Notes under the pieces: generated by a model
Told to the model about the DNA's origin: nothing
Databases searched by the model: none
The model's input: the letters and a program-made list of their open reading frames with translations, nothing else
Program-made: the position numbers and the translations under genes
Shown here: piece by piece, positions 1-64,000 of the stretch
Numbering within the stretch: position 1 is the first letter of the stretch
Layout: each line of letters begins with the position of its first letter
Assembly: GCF_044704955.1 (NCBI RefSeq)
Contig: NC_091987.1
Span: 54,374,001 to 54,438,000 of the forward strand
Reading direction: 5' to 3'
DNA: 64,000 nt
Origin: Pristiophorus japonicus
Lineage: Eukaryota

Positions 1-2176
1 CCCTCACTAAGGAACAGCAAGAGACCTTCCTGAGTTTGAAAAAGGCTTTGTGTTCGGCACCGGCTCTGGGAATCCCCGACAGTGGTAAGCCATTTACCCT
101 GTTTGTCCATGAGAAAGAAGGATATATGACAGCTATACTGACACAGGAACATGGGGATCGGCAAAGAACTATTGGCTATTATTCGGCAAATCTGGATGCG
201 ATAGCCCTCAGATGGGGAAGTTGCCTAAGGGCCATGGAAGCTACATGTCGAGCGGTAATGACCATTGCGGGTCTAGTCCTCGATCAAAAGCTGATTGTCA
301 AGTGTCCTCACACCGTACATGCTTTGCTGTCTATGAATAGAATGTCTCAGGTGACAGCAGCTAGATGGACCCGCTGGACTGCAGTTTTGGAAGCTCCTAA
401 TCTCCATATCGTCTGGGCCAGCCCGGTTAATCTTGCAACTATGCTCCCGATGTCAGAATCGAGGGAGCAAGAGGGGGGAGAATGTGAAGAGCATGACTGC
501 ATGGAGATTTTAAAAGAAACAGAAGAAGCAGCCTTAGCAGCAGAGGAGCTTCTGCACAACCCAGACCTCATCCTGTTTACAGATGGTTCCTCCTTTGTTG
601 ACAATGGTACCAGAAAAGCAGGATGGGCAGTTATAACCTTATATGAGGTAGTGGCAAAAGGATGTTTACCCTCAGGAACATCAGCACAACAGGCCAAATT
701 ACGGGCCCTGTCAGAAGCATGTTGAATAGCAGAAGGACAGACAGCTAATGTCTACACAGATTCGCGTTATGCTTTTGGAGTCGCTCACGACTTTGGTCTG
801 TTATGGCGGAAAAGAGGATTCCTCACTGCTGCTGGTACACCTATCCGAAATGGAAAAGAAGTCCGAGACTTACTGGAGGCCATACAATTACCTCAGGAAG
901 TGTCCATCCTGAAGTGTAAGGCCCATACCAAGGAAAATACCACAGAAGCTCAGGGAAATGCCCTAGCCGACCAGGCAGCTAAAGATACCGCCTCACAGGG
1001 CGTTCCTCCAGAAGAACCAACAGAGATGTGCAGATTGAAAGCACTCAGGACTCTGACACGAGACCTTCAAACAATGCAAGGTGAGTGCTCCCGAGAGGAA
1101 AAACGGACATGGATTGAGGCAGGAATTAAGCTATGCGAAGATGGTGTCTGGAGACAAAGAGTTACTGACAAACCAGTCGTGCCACAAGCGCTTATGCCTT
1201 TTTTAGCCCAACAGTTCCACTCGTGGACACTTGGCCTCACAACAGATGACGGCACGGTTCCAGAAAAGCTGGTAGGGTCGGGGATTTAAAAAACATGCCC
1301 AGCTGGTAGCAGACCGCTGTGTGGTCTGTCAGAAAAATAATTCTGGACCCATCACAGTAATGCCCCAACTGAGGCCTCCTGCCCCTGTCGGACCATTCCA
1401 GCATCTGCAGGTTGATTATATATCTCTTCCTTCATGCCAAGGATACACTAACATTCTTGTCATGGTCGACAGATTCTCTAGATGGGTAGAAGCTGTCCCA
1501 ACTAAAAGAGCCACAGCCAATCACACTGCAAAGGTCATGTGTAAGGATTACATTCCCCGATGGGGAATCCCAAATAGCATTGACTCAGATCAGGGAACAC
1601 ACTTCACAGGTGCTGTCTGCCAAGAATTCTGTAGGTTACTGAACATTACATGGGATTTACACTGTCCTTATCATCCACAATCATCAGGACAAGTAGAGCG
1701 AATGAATCGAACTCTGAAACAACTATCACCAAGAAAGAACACCATGGCCCCAGGCACTACCAATACTGCTATGTAGCATTAGGGCAACCCCAAACAGAAC
1801 TACAGGTCTAAGCCCATTTGAAATTATAACAGGAAGACCCATGTCGCTGCTAGGAACTATTGATTTACGGAAAGCTGATGTTCACTTAATGAGTGACACT
1901 TTGTTATCATACTGCCAGAACCTAACCAATACTATTAGTTCTGTTTCCCGACAGGTATCGGCAGCTTGGGGTAATCCACCCAAAGGAGGACACGACATAA
2001 TTCCTGGAGTCTGGGTCTATGTGAAAAAGTTACATAAAGAACCTTTGGGTGCCAAGTGGGAGAGACCTTATCAAGTGTTATTGACCACCCAAGCAGCTGT
2101 TAAAGTCCAAGGAAAGAAAGCCTGGATCCACGCCTCACACGTTAAACGAGCACCCGTAACTGAAGCTGAAATCTGA
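1..2176 (+). pseudogene. pol: Retroviral pol (connection domain, RNase H, integrase), broken by stops and frameshifts
   Basis: ORFs 36-725 (PALGIPD..PFTLFV; FTDGSS; SAQQAKL), VYTDSRYAFG just after the stop, 900-1289 (KCKAH..GNALAD), 1321-1776 (QVDYI, DRFSRW, SDQGTHF, PYHPQSSGQVER), 1841-2176 (KWERPYQVLLTT..WIHASHVK). Confidence 0.95.
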
Positions 2177-2200
2177 TAAGGACAATTACATTTTGCCAAA

Positions 2201-3551
2201 ATGTATAAATTTACTGTATTACTGACTATAGGTATTCTAGGCATATGCCTACTTCTTACTAGCCGACCCGCTGCACCAAAGGGAAATAGTAGAGTACAAG
2301 GGAATTACATGTAAATATCTTTTTATATATGTCATACATGTATGCCAAACAAGGTAACATTTCCAGTTGTTGGGTATGTGCGCATATTCCTCTTCACTCA
2401 AAGGGAGGGAGTCCCTTGAGCCCAGTTCCCTTCACTATCTCGGAAATGGCTGAGTGGATAATTAATCAAAACAAAACAGGCAATGCGTTTCAGGATACGG
2501 AAAACTGGGCACATAAATGGAAATCAGCAGGTTACAATCTGACTACCTTTGAAGTGGGATACCAACCATGCTACAATAATTCCAAAAGGCCCCCATTTTT
2601 TGTTATCACTAATACAACGGGAATAGGAAGACCGGGGGAATCAGTCTGTCTGATTAGAAACATCAAATGAGGCCAAAATATGGGGTATAGTAACTGCTCC
2701 CAGAATTATAATGTAATCAAGCCACTGAACCGTCCAAACTGGGCTGATATGGGAATTCTTAACGTAACGGGGATTCTGAATATAACAGATGGAAAAGCCT
2801 GGACAGGCCCCGGAGTGTTGCTGACAAAGAAACAGCTAACATTCATTGCCTATAATGGCACCTATTGGGTGTGTGGCCACAAGGCCTACCCTTGGCTGCC
2901 ACAGAATTGGACGGGATCCTGCTATTTAGCCTATATTGTGCCATATATGTATCATATAAAGTCACTGTCAGAACATTTACACCATCCTAAGAGAGCTATC
3001 ACAGAAACAGAGAGGTTCTTTGCCATTCTGATCCCCAGGTATGGGATCGCCAGACTGGCAAGGGAATCCATTAACATGGCATCTGTTGTGGAACGGTAGC
3101 TAATAATACTTCAGAGGCGCTAGTTAAAATCAATGCAGAAATGGTAGCAATCCGCACAGTAGTCCTACAGAATAGACTGGCCCTTGACTACATCCTGGCT
3201 GAAAAGGGAGGTACTTGCGCTCTACTCGGAACTGAGTGTTGCACGTATATCCCAGATAGCTCTGAAGAAATTATCCACTGAGCGGAGCATATCCAAAAGG
3301 AGGTAGAAAAACTTAAGCAACCCCCATCATTCACTTTGTGGAGCGGAGCCACTGAATGGCTAGGTTCAATAGGAACTTCATTGGTGGAAAGTTTAATTCT
3401 ATTCGTTGTAATTATTTTACTTTTATATTGTTTGTTTATGTTGATTAAATGTTGTTGCGACCAAACAGCTGTAGCTGCTGTCCCGCAGGTGAGACACCTT
3501 GCAGGTCCCAGCAGACCATCTGTATGTGGCACAGGGGTATGTTATGCTTAA
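2201..3551 (+). pseudogene. env: Retroviral env (gamma-type SU/TM), disrupted
   Basis: Signal peptide MYKFTVLLTIGILGICLLL from ATG 2201; CWVC motif; many N-X-S/T sites; cleavage site HPKR/AI; immunosuppressive domain [16 protein letters not shown]; CX6CC (CALLGTECC); membrane anchor LILFVVIILLLYCLFMLI. Stops near 2670, 3099 and 3280. Confidence 0.93.
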
Positions 3552-3826
3552 GGGAAGGTTGTTTACTGATTGAATTAAGATATTGATTTGGATTAAATTA
3601 GAATAAGGTTAATTAACCTACTAAAACCAGACTTCCATTGTGGCCACGATGGAATTCGAGTTGGTGTAAATTTGTGTGGAAGCTACTAGTCCGGACATGT
3701 GGCGAGACACATCAACAAATTTTAGAAGGAAACTCGATTAACATGTATGAAATTATTTTGTAGAATGTTTAACCAGTGATAGCTGATGTTTTATGATTCA
3801 GTTTGTGAAAGAATCAAAGGGGGGAT

Positions 3827-4187
3827 TGATAGAGAATTCAAAAAGGCTGCATTCAGACAGGCTATGAGAATACACAGACTTCCCAGTCAGAGCTGCTACA
3901 TGAGTGGGAGCATGTTGCATTAAGTCATCAATCAACTTGACATTTTAGGACCTTTGGTAGCGAGCCAATTAAAGGTTAACAGAATATCAATTGAGCCAAT
4001 AAGGTCAAAGAAGGCGCGTTCTTTTCTGTAAACTGATCCGGTATATGAACAGCCATTTTGGCCATGTGTTCTCAGTAAGACAAAGGAACTGGCAATCAGC
4101 CAGAAGCTTATTGCTGCTGCCAGAATAAAAGTTATGTTAAAACTACAACCGGAGTTCGCATTTCATTGAAAATTAAGAGATCTAACA
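3827..4187 (+). repeat. ERV 3' LTR (~361 bp)
   Basis: PPT AAAGGGGGGA at 3816-3825; ends TGATAGA...TCTAACA (imperfect inverted); two GAGCCAAT boxes; AATAAA at 4124-4129. Confidence 0.88.
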
Positions 4188-5687
4188 ACATTAACGATTT
4201 AGATGAAGGAATTGAGTGTAATATCTCCAAGTTTGCGGATGACACTAAACTGGGTGGCGGTGTGAGCCGTGAGGAGGGCGCTAAGAGATTGCAGGGTGAC
4301 TTGGACAGGTTAGGTGAGTGGGAAAATGCATGGCAGATGCAGTATAATGTGGATAAATGTGAGGTTATCCATTTTGGGGGCAAAAACACGAAGGCAGAAT
4401 ATTATCTGAATGGCGGCAGATTAGGAAAAGGGGAAGTGCAATGAGACCCAGGTGTCATGGTTCATCAGTCACTGAAAGTGGGCATGCAGGTACAGCAGGC
4501 GGTGAAGAAGGCAAATGGTATTTTGGCCTTCATAGCTAGGGGATTTGAGTATAGGAGCAAGGAGGTCTTACTGCAGTTGTACAGGGCCTTGGTGAGGCCT
4601 CACATGGAATATTGTGTTCAGTTTTGGTCTCCTTACATAAGGAAGGATATACTAGCTTTGGAGGGGGTACACAGATGATTCACTAGGCTGATTCCGGAGA
4701 TGAGGGGGTTACCTTATGATGATAGATTGAGTAGACTGGGTCTTTACTCGTTGGAGTTCAGAAGGATGAGGGGTGATCTTATAGAAACATTTAAAATAAT
4801 GAAAGACAAGATAAAGACAGAGAGGTTGTTTCCACTGGTCGAGGAGACTAGAACTAGAGCCTCAAAATACGGGGGAGCCAATTTAAAGCCGATTTGAGAA
4901 GGAATTTCTTCTCCCAGAGGGTTATGAATCTGTGGAATTCTCTGCCCAAGGAAACAGTTGAGGCTAGCTCATTGAATGTATTCAAGTCACAGATAGATAG
5001 ATTTTTAACCAATAAGGGAATTAAGGGTTATGGGGAGCGGGCGGGTAAGTGGAGCTGAGTCCACGGCCAGATCAGCCATGATCTTGTTGAATGGCGGAGC
5101 AGGCTCGAGGGGTAGATGGCCTACTCCTGTTCCTAATTCTTATGTTCTTATGTTCTTATGCTCTAATCTGAGGAAGGAAGTTCTTGCTCTTGAGGGTTCA
5201 CCAGACTGCTTCCAGGGATGGCTGGACTGACATATGAAGAGCGACTGGATCAACTGGGCCTTTATTCACTGGAGTTTAGAAGGATGAGAGGGGATCTCTT
5301 AGAAACGTATAAGATTCTGACGGGACTGGACAGGTTAAATGCGGGAAGAATGTTCCCGATGTTGGAGATGTTCAAAACCAGGGGACATAATCTTAGGATA
5401 AGGGGTAGGCCATTTAGGACTGAAATGAAGAGAAACTTCTTCATTCAGAGAGTTGTCAACCTGCGGAATTCCCTACTGCAGAGAGTTGTTGATTCCAGTT
5501 CATTGGATATATTCAAGAGGGAGTTAGATATGGCCCTTACGGCTAAAGAGATCAAGGGGTATGGTGAGAAAGCAGGAAAGGGGTACTGAGGTGAATGATC
5601 AGCCATGATCTTATTGAATGGTGGTGCAGGCTTGAAGGGCTGAATGGCCTACTCCTGCACCTATTTTCTATGTGTCTATGTTTCTAT
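4188..5687 (+). mobile_element. CR1 LINE 3' part (subfamily A), interrupted upstream by the ERV and internally by a second CR1
   Basis: RT motifs INDLDEG, KFADDTK, LVRPH.EYCVQFW; resumes at 5161 (CTCTAATCTGAGGAAG); tail CTATGTGTCTATGTTTCTATG at ~5667-5687. Confidence 0.9.
4631..5160 (+). mobile_element. 5'-truncated CR1 (subfamily B) nested in CR1-A
   Basis: Nearly identical to 59550-60094 and 30634-31050; ends in a (TTCTTATG)n tail. Confidence 0.85.
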
Positions 5688-5969
5688 GAAAGGTCCCGTG
5701 GTGGCATGATAGCTGCAAGCGCCTTACGTCAGGAGCTTATCAATGATCACTTTGCCTGAAAGAACGTTGGTGTTATTTACAAGGCTGACACACTGCTGGG
5801 TGTGCAGGTCATACATCAATGGTAGGCATCACTTAAAGTTTAAGTTGATCGAAGTTAAGTGTAATTATACCTCTTGATGTTAAGGAATCACCAGCGTGTA
5901 ACGGTGCAGCTATCCGAGCCAATGCACTGCAAGATTTTGTTAAATAAAAAACATTCAAACTGAACATTA

Positions 5970-8333
5970 CATAGAAACATAGAAAATAGGTGCAGGAGCA
6001 GGCCATTCAGCCCTTCTAGCCTGCACCGCCATTCAATGAGTTCATGGCTGAACATGAAACTTCAGTACCCCCTTCCTGCTTTCTCGCCATAACCCTTGAT
6101 CCCCCGAGTAGTAAGAACTTCATCTAACTCCCTTTTGAATATATTTAGTGAATTGGCCTCAACTACTTTCTGTGGTAGAGAATTCCACAGGTTCACCACT
6201 CTCTGGGTGAAGAAGTTTCTCCTCATCTCGGTCCTAAATGGCTTACCCCTTATCCTCAGACTGTGACCCCTGGTTCTGGACTTCCCCAACATTGGGAACA
6301 TTCTTTCTGCATCTAACCTGTCTAAACCCATCAGAATTTTAAACGTTTCTATGAGGTCCCCTCTCATTCTTCTGAACTCCAGTGAATACAAGCCCAGTTG
6401 ATCCAATCTTTCTTGATAGGTCAGTCCCGCCATCCCGGGAATCAGTCTGGTGAACCTTCGCTGCACTCCCTCAATAGCAAGAATGTCCTTCCTCAAGTTA
6501 GGAGACCAAAACTGTACACAATACTCCAGGTGTGGCCTCACCAAGGCCCTGTACAACTGTAGCAACACCTCCCTGCCCCTGTATTCAAATCCCCTCGCTA
6601 TGAAGGCCAACATGCCATTTGCTTTCTTAACCGCCTGCTGTACCTGCATGCTAACCTTCAATGACTGATGTACCATGACACCCAGGTCTCGTTGCACCTT
6701 CCCTTTTCCTAATCTGTCACCATTCAGATAATAGTCTGTCTCTCTGTTTTTACCACCAAAGTGGATAACCTCACATTTATCCACATTATACTTCATCTGC
6801 CATGTATTTGCCCACTCACCTAACCTATCCAAGTCACTCTGCAGCCTAATAGCATCCTCCTCGCAGCTCACACTGCCACCCAACTTAGTATCATCCGCAA
6901 ATTTGGAGATACTGCATTTAATCCCCTCGTCTAAATCATTAATGTACAATGTAAACAGCTGGGGCCCCAGCACAGAACCTTGCGGCACTCCACTAGTCAC
7001 TGCCTGCCATTCTGAAAAGTACCCGTTTACTCCTACTCTTTGCTTCCTGTCTGACAACCAGTTCTCAATCCACGTCAGCACACTACCCCCAATCCCATGT
7101 GCTTTAACTTTGCACATTAATCTCTTGTGTGGGACCTTGTCGAAAGCCTTCTGAAAGTCCAAATATACCACATCAACTGGTTCTCCTTTGTCCACTTTAC
7201 TGGAAACATCCTCAAAAAATTCCAGAAGATTTGTCAAGCATGATTTCCCTTTCACAAATCCATGCTGACTTGGACCTATCATGTCACCATTTTCCAGATG
7301 CACTGCTATGACATCCTTAATAATTGATTCCATCATTTTACCCACGACTGAGGTCAGGCTGACCGGTCTATAATTCCCTGTTTTCTCTCTCCCTCCTTTT
7401 TTAAAAAGTGGGGTTACATTGGCTACCCTCCACTCCATAGGAACTGATCCAGAGTCAATGGAATGTTGAAAAATGACTGTCAATGCATCCGCTATTTCCA
7501 AGGCCACCTCCTTAAGTACTCTAGGATGCAGTCCATCAGGCCCTGGGGATTTATCGGCCTTCAATCCCATCAATTTCCCCAACACAATTTCCCGACTAAT
7601 AAAGATTTCCCTCAGTTCCCCCTCCTTACTAGACCCTCTGACCCCTTTTATATCCGGAAGGTTGTTTGTATCCTCCTTAGTGAATACCGAACCAAAGTAC
7701 TTGTTCAATTGGTCTGCCATTTCTTTGTTCCCCGTTATGACTTCCCCTGATTCTGACTGCAGGGGACCTACGTTTGTCTTCACCAACCTTTTTCTCTTTA
7801 CATACCTATAGAAACTTTTGCAATCCGCCTTAATGTTCCCTGCAAGCTTCTTCTCGTACTCCATTTTCCCTGCCCTAATCAAACCCTTTGTCCTCCTCTG
7901 CTGAGTTCTAAATTTCTCCCAGTCCCCAGGTTCGCTGCTATTTCTGGCCAATTTGTATGCCACTTCCTTGGCTTTAATACTATCCCTGATTTCCCTAGAT
8001 AGCCACGGTTGAGCCACCTTCCCTTTTTTATTTTTACGCCAGACAGGAATGTACAATTGTTGTAATTCATCCATGCGGTCTCTAAATGTCTGCCATTGCC
8101 CATCCACAGTCAACCCCCTAAGTATCATTCGCCAATCTATCCTAGCCAATTCACACCTCATACCTTCAAAGTTACCCTTCTTTAAGTTCTGGACCATGGT
8201 CTCTGAAATTACTGTTTCATTCTCCATCCTAATGCAGAATTCCACCATATTATGGTCACTCTTCCCCAAGGGGCCTCGCACAATGAGATTGCTAATTAAT
8301 CCTCTCTCATTACACAACACCCAGTCTAAGATG
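5970..8333 (-). mobile_element. Young 5'-truncated CR1 LINE (subfamily C)
   Basis: Tail (CATAGAAA)n at ~5970-5985; contains the 752-aa ORF below. Confidence 0.95.
6062..8320 (-). CDS. CR1 ORF2 segment: end of APE endonuclease (SDH) plus complete reverse transcriptase; uninterrupted but 5'-truncated
   Basis: PLGKSDH, KSPGPDG, NYRPVSLTS, QHGF, LDFQKAFDKV, GVPQGSVLGP, FADDTK, RTRGH motifs; no stop over 752 codons. Confidence 0.93.
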   Translation of the reverse strand: MLCNERGLISNLIVRGPLGKSDHNMVEFCIRMENETVISETMVQNLKKGNFEGMRCELARIDWRMILRGLTVDGQWQTFRDRMDELQQLYIPVWRKNKKGKVAQPWLSREIRDSIKAKEVAYKLARNSSEPGDWEKFRTQQRRTKGLIRAGKMEYEKKLAGNIKADCKSFYRYVKRKRLVKTNVGPLQSESGEVITGNKEMADQLNKYFGSVFTKEDTNNLPDIKGVRGSSKEGELREIFISREIVLGKLMGLKADKSPGPDGLHPRVLKEVALEIADALTVIFQHSIDSGSVPMEWRVANVTPLFKKGGREKTGNYRPVSLTSVVGKMMESIIKDVIAVHLENGDMIGPSQHGFVKGKSCLTNLLEFFEDVSSKVDKGEPVDVVYLDFQKAFDKVPHKRLMCKVKAHGIGGSVLTWIENWLSDRKQRVGVNGYFSEWQAVTSGVPQGSVLGPQLFTLYINDLDEGIKCSISKFADDTKLGGSVSCEEDAIRLQSDLDRLGEWANTWQMKYNVDKCEVIHFGGKNRETDYYLNGDRLGKGKVQRDLGVMVHQSLKVSMQVQQAVKKANGMLAFIARGFEYRGREVLLQLYRALVRPHLEYCVQFWSPNLRKDILAIEGVQRRFTRLIPGMAGLTYQERLDQLGLYSLEFRRMRGDLIETFKILMGLDRLDAERMFPMLGKSRTRGHSLRIRGKPFRTEMRRNFFTQRVVNLWNSLPQKVVEANSLNIFKRELDEVLTTRGIKGYGEKAGRGY

Positions 8334-9289
8334 GCCCCCCCCCGAAATCATCAGTATTTCTGTACAAACCAACCCTTCCGCCCGCCCCGCCCCACCCCCC
8401 CGCTTCTCCTCCCCACCTCTACCCCTTCCCCTCCTGACTCCAAGCCATCTGGCCAAGGAGCTCCTCAGGTGATGCTTCATTGGTGGGGGGGAAGGGTGAC
8501 AGCTGAAATGCTGCTTAGACGGATATGGGAGAGGACGGTCCCGAGGTGGGAACATGCCCCGAGCCGGAAGCTAGATTTTGCTGCTGGCTCTCATGTGTGG
8601 TTGGCAATGGGGGTGCGGCACCTTGGGGGGGTGCATGCCGCGCTCCGGGACCACGGGGAGCCCTCTGCCACCAGTGTTCCTGGCTACCAGTTCCAGGGCC
8701 TCCTCCATCCCTTCCATGTTATATCTTATTCGTTGGACAAAAGCTCAGTGCTAACTATGTTCTTGATGCTTAGTAGGCTTTTTGCTACTGGTGAATCTCC
8801 CTTGTGCCTCCCACAACAGCCAGACAAGCATACACCACAGCCACTCAAGCTTTCAGTGCCTCTATCTCCTCTTCTACACATGTCATGATGACCCTTGACC
8901 TCCTGAATCGCGGGAATCGATCGTTGCCATGCCATTGCTAAGGACGGTGACACTTTATGGCACAAGGTCAAAAACATTTCACACTACCTCCCATTTCATT
9001 TTGCTCGTGGTAACACTCATTTTCGAATGGGTGACAAGCCAGCGATCTGAAAACCCTTTTTTACTGTCCACGCCGGAAAAATCGCCCAAACACAAAAGTG
9101 GAGGTTCTAGCTCACAGTATTTTATCGCTGTAATGGATATGTTCCATAACCTCCTGCTGTTGAAAGAAAGCATGGCAGAGAGATCAGCAGGCTCCTAAAA
9201 TATACTGACTACACTTGCTGTTGAATCACCAACCATTTTGGCTTTGGCATACCTAACTATCAATGACTAGGTTCTGGGTCAACAGGGAG

Positions 9290-9440
9290 CGATAAGGGAG
9301 TCAAGGGTTATGGGGAGCTTGCAGGGAAGTGGAGTTGAAGTGAAGATCATATCAACCATGATCTTACTGAATGATGGAGCAGGCTCAAGGGACCAAACGG
9401 CCTACTCCTGCTCCTACTTCTTATGTTCTTATGTTCTTAT
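9290..9440 (+). mobile_element. CR1 3' UTR/tail fragment
   Basis: AAGGGTTATGGGGAG...GGAGCAGGCTC...CTACTCCTGCTCC plus (TTCTTATG)n. Confidence 0.8.
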
Positions 9441-9915
9441 GAGCCAAATGCAAATCGTTACCATCTGTTACAAGGACATCTGCAGCCAAGCTGCATATAG
9501 ACTCAGCACTGATGTTGGCAGGCAAAATTCCATTGCCCTGAGCTTTCTGCCTCCAGCACATTTCAGGCTCGCACTGCTGTAGCTGCTGCATACTGGGCAC
9601 AAATGTATCAAACAGGTCACTGATCAGAATGGTCAACACTTGCATAGAATTTGCTGGTCCTTTCTGCATATCCTTCCTTTTCAAATGTCCAATTATCTTT
9701 TAAATGGTGCTGTAAACTGCCTCAATAGTATCATAGAATACTACAGCACAGAAGGAGGCCATTCGGTCCATCCAGCCTGCACAGGCTCTTTTGAAGAGCA
9801 ATCCAGTTAGACCCACTCCTCTGCTCTTTGCCTTTAACACAATAATCACGAATGGTAAATCATTCCATGTTCTAATGGATCCCCGAATGAAACATTTTCT
9901 TCTAATTTTCTAGTG

Positions 9916-10770
9916 TCAGCTGTGGCTCAGTGGGTAGCACTCTCGCCTCTGAGTCAGAAGATTGTAGATTCAAGTCCCATTCCATAGACTTAAGCACAAA
10001 AATCTGGGCTGACACTCCGATGCAGTGCTGAATGAGTGGATGAGAAGTTAAACCAAGGCTCTGTCTACCCTCTCAGGTGGATGTAAAAGATCCCATGCCA
10101 CTATTTTGAAGAAGAGCAGGGGAATTACCCCCAGTGTGCTGGCCAATATTTATCCCACAAACAACATAACAAAAACAAATTGGCCCAGAAATTTGGGTCA
10201 TTTGCCTCTCCCGTTTGCACCCGGACGCACGCCGCTAACGACTCCCGCTAAATTCTACGTGAGTTCAGCAGCAACCTGCAGCGCCCCGCTCCACTGCGCT
10301 GGCGATGAAAACGTCATCACCGTGCGGAGTGCCCCGATATCGCCTCAGAACAAAAATTGGGTATCGCCCCCTGAAGCTGCGCCGGGTGATGTCATCGACA
10401 GCTTCAGGGGACGTGAACCGGGCTGCAGGCTGCTCACGGGGTGATACTTAAATGAGTGGGGGCGGCCATTTAAAAAACAAATCTGCCGACTTTCTTCTGA
10501 TCCCCATTGCCGCTTTGATTGCGGGGTCCGTGCTGTGATCGGTCAGTGCATAGCACTGCGTCCCATTCCAGACCGATGTTACACGAGCACAACGGAATTT
10601 CACCCCCACGATCTAGTCAGTATCACATTGCTATTTGTGTGTACAAATTGGCTGTCGCATTTCCTACATTACAACAGTGACTTCACTTCAAAAGTACTTC
10701 ATTGGCTGTAAAGCACTTTGGGACGTCCAGTGGTTGTGAAAGGTGTTATATAATTGCAAATCTTTCTTTC
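9916..10770 (+). mobile_element. tRNA-derived Deu-domain SINE (SacSINE1-like), split by an insertion at ~10183-10607
   Basis: A box TGGCTCAGTGGG; B-box-like ATTCAAGTCCC; Deu-like core GTAAAAGATCCCATG...GAAGAGCAGGGG...GGCCAA; 3' end AAAGCACTTTGGGACGTCC...TATATAATTGCAAATCTTTCTTTC. Confidence 0.75.
10183..10607. mobile_element. GC-rich MITE-like insertion, probably Harbinger-derived
   Basis: Ends GGCCCAGAAATTT ... GGAATTTCACCCC resemble the GGGCCCGAAATT TIR family seen at 50684 and 63835; SINE sequence resumes after it. Confidence 0.5.
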
Positions 10771-10789
10771 TACGTTCCCCTGTGTTCTT

Positions 10790-11383
10790 CTGCTACAACT
10801 GGGTATTGGTGAGACCACACCTAGAGCACTGCGTACAGTTTTGATCTCCTTATTTAAGGAGGGATATACTTGCATTGGAGGCAATTCAGAGAAGGTTCAT
10901 TCGGTTGATTCCTGAGATGAAGGAGTTGATGTATGAAGAAAGGTTGAGCAGGTTGGGCCTATACACACTGGAATTTAGAAGAGTGAGAGGTGATCTTATT
11001 GAAACATATAAGAAACTGAAGGGACTCGACAAGGTAGATGCAGAGAGGATCCACTTGTGGGGCAATCTAGAACTAGGGGGCATAGTTTAAGAATAAGGGG
11101 TCGCCCATTTAGAACTGAGATGAGGAGCAATTTCCTCTCTCAGAGGGTCATAAATCTGTGGAATTCTCTGCCTCAGAGAGCTGTAGAGGCTGAATCATTG
11201 AATATATTTAAGGTGAAGATAGATAGATTTTTGAACGATAAGGGAGTGAAGGATTATGGGGAGCAGGCAGGGAAGTGGAGCTGAACCGAAGATCAGATCA
11301 GCCATGATCTTATTAAATGGCGGAGCAGGCTCGAGAGGCCAAATGGTCTACTCCCGCTCTTATTTCTTGTGTTCTTATGTCCT
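10790..11383 (+). mobile_element. CR1 3' fragment
   Basis: EAIQRRFIRLIP, RGDLIETYK, RTRGH motifs and tail. Confidence 0.88.
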
Positions 11384-11649
11384 TCTATTGACAATCCTGA
11401 ATCTACCCTTGTTCCTAATTTGTCAACCTGTGGAAGCAAGATTTCACTGTTTACTCTCTTAAATCTGTTCTATCATTTTGAAACCCTCATTGAGACTCTG
11501 CCCTACCCCACCCTTCACCTTCTCTGTCGCAGTAAAACAAAATTCAAATTTTCAAGGCATTTCTTATAACTACAATTTCCCATTCTTAATGTAATTTTAG
11601 TGAATCTTTGATTTATTCCTTATATGGTTCTGATATCCTTATAATGCCC

Positions 11650-12200
11650 AGAAATGTATGCAATACTTTGTGTGGCCTAACCAATGTCTTGCATTAATTC
11701 AAATCTGACCATTTAATGTATTTTTTTCACCCTTCTTTTTCGCAAAATGTACTATTTCACATTTCTCTGCAATTAACTTTATTTGCCACCTGTTTGGCCA
11801 ATTAATTGACCCACCTATGACTTCCTGCACATAATTTACTATTCTTCCTAAGGCGGTATAATCAGTAAACATGAATATAATTTACATAAATGGAAAACAA
11901 AAGATGCACCAGCACAGATTCTTGGGCTGTGGGGAGCCCAATGTACCACCAATTAATGAAACATCCATTTGCCCCGACACTCTGATTTCTAACCCCCAAA
12001 ATCCCTCTATCCATTAAATTATGTTCACTTTAATACCATCTGCTTAAATCATCCTAACAGTTTCTTATGTGACACCTTATCAAATGCCTTCTGAAAATCC
12101 ATTTATTTGCTAATTACACTGCATTCTCTTTAAGCATAACTTGCCCTTTATAAATCCATCCTAATTGTCCCTGATTAGCCATGCAGTTCGAAGCATTCAT
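11650..12200 (-). mobile_element. Old, degraded CR1-like RT fragment
   Basis: GACACCTTATCAAATGCCTTCTGAAAATCC is the antisense of DFQKAFDKV; the surrounding sequence is only patchily similar. Confidence 0.55.
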
Positions 12201-12269
12201 TAATTTCATTGTGATTTGAAAGAAAGGAAAGAACTTGAATTTTTACAGTGCCTTATCATAAAGGATTTG

Positions 12270-12555
12270 AAAAGAAAGACTTGCATTTATGTAGCATCTT
12301 TCATGACCTCAGGATGTCCCAAAGTACTTTACAGCCAATTAAGTACTTTTGAAGTGTAGTCACTGCTGTGATGTAGGAAACAATTTGTGCACAGCATGGT
12401 CCCAAAAACAGTAATCTGTTTTAGTGATGTTGGTTGAGGGCTAAATATTGACCACTGGAAGAACTTCACTGCTCTTTTTTGAATAGTGCCATTGGATTTT
12501 TCACATCCACCCGAGAGGGCATTCCTGACAGTGCAGCACTCCCTCAGTACTGCAG
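12270..12555 (-). mobile_element. Deu/SacSINE1-like SINE fragment
   Basis: Reverse complement of the 3' half of the SINE at 9916-10770 (GGATGTCCCAAAGTACTTTACAGCCAAT...AAGTGTAGTCACTG). Confidence 0.7.
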
Positions 12556-12721
12556 TGAAATGGGGCTTGAGCCCATGACTTTCTGCATTCCTTCTATACA
12601 TTTTTATATTCCTCATAGTTTTCCTTTGTATTATCATTCTGTACCATATGCTGCTTTTTGTAAATGTAATTTTTGCAAAGGGAGAAATTAGGAAAGCTAT
12701 GATGGATTATAGAAAGACAAA

Positions 12722-15663
12722 GTGCTAGAACCTCCACTTTTGTGCTTATCGCCTCAAAATGGGCGTTATTTCTGGCGTGGGCATTAGAAAAGGGTTTTCT
12801 GATGGCCTGCTTCTCGCCCATTCTCAAAACACCTAGTTTCCATTTTTGAAAATGCACGAGCGATATCAAATGGGCGGTAGCGTTAAATTTATTTGACCTT
12901 CTGCCGTAAAGTATCGCCATCCTTAGCAACGGCATGGCAATGCTTGATTCCCGTGATTGAGGAGGTCAAGGGCCATCATAACATGCACAGAAGAGGAGAC
13001 AGAGAGAGAGGGAGCTGAGAGGGACTGAAGGCGTGTGTGGCTGTGGTGTATGCTTGTCTGGCTGTTGTGGGAGGCACGAGGGAGATTCACCAGTAGCAAA
13101 AAGCCTACTAAGCACCAAGAATATAGTTGGCACCGAGTTTCTGTCCAACAAATAAGATATAACATGGAAGGGATGGAGGAGGCTCTGAAGCTGTGAGCCA
13201 GGAACACTGGTGGCAGAGGGCTCCCCGTGGTCCCGGAGTGTGGCACTGCTCCCCAAGGTGCCGCACCACCATTGCTAACCTCACATGAGAGCCAGCAGCA
13301 ACATCTTGCTTCTGGCTCGGAGCACGTTCCCATCTCGGGACCGTCCTCTCCCGTATCCGTCCAAGCAGCGCTTCGGCCATCACCACCGCCCCTCCCCCCC
13401 CCAATGAAGCATCGCCTGAGGACCTCCTCGGCCAGGTGGCTTGGAGTCAGGAGGGGAAGGAGTAGAGGTGGGGAGAAGAAGCGGCCGGCCGGGGCGGGGG
13501 GGCGGGGCGGGCGGAAGGGTTGGTTTGTACAGAAATACTAATGATTTCAGACTAATATTCAGTTTAAATGTTTTTTATTTAACAAAATCTTGTAGCACAT
13601 TGGCTCAGAAAGCTGCACCGTTACACGCTAGTGATTTCTTAACATCAAAAGGTATAATTACACTTAACTTCAATCAACTTAAACTTTAACTGTCACCAAG
13701 GTGATGCCCACCATTGATGTATGACCTACACACCCAGCAGTGTGTCAGCCTTGTAAATAACACCAACGTTCTTTCAGGCAAAGCGATCATTGATGAGCTC
13801 CTGACGTAAGGCTCTTGCAGCTATTATGTCACCATGAGCCCTTTCATGCGGTCTGCAGGTGGGTATGGGCATGGCTTCAGCATCAGCCTGATTGTCTTTG
13901 CTGATGTCAGTGTCCACCTCCTCATCCTCCTCTTCCTCTGTCTGGTGAGGTGGACTGACAGACTCATCAGGCAATTCTTGTCCCCTCCTGATAGCCAAGT
14001 TGCGCAACATGGAGAACACTGCCGCGAATTGAGCTACCTACTCAGGGTGGTATTGGAGCTCACCTCCTGAGTGGTCCAGGCTTCAAAGCGTTGCTTCAGC
14101 ACTCCAATGGTTTTCTCCACGATATTGCGAGTTGCTCTGTGGCTCTCATTGTATCGCCTCGCGGCCTCAGTGTGGATGTCACGCAGGGGAGTCATCAGCC
14201 AAGTGGCGAGGCCATATCCTTTGTCACCAAGCATCCAGCATTGACCTTGTGGCTCATTGTTAAACAAATCAGATACAGTGCTCTCACGCAGGATGTGAGT
14301 ATCATGGATGCTGCCCGGAAATTGAGCATTCACTGCCAGTATAATTTTCTGGTGGTTGACAACCAGTTGGACATTCAGGGAATGGAATCCCTTGTGGTTC
14401 CTGAAAACATCAGCATCCTGAAAAGGTTCCCACATCGCGATGTGCGTACAGTCTATTGCTCCCTGCACCTTGGGAAAGTTTGCAATTCTGGAGAATCCTG
14501 GCACCCTCTCACTCTGTGCCTCCCTGGTCATAGGGAAGCTGATCAAGTCCCTCCTGCATATGTACATGGCTTCTGTGACCTGTCTAAAGCAGCAATCTGT
14601 AGCATGCTGAGAAAATCCGCTAATGTCTCCAGGTGTGGCCTGAAAAGAACCCGAAGCATAGCACGACAGTGCTGCGGTGACTTTGACCTTGACGCACAGT
14701 GCAGTACTGATGGTGCTGGCAGGCTGTAGATCTGCCCTTATCAGCTGGCATACGTCAGTGATAACCTCTTTGTGGAAGCGCAGTCTCCAAAGGCAGGTGG
14801 TGTCGGGCAAGTCGAGGTATGAATGCTTCTCCTTGTACCGCGGTGACTTACAGTGTAACGTCTGGTCCTCCTCATCTATCTGTCACTTCTTACATTGGGT
14901 ACATAATGCAGTGGAGCATTCCTTTGGTGATGTCGAGGCTGCTGCAAGTATTTGGTCACCCAGAGAGGGTGAGAAAGTACAGGCCCCATTGCAGTAGCTC
15001 TCGGTTTTCCACCGATTGCTCACAAACAAGGAATATTCCGATGAAGACACCTCTTCAATTCCAATCGGTCACAGTATGGTCAAGATGTTTGTAGAGATGT
15101 TCACATCAACTCAATGACCTGCAGAGTACATCCGAACTCCACCGAGGTTGAAGCACAGCAGCCTTTTAAAGGACGTGACATGTGATCTCGAACATTGCGT
15201 CCATAACGCTGTGATTCGTTCCGGTTAGTTCCACTTTTTGTGGCCGTTTTTTTGGGCAAGCGATATTGTGGGTGATATGTGTGCCAGGTGGTGAAATTGA
15301 TGATGGCCGATCTCCATGGCCGCTAGTTTGGGTAAATATGCTCTTTATGGCAAAAAACACTGGCCGGGCGTTAATATTGAATCTCAGCGTTAAATCCATT
15401 TGGAAAGTAACGCTGGGCGATATTAAGGTCATTGAATTCGTCCATTCTGCTGATTCTGTCAAAAAAAGTGGGCGGGTGGTAATATTTTTTCTCGCTGTTA
15501 AGCACATGGGGAAAGTAACGCTCGCTGATAAGTTTCTGAAAAATGGCCGCCAGTTTCCATTTTGTGCCAAAATGGGTGATATATGGGCGTTATACGCCAT
15601 TTCAGTGGTAAAATGGGCGTTAAGTGGACGTTAAGCATGCAAAAAAAGTGGAGGTTCTATCCC
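12722..15663 (-). mobile_element. PIF/Harbinger transposon, both ends present, transposase-only (no recognisable Myb/SANT exon)
   Basis: TIRs GTGCTAGAACCTCCACTTTT / AAAAGTGGAGGTTCTATCCC; AAA on both flanks (3-bp TSD). Confidence 0.92.
13774..14989 (-). pseudogene. Harbinger (HARBI1-like) DDE transposase, frameshifted
   Basis: [48 protein letters not shown]; C-terminus LRNLAIRRG...INDRFA in another frame. Confidence 0.93.
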
Positions 15664-18345
15664 AAAGAGATTGCAAGATTTAGTTCATTTGGAGCTGCCA
15701 TAATAACTAAGATGAGAATTGCTTTGAGGGTTCCAATGATGCTCCTAAATTTGTAAGAGTAGATGTTGAGCAGATAAGAAAGGCAGATGTAATGGTACAT
15801 CAGGCTCTATATCGCAACACATCCTTACTCCAAGGCCCTCATTGAAAGCTTCACTTCACAAAATGTAATAACAATACTTGTTAAATGTATTGTTATTACA
15901 TTTGATTATAACTGTTATATTGTTATAACTGTTTGATCTGTCATTTTTTTCAACAAATTAATCTGGCTAAATCTTATTCCACTGAATTTAGCAAATTCCA
16001 AGTTCAATACTTTTAACTTTAACCCCTCTTTTTCATTACCTATTAAAATTTGAATCGAATTAGGTGGTAGTTATTATTCCTCGTTCTGAAGAAGGGCCCT
16101 GTCTGAAATTCTGACCTTTCTTTTCTATTCACAGATGCTGACTGACTTGCCATGTGTTCAAGCATTTTATATTGTCAAGTGGCACATTCTTTTTAAAGCA
16201 ATCAGATGGATGGTTCATGAAACAATTCAACATTTATTTATCCGAAGAGGTTGTTTCTTGTGTATAATATGCAAATAACATGGAGAACTGGCACCACATC
16301 ACATTACACTGTGAAGTACTTCCATAATTTATATGCAGATTTCTGATGCTATTCAGGAATGGAAAACGGTTTGATAATCTATTTTGAATAAAAATAGATT
16401 TTTAAAACATTTATAACATAATACTTGGAGTACTATTTGTTTTGCAATTTCAACACCGTTTTCACCTGAGTGCAATGAGGCAAATATTGGTGCCAATACA
16501 AAAATGTTTTTGCTTTGGTGATAAAGCACTTGAAAAATGTAATCTATCTCAAGCTAAGATTATATTTCCCCCTCCCCACCATTGGCAACACTAAGCAGAG
16601 TTAGCACATGTGCTCCACAAAGTGATGGTGTTGCAGTCCGGTTGGGAGATGGATATTTTTGTCACCTTGTCCAGAGCTTCTTGACTTGCTTCTAATGCAA
16701 TGGTGGAAGGATCTGGTTTCTTTGATTAGATAAGAGTAAAATAGGATGCAGTAAAGGTGCCAGTTTCATGTTGTTGTGTTGCACTTTCAGCTGTGCATTC
16801 ATTTACAAGTGGCAGTGTAACTCTGGAGTCAGGTCCTTATCTAACTCCAGAGCACATTGAAACCAAGCGACGTGAAACCTTAATACCCTAACCATTTGTC
16901 CATTCTTCATATACGAGCCTAGACAAGGAGTGCCAGTAGCAATTGGACCTAAGGTTAACTAACCTATTCTCACCAAACATTCCCACACATGCCCTTTCCA
17001 CTAACTAGTGATTGGAACTAGGAAGACTCTCTAATTTTGCCCTTACTTAATATTGACTTCAATTATAGTGATAGCATTGTTGCCATACTAAGATTAAGGG
17101 GGATATTTTGCGGGAGGGCTGCGGGCGCGATTGATGGCGGGTCAGGTGGGAAATTTTTTTTTTGATAGTGGGTCGGAGAAGGTGTAATGTATGTAGCACT
17201 CAAATCACTGACTCCACACAGTCTGGTTTTGTAGTAACTGCTGTGACTTTAGTCCTTTATTGTGCAACTCCAGAGTGCCTCTCAGGTGTGGTGGGCAGCC
17301 TTTTATACTCTGTCTTGCAGGTACTTTCAGGTCTCCCACCACAGCGCCCTCTGTGGCGCACCATTGTACTTATACATTTAATGTACCTGGACAATACATA
17401 ACATCTCACTCCCCCCCCAGTTCCAAAAGCCATTGCCGGTAACCTCGGCCTTGTTCGTCCTGGTTGGTTTGTGAGTGTGAGTCCATGACCATCCACTTCC
17501 CTCTTCCCCCCCCCCACCCCCATGTAGAAATTATGCTTGCGATCCGGTGCAAACATGTGGTATTTGCAGTCCTTACATGGGTGATGAAGTACACGAGTAT
17601 AACCTCCAACAGAAAGCAAGTATACATAGTACAATTCTATGGTACGTATGATGTATGGTACAGATGTTATGTCAAAAAGTTGCAGGTGCACTGAACAGTT
17701 ATTTAATCCCAGCTCCACTGGGTGAGGTACGGTGGCAGTATACTGCCCCTTTTTGCCCATGGTAATGGGCTGCGCTGAGACAGGGTATCGCAACTAGTGC
17801 ATTGCCTCTGTTCTCAGTAGTCGCTTTAGCGGCTCATCTGCAGCCACTGAACCATTGCATAATCACGTAAATTCGGAAATCGCCTTGGCCCCTTAGGCAT
17901 GTTAGTCACGGACCCATTAACCCTTTTACTTGTACCTCATAGTATTAACTCTTCATAAATCATTCCTATCCATCATTTTAAACACAGTAACCATTCAGCA
18001 TCAAAATATCAACTCTTATCCTACATCATACAAATCACATTACACATTTAGACTCGCTCTTGCCTTACAAAAGTCTTTTTTGTGGGGACCGCCAACAGTG
18101 TAAGGCCCTTTTAAGGCTCCCAGGTGCATTTCCCTTTTAAGACGCCATCTTGTGGTTCTCACGAGGCTTCCCTTGGGTGCCGCCATTTTAGTTTTTTTTG
18201 TACTGCTTGCTTTTGTTCTTTGCAGCCACGAGGCTCGTCACCATCTTGAGCTCGCTGGCCTGACGTTTTGCTGCAGTTAAGAAGGGATAGGAGGATAAAG
18301 AAGAAAGAAAAATAAAAAAAAAACGGCCAAGAATGAGTCGCGGAC

Positions 18346-18580
18346 CTGACTAATGCTGCAGTCACCAGAACGGCTCCTCCTGCCGCCGCCGCTCAAACCA
18401 AGGCTTCCAGCAAGAAGAGGAATGTGATGAATGGCTCCCTGAAGCAGATCAAGGGCACGGGCGCCTCGGACTCCTTCAAAATCGCTACAATGGATCCCCA
18501 GGGGAAAGAAGGTGAAGAAGCCAGCAGCCAAGAAAGCAGCAGCCAAGAAATCACCAGCAACGAAAGCAGCAGCCAAGAAC
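18346..18580 (+). pseudogene. Captured histone H1 fragment, internally deleted, antisense to the retroelement
   Basis: From CTG 18346: TNAAVTRTAPPAAAAQTKASSKKR|NVMNGSLKQIKGTGASDSFKI (H1 signature KGTGASGSFK); after a frameshift, KVKKPAAKKAAAKKSPATKAAAK. Confidence 0.88.
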
Positions 18581-18587
18581 GATTCGA

Positions 18588-18917
18588 TCAGTCATAGTCC
18601 CTGTGACCTCCGTAACTGCCGTAACTGCTGCTGCATCCCCCACTCTGGCTCTTATGCCCACCCGAGTAGCTGTCGCGTTCTCCCGAGTTATGCCGGCCGC
18701 CTCTATAGCCTTCTCTGCCGCCGTGGCCTCCTCTGCCGCCGTGGCCTCCTCTGCCGCCGTGGCCTCCTCTGCCGCCGTGGCCTCCTCTGCCGCTGTGGTC
18801 CCAGTAGCTGCTGCCTCTCCTGCGGCCGCCGTAGCCGCCACCACCGCCACCCGACTTTTTCTCCGCACGGCCCCTCCCGATTTGTCGGCTGTCGATGGGT
18901 TTGTCATTCAATGCCTG
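18588..18917 (-). pseudogene. Captured CIRBP/RBM3-like fragment (end of RRM plus RGG tail, to a stop codon)
   Basis: ALNDKPIDSRQIGRGRAEKKSGGGGGGYGG resembles CIRBP [20 protein letters not shown]; followed by RGG repeats and KSQSGG...RDYD* (CIRBP has RSQSGG...RDSYD). Confidence 0.7.
18713..18798. repeat. 18-bp tandem repeat (CTCTGCCGCCGTGGCCTC) x4 plus a partial copy; encodes GGRGGH on the minus strand
   Basis: Four identical units read directly from the sequence. Confidence 0.95.
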
Positions 18918-18999
18918 CTCTTCCAGGGTCTGCTCGTCTGTGTGTGGCTTCTTTCTCCTCCAGCTCGGTTGGCGCTGCTCTTTGGGAACCCAGGGGACA

Positions 19000-20224
19000 G
19001 CGGTCTGTGGAGGAATGAAGTCTTCCCAGCTCCCATGGACCTTCCCCATCCATCTCCTGCCTAGTAGCGTCAACCCATCGCCTGCAATGACCCACAAAGA
19101 TAAACCGTGCGTCTCGCCCCCGTGAGATACCTACACATCCGCTCTGCCAAGAAAAGGTATCAGTTCCTTGGTGTAGGTACGCAGCTTTGCCATGACCGGG
19201 ACCAATTTGGGTCATGCAGCTGGGTTGACCCACAGTTTTTCAAAAGTTCTCTGACTCATCAACGATGGACCCGATCCAGTGTCCACTTCCATACTCACTG
19301 GGACTCCGTTAATCTTGACCTCCATAATCACTAGGGCCGAATCGTCGGTACACATGTATAATCCAAACACCTCATCTTCTTCTGCCTGCTCCTCGCTGGA
19401 TAGTAGACCATCTACCATCGCCTCAGCCACACGGTGAGTCAGGTTTCTTTTGCACATACGCTGAAGGTAGCCTTTCGTGTGGCAGGTATTGCACGTGTAC
19501 TCCACAAACCTGCACTGGTGAGCCCCATGGCTTCCTCTGCAGCGCCAGCATGGTGCTGCTCGATTAGCCCCCCTCGGCGGACTCTGAGTTCCAGGACCCC
19601 AAGGTCTGTGCTCTCTGCCCTGGGCAGAGCCACATTCTGCAGTTTTGTCCGTGGTGGGCGCTATCCTGTGGACAGTGCCTGCCGGGTTCGAGACAGTGTG
19701 GATCATCTGCTTGGTGCTGCAAGTCGAGGTCATGAATGCCCTGCTGATGGTGATGGCTTGCTTCAGGGTGACTGTAGGCTCAGTGGATAGCAGCTTGTGA
19801 AGGAGACCTTCATGGCCAATCCCCATAACAAAAACGTCCTGCAATGCCTCGTCAAGGTGTGTGCCAAAATCACAAGGTGCCACGAGTCTCCTGAGGTCCG
19901 CAGCATATTTGGTGACATCCTGGCCCTCGGGTCTGCAGTGATGGTAGAATTTGTGCCGGGCCGTGAGGATGCTCTCCTTCCATTTCAGTTGGTCATGAAT
20001 GAGTGCGATCAGCTCCTCATATGACTTGTCCCTGGCACTCTCGGGTGCCAGCAAATCCCTGATGAGACAGTAAACCTCATCACCACAACTGGCAAGCAAT
20101 ATCGCCTTACGCTTCTCTCACAGTGCTTCAGGTCGTTTGTTGTGAAGTAGTACTCAAGCCTTTCCATGAAGGCCTCCCAATCCTTGCCCACCGTAAAATC
20201 CTTTAACGAGCCCAGAGTAGCCAT
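19000..20224 (-). pseudogene. gag: Gypsy gag plus aspartic protease
   Basis: MATLGSL..DWEAFMERLEYYF; QDVFVMGI; two zinc knuckles (CWRCRGSHGAHQC, CNTCHTKGYLQRMC); protease MEVDTGS...LLGR. One frameshift near 20110 and two in-frame stops. Confidence 0.92.
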
Positions 20225-22605
20225 GGTTGCGTGAAGTTCGTTCGTGTCCTTGTTGCCAATGTAATGCATGTAGCACTCAAATCACTGACTCCACACGGTC
20301 TCGTGTTGTAGTAACTGCTGTGATCTTAGTCCTTTATTGTGCAACTCCAGAGTGCCTCTCAGGTGTGGTGGGCAGCCTTTTATACTCTGTCTTGCAGGTA
20401 CTTTCAGGTCTCCCACCACAGCGCTCTCTGTGGTGCACCATTGTACTTATATATTTAATATACCTGGACAATACATTACAGAAGGTAAAAGTGCAGGTTA
20501 GCAATAGGGGTAATGATAATGAGAGTGTGACAGGAAGGAACAGAGCGTATACATTTAAGACAAATTTAAAAGCTCCTAAAACTGAATGCATGCAACATTT
20601 GTAACGAGATAGATGAGTTGACGGCACAAGTAGAAATAAATGGGTATGATCTGATTGCCATTACAGAAACGTGGTTGCAAGGTGACCAAGGATGGGAACT
20701 GAATATTCAGGGATGTGTGCCATTTCGTAAGGTTAGGCAGAAAGGAAAAGGAGGTGGGGTAGTTCTGTTAATAAGGGATGAGATCAGTGCAGTAGTGAGA
20801 AATGATATTGGCTCAGAAGATCAAGATATAGAATCAGTTTGGGTGGAGATAAAAAATAATGATAGGAAGTCACTGGTGGGAGTGATTTTCAGGCCCCCAA
20901 ACAGTAGCCACACTGTAGGACAGAGTATAAATCATGAAATAATAGAGACTTGTAAGAAAGTTATGATGATAATCATGGGCCATTTTAATCTTCATATTGA
21001 TTGGACAAATCAAATTGGCAAAGATAGCCTGGAGGAAAAGCTCATAGAGTGAATGCAGGATGGTTTCTTGCCATACCTTGTGGAACCAACCAGGGAGCAG
21101 ACTATTCTAGATCTGGTAATGTGTAACAAGTCTGAATTAATTCATGATCTCGTAGTGAAGGATCCTCTTGGGAGGAGTGATCACAGCATGGTAGAATTTC
21201 AAATTCATTTTGAGGGTGAGAAAACTAGTTCTTAATCTAGTGTCCTGAACTTAAATAAAGGTAATTACAAAGGTATGAAGGCAGTGCTGGTTAAAGTGGA
21301 CTGGGGAAATATATTAAAGGGTAAGACTAGAAAAGCAGTGGCAAACATTTAAAGAGATATTTCATAACTCTTAGCAAAGATATACTCCAGTGAGAAGAAA
21401 AACTGTAAGAGAAGTATGAATCTTCCAGGGCTAACTAAGGACATAAAGGATGGTATCAAATTGAAAACAATGGCATACAATGTTGCGAAGAACAGTGGAA
21501 GGCCAGGGGATTGGGAAATTTGTAGAAACCAGCAAAGGACAACTGAAAAAATGATAACGAGAGATAAGATAGCTTATGAGAGTACTTACTAGCAAGAAAT
21601 AAAAAAACAGAAAGTCAGAGCATCTACAGGTATATAAAAAGGAAGAGAGTAGCTAAAGTAAATGTTGGTCCCTTAGCGGGTGAGATTGGGGTATTAATAA
21701 TGGGAAACAGGGAAATGGCGGAGACTTTGAACAAATATTATGTATCGGTCTTCACGGTAGAGTGCACAAAAAGCATCCCAATAATTGATAATCAAGGGGC
21801 TATTGGGAGGGGGGGGGATCTTAAAACAATCACTATCACTAGAGAAAAAATACTAGGCAAACTAATGGGACTAAAGGTGGACTAGTCCCCTGAACCTGAT
21901 GGCCGCCATCTTAGTGACTTAAAAGAGGTGGCTGCAGTGATAGTGGATGCATTGGTTGTAATCTACCAAAATTTCCTTGATTCTGGAGAGGTCCCAGCGG
22001 ACTGGAAAACTGCAAATGTAACACCCTTATTTAAGAAAGGAGGGAGATAGAAAGCAGGAAACTATAGAACAGTTAGCCTAACGTCTGTCATTGGGAAAAT
22101 GCTGGAGTCCATCATTAAGGAAATAGTAGCAGGCCATTTAGAAAATCATAACACAGTCAAGCAGAAACAGCACAGTTTTTTGAAACATAAATCATGTTTG
22201 ACAAATTTGCTGGAGTTCTTTGAGGATGTAATGAGCAGGGTGGATGAAGGGGAACCAGAAGATGTTGTGTATTTGGATTTACAGAAAGCATTCGATAAGG
22301 TACCACATAAAAGGTTACTGCACAAGATAAGAGCTCACGGGGTTGAGGGTAATATATTAGCGTGGATAGAGGATTGGCTAACTTACAGAAAGCAGAGAGT
22401 CGGGATAAATGGGTCATTTTCAGTTTGGCAAACTGTAACTAGTGGGGTGCCACAGGGATCAATGCTGGGGCCTCAACTATTTACAATTTATATTCATGAC
22501 TTGGATAAAGGGACCGAGTGTAATGTAGCCAAATTTGCTGATGATACAAAGATAGATAGGAAAGCAAGTTGTGAGGAAGATGCAAAGAATCTACAAAGGG
22601 ATATA

Positions 22606-24126
22606 GGGCTAGATTTTCCGATTTTGTGCAGATTGCCCAAAAATGAGCATTATTTCCGGTGTGGACAGTAAAAATGGGTTTTCAGATCGCTGGCTTCTTG
22701 CCCATTCTCAAAGCACCTAGTATCCAGTTTTTAAAATGGCCGTTACCGCGAGCGATATGAAATGGGTGGTAGCATTAAATCTCGCTGACCTTCTGCCGTA
22801 AAGTGTCGCCGTCCTTCGCAACGGCATGACAACACTCGATTCCCGCGATCCAGGAGGTCAAGGGTCATCATGACATGCGCAAAAGAGGAGACAGAGAAAG
22901 AGGAAGCTCAGAGGAACTGAAGGCGTGTCTGGGTGTGGTGTGTCTGCTTTCGGAGGAAAGACGGAGACTTTAGAGCTTCACTGCAAATAGGAAAACAAAA
23001 ATTAGATGTTACCGCCACATATTTGCCCGAATTTGGCCTAAAATGGAGGTAGAGGAGGAGGCATCACAGCACGCTATGGAGACCGATGCTGGAGAGAGCA
23101 GTGAGGTAAGGAGCACATTGGAGGGCGCAAAAGAGCGAGGAGGTTCTCGGACGAGGCAAATGCGTCCCTCCTGCAGGAGGTCGAGTTACGCTGGGGTGAT
23201 TTGTCATAGGTGGGGCGTGGGAAGCCCACCCCAAAGGCCTACCAGAAGATATGGACCGAGATAGCAGAGGTGGTCTCGTCGGCAACCAACGAGGTGCGTG
23301 AGTGCAACCAATGCCGCAAACCTTCTCCCATTGGAAGGGAAGATGACTTCCCTGTGTGCTATGACTCCTTCCATAAGCACCTGGAGGGAGTGATGGAAGA
23401 GCCTGAGTGCAACCGTGCACCTTTGTGCTGTGTTTGTCAGTGTTTGCAGCACCTCAATGCTGCAGAACACTGACAGCACAACTGTCAAAATGAATGTGGG
23501 CATGGTCCCTTTAAGTAAACTGGCTGATGATGCATCATCATATGTTCATTGGCTGGTAACCTCGTAGGCGGGCTTAATAAACCCCATCTCGGGAAGATTG
23601 TTTCGAGAGGGCGGGCTGCAGTGAGGAGCAGGTTCCCCACATGCCACTGATGCCGGCCGCACTGGACTTGCCATGGATGGCGAAATGGTGCCCACATGTC
23701 CCATTTTGCACTGCATTTTTCTCTTTTTCTGCTGGGTTTTGAGTGGAACTGATGGTTGTGTTTGGTTTCCCAGCTAAAGGAAATAGGCATTTTGACACAT
23801 AAAGGAAAACCTATTCTTAACAATGAATTGGTGTGTCTTTTTTATATACCATTTTGTGCATTCGACTTTGGATACCTTGCAAATCTGTTGAATTAGCTTG
23901 TGTGTTTTTTGCAATTTAGTTCAGACATATTTCCATAATTAAAGGCCAAACAATGCCATTGTATATATGGATTTTGTTATGAATTTAAATAACGCTCGGC
24001 GATTAGCTTCCAAAAAATGTCCGTCAGTTGCCATTTTGTGCGCAAATGGGCAATATATGGATGTTATATGTCATTTCAGCGGTAAAATGGGTGTTAAGCA
24101 TACAAAAAAAGTGGTGGTTCCAGCCC
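22606..24126 (+). mobile_element. Internally deleted Harbinger element with a Myb/SANT exon and no transposase
   Basis: Ends GGGCTAGATTTTCC / GGTGGTTCCAGCCC; TSD ATA on both sides inside the CR1; subterminal sequence shared with 12722-13050 and 15570-15663. Confidence 0.88.
23043..23320 (+). pseudogene. Harbinger Myb/SANT (trihelix) DNA-binding protein, first exon fragment
   Basis: MEVEEE..., then after a frameshift RKRARRFSDEANASLLQEV...YQKIWTEIAEVVSS...RECNQCRK. Confidence 0.8.
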
Positions 24127-24195
24127 ATAGATAGGCAATGTGAGAGGGCAGGAAAATTGCAGATGGAGTATAATGTGAGAAAATGTGAAGTTACT

Positions 24196-27100
24196 TGTTG
24201 TGTATCTGTAAAGCATGCACTCCCATGTTCCGCCATCAGGGAGCACATCCCCTGAAGTCCCAAGGGATCCCAGCATCCCTTGGGAGCACTGTGTATAAGC
24301 CAGCCCCTAAGGCCTGTTCCTCACTCTGGAGTGTCTTAACAAAGACTGAGGTCACTGTAACTTTAATCTCCCTCTGTGCAGTCTCATCTGTTTTAGGAAC
24401 ACAATAACTGCCGACGAGTATACGAATCCAACGCAAAGATGCAGCAAAATGAGGGTATCCTGGAGAAGTTCTCGGAAGGTGAGGACAGGGAAGCCTATGT
24501 CGAATGGTTAGACCAGTACTTTGCAGCCAACGAGCTGGACAGAGTAAGAAGTGCTGCAAAAAGGAGAGCGGTCCTCCTCACGGTCTGCGGGGCACCAACC
24601 TACAGCCTCATGAAGAATCTTCTGGCTCTGGTGAAACCCACGGATAAGTCGTATGAGGAGCTGTGTACACTGGTTCGGGAGCATCTTAACCTGAGGGAGA
24701 GCGTGCTGATGGCGAGGTATAGGTTCTACACGTGCCAGCGACCTGAAGATCAGGAAGTGGCAAGCTACGTCGCTGAGTTAAGGCGACTTACATGACAATG
24801 TGAGTTTGATGGCTACCTGGAGCAGATGCTCAGAGACTTTTTTGTATTGGGCATTGGCCACGAGACCATCCTACGAAAACTTTGACTGTAGAGACACCGA
24901 CCCTCAGTAAGGCCATTGCGATAGCACAGGCGTTTATGTCCACCACTGATAACACCAAACAAATCTCTCAGCATACAAGTGCTAGCAATGTTCATAAATT
25001 AACTAGAACTGTGTTTGCAAGCAGAAATGTACAGGGCAGAAAACACGAGTCTGCAACTTCCAGCAGGCCTCAGGTGACCCAGATGACTCAGAGTCCGCAT
25101 CAAAGGATGAATGCAAGGCAATTCACACCTTGTTAGCATTGTGGAGGCTTCCATTCAGCCTATTCATGCCACTTCAAAGGTTATGTTTGCAAGAGCTGTG
25201 GAACAATGGGGCACCTCCAACGAGCTTGCAGACAAGCTGCAAGCTCTGCCAAACCTGTTAACCACCACGTGGCAGATGAAGATTGGTCCATGGTGGATCA
25301 AAGCAATTTCAAGCCTCAGAGAGAGGAGACAGATGCTGAAGTACAAGGGGTGCACACATTTTTGACAAAATGTCCACCTATAATGCTCAATATAAAATTG
25401 AATGGCTTACACGTAGCCATGGAACTGGACACTGGCACTAGCTAATCCATCATGAGTAAAAAGATGTTTGAGAGACTGTGGTGCAATAAGGCACTCAGAC
25501 CAGCCCTGAGCCCCATCCACATGAAACTGAGAACGTACACCAAAGAACTCATCACTGTCCTGGGCAGTGCCATGGCCAAGGTCACCTACGAGGGCACGGT
25601 ACATGTACTGCCACTTTGGATTGTCCCGGGTGATGGCCCCACACTGCTTGGAAGGAGCTGGCTGGGCAAAATCCGCTGGAACTAGGATGACATCCGAGCG
25701 AGGTCGATGAGGCCTCATGTGCCCAGGTTCTTAACAAATTTCCTTCTCTTTTTGAGCCAGGCATTGGAAACTTTTCCGGGGCGAAGGTGCGGATCCACTT
25801 GGTCCCAGAGGCACGACCCATTCACCACAAGGCACGAGTGGTACCTCACATGATGAGGGAGAGAGTGGAAATCGAGCTGGACAACGTGCAATGCGAGGGC
25901 ATCATCTTCCCAGTGGAATTCAGCGAGTGGACCAGCCTAATTGTTCCAGTACTCAAAAGTGATGGCACGGTCAGGATTTGCGGCGAATATAAAGTAACTA
26001 TTAATCGTTTCTTGCCACATGACCAATACCCACTACCTAAGGCAGAGGATCTATTTGCAACGCTGGCAGGAGGCAAGACGTTCACCAAGCTCGACCTGAC
26101 TTCGGCCAACATGATGCAGGAGCTGGAGGGGTCTTCGAAGGGCCTCACCTGCATCAACACGCACAAGGGACTGTTCATCTACAACAGATGCCCGTTTGGA
26201 ATTCGGTCGGCTGCAGTGATCTTCCAGAGAAACATGGAGAGCCTACTCAAGTCGGTACCACACACAGTGGTTTTTCAGGACGATATATTGGTCACGGGTC
26301 GGGACACTGTCGAGCACCTACAAAACCTGGAGGAGGTCCTCCAGCGACTGGATCGCGTAGGGCTGCGGCTGAAGAGGTCAAAATGCATCTTCATGGCAAC
26401 AGAAGTGGAGTTTTTGGGGAGAAAGAGCGCAGCGGATGGCATTCGGCCCACAGATGCCAAGACAGAGGCTATCAGGAACGCGCCCAGGCCACAGAATGTC
26501 ACGGAGCTGTGGTCGTTCCTGGGACTCCTCAACTATTTTGGTAACTTCTTACTGGGGTTAAGCACTCTCTTACAGCCCCTACATGTGCTATTTTGTAAAG
26601 GTGAGAACTGGGTATGGGGAAAAAAACCAAGTGATTGCTTTTGAGAAAGCCAGAAACATTTTATGCTCCAACAAGCTGCTTTTATTGTATAACCCATGTA
26701 AAAGAGTTGTGCTGGCATGTGATGTGTCGTTGTACGGAGTCGGCTGTGTATTACAACAAGCTAATGTTGCGGAGAAGTTGCAACCTGTCACCTATGCTTA
26801 CAGGAGCTTGTCTCAGGCCGAGAGGGCCTACAGCATGATTGAGAAAGAGGCATTAGCATGTGTGTTCGGGGTAAAGAAAATGCATCAGTACCTGTTTGGC
26901 CTCAAATTTGAGCTGAAAACCGATCACAAGCCCCTCAAACAAGGGGATAAATACTAAGGTGGGCACTCGCGCTATCAGCATATAACTCTACCATCCGCCA
27001 CAGGCCAGGCACCGAGAACTGTACGGATGCTCTCAGTCGGCTACCATTGCCCACCACAGGGGTGGAAATGGCACAGCCTGCAAACTTGTTGGTGGTGGCG

Positions 27101-28761
27101 CAGCCCGCAGATTTGTTGATGGTCATGGAAGCGTTTGAAAATGATAAATCACCTGTCACGGCCCGCCAGATTAGGACTTGGACCAGCCAAGATCCTCTGC
27201 TGTCCATAGTAAAAAACTGTGTACTGCATGGGAGCTGGGCCAGCATCCCCGTTGAAATGCAAGAACTAATCAAGCCATTCCAGCGGCAAAAGGACGAGCT
27301 ATCCATTCAGACAGACTGCCTGTTGTGGGGTAACCGCGTAGTGCTACCAAAAAAGGACAGGGAGATGTTCATCTCGGATCTCCACAGCACACACCCGGGT
27401 ATAGTAATGATGAAACCGATAGCCAGATCCCATGCTTGGTGGCCCTGTATCGACTCTGACTTAGAGTCCTATGTACGGCAATGCAGCGTGTGTGCTCAGT
27501 TGAGCAACGCGCCCAGAGAGGCACCACTAAGTTTGTGGTCCTGTCCCTCCAGACCATGATCGAGGATCCATGTCGACTATGCGTGCCCGTTTCTCGTTAG
27601 AATGTTCCTGGTGTTGTTGGATGCTTTTTCAAAATGGATTGAACGTGAAATAATGTCAGGAAGCACCGCCACTGCAACCACTGAAAGCCTGAGGGCCATG
27701 TTTGCCACCCACAGCCTGCCTGACATATTGGTCAGTGACAACGGGCCATGTTTCACCAGTGCCGAATTTAAAGAATTCATGTCGCGCAATGGGATCAAAC
27801 ATGTCACCTCGGCCCCGTTTAAACCAGCCTCCGATGGGCAGGCAGAGCGGGCAGTACAAACAATCAAACAAAGCCTTAAACGAGTCACAGAAGGCTCACT
27901 CCAAACCCGCCTGTCCCGAGTACTGCTCAGCTGCCGCAGAGACCGCACTCGCTCACAGGGGTGCCCCCGGCTGAGCTACTCATGAAAAGGACACTTAAAA
28001 CCAGGCTCTCGCTGGTTCACCCCAACCTGCATGATCAGGTTGAGAGCAGGCGGCAGCAAGAAAATGTAAACGATGGTCGCGCCACTGTGTCACGGGAAAT
28101 TGATCTGAATGATCCTGTGTATGTGCTAAACTATGGACATGGTCCCAAGTGAATCGCGGGCACAGTGATAGCTAAAGAAGGGAGTAGGGTGTTTGTAGTC
28201 AATCTCGACAATCGACAAATTTGCAGAAAGCACCTGGACCAAACGAGGTTGCGGTTCACAGACTGCCCTGAACAACCCACAGCAGACACCACCTTTTTCG
28301 AGCCACAACACACACCCAAAAGATCAATGACACCACACCGGACCAGGAAATCGAACCCATCACACCCAACAGCCCAGCAAGGCCAGGCTCACCCAGCAGC
28401 CCTGCAAGGCCAACAACACGCCAGCCCAGCGAGGGCACAGCCAACACACCAGAACAGATATTTATACCGAGGCGGTCCACCAGGGAAAGAAAGTCTCCCG
28501 ACCGTCTCACCTTGTAAATAGTTTTCACTTTGACTTTGCCGGGGGAGTGATGTTGTGTTTTTTTAAAGCATGCATTCCCATGTTCTGCCACCAGGGAGCG
28601 CATCCCCTGAAGTCCCAAGGGATCCTAACATCCCTTGGGAGTACTGTATCTAAGCCGGCCCCTAAGGCCTGTTCCTCACTCTGGAGTGTCTTAATAAAGA
28701 CTGAGGTCACTGTTACTTTAATCTCCCTGTGTGCAGTCTCATCTTTGTTCGGAACACAATA
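24196..28761 (+). mobile_element. Full-length but decayed Ty3/Gypsy LTR retrotransposon (Mag-like)
   Basis: 211-bp LTRs at 24196-24406 and 28551-28761 (~20 mismatches by eye); PBS-like ACTGCCGACGAG; PPT GGGGGAGTGA; imperfect TSD TTACT/TTATC. Confidence 0.95.
24439..28520 (+). pseudogene. Gypsy gag-pol (Gag, PR, RT, RNase H, IN), many stops and frameshifts
   Basis: ELDTG protease; RICGEYK, CPFGI, VFQDD (RT); ACDVS, YSMIEKEALA, TDHKPL (RNase H); HSTHPG, VSDNGPCF, GQAER (integrase); domain order PR-RT-RH-IN. Confidence 0.93.
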
Positions 28762-29699
28762 TTATCCACTTTGGTTGGAAAAATAAAAAAGCTAATTATT
28801 ATTTAAATGGGGAGAGATTTCAAAATGCTGGATGTCTGGGGGTCCTTGTACATGAAACACAAAAAGTTAGCATGCAGGTACAGCAAGTAATCAGGAACGA
28901 ACATGGAATGTTGGCCTTTATTGCAAGAGGGGTAGAGTAGAAAAGAAGGGAAGTCCTGTTGCAACTGTCCAGGGCCCTGGTAAGAACACACCTGGAGCAC
29001 TGAGTACAATTTTGGTCTCCTTTTTTCAGGAAGGATAAACTTGTACTGGAGGCAGTTCAGAGAATGTTCATGAGGTAAATTCCTGAGATGAAGGGGTTGT
29101 CATATAAAGAAAGGATGAGCAAGTTGAGTCGATACTCATTGGAGTTTAGAAGACTTAGAGGTGATCTTATTGAAATATATAAGATTCTGAGGGGGCTTGA
29201 CAGGGTAAATGCAGATTCCTTGGTTGGGGAATCTAGAACTAAGGGGCATAGTTTCAGAATAAAATGGAAATGAGAAGGAATTTCTTCTCTCAGAGGGTCG
29301 TGAATCTTTGGAATTCTCTACTTCAGAGTGTTGTGGAGGCTGAGTCATTGAGTGTATTTAAAGTGGAGATAGACAGATTTTTGAAAGTTAAGTGAGTGAA
29401 GGGTTATGGGGAGCGGGCGAAGAAGTGGAGTTGAGGACAGGATCAGATCAGCCACGATCTTATTGAATGGCAGACCAGGCTCGAGGGTCAACTCCTGCTC
29501 CTATCTCTTATGTTCTTATGTTCTTATGTCGAGACCCTGTTGCCAACCCGCCACCACGCGCCTTTCCCAAATGTTGGGTCTGTCAACACTGAGCAGTGCT
29601 AACACACAGCACTGGGGGAGGTAATTCAGGTCATAATGACATTGTTAACATAGGATTAACAACTATTTTCAGCTCACCTTCAGAGTTTACCAGGTCTCC

Positions 29700-31400
29700 C
29701 ACGTAGTCCATGCTGCTCAGGGCGAGAGTTGAATGGCAATGGAATCATTTCATTACTTGACAGCTGCAATTGTGCGATCAAAGTTCCCATCTCACAGCTG
29801 TTCACTTTCCAAGCCCAGAAGCGGTTGCTTACAGCATTTGGAAGACAGATTGAGCTTTATGCATGTTGCATGTGTTTGGAATAAGCTCTCTATCCAGTGT
29901 TACCTCATTGGAACAACCTCTCTCACCCTTGACAGATCGCTTCTGTCATCTCAACTTCACCTGCCACCTATAATGTCAGCATCAGCGCCCTTGAAACAAT
30001 CTCACCTTGGTCCTCGGAATCCCACCACGATTGGCCCCAACACCAGCAGCACCAGGCACACCAGCAGCACCAACAACAACACAAACCTTCTCCACAATCA
30101 ACTGATGATGCACAGAACAGAGGGCATCAGCACCTGTCCATATTTCTGCCCGGGATGCCAGGGATGGCCTCACCATGGCCGGATTTACTTTCCTTGAAAC
30201 TGTTCACCCTGGCTGCCACATGATGCGCCAGATTGGCACCACCCCACACCAGCACCATAAAGCATTCCTACAATGTCCAAGCCATTCCTTTCATATTCAT
30301 CACCATTGTGGGGGGTAACGTTATGTCTTACCATTCATTGCGACTCACTAATCCACTTCCAAAGGTGCACACAGATCTGTCCAACAAAGCAAAATGTTCA
30401 GAATAAAGGTTTCAAATTTTGACATCACATTAACAGAAATTTTACATAAACATTGACCAAAACACCCTTATGTGTCATTAGTTGGTATGATTGGTCTAGG
30501 ATGAGGGTAAGTGTGAGAGGTAGCTAGTGAGATGGGGAAGTGATAATGTAGAGAGAGAGGGAAGGGTGAAGGTGCAAGGTAAGTTGTTGTGAGTAAGGAT
30601 ATGCAGGAGTAGGGTTGGGAAGGCAGAGTAATGGAGTTGGAGTTCAGAAGGATGAGGGGTGATCTTATAGAAACATTTAAAATAATGAAAGGGATAGACA
30701 GGATAGAGGCAGCGAGGTTGTTTCCACTGGTCGGGGAGACTAGAACTAGGGGGCACAGCCTCAAAATACGGGGAAGCCAATTTAAAACCGAGTTGAGAAG
30801 GAATTTCTTCTCCCAGAGAGTTGTGAATCTGTAGAATTCTCTGCCCAAGGAAGCAGTTGAGGCTAGCTCATTGAATGTATTCAAATCACAGATAGATAGA
30901 TTTTTAACCAATAAGGGAATTAAGGGTTACGGGGAGCGGGCGGGTAAGTGGAGCTGAATCCACGGCCAGATCAGCCATGATCTTGTTGAATGGCGGAGCA
31001 GGCTCAAGGGGCTAGATGGCCTACTCCTGTTCCTAATTCTTATGTTTTTATGGATGTGATGAGAGGCACAGCAGGATGAGGCTGACTGTGGCTTTGCAGT
31101 AACATGTTGTGATCCAATGAGATCATTGAAAGGTTTGTGCCGCTGCAGCCTGGTCCTCTTGACGACATCCCTGCTTGTGTCCTCCTGTGCAATGTGCAAC
31201 CAGACTGCATTGGTCTCCTCGGGAGGTCTCTTCCACCCATTGGAAGGGAAGTAAACGTCCCTGCGTGCTGTGACTCCCTCCAGAAGCATGCCTGGGTGCA
31301 GCCCTGTGCTTTGTGCAGTGCTTGTCAGTGTTTGCAGCACCTCAATGCTATAGAACACTGACAGCACAAATGTCAAAATCAATTTGTGTATGGTCCCATT
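29700..31400 (-). mobile_element. Degraded Harbinger-type fragments including a Myb/SANT exon, interrupted by a CR1
   Basis: Minus-strand translation AVWLHIAQE..SRDVVKRT..Q.HKPFNDL at ~31120-31300; similar to 23325-23520. Confidence 0.55.
30634..31050 (+). mobile_element. CR1-B 3' fragment
   Basis: LEFRRMRGDLIETFK...RTRGH; near-identical to 59670-60080. Confidence 0.9.
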
Positions 31401-33840
31401 AAGGATAACAATAATAACTTTTATTTATATAGCGTCTTAAACGTAGTAAAACGTCCCAAGGTGCTTCACAACAATTTTGCAACACGTTCGATATTGAACA
31501 TTGAGGGAAAGAGAGAAAAAGCAAGAGAAGAACGAGTAAAAAGAGGTTAAAGGCTCGGGTCCGAAGTGGCAGACAAAATGTGCACGCAGATAGACACCAG
31601 TGAAAAAAACTAAGAAAAAGAAATTCAAATTACATAGTAAATAATACAATAAGAAGTATACAATAATAAATCAGTATAATAAAGATAATTATAATTAAAC
31701 ACAATTATACCATAATTATAAATTACTTTAAAATTTGATTATCAGCAATTGAATCAAATTAAGGATGACGCATCATCAAATGACATCCTCAGACCCACTT
31801 TCTTCAATTGTTAACAAGCCCAATCAGGAGAAAATCATTTCGAACAGTGGGCTGGAGCCAGCAAGAGGCCACGGACCGCCACCGACGTCGCCCACCGTGG
31901 ACCCGCCAAGGTGGGTAACATCCAGCCCTAACTAACTGAGCCATATAGATTGGGAAGGCCTCAGAGATCAAACCAGGAACCTTCCTGTTCGGTATGGCTC
32001 CGCCACACACTCGGTTGCTACATTTATCTATGGAGCTATTGGAGCAGAACACATTTTTACTTCACTTTATTTTCTAAAGTAAAACATAGATGTTCAGATA
32101 TTACCTCTTGCTGTGCACCAAACATCTCATTTTCTAGCACGGCTGATTCAAGCACGGTTACAGGAGATTGGATTTTACTGCTGAAAGTCAGTGAATGCAC
32201 TTTGCAATGCATTTACACTAGGCTTTGCTGCAGTGCTGTTAAAAATGATGCCCCTTATCTGTGGGCACTTGCAACATAAAACCAACGAATATATAAGTCC
32301 TGTAGTATTAACATTTAAAATGCAGAGAGTAATTTATAAACCTGATTCAACATAGAGTTCCAATTTTCAAAAGTACTTCCCATGATATAGAATTTCTGAT
32401 TTAGGTATGGCTTTTACTGAATGTGGTTCATAGCATCTAATACCACCATTTCATGAATTAAAACCTTTCAGTTACAAGAAAATTAACATTTTTGAAATAT
32501 GTAAAGTACTTTGGTTTGCTTTAACATGCTTTAATCAGAAATCCGATACAGCAGGAGATGCTTCGGTAAGTTGGAATTCCATGGCTGAAACTGGACTTGA
32601 CTGTATGTTTCTTGTTTTCCTAAGTTCTGTGCTCTGTGAAAAATCACCCGGATAGAGTTCAGGCCAGGGAACAATCTTACAATCTTATGCTGATATTTGC
32701 ATAAATATGCAGACATTGTCTACAATTTATAATGGTGCTTTAATTTTAATCTTTTTTTAAAAATGAGGCAGTTTTCTTTTCTTTCTTTCTGTTTTAACTC
32801 CTTAATAAACCATTTTCCACAACAGATCCTTGTTCAACAAGGATATTATTATTCTAGTGGGGCTAGAGGCGAGGAACCGTGATGATTCGAAGTATCAGGA
32901 ATCAACATTATGGGGGAAGGTAAAGGAAGCGAGGCCGGCTCATTTGGAAAAGCACAGGTAATTTTGGGGGTAATTTTTGCCTTTACCACCTCTGACGATG
33001 TCAATGGCCTGCCCATTGCAGAATCTGCCTGATAGTCATACTATTGAAATCAATGGGTCCTAAATGTATTGGTGTTGGAAACCGGGGGTGATCTGTGCAA
33101 CACACAGCCAAGGCTTTGCTAGAATGGTAAGATCCAACTACCACTTTCTAAATTGGTCCTCGGGCCTCATCAGGCACCGATCGGGCACCTCAATACAGCT
33201 CGCCAGTCGGGACCTGGCCAACTCTGGCTGTCTTGTACACTGACCGAGGCGCACATGTGGAGGGAGGTGATTGGGAAGGGGGTGATCGTGGGTCGGCAGC
33301 GATCATAACTGGGATGGGTTAATTAAAAGTACAGCACAAGACACAACTCCGATGTTGAAAGAGAGAAAAAAGAAATGCATGACATACCAATTTTTCAGAA
33401 ATTGATTTCAGTCACAGTGAAAAATGAGAATACAGAGGCCTACTGGACATGTTATATGTTGAGCAGACCGCAGGTGCAAGATGGTAATATTACTTAATTA
33501 AATGGAATGATTGCTCCATTTGCAATAGCATTTCATTACATTTAACTACCATAGAAATAAGACCCAAAGTTGTGACAATATTGACACTAATCACCTTCAT
33601 TACACTTGGACCTGACAGAGACATTTGAATATAAATGCCGTAACTAATTATCTTATTGTTAACTCTTTGAAATGTCAGCTTTTGAAATAAACCCAAATAG
33701 GTCCTCAACATTAGCATTAATGAGTTGAAAATGCTATTAGCAGATTAGAAATGTATTTTCTATTCTGTAATAGAGACAAGAGAAAGGTCGGAGGCAGAAT
33801 TTGTGCGAAGATTTTGAAAAGTAAAGTTCCAGGTCTTTAA

Positions 33841-35075
33841 GGGGCTGAAATTGTCCCTGTCGATAAGGCCTCTGGCCACCTGAAAGTGACGACGATGGGT
33901 GGGGTGAATGGCCGCTGAGTCGCAGCAGACTGGCCAACGTTTGCGGAATTGCCCTCATGGGTTTTTGCTGTGGTATGGATATCCACCCCCCCCACCCCCC
34001 CACCTCCACCCCGCTCCTGCAGATAGAAACATAGAAACATAGAAAATAGGTGCAGGAGCAGGCCATTCAGCCCTTCTAGCCTGCACCGCCATTCAATGAG
34101 TTCATGGCTGAACATGAAACTTCAGTACCCCATTCCTGCTTTCTCACCATACCCCTTGACCCCCCGAGTAGTAAGGACTTCCTCTAACTCCCTTTTGAAT
34201 ATATTTAGTGAATTGGCCTCAACTACTTTCTGTGGTAGAGAATTCCACAGGTTCACCACTCTCTGGGTGAAGAAGTTTCTCCTCATCTCGGTCCTAAATG
34301 GCTTACCCCTTATCCTTAGACTGTGACCCCTGGTTCTGGACTTCCCCAACATTGGGAACATTCTTCCTGCATCTAACCTGTCTAAACCCGTCAGAATTTT
34401 AAACGTTTCTATGAGGTCCCCTCTCATTCTTCTGAACTCCAGTGAATACAAGCCCAGTTGATCCAGTCTTTCTTGATAGGTCAGTCCCACCATCCCGGGA
34501 ATCAGTCTGGTGAATCTTCGCTGCACTCCCTCAATAGCAAGAATGTCCTTCCTCAAGTTAGGAGACCAAAACTGTACACAATACTCCAAGTGTGGCCTCA
34601 CCAAGGCCCTGTACAACTGTAGCAACACCTCCCTGCCCCTGTACTCAAATCCCCTCGCTATGAAGGCCAACATGCCATTTGCTTTCTTAACCGCCTGCTG
34701 TACCTGCATGCCAACCTTCAATGACTGATGTACCATGACACCCAGGTCTCGTTGCACCTTCCCTTTTCCTAATCTGTCACCATTCAGATAATAGTCTGTC
34801 TCTCTGTTTTTACCACCAAAGTGGCTAACCTCACATTTATCCACATTATACTTCATTTGCCATTCATTTGCCGTTACCGAAGTCATCAGAGTGCACACTG
34901 TCAAGGACCCGCGCCGGAAGGTACATTCACCTCAAAAAGTCTTACGGCCACCTGTCGATGCAAAGGACAGCTTTTTGGGTCGGTACACAGTGCTAGTTCA
35001 AGACCGCCAGCGACCTTTAAAGGTGTGTTGCGTGTAGCAGCATTCTTGTGACCGAGACTTTTTCAGACTTTTCCA
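33841..35075. mobile_element. Harbinger-type MITE/terminal fragment interrupted by a CR1
   Basis: TAA followed by GGGGCTGAAATTG at 33841 (same TIR class as 63835); the GC-rich sequence after the CR1 is assigned to it tentatively; right end not found. Confidence 0.45.
34023..34866 (-). mobile_element. Young CR1-C, 5'-truncated
   Basis: Open ORF 34122-34904, nearly identical to 6062-6800; (CATAGAAA)n tail. Confidence 0.95.
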
Positions 35076-35109
35076 AACTTTGCCACTTACTTTGTTCAGA
35101 GTGGAATTG

Positions 35110-35692
35110 AGGGGTGGGGTGCGGGTGGCGAGGGGGGAACATTCTCTGATGCAGAAGCAGGATCTTGGTCCTTGCTCTCATCTGTCGTTTCCAGTGGTGG
35201 TGCGGAACCTAGAGGTGGAGTGCCGCGCTCGACGACCACTGGGAGGCCTGTGGCAGCAGTGTTCCTGTCTACCAGCTCCAGAGCCTCCTCCATCCCTTCC
35301 ATGTTATATCTTATTTGTTGAACAAAAATTGGTGCCAACTATGTTCTTGATGCTTAGTAGGCTTTTTGCTACGAGTGAATCTCTGTCATGCCTCTCACAA
35401 CAGCCAGACAAGCACACACCACAGCCACACACGCTTTCAGTCCCTCTGAGCTCCCTCTCTCTCTAACTCCTCTTCTGCGCATGTCATAATAACCCTTAAC
35501 CTCCAGAATCGTGGGAATCGAGCATTGCCATGCCGTTGCTAAGGACAGTCACACTTTACGGCAGAAGGTCAGAAAAATTTTACTCTACGCCCATTTTCAA
35601 AAATGTAAACTAGGTGTTTTGAGAATGGGTGAGAAGCTGGCGATCTGAAAACCCTTTTTTAATGCCCACGCCGGAAATACTGCCCATTACTG
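35110..35692 (+). mobile_element. Harbinger subterminal fragment
   Basis: Colinear with 8500-9090 and 60800-61400. Confidence 0.8.
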
Positions 35693-35695
35693 CCC

Positions 35696-37159
35696 AAATT
35701 CCCTGGATTTTGGGGAGGTCCCAGCAGATTGGAAAAATGCAAATGTAATGCCCCTATTTAAAAAAGGAGGCAGACAAAAAGCAGGAAACTATAGACCAGT
35801 TAGCCTAACATCTGTGGTTGGGAAGATGTTGGAGTCCATTATTAAAGAAGCAGTAGCAGGACATTTGGAAAAGCAAAATTCATTCAGGCAGAGTAATCAT
35901 GGATTTATGAAGGGGAAGTCATGTTTGACAAATTTGCTGGAATTTTTTGAGGATGTAACGAACAGGGTGAATAAAGGGGAACCAGTGGATGTGGTGTATT
36001 TGGCGTTCCAGAAGACATTTGACAAGGTGCCACATAAAAGGTTACTGCACAACATAAAAGTTCATGGGGTTGGGGGTAATATATTAGCATGGATAGTGGA
36101 TTGGCTAACTAACGGAAAACAGAGAGTCGGGATAAATAGTTCAATTCCCGGGTTGGCAATCAGTAACTAGTCAGGCGCCGCAGGGAGCAGTACTGGGACC
36201 CCAAATAGTTACAATCTATATTAACGACTTGGATGAAGATATCGAGTGTAACGTAGCCAAGTTTGCTGACGATATAAAGATGGGAGGAAAATCAATGTGT
36301 GAGGAGGACACAAAAAATCTGCAAAACGACATAGACAGGCTAAGTGAGTGGGCAAAAATTTGGCAGATGGACTATAATGTTGGAAACTGTGAGGTCATGC
36401 ACTTTGGCAGAAAAAGATCAAAAAGCAAGTTATTATTTAAATGGAGTATGATTCCAAAGTGCTGCAGTACGGCGTGACCTGGGGGTACTTGTGCATGAAA
36501 CACAAAAGGTGAGTATGCAGGTACAGCAAGTGATCAGGAAGGCCAATGGAATCTTGGCCTTTATTGCAAAGGGGATGTAGTATAAAAACAGGGAAGTCTT
36601 GCTACAGTTGTACAGGGTATTGGTGAGGCCACACCTGGAATACTTGCTTTGGAGGCAGTTCAGAGAAGGTTCACAAGGTTGATTCCAGAGATGAGGGGGT
36701 TGACTTATGAAGAAAGGTTGAGTAGGTTGTTGGGCCTCTACTCATTGGAATTCAGAAGAATGAGAGGTGATCTTATCGAGACGTATAAGATTATGAGGGG
36801 GCTTGACAAGGTGGATGCAGAGAGGATGTTTCCACTGATAGGGGAGACTAGAAATAGAGGGCATAATCTTAGAATAAGGGGCCACCTGTTTAAAACTGAG
36901 ATGAGGAGAAATTTCATCTCTCAGAGGGTTGTGTATCTGTGGAACTCATTGCCTCAGAGAGCTGTGGAAGCTGGGACATTGAATAAATTTAAGACAGAGA
37001 TAGACAGTTTCTTAAACGATAAGGGATTATGGGGAGCGGGCAGGGAAGTGGACCTGAATCCATGATCGGATCAGTCATGATCATATTGAAAGGCGGAGCA
37101 GGCTCGAGGGGCCGTATGGTCTACTCCTGCTCCTATTTCTTATGTTCTTATGTTCTTAT
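35696..37159 (+). mobile_element. CR1 RT/3' fragment, decayed
   Basis: NYRPVSLTS, HGF, KFADD, RGDLIETYK motifs; (TTCTTATG)n tail. Confidence 0.92.
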
Positions 37160-38497
37160 AATAGCTCATTAAGACTGAGGCTAAATTAGGATGGCCGTAC
37201 GATCCTATTTTCCAGCGACAGTCCCCAGATTAGGTATTGTGTTCCCTTGCAAACAATGTCCCTGGAAGAGACCCCGGTTCTGGAAACTTGTCCCCAAATA
37301 AAATTTCAGTAATTAAATGTAAAATAGGTTCAATAAACAAGAACTCTGACCGACAGATTTAGGAAAATAAATTAAAATTTTCACCCCCATTAGTTACCGC
37401 CAAAAACAGTATATTATAAAGATTTATCGCAGGTGCAGCTGATGTTTCAACAACCTTGGTCATGACATACTGGAGGCATCGCCTACCATACCATCAAACC
37501 AGGGTGAGTGTTGATTGTTGGTGGAGCTGTCCAATCAAATCAAGAGAAATTGAACTGCCTCTACGTCATAAATAAATGAGACAAATAAAGTATGGTCAGA
37601 GGCAGTATTATCTGATGAGAGAAAGAGGGCGATTGGGTGGTGTATTTATAAAAGAGCAGAGAAAGAATTGAGCAAAGACAGCGCGCCAAATTTAAGAAAG
37701 TAAGTTTATTTAGCCAGTATCTTTTAAATACTTGGATACCTTGTGTTCTTACAAATTGAGGTGCTTTATTCAACCCTTAGCACTAAAGTACTCTGTTCCC
37801 AAAAAATATATTTATTTTCACAGGTGCTAATTGAGCCTTTGGTTCTTGTTTCAAATTTCTAGCATATGTAGGTTTTTTTTATCTTATCTAATCGATCTTT
37901 ACAGTCCACAGATTTACTTTTCAGGCCATTTTGTCTTTGTTTTTAGCTTGTGTGCAGTGATACTGAAGTAATGGCCAACAATTTAGTGGGAATGGGGTCA
38001 CGGGAGCCAGGAAGTGGGTCTCATTCAAATAGAAAGAACAGGAGGTAAGGGAGAAACTGGAGAAAGACTCGGGGCTAGGGCAGATGGCCTTGACTATGTC
38101 ATTGGGAGAGGTTTGGCTTGGTGGACAAGAGGATTGAGACCAGGGGCGCGGGCATGGCGTGGGGGGTGAGGGGGTTGGCAGAGGCAGATACAGATGAACA
38201 GATGGTCTTAATCCATTTGACAAACAAGTCTGTGAGCTCCTTCCACGTGTTGTTGTCATGAATGTTGTAATTTCCATAATACATACACTGAAAAAAACTC
38301 TAAAAGTTGAAAATCCTCAGCTATAGGAGAGAAGGTGGGCTGAAGCAAGAACAGAGAGGGGCAATGTTACGCTGATGGAATTGAGTGTTCTTTGTGAGAG
38401 AGGATTGTGAAGTTGGAAGTTTAGTTCAGGGACGCTGCTGTGGCAAACCATTTGGTTCAAACTGAGATAGTGGTCAGGGATCAGAGAAGGTATAAAA

Positions 38498-38640
38498 GGA
38501 TATAAAATGGGTCAGAGAGTCTAGTAAGAAGGAAGAACTGAGGGAAATCCTTATTAGTCGGGAAATTGTGTTGGGGAAATTGATGGGATTGAAGGCCGAT
38601 AAATCCCTAGGGCCTGATGATCTGCATCCCAGAGTATTAA
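38498..38640 (+). mobile_element. Short internal CR1-C ORF2 fragment, opposite orientation to the adjacent copy
   Basis: Encodes ELREILISREIVLGKLMGLKADKS..PDDLHPRVL; matches the reverse complement of ~7518-7655. Confidence 0.85.
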
Positions 38641-39870
38641 ATAGGTGCAGGAGTAGGCTATTCGGCCCTTCGAGCCTGCACCGCCATTCAAAGAGTTCAT
38701 AGCTGAACATGCAACTTCAGTACCCCATTCCTGCTTTCTCGCCATACCCCTTGATCCCCCTAGGAGTAAGGACTACATCCAACTCCTTTTTGAATATATT
38801 TAGTGAATTGGCCTCAACAACTTTCTGTGGTAGAGAATTCCACAGGTTCACCACTCTCTGGGTGAAGAAGTTTCTCCTCATCTCGGTCCTAAATGGCTTG
38901 CCCCTTATCTTTAGGCTGTGACCCCTGGTTCTGGACTTCCCCAACATTGGGAACATTCTTCCTGCATCTAACCTGTCTAAACCCATCAGAATTTTAAACA
39001 TTTCTATGAGATCCCCTCTCAGTCTTCTGAACTCCAGTGAATATAAGCCCAGTTGATCCAGTCTTTCTTGATATGTCAGTCCCGCCATCCTGGGAATCAG
39101 TCTGGTGAACCTTCGCTGCACTCCCTCAATAGCAAGAATGTCCTTCCTCAAGTTAGGAGACCAAAACTGTACACAATACTCCAAGTGTGGCCTCACCAAG
39201 GCCCTGTACAACTGTAGTAACACCACCCTGCATCTGGACTCAAATCCCCTCGCTATGAAGGCCAACATGCCATTTGCTTTCTTAACCGCCTGCTGTACCT
39301 GCATGCCAACCTTCAATGACTGATGTACCATGACACCCAGGTTTCGTTGCACCTCCCCTTTTCCTAATCTGTCACCATTCAGATAATAGTCTGTCTCTCT
39401 GTTTTTACCACCAATGTGAATAACCTCACATTTATCCACATTATACTTCATCTGCCATGCATTTGCCCACTCACCTAACCTATCCAAGTCACTCTGCAGC
39501 CTCATAGCATCCTCCTCGCAGCTCACACTGCCACCCAACTTAGTGTCATCCGCAAATTTGGAGATACTACATTTAATCCCCTCGTCTAAATCATTAATGT
39601 ACAATGTAAACAGCTGGGGCTCCAGCACAGAACCTTGCGGTACCCCACTAGTCACTGCCTGCCATTCTGAAAAGTACCCATTTACTCCTACTCTTTGCTT
39701 CCTGTCTGCCAACCAGTTCTCAATCCACGTCAGCACACTACCCCCAATCCCATGTGCTTTAACTTTGCACATTAATCTCTTGTGTGGGACCTTGTCGAAA
39801 GCCTTCTGAAAGTCCAAGTACACCACATCAACTGCTTCTCCCTTGTCCACTCTACTGGAAACATCCTCAA
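38641..39870 (-). mobile_element. Young CR1-C, 5'-truncated, microsatellite tail missing
   Basis: Open 377-aa RT ORF 38717-39850, near-identical to 6062-7200. Confidence 0.95.
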
Positions 39871-39976
39871 AGAGATAGGTTTTAAGGAGCGTCTAAAAGG
39901 AGGAAATAGAGGTAGAGAGGCAGAGAAATTTAGGCAGGGAGTCCCAGAGCTTAGGGCCTAGACAACAGATGGCACA
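39871..39976 (-). mobile_element. L2-type LINE 3' ORF2 fragment
   Basis: Minus strand reads GPKLWDSLPKFLCLSTSISSF.TLLKTYL, matching the L2 C-terminal P.LWNSLP...SFK..LKT.L motif. Confidence 0.65.
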
Positions 39977-40145
39977 GAAATAATTAATAAATCTGTGAAA
40001 AATAAATGACATGGGCAGTGATATGATGAAAGATTTCGTGAATAGGCCATACAGACAGTGGGTGTGAAAACTGAAGTGTTATTGTTTTATTTATAAACAA
40101 TATCTGAATGTTCTTCAATAGTATGATGTCACATCTGCAGTAATC

Positions 40146-40176
<31 letters not shown>

Positions 40177-43100
40177 AATGTGCAACTGTTAAAATATAGG
40201 TTGCTAAAAAAATTTTGATTTGCTACCCTGCACAACCTGCATTTTCCGTCTGCCTACTTTGCTGTGCTCTCACCTTGTGTCCCCCAGATTTGGTTTAGAA
40301 AATATGGCCACTCTAGGCTAAATGTAATGCTCACACTGCTGCCTTGGTTCAGATCAAGAACAAACCAAGGTGGAATCTTTGCAGTCTCAGTAGTTCGGTG
40401 CCCAATATGCCATTGGGGGAGGGAGATTCATTGTGATTTTGTTGGAATTTATTTCAACATGCTGAAGCAGGGGTGAAGAAATTTCACCCCACAGGAGACT
40501 AACTGCTGCGGTGTAGGAAGATGTAGAGCCACTTTTCCATGCCTCCAGTGTAGAGATTAGCCAATCCTTGAAACAAAGCCCTCTCCTAAAGGGGTCTCAT
40601 GATATGGTTCACATGTCTTTCCTATTTATACTTTCTGAAGGTTCATCCATTGTAATTCATCTTATCACTCTTGTACCTTGTACCCTCTTAATGTTTTTTT
40701 ATACTACATAAATTTTAATTATCTTCACAAGCAGCTCTGTTGAGCTAACTTCAATTCGTACTTTAGCATTATAACTTGATTATTAGAAATAATAGAATAA
40801 CCATAGGCATTGTGTCTTAGTTGGTCAAATTATAGATACATAAACAAAGTTGAAATTCTAACTTGAAAATAGCAGGTAGTTGCTTGGAAACAAGATTATA
40901 TATGGCTGTCATAGTGCAGGATGCTGTAACATCCGCAGGGAACCAAAAATATAAGCACATTCTAAGGATCTATTTAGTTATTCTAATACTAGTCTGAAGA
41001 GATTTTTTATCTCCAGTTCAAACACAATGATATAAACACAGCATTACTCGTGTCACTACAATGGAATGCAGTTTTGTTTGCATAACCATATACATTTTGG
41101 ACACCCCTGATTTGCAGCATTAGTTTCATAGAATTTCCACCCATTTGAAGCAGGGTAATTTCATGAAGCAGGAAGATGGAAATTTCAGATCTACGGTCTC
41201 ACAGATTTAGGCTCAAGTATCAACAAGGAACTTGTGTCTTCTGATGTAAGAATGTTTGCTTAAAGTTTGATCTGTACCGCATGGCTGAAGGAAATTGCAT
41301 TGTACAAATTCTGCCACTGACTTTTGACCTGCTGAGGAAGGTCAAGGCTGAAAATGTATCTCTTACTCAGCCACATACCCCTCAATAGTTTGGGTATTGT
41401 GCTTGTGTTTGTTACCAATAAAAAAGAACAATTACAATAGAACTGCAGTACTTTCAATAAATAATCAAAATGCCTTGCGTGCTGTCAGATCCCATTAATA
41501 CTCTTGTTAGACAGAGACCATTGTACATGTCACTTGTTTTGTCAAAATGTCGCATCAAAGAGTTTTCACTCTGTGATGTAAAAACATGTTGTACTTTTCA
41601 ATTTTGCCATTTTAAACCTTACGTGCCAAGACTGTTTTTTTTAAACAGAAGAACACAGCTATTGATGGAGAAAGTCACTTAGAGCCTTGTGAGTATCGAG
41701 TCACGCAATTTCAATTTTCATCCTTGAATTGTTCACATGCTTACTGCAGCCTCATGGTAAACTAAACCTAAATCAGGAGACACATTACCATGTCAAATCC
41801 CTTCTCAGTGAATGTTCAAACTGATGTTCAGAAAGGACAATGTGCAGCAATTATTCACCATGTGCACGCACACTGTCACACCATATGTCAATATTGTGTG
41901 ATATAGGAAGCAGAATAAAGACATCCAGAGGACTGACTGTTGAGGCAACACAGCCAAATGCATCAGTTACATTTCAGCAAGAGTGCTCACTTGCATATTC
42001 ATGGCATATGGCAAATATTTTGGATGATATGCAAACACTACATTAGAAACTTTCCAGGAGAATTCCCAAGACAGGCCTCAGCACTTTGAAATCCACTCGC
42101 TTGCCTTTTTGAATTGGTAAAGAATTATCAATTTATTGTTACATAGCAAATACTCTCACTTGAATCAACCACAGTAGCTATTTCTATGAATTAGATGGTA
42201 TCACAACACATCTACACCCTAATTTTAACCCCCTATGGGAACGCTGTAGGTGGGAAATTATAACGGCAGTCGGGCACATCCCATTATTTTAACTCTTGGG
42301 TTTCCAGGAGCTTAGAGTCCACTTGCCACAGGCAGGCAGGGGTCTCATTAATATGAAAATGTTATGGTCCAATGACTGCATCAGATTTTAACTTGGGATT
42401 GTTGATGTGTCGCCAGGCCCGAATACACTAATGCAAGCTGGAGGCGTACAGGACCCAGGGCAAGAAGAGACCCAGTTAAGTTATTTAATTTTTTTTAAAG
42501 GTTTCTCCTGGCCCCACAAGGAATCCTTGTGCCTTTCCTGGCCTGGGCGGAAATAGCTTGAGGGGATGACTGGCCTACGTTCCACCCCTGACTACAATCT
42601 CCACGAATCACTCACCTGCCTGATCTCTAACCTTGCCGGAAAAAATTATATGAGGCTTAGAAGGATAAATTGCCTGAGTACTCACACTGGCACTGATGTG
42701 GGTGCATCGTTCCTACTCCAGCCCTGGGTTCAAATCATTTATATATACTAAGCCCTGTAATACACCACTTACAATCCTTCTCCAAGCCAAGCTTGTGCAT
42801 TAACAAATGATTTTTTATCTATGCTGCTACATTTCTTCTCATACCATATGGCTACATTTTTTTTAACAAGTCTCATGTGAGAATGCCTTCAGTAAATCCA
42901 TAAACACTACAGTACTACATTCCCTTGTTACACAATCAATCACGTCTTTAAAAACACTGACTGCTTTTATCTCGAGTCATGGATTGTAAGGTCCCGATAT
43001 TTACTGGGATGTGGTTTCAGAGTGGCGGGAGATTGGTGGGGGGAAGGGGGAAGGGTTATGGGTGGGAAACCCGAAAGTGTGAGCTTCCCCGAATGTCGGG

Positions 43101-43943
43101 GGTGGGGGGGGGGGGTTGATGCTGGGGGTGGATAGAGTATGCTTGGGTGGGGCATGTGGAGGTGTTGATCCCAAGGTGATCGAGGTGTAGAGATCGGTGG
43201 CGATCATGGGGAGCCAGGGGGGATCTGGGCGGTGTCAGTGATCTCAGTGGGGGTTGTTGGGGAGATCAGTGGGGTTGGTGATTGTGGGGGGTTCGGGTGG
43301 AGGTGAAGATTGAGGGGCTAGTCATTGATGGGGGAGATCAGGGAGGAAGAGAGAGATCGTGTGGGTGGGTGGGTAAGCTTATTGGGCCTGGAGGAAACAC
43401 TTCTGCTCCTCCTGGCCCACAAGCAGTGCTGTAAAGGCACTTACCTGATGGATCCAGCCCTTCCTGCCTCCTTTTACCAGCCGAGTTTCCTGAAGACTGG
43501 AAAACCCAGCCCACATGGACTAAAAATAGAAATCTTGTTAAAATGGAGACACATAGGGCTAGACTTTCCACTTTGCTGGCTATCGGCCAAAAAAATGGGC
43601 GATGTTCCAGCCTTGGTGATGTCTCAGCCTTCATGATCACTGGAACATAGCCCATTTTTGGGATCGCGACTTCTGGCTCAGCGATAGCCCAACGATGTGG
43701 ATGGCAAAGCTTCTCTAGCAACGGCCTTCTGCGCATGCCATTTTTTTTTTGGTGACAGGTTTTCCCACATTTCAGGAGGTCAGGGATCATCAACATATGC
43801 GCAGAAGGGAAAGGGAGGGGCAGAGAGAGAGAGAGAGAGAGAGGATAGAGAGAGAGGAGGAAGGCAGGGACAGAGAGGAGAGAGTAAAGAGTGAGAAAGA
43901 AAATATTACAGATTATTACAGGAAAAGAAAGATAGAAAAAGAG

Positions 43944-45782
43944 ATGTCCTATTCTGAGCATAGTATGCATGATGTGGAGGGGGTGAGGACGAGGACCAAA
44001 CCCTTTTCCAATGAGGCGAACGGGGCCCTCATCGCTGAGGTGCACTCCCGGTGCTCATGGAAAACCCCCACCCCATGTGTATTGCAAGATATAGTGTGAC
44101 TTCACTGACGTGGTCTCCTCGGCCTCCCATGAGGCGAGGGGGTCCGACCAGTGCCGGAAGTGCTGGAACAGCTTAGTAGCTTCGGCAAGAGTAAGTAGCA
44201 TTTTATATTATACTGATGCAAATTGTAATTATAATTATAATTATAATTAATCTCCTGGATTGAATTTAAGCTTGTTATTCTTACATGTATTACATTTACT
44301 CCCTGTTAAGATCGGACAGGGCTATGAACCTGTGCCCCTTTTAAGTCTCTCTGGCTGCTGCCACTTGCACAGTGACCCAGCATGGACTGGGGGAGAGCCG
44401 CCCTTGCTCGCTGTCTGCTCTGGGATACTTTGGGACATTAGCTCCAGCCAATGCTGACTTCAATGGGGATTGTAGTCAATAGAGATATATTTGTCAAGCA
44501 TTAGCTCCTAACCACGATCTTTGTTATAACCGTGCATCAATTGTGGATACAAACCCTATTAGCATATATAGTTGGAAATTGTTGTCTTTCCATGACAGTA
44601 CCTCGTCAATTATCTTATGCCATGCACTTTTCACATTTGCAGAGGAAGATTTCTTACAACAGGGCGCAACAGAGGCGCACCGGAGGAGGCCCTGCTCAGT
44701 TCCAACCCTTGACCGACCTTGAGGAGCGAGCAGACGCACGTGTTGGAAGCCACAGTTGCTCAGCCACCACCCTTGGTGTTGCAGAGCCCTCTGATGCGTC
44801 ACGTGAGTAATGTGTCTAGCAGTGTTAAAGTAATGTAATGTTATTTCATTATAATGTACAAATGATGTCATGTTATGTCCCCTTCTCTGTCTGCTCCCCA
44901 TAATTATTCTGTCTATCTCCGACTGATCCATCCTTGTTCTTGGTCTCATTTATTGTAGTAGTGCTGATCCTGCTTCGTATGCCAGCGCAGCGCAAGAATG
45001 TGTACCCTTCCGTTCGAATAAGCTCAATAAGCTCAATTGTGTTTTGCAGGTCCAACAACACCGATGCGCAGCGAGGGAAGACCTCAACCTGCACCTCCAT
45101 GGGTGGGGAGGAGGAGGAGGAGGAAGAGGACGAGTATCTGAAATCCACTGAGCCTGACGAAGATACGGAGGAGGATGCCCCAAGCATCCCACCGGTGGAA
45201 ATGTCACCTGTGGGACCTGTGGCCATAACGTCATCGTCTTCAACTGAAGAGGCTGCGGGACCAAGCGGCATGCAGCTGGCAATGCCAAGGCAAGCATTAG
45301 TGCCCTTGCAAACCCCACGGAGGTCGAGTCAGCGAGTAGAGCGCACGCCTACTCTGGCCGATCGCATAGAGGGCTTGACTCAACTGTGCGAGGAGACCGT
45401 CGGGATAAGTCGCGACCATCTCCAGGCGTTTGTGACCTTCACAGTGGACTTCTCCCGGGTGTCACAGCAGACGCTCATGGAGATGCATGCGCAGACCGGC
45501 GCCACCAATGCCTTGTGACATGCATTGTTGGCGGAACACGGTGCTGCACACGAACGTACCATGATGTCGCGGACCATGAGCACCAGCACACAAGCGAGTC
45601 AGGAGGAAGCACTTCCTTCTGACTCGGAAGGCGATTCCCCAGCTTCGCCTTCCCCTCCAACACCACCCCCTCCAATATGCGATCATGCCACCATCGCCCC
45701 CACCATAGCAGGAAGTCTTGATGGCATCTCGGTGCCACCCGGGGACCAAAATGGGTGGGTGGGGTTAAGAGATGGGAGGTGA
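43944..45782 (+). pseudogene. Harbinger Myb/SANT accessory gene, probably three exons (43944-44190, 44643-44802, 45050-45782)
   Basis: RTKPFSNEANGALIAEV...DQCRKCWNSL then GTAAGT; acceptor TTTGCAG then RKISYNRAQQRRTGGGP (TGGG motif) then GTGAGT; acidic third exon. Confidence 0.78.
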
Positions 45783-46113
45783 AAGGATCTGGAGGGAAAC
45801 GTGGCCACAGGTGCTGATACTGTTAATATTGTTATTGTTATTGTTGTTGTTGTTTTATTGTTGGGGTGGGTGTGGGTTTGGGGGTGGGTGGGTGTTACAA
45901 TAATTAATACATTTTGTTAATTTAATTTTAAAAATTATTTCAATTTACAATTGTTATGCAGTGTCTTCTAATAACGTAAGTTAAGCAAAAACTGTTGTAA
46001 AACAATGGCCAGGCCAGACCAGGCAAGGATGAAATGTAACTCAACGCAAATGCAACCGTTGTTTTGCGGTAACCGTAACTGTAACTGTAACTGTGACTGT
46101 CACCAATGTAAGT

Positions 46114-47330
46114 TCATGCAAAGCATTCATTTATGAGCTGCAGACGCAACAGTTTTGCAGCTGCGTAACTCCCACGGGATTTTTCCAGTCTTGCGGGAGG
46201 ATGTGGGGCCATGGAATCATCGCCAGGCTGATTGCTCTCCCCGAGATCCTCACCAGCCTCCTCCTCCTCCTCCTCCTCCTCCTTCACCTCCTCATCTGTC
46301 TCTTGCACCTCCACTCCTTCCTGAGGTGGACCATCAATCCCATCTGGCAATTGTTGTCCTCTCCTTATAGCTAGTTTATGCAACATGCAGCACACCACAA
46401 TAAACTCAGCAATCTCATCAGTATGGCATTGTAGGCTGCCTCCAGAGTGGTCCAGGCATCTGAAGCACTGTTTGAGCACTCCAATTGTCTTTTCGACAAT
46501 ATTGCATGTAGCTATGTGGCTTTTGTTGTAACGCTTCTCTGCTTCCATCTGGCGATTATACAGAGGAATCATGAGCCAGCTGGCCATATCCTTCTGGCTG
46601 ACTGTCAAACATGTTAGAGACAGCGCTCTCACGCAGGATGTGCGCATCATGGATGCTGTCTGGAAAATTAGCATTTACTGCCATGATTATTTGGCTGTGG
46701 TCGACAACAAGCTGCACATTCAGGGAGTGGAATCCCTTTCGGTTAGGAAACACCTCTGCTTTCTATAAAGGTGCTTTCAGGGTGATGTGCATGCAGTCTA
46801 TTGCTTCCTGCACCTTGGGGAATTTGCTATTCTCGAGAAACCTAAAGCCCTTCCAGTCTGCGCCTCCCTGGTCATAGGGAAGCTTATAAAGTCCATCCTG
46901 TGAGTGTAAAGGGCTTTAGTCACCTGTCAAATGGAGCAGTGTGTGGCGTGCTGAGAGATACCACAGTTGTTGTCAGCTGAAGCCTGAAAGGAGCCCGATG
47001 CAAAGAAGGATAGTGCCGTAGTAACCTTAACCTCAATGTGAAGTGCGGTCCTGATGGTGTTGGTAGGCTGCAGATCCCTCTTGATGAGCTGGCATATGTC
47101 ATTGATGACCTCCTTTTAGAAGTGCAGCCTCCTAAGGTACGTGTTATCAGACAAGTTGAGGTAAGATTGCTTTTCCCTGTAAGTTCATCGGCTGTACGGT
47201 CTCCTCCTCCACCCACGCATTAGTCTGCGACCTCTTCGATTGGCCCCTTCACTAAACCCTTCACTTAACTCAACCTCAGATGCCAGCAATTCAGCAGTTA
47301 CAAGTAATGGTAGAGAAGCTACAGCCCCCA
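46114..47330 (-). pseudogene. Harbinger DDE transposase, frameshifted
   Basis: [48 protein letters not shown]...INECFA. Confidence 0.9.
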
Positions 47331-50300
47331 TCACTATCACTATTACTATCACTGTTGATATAAATGCCCTTTCTATTATTAAACTGCCCTTTCCACTAAA
47401 ATAAATAAAAATAAATATAAATATAATTAAATATATATAATTATAAGTATGAATGTGAATAGATCTAATAGTAAAAGACCCTTAAATAAGTCACAAATTA
47501 TAAGCCCCTTTTTTAACCAGCCTCCTCTTTTCCTCCGACATTCAAAATGGCATCCGTAGGGCCGAGTTCTGTGAGGAAGGCCAGAGAAAATCAACTATTC
47601 TCCAACGATGTTCTCGGCGACGATCAGCCCGGCGATGCGCCAAAAGTTGTGCTGGGCGATGTGCGGGCAATCACCTCAGCGATCACCTCAGCGATGTGAG
47701 CCGAAAGTTGGGCTGGCAATTTTTACCCAAAATGGGTGATAGCCTGCCATTTTGGGTGATATATGGGCACTAGCCCAACGATCTGAAATGGAAAGTCTAG
47801 CCTAGCTTCCTTAAGAGGTTTCAATGACCCAATTGATCACCCTCACCTTGTCCCGCCTCCTTTAAAACCGGAAGTGGTGGGTTCCAGGCAGGTTGGGTTG
47901 CTGGTTGAAATTTTAAATATTTTTTTCTTCCCAACCGACCCAAATCCATCCATTTTTGGAGGTTAACTACGTGTTGGCCCACTGCTGACGTTAGACTAGC
48001 TGGTGTATATTTACAGTTTATCCTGTTCTCCCTTCTTGAACATAGCTGTTACATTGGCTTGCCAGTCATATGGCACAACTTGCATATTTAAGGAGGACTG
48101 AAAAATTGTAGCCGGAGCCTCTGCTATCTTCTCTCTGACCACTTGTGGTGAATGCCATCAGGACCTGATAACTTATCTGCTTTGAGTTCTGGTATTATTT
48201 TCAGAACCAATACCTTTTTTACAGTTATCTCTAACAATTGTATTCCTCTAGTGCCCCTAAATTCTCACTTACAACATCGTTTGTAAAAAAGCAAAACAAA
48301 ATACATATTTCATCCTCTACAATTAGACTCCTCCCTTCTTTTCTGAGCTGTCCTTACCTCTCCTTAACTATCCTTTTACTTTTTATATGCTTAGAAACAT
48401 ATTTCCTATTTCTGTTTACATTGTCTACTAGTTTTTTTATATTCCCTTTTAGTTCTTCCAATCATTTTTTCACCTCCCTAAAATAGTTTCTAGCATCCTC
48501 ATGATTTTCTTTAGCTTTGTTAGCCCTAACTTTATCACAAGTCTCCTTTTTAAATGTCAGTTTTGTTTTAATCGCTCTATATATCTATTCTTTGATGCAC
48601 CCCATTTTCACCTTATCAGAATATATTTTGTACTTTATCCATCTCATTTGTGGATTTCCCACTCCTGATCCACTGATTTGTCAACTTCTCTGCCCAGTTA
48701 AATTAGGCCAGCTCCCTTCTTATCTCACTGAACTATGCCCTTGTCCAATCCAGCAGCCTAATGTTTGACTCTTCCTTATCCTTTATTCTTCTTACATTGA
48801 ACCAAACAATGTTGTGCACTGACACAGCTCTCAAAAAAGCTGACAGTTTAAAGACAGCTCTGAATATAGACCTATGACACACAAAGACAACGGATTTAGA
48901 CTTTGTTGATTATATAACATACCTAAAATTTATTACAGGGAAAAAAACCTGAAATACACAAGCACACAGTTTACAACAGTGATGAATTTAGAGCTTACTG
49001 AACAGGACTCTGAGTGATAGCGTGAGCTTTATTTCTAGCTGCATTTTATCTGGTAAAAGTTATGCCATTTTAGAGGATACTGTAATTCTGCCTTTTAAAC
49101 CAAAATTATTTTTTGTGTCAGGAAATTCTGATATGTTTCAAATATGAAAATAAAAGTAGTCGTAAGGCCTTCAATACTAATTTACAGGATCTAGTTCATT
49201 TCATTGGGAATATAGGCCCAGATACATCATGTTAATTTGTGAACTAAACCTTTTACAACACACACCTCCAGTAATCCCAGCCCGCAGTGTATTCTGCATA
49301 CACAAGACAAATTTAGCTAATTATTGCATCTGTCCCTGCCTCCGCTCCCGAGACAGCCCAGAGGCAGGCAGAGGATTACTCGAATTGTGGGGATGCTGAT
49401 TTAATTATTTTAAATAAACAAATGTAATTTTTAAGTGGTTTCAGGAGGAATAAGGGTGAATCATTTGAAACAAAACCTCGGAACCGTTCTTATTAAGGGT
49501 CACATTCAAACATTAATCTGTCTATTTCTCTTTTAGATGATGATCAACCTGCTGTGTATTTCAAACATTTTCTGTTCTTAAAATCTTACTTCACAGGGCT
49601 CGAAATGATGTTGCTCATACACGGCATGAATGCTTATCATCTGTGTTTGACATTCCTTTGTCTGCTATTTTATAGGAGGGTCAATTAATTTCAAATAAAT
49701 TTCTTAACTGCTCCATTAAAATAGCAGACAACTGACTGTGAAATGAATGCATTAAGTGATTGTCCACTCTAATTGTCAACAATAATTTCTCCGTCTATAT
49801 TGTTTTTATATCCCTGTCAAAGAGGTTTATTTTCTTGCACTGGAAATGAAAATCACTGCACAACTCACTCCTTAAAGAAAAGCTTAAGTGCACATTGTTC
49901 CTCCAGGGATTCCTGTGATCTGATAACATTACAACAGGAGATCAGGTTAACCTTCACAGAGATTCCAGACACTAGTTTTGCACAATGCAACATGTACTTT
50001 CCTAAAATGGCAAACGGCATCCTATGTACATCACAGGATCCCAATGTGAATTTTTAATGAGCCTACCACCTGACTCAGGTATATGTTCCGGTTGCACGGG
50101 GAAAGATTGTGGGAAGGGAGGGAATGGAATGGCAAGTCATTCCCTGCCAATTTTGGAGCATTACCGGCCCATTTCAGCCAAAAAGAAGGTCTCAAAATTT
50201 ATCCATTTGTTTCCAGTCTGCTTCTAAAATTCCTGTTAACCGCTTATATTTTCTGTGTATTTCATGTAAAGAATGGTACGCAAATTGCAAATTTTACTGA

Positions 50301-50479
50301 TTGAATAAACAGAGATAAAGGATAATGACAGCATGCTAGGCAGATGTAGAGGTGAAAGTAGTACCTGTCCTTTAAACCAGTTATTTTGGATTTGGAATGG
50401 GATGTCCAAAATTTTATAAAATTTTAAATGGACACCAAAAATCAGAAGGACTGTTTTCCTCTTGTAGCTAATATTAGCA

Positions 50480-51715
50480 TAGGAACATAGGAATAAAAAA
50501 ACAGGAGTGGACCATTCAGCTCCTCGAGTCTGAACTTTTGGGTTTCCTGCTGTCTCTTGGGTCCCCCTGTACTGTGTGAGTGGGACCCGGTAAAATCGAG
50601 GCCCTTGTTCTGGATTCCCCCACCAAAGGAAATAGTTTATCTGTATCTACCCTATCAAATCCTTTTATCATTTTAAAGACCTTGGGCCCGAAATTCATCA
50701 TATTGCCGCCAACTTACCACCCAGAAATGCAAATTTGATCACTTATTGCCCACTTACTGCCCACATTCCCGTCGGTGGGAAATTCATCAGATATTTACCG
50801 CCGGCGGTAGTCCATACTGCCTGCCCATCGGCGAAAAATGCAAATTTGATCACTAAGATCCATTTACTGCCAGGCCTAAATTACGTCCTGAAAAGTAAGG
50901 TCTTACCTGATCTTAGCTGATCTTAAGCGGACGATAGTAGTGTACCATGGCAGCAGCCACCGCCCCCATCCCCACCCCCCCCAACACCAGCCTTCTCTGC
51001 CCACTGTATGGAACCCTCATGACTGTTACCCTTCATTGAGTTCTTTGTTGAAGAGGTCAGAAGGATGTTTAAGAAACCCAAACAGCCAGCAATAATATTT
51101 TTTGATTACTTTTTCATGATATATTTTGCTAAGACACTGTCCATTTTATTTGACAGCAGGTAGACCTTGATGCCTGCTCCTGGGTTGGGCTCAGCACCTT
51201 CCCTGGTTTCCTGGGCTGTGCTCCATTCCTCCACTGACTCCTGGGTTGAGACTCTGCTACGGGTTTCGTGGGATTCTCTCTGCTGCTCTCTTGGATCAAC
51301 CAGCGCTCCTTCAGCGCTTCCCGAACTGGGCTTAGCTTTCTCCTCTGGCTGCTGGACTATTTCCTCCTCGTATCAGCCTGCATACGTCAAAAAAAAAGCG
51401 CATGCGCAGAACTCGGCTTCTAATCTTTGCTGAGTTTAATGGCCTGCACCGCCCGCCAATACCCGCTACACCCCGCTCCCGCTGCCACTCATTACATCAC
51501 CATCAAATTTGTGCTGGAGGATCTCAGCGGCAGCAGCTGTAAAAAATGAAGGGCCGCCGGATACCGCCGAGAAGCTGGAGGCAGCGGGACATCATCAATT
51601 TCGGGCCCCTTGATTGGTTCACCCTTAACCTTCCAAACTCAAGGGAATATAAACCATGCTTATGCAACCTGCCTTCATAATTTAACTCTTTAAGCCATGG
51701 TAGCATTCTGGTGAA
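50480..51715 (-). mobile_element. Old CR1 3' fragment split by a MITE
   Basis: Minus ORFs give GLYSLEFGRLR (51524-51706) and VFKMIKGFDRVD..LFPLVGESRTR (50516-50701). Confidence 0.75.
50684..51608. mobile_element. Harbinger-type MITE (925 bp)
   Basis: TIR GGGCCCGAAATT / AATTTCGGGCCC; TSD CTT on both sides; no coding capacity seen. Confidence 0.85.
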
Positions 51716-54700
51716 CCATCATAACTATATAGAAGAGACTACTGATTTATACTCACACCTAGCTTGTCACTAAATCTATTGAACAGTGGAAAATACACCC
51801 TCAGGTTTTTAAAATAGAATTTTTATCATTTTTGTGCCTTATGATGTCGCAGTATTAATTATTGCAATTATTAAGTTATCAATGATTTGTGTTGCCATTA
51901 GCAAAGCCAATATTATGTGTTCACCCTTTGTCCCATCTCTATCCTGTCTTTTATTGTAAAAAAGGTTGCAATTGTGAGTCTATGCTACAGGGTGAGGCAG
52001 AGTTAATCAAAATGGAGATGAAAGGACTGCAGAATGAGAAACAGCATCTAGGGTAGGGGAGGAGCAGAGAGGAATATACATGTTCCTCGTGGCCCCTCAA
52101 AAATTGACTCCTGTGAAGCCTAACCCTCTGCGACCCTCCCTGATAACCGCCCCACCCCCTTTAACCTACCTGCACTGGCTGGGCTCTGTGTTGGAACCGT
52201 TGCATTTTTGAGACCCCCCCCACTCCGCCCCCAATCAGAAAGCTGCTCAAGATGCCAAGAAACTCACCAACAGAATAGTATTAAGGGCCAATCGTGAATA
52301 TTGATTGGTCCTCTCACCAGTGACATTGGGTCGCCAAAACTAAAAATTGACCCAATGATCTTAGAGTGGAGTCAAAATGAAGATGAGAGAGGTTTTCCAT
52401 TGAGAAGAACAAATAAGTTCATTAACTTAAAACAGAGCGAGCTGGAAAGATAGAGTGGGCCTGTCCGCATATATAAAGCAAAAATACATGAATATTTTTG
52501 GTGCAATTTAAAGTGACATCCTTTGTTGATCTTAGCCATTTTATATTATTTGCTGTCAGACAATTAATGCAACTCCAATCTGACATCAGCAAAGTGGCTC
52601 TATATGACTCATTACATTTCAAGGTGAAAGTGGCAGAAAGGCAGTTATGAAGTACAAGAATAACGAAAAAAGAGAGCGATTACGTTGAAATAACAACACA
52701 GGGTAGATGTTCTGAGCCTTCACCCAGAGCGAGGTACCTCACACGCTGCAGGTCTCGGGGAATCTACCCACATATCCACATCAAAATATTACATGCTTAG
52801 TTCTTCTAAAATTAATTGTGATAATAGTACAAATCCACAATCATTCTGTATATTGTACTAATTACACGTTATGTTGTTCGTTATTCATATTTTCTGGAAA
52901 GAACATTTATTTATGATGAAAGTAAAATATATTGGGCTAGACTTTCGGCATCTATCCACCCATTTAGTGTATATAATAACATTTGTAAATATATTGAAAA
53001 TTTACAGTTCATTGAAAATAACTGTTTTGGTCGCTGAATTAATAATTTACAACTGTACTAATGGTAGCCATTCTATTTTCAAGTAAAACTGCCATCTGCT
53101 GATATACTATAAAGAAAATATTTCTATATTGTTTAGATTCTAATAAAACACCTCAATTAGTGGTGTTTGCTTCTATTCATATCCCAAACAAAAGATTTTA
53201 AAAAAATCTACGAAGCATTAATAAGATTAAGATGCGAATGAGTTTTGGAGCAGTTATCACAGACAAATGTATTTTTTTTCAACAGCAATTTTTATTTTGA
53301 AATAATTAAAAAGTGTATGTGCCATTCAGTGAGCTGCACTGTGACACATAGCCACCAGAACATGAAAACTGAGAAGAGTCAATTATCCCAGTAGTATGAT
53401 GAATGTGAAGCGTCAATTATCCCAGTAGTGGGTTTTAATTGTTTTATATGATCAGTAATGGATGACATCCTTCTTTGGGACTGATAACCATCTGCAAGAA
53501 AAGAAAAATGTATATCTGAGGGGGTGGCATGTCTCATTGCCCAAATCTTCACATATCATCTCTCTGTAATGTGTTTTGAAGCTATGTTGATTTGTTGATA
53601 CATGAGTCTATAATGGCCTGTTGGGAGATAGCAGAACCTGTTTCCACTAAATGGAGCAGACATCAAACAGTACTTATCTACCAGTTATAACAAAAGGACT
53701 AAAATAAAGGAAAAACAAATATTAAAACACACTTAAATGAAAATTTAAGGAAAATCAATTTTTGTGAACAGAATTTTCTTCATTTAAAAAGAAAATATTT
53801 TAAAGGAGCCACAGAAACTGTAGAAAGGGCACAGGGCACAAGAAAACTGCAGACAACAACCAAAATCTAAAATTTCCTTTTGGCTTTGTAGGCTCAAAGA
53901 ATCCTATAAATTGAGTTTAATTATAGTGTACCATCGGGCACAGAAGCTGCTGTGGAATCAGTGATGATACTAGGACATCATAAGGAAAGATTTATATTGT
54001 AGATGTTACTGAGTCGCAGTTATTCTGTTATTGGTAATATTATTCATATAGGATTAATGCAGGATGCATATTGGGGGTCAATGGCTCACAGAAAATAAAT
54101 TACGAATTTACACCTGCCACAAATTTACAAGCACCTCAGGAACAAGCAATGAGTAATCCAGTAGTCCTTGACATATATTCCCCAATGTTTTTTTACATTG
54201 GTTTACATGTCAATGCAGTCATTGTACACTTTGAAGAAATCTGTTTTCATGGGCTAGATTTTACACTATTTTTGCATGCATCACGCCCACTTAACATCCA
54301 TTTTACCGCTGAAATGAGGTATAACGCCCAGATATCGCCCATTTAGCCACAAAATGGAAACTGCCGCCCATTTTTCGGACACTTATCGGCAAGCGTTAGT
54401 TTTGCCATGTACGTAATACCGGGAAAAAATAATACCGCCCGCCCACTATTTTGGGGCGTAATGATCAGAATGGGCGAACCCAATGCCCATAATATCGCCC
54501 AGCGTTACTTTCCGCACATAATTAATGCCGAGATTCAATAATATTGACCGCCCACTTTATTTTGTCATAAAGATCACATTTGACGAAACTAACGCCCAGG
54601 AAATCAGCCAGCGTCACTTTCACCACCTCGCACACATCTCGCCCACAATATCGCTCGCCCAAAAAACCGCCAGGAAAAAGTGGAACTAACCGGAGCTACT

Positions 54701-56099
54701 CACAGCACTATGGACACCATGTTCTAAATCACATGTTGCCTCATTTAAAAGGCTGCTCTGCTTCAACCTCGGGAGAGTTTGGATGTACTATGGAGGTCTT
54801 TGGAGGTGATGTGAACATCTGAACAAACATCTTTATCATACTGTGGATGATTGGAATTTAATAGGTGCCTTTGTGGGGACATTCTTTCTTTGTGACCAAT
54901 CGGTGGAAAACAGATAGCTATTGCAATGGGGCCTGTCCTTTCTCACCCTCTCTTGATGACCACTTACATGTTGCAGACTCGAGATGGCCGAAGGTACGCT
55001 CGACAGCATCATGTGCCCAATGTAAGATGTGACAGACTGATGAGGAGGACCAGATGTTACACCCGCCACAAGTACAGGGCGAAGCAGTCTTACCTCAACT
55101 TGCCCGACACCACCTGCCTTTGGAGACTGCGCTTCCACAAAGGGGTTATCAGTGGGATATGCCAGCTCATAAGGAGAGATCTGCAGCCTGCCAGCACCAT
55201 CAGGACCGCACTGTCCGTCGAGGTCAAAGTCACCACGTTACTGTTGTTCTATGCGTCGGCTTCTTTTCCGGCCTCAGCTGGCGACATTTGCAGTATGTCT
55301 CAGCATACCACACATTGCTGCATTAGACAGGTCACTGAAGCGCTGTACGAATGCAGGATGGAACTTATCATATTCCCTAAGACCAGGGAGGCTCAGACTG
55401 AGAGCGCTCCAGGATTCTACCAAAATTCTAACTTCCCCAAGATGCAGGGAGCAATAGACTGTATGGATGCAGAGGTTTTCAGGAACCGCAAGGGATTCCA
55501 CTCCCTGAATGTGCAACTCATTGTCGACCACCAGCAAATTATTATGACAGTGAATGCTACATTTCCGAGCAGCATCCATGCTGCTCACATCCTGCGTGAG
55601 AGCACTGTACCTGACTTGTTTAACAATCAGCCACAAGGTCAATTCTGGATCCTTGGTGACAAAAGATATGGCCTTGCCACCTGGCTGATGAACCCCCTGC
55701 ATGACACCCACACCAAAGCCAAGGAGCGATACAACAAGAGCCACAGAGCCACTCGCAATATCATGGAGAAAACCATTGGAGTGCTTAAGCTGCGCTTTAG
55801 ATGCCTAGATCACTCAGGAGGCGAGGAGGTGCGTGGAGAGACCTATAAAAGGCTGTGAGGTCGGGCGGTGCGTCGCTGAGTCGGGAGCAGCATTGAGGAG
55901 GTGCGTGGAGAGGTGGAGCTTGTGCAGCTACAGGGAGAAGGCAAAAAAGAAGCAGAAAGAAACAGAAAGGTGATGTCACAGCCAAGGGGGTAAGTGATTG
56001 GTTGGTGATTGGTGAGTAGTTTTTCTTTTTTCTCTTCTATAACAGTGAGTAAACTTTAGCTTTGTTGTTGCCAATTTAAGTGTATCTAAGGGTTAAAGC

Positions 56100-57050
56100 A
56101 TGGTGGGAGAGCTCGGTCACGTGATATGCTCCTCCTGTACCATGTGGGAACTCAGGGACACTTCCGGTGTCCCTGACGACTACGTGTGCAGGAAGTGTAT
56201 CCGCCTCCAGCTCCTGACGGACCGCGTTGCGGAATTGGAGCTGAGGGTGGATTCACTCTGGAGCATCCACGATGCTGAGAATGACGTGAGTAGCATGTGT
56301 AGTGAGTTGGTCTTACCGCACGTGAAGGGTCCACAGCCAGCTAGGGAATGGAAAACCAGCAGGAAGAGCAGTGCAAGGAAGGTAGTGCAGGGGTCCCCTG
56401 CAATCATCCCCCTGCAAAACAGATACACCGTTTTGAGTACTGTTGAGGGGGATGACTCATCAGGGGAGGGCAGCAGCAGCCAAGTTCATGGCACCGTGGC
56501 TGGTTCTGCTGCACAGGAGGGCAGGAAAAAGAGTGGGAGAGCAATAGTGACAGAGGATTTGATTGTAAGGGGAATAGATAGGCGTTTCTGTGGCCGCAAC
56601 CGAGACTCCAGGATGGTATGTTGCCTCCCTGGTGCAAGGGTCAAGGATGTCTCGGAGCGGGTGCAGGACATTCTGAAAAGGAAGGGTGAACAGCCAGTTG
56701 TCGTGGTGCACATTGGTACCAAAGATATAGGTAAAAAAAGGGATGAGGTCCTACAAGACAAATTTAAGGAGCTGGGAGCTAAATTAAAACGTAGGACCTC
56801 AAAAGTAGTAATCTCGGGATTGCTCCAAGTGCCACGTGCTAGTCAGAGTAGGAATCGCAGGATAGCTCAGATGAATACGTGGCTTGAGCAGTGGTGCAGC
56901 AGGGAGGGATTCAAATTCCTGGGGCATTGAAACCGGTTCTGGGGGAGGTGGGACCAGTACAAACTGGACGGTCTGCACCTGGGCAGGACCGGAACCAATG
57001 TCCGAGGGAGAGTGTTTGCTCATGCTGTTGGGGAGGAGTTAAACTAATAT
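56100..57050 (+). pseudogene. CR1 ORF1: zinc finger, coiled coil, SGNH/GDSL esterase domain
   Basis: CSSCTMW..CRKC; RVAELELRVDSL; NRYTVL; MVCCLPGARVKD; VVVHIGT.DI; stop at 56930 (TGG>TGA), then DGLHL in frame. Confidence 0.88.
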
Positions 57051-57239
57051 TGCAGGGGGATGGAAACCAATGCATGGAGACAGAGGGAAACAAAAAGGAG
57101 ACAAAAGCAAAAGACAGAAAGGAGATGAGTAAAAGTGGAGGGCAGAGAAACCAAAGGCAAAAACCAAAAAGGGCCACTGAATATATAGGGGCTGCAGGAG
57201 GGGTCAAAACTAAAAATCATGGTTTAAAAACTAGTATTA

Positions 57240-59989
57240 AAACACTCTACCTAAACGCACGCAGCATTCAAAATAAAGTAAATGAGTTGACGGCACAAAT
57301 CATTACAAATGGGTATGATTTGGTGGCCATTACAGAAACGTGGTTGCAGGGTGGCCAAGATTGGGAATTAAACATACAGGGGTATCTGACAATTCGGAAA
57401 GATAGACAAGAAGGGAAAGGAGGTGGGGTAGCTCTGTTAATAAAGGATGATATCAGGGCAGTTGTGAGAGACGATATTGGCTCTAATGAACAAAATGTTG
57501 AATCATTGTGGGTGGAGATTAGAGATAGTAAGGGGAAAAAGTCACTGGTGAGCGTAGTTTATAGGCCTCCAAATAATAACTTCATGGTGGGGCGGGCAAT
57601 AATCAAGGGAATAATGGAGGCATGTGAAAAAGGAACGGCAGTAATCATGGGGGATTTTAACCGACATATCGATTGGTCAAATCAAATCGCACGGGGTAGC
57701 CTGAAGGAGGAATTCATAGAATGCATACGGGATTGTTTCTTAGAACAGTATGTTACAGAACCTACAAGGGAGCAAGCTATCTTAGATCTGGTCCTCGTAA
57801 AAGATCCTCTCGGAATGAGTGATCACAGTATGGTTGAATTTGTAATACAGGTTGAGGGTGAGGAAGTAGTGTCTCAAACGAGCGTAAATGCTTAAACAAA
57901 GGGGACTATATTGGGATGAGGGCAGAGTTGGCTAAAGTAGACTGGAAACACAGACTAAACGGTGGCACAATTGAGGAACAGTGGAGGACTTTTAAGGAGC
58001 TCTTTCATAGTGCTCAACAAAAATATATTCCAGTGAAAAAGAAGGGCGGTAAGAGAAGGGATAACCAGCCGTGGATAACCAAGGAAATAAAGGAGAGTAT
58101 CAAATTAAAAACCAATGCGTATAATGTGGCCAAGGTTTGTGGGAAACTAGAAGATTGGGAAAATTTTAAACAACAGCAAAGACTGACTAAGAAAGCAATA
58201 AAGAAAGGAAAGATAGATTACGAAGGTAAACTTGCGCAAAACATAAAAACAGAGAGTAAAAGCTTTTACAGATATATAAAATGGAAAAGAGTGACTAAAT
58301 TGAATGTTGGTCACTTAGAAGATGAGAAGGGGGATTTAATAATGGGAAATGTGGAAATGGCTGAGACCTCAAATAATTATTTTGCTTCGGTCTTCACAGT
58401 CGAAGAAACAAAAACTATGCCAAAAATTGCTGGGCAGAGGAATGTGGGAAGGGAGGACCTTGAGACAATCACTATCACTAGGGGGTAGTGCTGTAAGGGC
58501 TAATGGGACTCAAGGTAGACAAGTCCCCTGGTCCTGATGAAATGCATCCCAGGGTATTAAAAGAGATGGCGGAAGTTATAGCAGATGCATTCGTTATAAT
58601 CTACCAAAATTCTCTGGACTCTGGGGAGGTACCAGCAGATTGGAAAGCAGCTAATGTGACGCCTCTGTTTAAAAAAGGGGGCAGATAAAAGGCAGGTAAC
58701 ATCTGTAGTGGGGAAAATGCTTGAAGCTATCATTAAGGAAGAAATAGCGGGATATCTAGATAGGAATAGTGCAATCAAGCAGACGCAACATGGATTCATG
58801 AAGGGGAAATCATGTTTAACTAATTTACTGAAATTCTTTGAGGATATAACGAGCATGGTGGATAGAGGTGTACCGATGGATGTGGTATATTTAGATTTCC
58901 AAAAGGCATTCGATAAGGTGCCACACAAAGGTTACTGCAGAAGATAAAGGTACACGGAGTCAGAGGAAATGTATTAGCATGGATCGAGAATTGGCTGGCT
59001 AACAGAAAGCAGAGAGTTGGGATAAATGGGTCCTTTTCGGGTTGGAAATCAGTGGTTAGTGGTGTGCCACAGGGATCTGTGCGGGACCACAACTGTTTAC
59101 AATATACATAGATGACCTGGAAGAGGGGACAGAGTGTAGTGTAACAAAATTTGCAGATGACACAAAGATTAGTGGGAAAGCGGGTTGTGTAGAGGACACA
59201 GAGAGGCTGGAAAGAGATTTAGATAGGTTAAGCGAATAGGCTAAGGTTTGGCAGATGTAATACAATGTCGGAAAGTGTGAGGTCATCCACCTTGGAAAAA
59301 AAAACAGTAAAAGGGAATATTATTTGAATGGGGAGAAATTACAACATGCTGCAGTGCAGAGGGACCTGGGGGTCCTTGTGCATGAATCCCAAAAAGTTAG
59401 TTTGCAGGTGCAGCAGGTAATCAGGAAGGCGAATGGAATGTTGGCCTTCATTGCTAGAGGGATGGAGTACAAAAGCAGGGAGGTCCTGCTGCAACTGTAT
59501 AGGGTATTGGCGAGGCCACACCTGGAGTACTGAATGCAGTTTTTGTCACCTTACTTAAGGAAGGATATACTAGCTTTGGAGGGGATACAGAGATGATTCA
59601 CTAGGCTGATACCGGAGATGAGGGGGTTACCTTATGATGATAGATTGAGTAGACTGGGTCTTTACTCATTGGAGTTCAGAAGGATGAGGAGTGATCTTAT
59701 AGAAACATTTAAAATAATGAAAGGGATAGACAAGATAGAGGCAGAGAGATTGTTTCCACTGGTCGGGGAGACTAGAACTAGGGGGCACAGCCTCAAAATA
59801 CGGGAGAGCCAATTTAAAACCGAGTTGAGAAGGAATTTCTTCTCCCAGAGGGTTGTGAATCTGTGGAATTCTCTGCCCAAGGAAGCAGTTGAGGCTAGCT
59901 CATTGAATGTATTCAAGTCACAGATAGATAGATTTTTAATCAATAAGGGAATTAAGGGTTACGGGGAGCGGGCGGGTAAGTGGAGCTGA
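57240..59989 (+). pseudogene. CR1 ORF2 (APE endonuclease plus RT), broken
   Basis: LYLNARSI, AITETW, VYRPP, GDFN, SDH, SPGPD, QHGF, LDFQKAFD, FADD motifs. Confidence 0.93.
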
Positions 59990-62560
59990 GTCTACGGCCA
60001 GATCAGCCATGATCTTGTTGAATGGCGGAGCAGGCTCGAGGGGCTAGATGGCCTATTCCTGTTCCTAATTCTTATGTACTTATGTGCTTATGTTCTCCAA
60101 TACCACCCTGAGCAGGTAGCTCAATTTGTGGTGGTGTGCTCCATGCTGCACAACTTGGCTATCAGGAGGGGAAAAGAATTGCCAGAAGGGTCTGACAGTC
60201 CACCTCAGCAGAGAGAGGAAGAGGAGGATGAGAAGGTGGACGCTGACCTTGGGCCACACAATCAGGCTGATGCTGAGACCATGCCCCTGCCCCCCTGTAG
60301 ACCGCATAAAAGGGCCCATGGTGGCATCATAATTGCAAGACTCTTATGTCAGGAGCTCATGAATGAGCGCTTTGCCTGAAAGAATGTTGGTGTTATTTAC
60401 AAGGCTGCCACACTGCTGGTTATGCAGGTGATACATCAATGGTGGACATCACCTTGGTGACAGTTAAAGTTTAAGTTGATTGAAGTTAAGTGTAATTATA
60501 CCCTTTGATGTTAAGGAATCACCAGCGTGTGACGGTGCAGCTATCTGAGCCAATGCGCAACAAAGTTTTGTTAAATACAAAACATTTAAACCAAACATTT
60601 GTCTGAAATCATAAGTATATCTGCAAAAACCAACCCTTCTCCACCCGCCACCCCCCCCCCCCACCCCCGCTTCTCATCCCCACCCTTCTCCTCCTGACTC
60701 CAAGCCGCCTGGCCGAGGAGTTCCTCAGGTGATGCTTCATTGGCGGGGGGAGGGGGATGACGGCCGAACTGCTGCTTGGACGGATACGGAAGAGGACGGT
60801 CCCAAGGTGGGAATGTGCTGTGAGCCGGTAGCAAGATGTTGCTCCTGGCTCTCATATGTCATTGGCAATGGGGGTGCGGCACCTTGGGGTGCAGTGCCGC
60901 GTTCCAGGACCACTGGGAGCCCTCTGCCACCAGTGTTCCTGGCTAACAGCTCCAGGGCCTCCTCCATCCTCTTCCATGTTATATATTATTTGTTGGACAA
61001 AAACTCAGTGGCAACTATGTTCTTATTGCTTAGTAGGCTTTTTGCTACTGGTGAATCTCCGTCGTGCCTCCCACAACAGCCAAACAAGCACACACTACAC
61101 CCACACACACTTTCAGTCCCTCTTTGTTCCCTCTCTCTCTGTCTCCTCTTCTGCACATGTAATGATGACCCATGACCTCCTGAATCGTGGGAAATGAGCG
61201 TTGCCATGCCGTTACTAAGGACAGCAACACTCTACGGTAGAAGTCAGAGAGATTTAATGCTACCGCCCATTTCATATCGCTCGCGGTAACACCCAATTTC
61301 AAAAATGGAGACTAGGGGCTTTGAGAATGGGCGACAAGCCGGTGATCTGAAAACCCATTGTTACTGCCCACGCCGTAAATACCACCCATTTTTGGCCGAT
61401 TTGCTCAAAAGTGTAAAATCTAGCCCCATAACTTTCCTTAAACCATATTGTCACCATTTAAAGATGATCTGTAATGATAATAAAATAACAGAAGTGGAAA
61501 GAAAAAATATCCTCATGAAGGGCTTGGTAACTGTGCTTGTTGAACGTGTTGCATAGAAACAGTGGATACTGTCCTCAATGTAGAAATAAATCAAAAAGGC
61601 TGATATTTCCGTATAATCAGCCATCAATTTACAAATAGGCGCATAATGACTTTACCCTGAGGTATATTTTAAAGAAAAATTACATTTCTAAATTGTCTTT
61701 GTAAACCGATCGTTTAGCTGAGCAATGTTTCTTTGAACGTACACATACCAGAACATGTGTTCTCATGTCTCAATGGGCCACACGACCATACAATCTGAAG
61801 TAAAGTGCCTGCTTTCCAAGAGATGCTGATGATTGTCCAGCTATCATTTCTAACTTGACCCCTACACTCTCATGTAGATCCCATAGTCAGTCATGCTCAA
61901 AGCTCATCTGAATTGTGGAAGCTTCAAGTTGTTGTGAAGTACATGATGTGCTAATGCATTTTCTTGTAGGGTAAACCTACACTGTCGGCACAATAAGATT
62001 TATATGGGTTAATTTCTGTTGGGAGGGAAAATGCATTCTAAATCATTCTTTTGGCCACATAAATTATCATTGGCTTTTTCTGGAATATATTCTACAGAAC
62101 CACTGATTCACAAAGACATGCACATTCACAAGCAAAGTTATCTAATATAATCACTTACCATATCTCAACTATGCACTTGTAATACCCTCATGCATTCCTG
62201 CCAACTCTTTAACTTAACTGCAATAAGAAAACATGCACCAAACTGGTCAATGTGCCAAATACTGTTTTCTTGCTCAATCAAGATGGAATATGAAAAATCC
62301 ACGAGCTAGGATCCCAGTCGTTACGCTGGGATTGTACATGCCAAAGCTCTGCGGTGTTGACCCTGCCAGAGTTTGCAGAGTTAGCATAAGATCACATACT
62401 TTGTTTGGGGAAGGTGGGTGCCCTTGCCTCTGCAGGCACATCTCCAATGCCTGCCTGTGCTATGCAGTGATATACATTGCAATGATATGCTACACTTTAT
62501 GGCACATTGTAGATGGTGATATCAGCTGAATCAGAAACTGATCTAATGAGAGAGGCAATT

Positions 62561-62839
62561 TGTAGTGTATCTAGGCACCTTTAGTAATGACTCCACAAGG
62601 CAGGGTATGATACTTAAGCTGTGCAGACCTGTAGTCCTTTATTTGCAGCTCCTGAGTGACGACAAGAAGCTGTGAGTTCCCTTTTATACTGGGTTACCTG
62701 CTGTGTGCAGGCAACCCTTGAGTCTCCAGCAGCAGCATCCTCTGGTGTACAGGCAAGGTGTGTACAGTGTAAGGGTACATTCAATGTTGCGTAACAGTGT
62801 TACAGACATCACACAGTAAACAGGCATGCATACACAACA
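62561..62839 (-). mobile_element. Solo LTR (279 bp), Gypsy-type
   Basis: TGTAGTGTA...TACACAACA; perfect TSD CAATT on both sides; minus-strand TATAAAA and AATAAA; shares motifs (GACTCCAC, AGTCCTTTATT, CTTTTATACT) with the 17183 LTR. Confidence 0.88.
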
Positions 62840-63699
62840 CAATTGATCAAAACATCAATGCTCAGCCCAGAAATGCAGGGTAAAGGCATTTGCTTCCCTT
62901 TTCCTTGTACCAGATTTTTTGAGTGGCTTAGCACATTAATCTGCTTCTGCAAATTGGATGAGTTCCCAGTCACACAACCACATTCAGTGTCCTTGAAACT
63001 TCAGCTTCTTAAAAGAAGGAAAACTGACATTCTAAATCTCACTCTGTGCTGTGGGTGGGTGAAGTTTCCTGATGTCTGTGCGTGTTCAGAAAATCATTGT
63101 CACTAAGCTCCTGTAGCAGCTGTCTGATGATACAACCTGGTTGCATTTTGCAGTTCAATGTAATGGACAGCTCATTTAAAACTAACAGGAAGACTAAACC
63201 ATTCTGGTTCTAAGTACTCAAGCTCTTGTGACAATGATGTGAAGACTATTTCCCTTCTGTTTGTTAATGAAAGGAACAGCAGTCTCCTTTTCTGTCTACT
63301 TGTGGACTGAGGGATTTCAGTGCTAGGGCTCCTCCGTGGTTGCAGTTCGCTGGTATTGATTATAGGTGAGTTTTTCCTTTGGAAGAAGAGAGGAGAAAAT
63401 CAAAGGCATCTCAGTATCTTGGATATTCCCATATGAGTGCATACATTCTAAGATGATGCCATGTGGTCCCCTATAAATTAACTATCCATTCAGATTAGCA
63501 GAATATGTTGTGGCAGGCAATGTAAATTGCCAGAGTGGTTTAAAATAAAAATGGTACTTGAGAACTTACCCTTGAGAACTTACCCTTTGCATAAGAAAGT
63601 TTCCTTGACACCCAGGTGCTGACAGAGAAGGTGTGTGATAGGTAAGGAAATGAGAAAAGTCTGTATGAGTGGCAGAGCATGTGGATTTCAAGAGTGTCT

Positions 63700-63800
63700 C
63701 AACTTACCTTGACTGCTCTTGTGAGGTCATTGAATCTCTACTTGCATTGTGTGGAAATTCTTAGGGTGGCAAGACCAGATCGGCATTGGCTCTGCAACCT
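63700..63800 (-). pseudogene. Harbinger Myb exon remnant
   Basis: Minus strand reads TQCK*RFNDLTRAVK followed by GTAAGT. Confidence 0.55.
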
Positions 63801-63834
63801 TTCTGTCCAGCACGTCAAAGTTGTTGAAGATTAA

Positions 63835-64000
63835 GGGGCCGAAATTGCCCACCGCTGGAAATAAAGCGCACCTACCATTTTCAATGTGTTCTGGCTGCCC
63901 CAATGCGTGGGGCAGCCTAACTGTAGAAATTCAGCACTTCAGGGCGGAGTGGCCGTCACTAGCGGGGTGGAAGTGGGGGCGGTGTGTAGTAGCCGAGGCT
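63835..64000. mobile_element. Left end of a Harbinger-type element running off the window
   Basis: TAA followed by GGGGCCGAAATTG. Confidence 0.55.

Follow-up and report, generated by a model that had tools for sequence, protein, structure and literature searches.

The analysed window, 64,000 nucleotides of contig NC_091987.1 of Pristiophorus japonicus, is rich in repeats and contains LINE fragments with reverse transcriptase, DDE transposases, Gypsy-type elements and an endogenous retrovirus remnant. The retrovirus remnant (1-3500, plus strand) is fragmented into pol pieces, an integrase core and an env-like TLV_coat match, and DDE_Tnp_4 (Harbinger-like) transposase remnants lie at 14037-14882 (minus strand), 54896-55855 (plus strand) and 46117-47210. 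A linker-histone gene fragment is located at 18334-18579, antisense to the Gypsy-type LTR copy around it. This antisense position inside an LTR element had been claimed in the first-pass annotation, and it is borne out by the location of both an LTR pair and a target-site duplication (TSD) of the element:

17178-17182, no strand: element TSD GAAGG, left copy, 5 nt
17183-17403, minus strand: 3' LTR, 221 nt, TG...CA ends, 95% identical to the 5' LTR
17404-17425, minus strand: polypurine tract, read from the sequence
17426-18325, minus strand: 3' internal region lacking an ORF, for the most part probably UTR-like sequence from the 3' side of the CIRBP locus
18326-18333, plus strand: left copy of GCCAAGAA, putative TSD of the H1 insert
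18334-18345, plus strand: presumed H1 5' UTR remnant, judged from its position, 12 nt ahead of the start position
18346-18417, plus strand: H1 N-terminal arm, codons 1-24, CTG replacing ATG, with 7 differences that alter amino acids among the first 8 codons
18418-18504, plus strand: last part of H1 helix 3 with wing and linker (residues 84-112), following directly on the 59-codon deletion
18506-18579, plus strand: start of the H1 C-terminal tail (residues ~115-139), out of frame past an 8-nt deletion, 3'-truncated
18572-18579, plus strand: right copy of GCCAAGAA, part of the H1 coding sequence (Ala-Lys-Lys) and putatively the microhomology used for priming
18588-18950, minus strand: apparently captured CIRBP/RBM3-like coding sequence, in frame with the protease, stop at 18590-18588 (P0031, E 4e-32)
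18708-18798, minus strand: 18-nt unit (GGHGGR), 5.1 copies, within the CIRBP tail
18951-20224, minus strand: gag and aspartyl protease, Gypsy-type, with a frameshift near 20120 and stops at 19214 and 19133
20241-20259, minus strand: primer-binding-site-like sequence adjoining the 5' LTR, read from the sequence
20260-20480, minus strand: 5' LTR, with TATAAAA at 20384 and AATAAA at 20338
20481-20485, no strand: element TSD GAAGG, right copy, 5 nt

The earlier identification of the fragment as histone H1 is upheld by Pfam, PDB, protein-match and tblastn evidence. Positions 51-74 of the 74 in the Pfam Linker_histone model were matched (E 1.6e-4; 22.3 bits against a cut-off of 22.4), and 16 of the 17 PDB matches at E<=1 were H1, H5 or H1x chains, the remaining one being HP1BP3. 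In the protein search 25 of 68 candidates passed E<=0.001, every one of them an H1-like protein of P. japonicus. The H1-like protein P0001 gave three collinear blocks in tblastn (residues 1-31, 80-117 and 115-139; E 6e-21), and homology of the piece to linker histones is thereby established. Compared with the P. japonicus H1-like proteins (UniRef UPI00398E5E6A and 24 others), the piece is 79% and 96% identical to P0001 over the wing and tail blocks, respectively, and its tail is of the type found in three of the 25. Unlike these proteins it has no ATG, helices 1-2 or stem-loop, it is frameshifted and its tail is cut.

In plus-strand translation, frame 1 from the CTG at 18346 reads LTNAAVTRTAPPAAAAQTKASSKK fused to RNVMNGSLKQIKGTGASDSFKIA; both the CTG at the start position and the joining of the N-terminal arm to the end of the globular domain in this frame had been read correctly at first pass. 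The large deletion removed 59 codons of the globular domain, residues 24-82 or 25-83 of P0001 depending on the placement of a KK overlap, and left AAGAAGAGG at the junction with AGC AAG AAG AGG AAT as the local codons. The microhomology earlier proposed for this deletion corresponds to an overlap of Lys codons, likely of about 4-8 nt as judged only from the donor proteins, which read SKKKK on the left side and IKK or IKR on the right. A second deletion, of 8 nt near 18505, shifts the tail into a different frame, and the tail ends at about residue 139 of 220, after about 25 tail codons, with no poly(A). Having CTG for a start codon, a frame broken near 18505 and an incomplete winged-helix globular domain, the piece cannot encode H1. 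No histone 3' stem-loop was matched by Rfam at the gathering score in the window, and two chance matches in the element at E<=10 are not histone stem-loops. Capture of DNA from a histone cluster was considered and rejected, as Rfam calls no stem-loop and the window contains neither H1 nor CIRBP sequence beyond the two pieces described here. A hairpin-like word resembling a histone stem-loop is seen at 18102-18121 (plus strand), 225 nt upstream of the H1 piece; Rfam makes no call there and the resemblance is probably due to chance.

The two LTRs of the host element differ by 11 mismatches in 221 nt. Neither Pfam nor comparison with the neighbouring Gypsy element revealed reverse transcriptase, RNaseH or integrase in the host element, and the likeness to this neighbour stops directly past the protease. 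The neighbour (24196-28761, plus strand) carries gag, protease, reverse transcriptase and integrase broken by stops, has LTRs that are 91% identical, and is of the same kind as a potential helper family.

Six matches were obtained with the ORF adjoining the H1 piece, all from P. japonicus. One is an intact CIRBP, and the other five (P0026-P0030) are chimeras of element and CIRBP with one common protease/CIRBP junction, all ending at the same residues. In the CIRBP part the RRM is gutted by in-frame deletions while the RGG-type tail is retained; one RRM deletion is common to four sister chimeras, and P0026 has the larger deletion seen in this copy. The host element is evidently a member of a multi-copy non-autonomous family in which reverse transcriptase, RNaseH and integrase have been replaced by a CIRBP/RBM3 mRNA; the junction is observed in the proteins, and capture of an RNA is what we infer from it. 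No intron-sized gap occurs within the CIRBP coding piece. The sister models carry the annotation 'RNA-binding protein 3-like' in four cases and are listed as uncharacterised in the fifth. Several 'RNA-binding protein 3-like' annotations in P. japonicus are thus retrotransposon chimeras and not genes.

The indels in the CIRBP part of this copy are several, all of them frame-keeping, and the part is open to its native stop. Four of the five sister models are likewise in frame to the native stop, and P0030 leaves and then regains the frame; annotation bias and triplet repeats could explain this retention of frame. The 18-nt tandem expansion in the tail is recent (97% match) and absent from the five sister models. 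The gutted CIRBP piece was not recognised in PDB or Pfam, and the sister P0027 was grouped with RBM3/CIRBP clusters in Atlas. Among the best 150 of 475 in the profile search, P0027 alone showed the complete chimera. In P0029 the first 11 Gag codons are joined to the segment ahead of CIRBP, and the minus strand has a phase-0 GT donor at 20191 and a pyrimidine-rich AG acceptor at 19005 matching this join, so that a spliced Gag-leader/CIRBP transcript is possible.

The CIRBP piece fits the LTR-mediated retrocopies of Tan et al. as characterised in the portion of that paper used here (PMC5131818), in that internal ORFs are replaced, the insert is in sense orientation and fused in frame, the same junction recurs in several copies and secondary spread has followed. 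HERV-K/FAM8A1 and maize Bs1 are LTR-mediated cases cited in the same source. The H1 piece also sits between two LTRs bounded by the element TSD, but it is antisense and appears to interrupt the element with a duplication. Element sequence was always replaced in the Drosophila captures treated in that portion, and a mosquito example there is without TSD; the H1 piece, provisionally, replaces nothing and has an 8-nt repeat of its own, both sides being apparently CIRBP-derived.

This exact direct repeat, GCCAAGAA, flanks the H1 piece at 18326-18333 and 18572-18579. The H1 similarity stops together with the right copy, 8 nt past the CIRBP stop (18590-18588) and on the opposite strand, and the flanking match runs on imperfectly over 13 of 17 nt, reaching an A-run. 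A shared word of at least 8 nt between the border zones was found in 132 of 20,000 random windows, 482 of 20,000 dinucleotide shuffles and 21 of 839 purine-rich windows. Support for the repeat as a TSD (p 0.007-0.025) is consequently moderate, not overwhelming, and 8 nt is short for a TSD.

Beyond the left copy of the repeat, the element strand enters a pyrimidine tract and then a segment resembling an exon of P0033, the match ending at 18209. At the protein level this match is the second-best peak in 128 kb and is not significant (61 of 1000 shuffles), while in a second, post hoc test at the nucleotide level it is the top peak in 128 kb (23.8 against 22.7 bits; 3 of 500 shuffles); the exon may belong to either of two joined genes. 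P0032 and P0033 are unnamed gene models that each join two CIRBP-type genes, suggesting that CIRBP/RBM3 genes are in tandem in the source genomes. The region 17426-18325 has no long homologue elsewhere within the window, and among the matches listed there is none between it and the P0032 linker. The stop of human CIRBP is placed at an alternatively spliced 3' junction in the part of the source drawn upon (10.1101/2023.01.18.524578), and UTR sequence would therefore be expected past the stop. The resemblance of the sequence past the insert to CIRBP-locus sequence suggests that H1 interrupts one continuous CIRBP-derived segment and duplicated 8 nt of it. Several words like AAGATGGCG or AAAATGGCG at 18140-18245 (minus strand), in the presumed CIRBP 3' region, are what we take to be candidate YY1-type motifs.

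The first-pass annotation had proposed that H1 was captured by template switching and had itself named a TSD belonging to the H1 piece as an observation that would speak against this. Such a repeat is found at both borders, with a chance of 0.7-2.5%, and since the piece appears to interrupt and not to replace, the claim is not favoured. The most plausible hypothesis, which we regard as somewhat probable, is that the H1 piece is a secondary, 3'-truncated retro-insertion nested in a CIRBP-capturing element. In a first event a Gypsy-type LTR retrotransposon would have taken up a CIRBP/RBM3 mRNA in sense orientation, in place of reverse transcriptase, RNaseH and integrase, and the CIRBP-bearing element would then have spread as a non-autonomous family. 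In a second event, affecting a single copy or sub-lineage, a DNA 3' end with terminal TTCTTGGC, 8 nt past the CIRBP stop, may have base-paired with GCCAAGAA in an H1 mRNA, within its repetitive tail, and a reverse transcriptase acting in trans, presumably of LINE type, would have copied this mRNA up to the 5' UTR. Repair would have duplicated the 8-mer and left an antisense, 3'-truncated H1 retro-insertion devoid of poly(A). Priming by a DNA 3' end inside H1 mRNA would account for the antisense orientation, for a 3' end that matches the target and for a 5' end lying 12 nt before the start codon. The two internal deletions may be due to slipping from one Lys-rich repeat to another, whether at the time of synthesis or afterwards, and are similar in style to those of the CIRBP part.

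Internal priming with target complementarity and a TSD is a described route to tailless retropseudogenes, 51 human histone cases being given in the portion of the source used (PMC5322556). The H1 piece resembles these, including histone-derived ones, in its 3' truncation, its direct repeat, its want of oligo(A) and a target able to pair with the RNA at its internal end point, the right repeat copy being H1 coding. The putative TSD, an exact 8-mer with nulls of 0.7-2.5%, may be set beside the flanking TSDs of 8-30 nt in that type. The piece differs from them in that it is found in a shark and not in a therian or anole, has two internal deletions and is nested in an LTR element. Neither is it at the L1 target TT/WAAAAWW, as the repeat starts GCCA past CG and an A-run lies 2 nt further upstream. 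In the sections of PMC5322556 relied on, tailless forms are reported from no vertebrates but therians and the anole, besides a few from maize, and are tied to L1. In sharks an obvious candidate for the source of reverse transcriptase would be the CR1 group of LINEs, which make up 22-34% of elasmobranch genomes according to the part consulted of PMC13343379. Young CR1-group copies are present in the window at 6065-8347 (minus strand), 34044-34872 and 38639-39892, up to 98% identical over 300 nt, and one CR1-group copy has a 761-codon open reverse transcriptase frame.

Template switching in the particle may be entertained as a tentative alternative, although we hold it to be doubtful. The reverse transcriptase of a helper would have jumped to H1 RNA at GCCAAGAA, followed it as far as the 5' UTR and then switched back, either in plus-strand synthesis or on antisense H1 RNA, and the chimera would then have integrated and perhaps been amplified as a subfamily. 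The microhomology at the H1 3' junction is in keeping with such a jump, as is the fact that the family already captured one mRNA, and multi-gene LTR captures are known (PMC5131818, in the portion used). The orientation of H1, however, is opposite to that of CIRBP, and duplication rather than replacement is seen at the site.

Divergence of the H1 piece bears on the same question. The piece differs from any sampled H1 by a minimum of 12 amino-acid-changing differences in 174 sites, which exceeds the per-lineage rate of the LTRs of 11 in 442 lineage-sites (p 0.016), in a comparison where the true H1 donor may lie outside the sample and LTR conversion could bias dating. This excess suggests passage through reverse transcription cycles, as would the two slippage-type deletions like those of the CIRBP part, and together excess and deletions give hints that the H1 piece is older than the last transposition of this copy. 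The excess nevertheless stems from 7 of the 12 differences, mostly transitions, which fall within the first 8 H1 codons (18346-18369; clustering p 1e-5), while the remainder, 5 changes in 157 non-synonymous sites, is similar to the LTR rate (p 0.58) and runs of 12-18 codons have no amino-acid change. A different donor, junction errors or editing are possible causes of the cluster, and H1 may have arrived before or after insertion of this element copy. CpG depletion does not separate the parts (observed/expected 0.58 in the H1 piece versus 0.52 in gag-pro). The single element-strand frame that runs across the junction of CIRBP stop and H1 gave 13 candidates, none at E<=1, and the deleted-H1 chimera is not seen among the 25 protein matches; protein sets rarely hold such pseudogenes, and the missing H1-bearing proteins are weak evidence either way on sister copies, and weak evidence against template switching.

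H1 genes are intronless, and RNA and DNA templates are for this reason indistinguishable. One may ask whether a break in the element was filled by copying an H1 gene or pseudogene, itself without introns, from a microhomology primer, in repair of the SDSA or polymerase-theta type, with slips during this synthesis producing the deletions. We consider such a repair unlikely. Consistent with it, three junctions within 246 nt fall at short repeats, neither poly(A) nor introns mark an RNA origin, templates abound in the many H1-like loci of P. japonicus (25 clusters), and a degenerate paralogue could supply the diverged first 8 codons, as illustrated by the H1-like protein P0021 with its 7 private changes. 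The start codon nonetheless lies just 12 nt inside the insert, as it would in a copy reaching the mRNA 5' end, and a clean flanking duplication, being more typical of staggered endonuclease nicks, fits these better than repair.

Whichever way H1 arrived, the earlier claim that element-sense RNA would carry antisense H1 is right by orientation, with about 246 nt in any such transcript. From this one may speculate that the antisense piece was retained as an anti-silencing module, from which piRNA or endo-siRNA would lower linker-histone mRNA and relieve transposon repression, a role that we find highly improbable. The orientation is suitable, the unchanged runs of 12-18 codons could yield matches of 26-30 nt, and the 5' LTR retains TATA-like and poly(A) words. 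There are precedents: parent mRNAs are controlled by piRNAs from antisense pseudogenes and, in Drosophila, H1 is recruited by Piwi (PMC7792047), while in maize siRNA cross-talk arises from captured fragments (10.1101/777037), each as set out in the portion of the source used. With the pseudogene sources of antisense piRNA (Stambp-ps1) and the maize captures the locus shares a host-gene fragment antisense to a potential transcript; it differs from them in being known from sequence alone and in that its target would be a large multigene family. Against such a role, a single known copy would face 25 or more H1-like genes, the window offers no further H1 copy, inverted or otherwise, with which a hairpin could form, and the piece is decaying. 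In maize, moreover, what the element gained was 'less obvious' and expression of important donors was maintained, according to the part of 10.1101/777037 relied on. Small RNAs against H1 from this element are accordingly possible in principle but unsupported. Were they to be made by an amplified subfamily, this would be one of the rare instances among animals in which an element has armed itself against a chromatin repressor.

It may further be imagined that a Gag-protease-CIRBP(RGG) fusion is kept in frame by selection, its RNA-binding tail of host origin serving in competition for packaging or in stress-linked expression, and that an antisense H1 cassette, acquired and amplified by a subfamily, gives piRNAs lowering H1 mRNA in the germ line. 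We regard this combination as very far from probable; if true, a host silencing pathway would have been turned on a transposon repressor. Most likely the H1 piece is a neutral passenger, and as such it matters little, being a nested pseudogene fragment from known kinds of process. The in-frame Gag-protease-CIRBP family is a better lead than the H1 piece. Literature searches, made chiefly among openly available papers, listed no report of this family, of an H1 capture in a shark or of an LTR-mediated retrocopy in chondrichthyans, and the part consulted of bioRxiv 2025.02.02.635956 has no bearing on the locus. The CIRBP chimeras would modestly extend LTR-mediated retroposition with secondary spread to the cartilaginous fishes, and the H1 piece would do the same for the TSD-flanked tailless histone insertion, a form hitherto tied to L1.

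Follow-up and report, generated by a model that had tools for sequence, protein, structure and literature searches.

Between positions 17183 and 20480, on the minus strand, the 64,000-nucleotide stretch of the Pristiophorus japonicus genome that we analysed (the window) carries a 3.3-kb LTR element made up of gag, protease, a CIRBP-like piece, an antisense histone H1 piece and a non-coding 3′ region. Its two LTRs of 221 nt each, at 20260–20480 (5′, with TG...CA ends) and 17183–17403 (3′), are 95% identical and are flanked by a perfect 5-bp target-site duplication (20481–20485 and 17178–17182). A stretch starting with TGG just inside the 5′ LTR (20245–20259) resembles a primer-binding site, judging from its position. 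It is followed by gag (19331–20224, approximate boundaries), which has two Cys/His knuckle-like arrays and is 35% identical to the Gag-Pol protein P0005, and by an aspartic protease (19020–19330; Pfam aspartyl protease, E = 1.8e-4) with its catalytic DTG at 19283–19275. Behind the protease lie a short basic linker (18947–19019) and two captured CIRBP-like pieces (18915–18943 and 18581–18918), all on the same strand, and then the H1 piece, which reads on the plus strand (18335–18579). The 3′ non-coding region (17404–18334, minus strand) is common to the family and ends in a G-rich polypurine tract at about 17404–17418; three AAGATGG-type motifs near its start (18140–18260), which we take to resemble YY1 sites, are kept in all subfamilies.

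The paired LTRs, TG...CA ends, target-site duplication and polypurine tract are hallmarks of Gypsy-type LTR elements, and the 5-bp duplication recurs in many copies. The nearest full-length relatives, P0005 and an element at locus L170 (68% nucleotide identity over the protease), have the Gypsy domain order, and no RT was found downstream of the protease in the window element itself. We presume that the element belongs to the Mag clade. It is flanked by what we take to be a Harbinger-like transposase remnant (13995–14882, minus) and CR1-like endonuclease/RT remnants (20570–22671, plus). A degenerate full-length Gypsy-type gag-pol element with 211-nt LTRs that are 91% alike, related but of a different family, occupies window positions 24196–28761 on the plus strand.

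The original prediction for this locus described a Gag–protease frame continuing into an RGG tail in the position of RT, and most of that anatomy was borne out. Two open reading frames (19212–20117 and 18588–19130, minus strand, stop to stop) share one frame with two stops between them, protease peptide lies there, and no RT follows. The frame that opens with the start codon at 20224 differs from that of the protease, owing to a third break near 20120 within gag; the other two breaks are the in-frame stops at 19212–19214 and 19131–19133, both in the protease. As other copies mostly have sense codons at these stops (66/74 and 71/74), all three breaks in the window copy look like decay after insertion.

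When the tail was used as a query, four proteins matched, all labelled P. japonicus by their source. One of them, P0003, is identical to host gene L041, which belongs to a cluster of five CIRBP-like paralogs (L038–L042, G000:C7:219414978-219764717). This host protein has an N-terminal RRM and an RGG tail, and among single-RRM structures it matches CIRBP (E = 6e-37) and RBM3 (E = 1.5e-33) best; together with the match of the window to L039/L041, this confirms that the tail is CIRBP-like. No significant match emerged from a structure search with the tail, a Pfam search for an RRM in the window ORF and in P0004 found none, and no longer fused protein scored in the protein collection, which is weak evidence. 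P0002 and P0004, the latter aligning to the genome in one piece, are element copies annotated as ‘RNA-binding protein 3-like’; gene models of this kind inflate the CIRBP/RBM3 family in this genome. Seven further loci on small contigs (L031–L037) were rejected as host loci, being element copies duplicated as DNA. They represent a single insertion, with the same target duplication and LTRs about 80–84% alike, that was duplicated in microsatellite-rich arrays on several contigs.

Compared with L039/L041, the captured sequence falls into two pieces, with a 120-nt deletion between them at a 4-nt microhomology. The first comprises host codons 15–24 (29/29 nt identical) in the protease frame. The second comprises the last RRM strand and the RGG tail with expanded 18-nt repeats, followed by the native stop at 18588–18590 and 7–8 nt of 3′ UTR; the RNP1 region is missing in all aligned copies derived from this paralog (paralog A). 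A linker of about 35 amino acids had been proposed to precede the CIRBP sequence. The linker exists (about 19019–18947), comes from an older RT-less lineage and is neither pol nor CIRBP, and the capture begins earlier than proposed, at 18943–18915. Because the coding sequences of all five host paralogs are free of introns, the suggested exon-junction test is uninformative for CIRBP; it did give a positive answer for another cargo, described below.

The fusion is not a chance event at one locus. A junction search returned 2110 candidates, and all 40 that were scored match across the CIRBP joint at 88–100% identity; among 30 junction copies fetched, most are full-length with the same plan as the window element. 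A 24-nt motif from the protease end has 1003 exact matches in the genome (control, 0), and the true copy number is likely to be higher. Our frame-blind sample consists of 70 copies drawn, in order of position and regardless of frame, from the first 71 listed motif matches, one of which was already in the data set. CIRBP-derived sequence was present in 40 of these 70 copies. Paralog-A sequence was found in 22 copies and a heavily remodelled CIRBP derivative in 13 (10 with weak direct matches), so that 35/70 are paralog-A-derived, and in the remaining five the sequence stems from a second paralog (L038, paralog B), comprising its 5′ UTR and as many as 52 codons. Another 28 have no CIRBP and GC-rich open filler instead, and two fall outside these classes. 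The joint between the CIRBP stop and H1 seen in the window has 25 exact 30-mer matches in the genome.

None of the 70 copies has an RT after the protease; pol-like matches in three of them sit at or beyond the 3′ LTR or on the opposite strand. The copies are nevertheless dispersed, with paired LTRs and distinct target duplications, as expected of a non-autonomous family. LTR pairs are mostly 92–99% alike in all cargo classes, and DTG is kept in 64 of 72 copies. An exact-pattern search for a helper with the same LTR found none and gave one distant RT-bearing match, 68% alike over the protease. A second RT-less gag–protease family, 72% alike and with 305-nt LTRs, is nested in an RT-bearing element (L170:4751-8159); it has the post-protease linker in common with the window's family, and its tail is open.

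The history of the cargo can be read from the gag–protease tree, which comprises 74 of 80 rows, the other six having too little coverage, and is rooted on the 72%-identical RT-less relative. Cargo-free copies lie at the base and all CIRBP-bearing rows form one branch (100/98), in which paralog-B rows are basal and paralog-A-derived rows nested (100/99); these values are supports without a clade test from a bootstrap that had not settled, and the root is one long branch. Diagnostic coding positions carry paralog-B alleles at 19, 24 and 25 and paralog-A alleles at 58, 69–71 and 179. Position 81 is discordant, being paralog-B-like, and given this site the source of the CIRBP piece could be an unseen mosaic paralog. 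On the tree and the diagnostic alleles, two independent CIRBP captures were rejected for a two-step history. The linker before the cargo is common to the 72%-identical relative, similarity to the RT-bearing element stops at the protease end, and the cargo joints show microhomologies of 3–8 nt. In the order that we infer, a cargo-free RT-less ancestor would first have taken CIRBP paralog B sequence from the 5′ UTR through codon 52, and a homology-guided switch to paralog A would then have brought in the remaining coding sequence. In-frame deletions would later have taken out the filler along with the bulk of the RRM, including RNP1. After these steps the window's branch probably acquired its antisense H1 patch behind the stop, and a 7SL patch or a circular-RNA copy probably entered other branches.

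The H1 patch, which the original prediction had not mentioned, was recognized by Pfam (E = 3.6e-4) and is 81–88% identical to a host H1 gene. It is joined at an 8-nt microhomology, has lost its start codon and carries shared deletions of 177 and 8 nt. This untranslated sequence has a dN/dS of 0.58 within copies and 0.94 net to the host. Capture of H1 and CIRBP together, as convergent neighbours, was rejected: the CIRBP-like genes are on C7 and H1 genes mostly on C9, C19 and C2056, and H1 is confined to derived subfamilies. Seven copies (L119:1612-1669, L102, L112, L117, L132, L137 and L149) contain a 57-nt antisense 7SL patch, 88–97% identical to host 7SL genes, which sits in frame and stop-free in the CIRBP remnant. 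An Rfam scan of 10 loci missed this short patch, which direct comparison with the host 7SL genes revealed. Retroviral particles are known to carry 7SL (PMC4997597).

Paralog-B copies carry an antisense insert (L116:1907-2300) that matches three host exons at G000:C28:21177705-21221680, in a gene with a dsRNA-binding motif (Pfam E = 4.5e-6). The exons measure 174, 156 and 66 nt, and each is bordered by AG and GT. Along the insert the end of exon 2 comes first, followed by exon 3, exon 1 and the start of exon 2, covering 395 of 396 nt, or one turn. For this insert 95 matches exist in the genome. The joint of exon 3 to exon 1 was found in 18 of 19 distinct copies checked, and no duplicate exons lie within 100 kb on either side of the host gene. 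This arrangement suggests that the insert is likely a copy of a back-spliced circular RNA. Among the cargoes, only this insert has lost introns that show an origin from RNA; the CIRBP-like, H1 and 7SL sources lack introns over the stretch that was captured. Two further inserts of 270–400 nt are common to several copies, between RGG and H1 in L133 and L027 and after RGG in L125, L083 and L087; their antisense frames are partly open, and they may be more captured mRNAs.

Next, we compared constraint along the element between RT-less subfamilies of the frame-blind sample. Net dN/dS was 0.11–0.21 for gag codons 1–150 (the capsid half) and 0.26–0.31 for the protease. The remainder of gag, at 0.32–0.70, is weakly constrained; the non-coding control, read in three arbitrary frames, gave 0.63–0.77, and private changes gave 0.63–0.93. 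The capsid half of gag and the protease are under purifying selection between these subfamilies. Shared indels in the 1287 nt of gag–protease come down to two, both in frame, after nine of 11 rows were set aside (five confined to DNA-level duplicates, four private to the reference). The 840 nt of 3′ non-coding DNA hold 33 rows of shared indels, four of them in frame, some rows being splits of one event. Purifying selection and the rarity and frame of shared indels in gag–protease suggest that RT-less master copies likely needed their own Gag and protease. The family would then have made its own Gag–protease, with RT and integrase likely borrowed from a helper.

As gag and protease are under selection and no stop precedes the tail, the tail was likely translated as well, and the frame at the junction is kept in 16 of 20 position-ordered copies. 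Active ancestors therefore probably made a fused protein with the CIRBP tail in the protease frame, which agrees with the Gag–protease–RGG polyprotein of the original prediction. Such a tail would occupy the place where RT is normally cut off, one-to-one with Gag.

Indels between the protease end and the RRM remnant indicate that this frame was held open. All five shared events are in frame (−21, −51, +57, −18 and net +12), compared with three of eight private events (18 copies against one reference). The founding −126, the join and −69 are also in frame, and the resulting eight of eight gives Fisher P = 0.026 against the private events and 0.008 under a null of 0.55; without the three founding events, the comparison of 5/5 with 3/8 gives P = 0.075, and the case was noticed because it was in frame. 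No shared frameshift was seen between the protease and the RRM remnant in the position-ordered sample. Copy sets from protein searches (L063–L092), which favour open frames, were kept out of this tally except for the founding deletion.

These observations probably, though by no means certainly, reflect an RT-less Gypsy-type family that captured host RNA by template switching and whose tail was translated, with selection acting on the open frame and not on the RGG sequence. Host RNAs packaged in particles, namely transcripts of two CIRBP paralogs, H1, 7SL and a back-spliced three-exon circle, would have been joined to the element in this way. The original prediction had anticipated that a Gypsy-type element took up a CIRBP-like host RNA, in frame behind the protease and in the place of RT.

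That prediction also raised a role for the tail as an added RNA-binding module. In this alternative, which we regard as rather unlikely, the RGG tail would be selected for its composition, binding RNA or forming condensates and so helping the RT-less RNA to co-assemble with helper particles; the frame would have been kept while the RRM was whittled away because the tail aids co-assembly. The eight in-frame events leading up to the tail are consistent with such a role, as are the stepwise deletion of the folded RRM with retention of the RGG part, the expansion of the 18-nt RGG-coding repeat in the window's branch and the paralog-A ancestry of half the sampled copies. Eight shared indels inside the tail are likewise in frame, but 54–97% would be expected to be so within the repeat. 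Moreover, the amino-acid sequence of the tail shows no detectable constraint: its net dN/dS is 0.67 between host and subfamily S1, 0.59 between host and window type and 0.57 between S1 and window type, equal to the non-coding control, and exceeds 1 against a frameshifted subfamily, with all tail intervals including 1, although dN/dS on an 80-codon low-complexity tail has little power and a function at the level of composition could go unseen. The frame, too, is lost towards the end. In one subfamily a shared 22-nt deletion frameshifts the end of the tail. That end is in frame in just four of 18 position-ordered copies and nine of 24 window-type copies (largely via changes in G-tract length), and beyond a long G tract the remodelled, youngest-looking subfamily has its frames distributed 3:3:1. 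The 28 copies without CIRBP were amplified all the same, with similar LTR ages, and Gag already has its knuckle-like arrays. The captured tail is more likely to have been tolerated disordered cargo than a working tool.

We consider it improbable that the in-frame state is accidental, that is, that neutral cargo stayed in frame through codon-periodic microhomology and that an in-frame case was chosen for study. Microhomology deletions are expected in frame from sequence alone in 40–61% of cases in the RRM part, besides the high proportion in the RGG repeat; the untranslated H1 patch also has its large in-frame deletion next to the 8-nt one, and shared indels in cargo-free filler are mixed. However, the sample without a shared frameshift up to the RRM remnant was chosen blind to frame, and the 7SL patch is in frame and stop-free although it derives from a non-coding RNA without codon period. 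That the cargo matters as RNA, with CIRBP, antisense H1 or 7SL, or circle stretches aiding stability, localization or pairing of the element RNA, is very improbable: three patches that are antisense or behind the stop did spread with their subfamilies, but each can be absent, varies from one subfamily to another and has been eroded by deletions, and no function is needed for spreading with a master copy.

Transducing retroviruses offer a familiar precedent, as their gag–onc fusions join host sequence to gag. The shark element differs from them in that no envelope was seen, its relatives are of Gypsy type, its cargo gives no signal of gain of function, and this cargo has become a fixed repeat family of the germ line. 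Both have defective genomes that need a helper, and the accessible part of PMC4997597 describes co-packaged 7SL patched in by recombination. LTR-mediated retrocopies (Tan et al. 2016, PMC5131818), as far as the consulted portion of that article describes them, have two LTRs enclosing pieces of host RNA in the place of internal ORFs, joints with short microsimilarity, several parent genes per element and secondary retroposition as non-autonomous elements. Host sequence in the place of an internal ORF and microsimilarity at switch points are equally features of the shark family. By contrast with those cases, it has at least 1003 motif-bearing copies in several subfamilies, constrained gag and protease, and serially stacked captures that include non-coding and back-spliced RNA. 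The same capture mechanism is described in PMC5131818 and PMC4997597. For an advantage from RGG, which is unsupported, we see a modest chance.

Maize Bs1 likewise has unlinked pieces of host genes, partly in frame, that form a chimeric ORF in an LTR element; the sections available of PMC5131818 and PMC13317346 give one to five copies and report transcription and translation. The shark family, by contrast, is vertebrate and high-copy and has an intact-type protease. Plant TR-GAG elements, in the available text of PMC4350172, are also non-autonomous and shorter than 4 kb, with two LTRs, a 5-bp target duplication and gag and without RT or integrase. They are defined by the absence of a protease, whereas the shark family has one, which retains DTG and is constrained as described above, with a cargo slot behind it. 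A literature search covering openly available articles found no account of a Gag–protease–CIRBP/RGG fusion or of this shark family; comparable examples from fish may appear in the PMC5131818 supplements.

Most known examples of host-RNA capture by LTR elements involve few copies, and here one high-copy family records a series of captures with the host sources in the same genome. Having a series with identified sources makes selection on frame separable from selection on sequence. The family also shows that selection on Gag and protease can persist in elements without RT, with the old RT position becoming a cargo slot. A bolder interpretation, which we offer tentatively and think doubtful, is that a host RGG tail was domesticated as a Gag-fused RNA-condensing module and that the cargo slot is a germ-line fossil record of packaging, including a one-turn copy of a circular RNA. 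That copy resembles circRNA-derived pseudogenes (Dong et al. 2016, PMC4897178), which, in the part of the paper available, also show a non-colinear exon junction in genomic copies and an association with LTRs. PMC4897178, which calls the mechanism unknown, suggested a route through LTR elements; the three-exon shark insert differs in lying inside such an element as one full turn, and it places a likely back-spliced RNA there.
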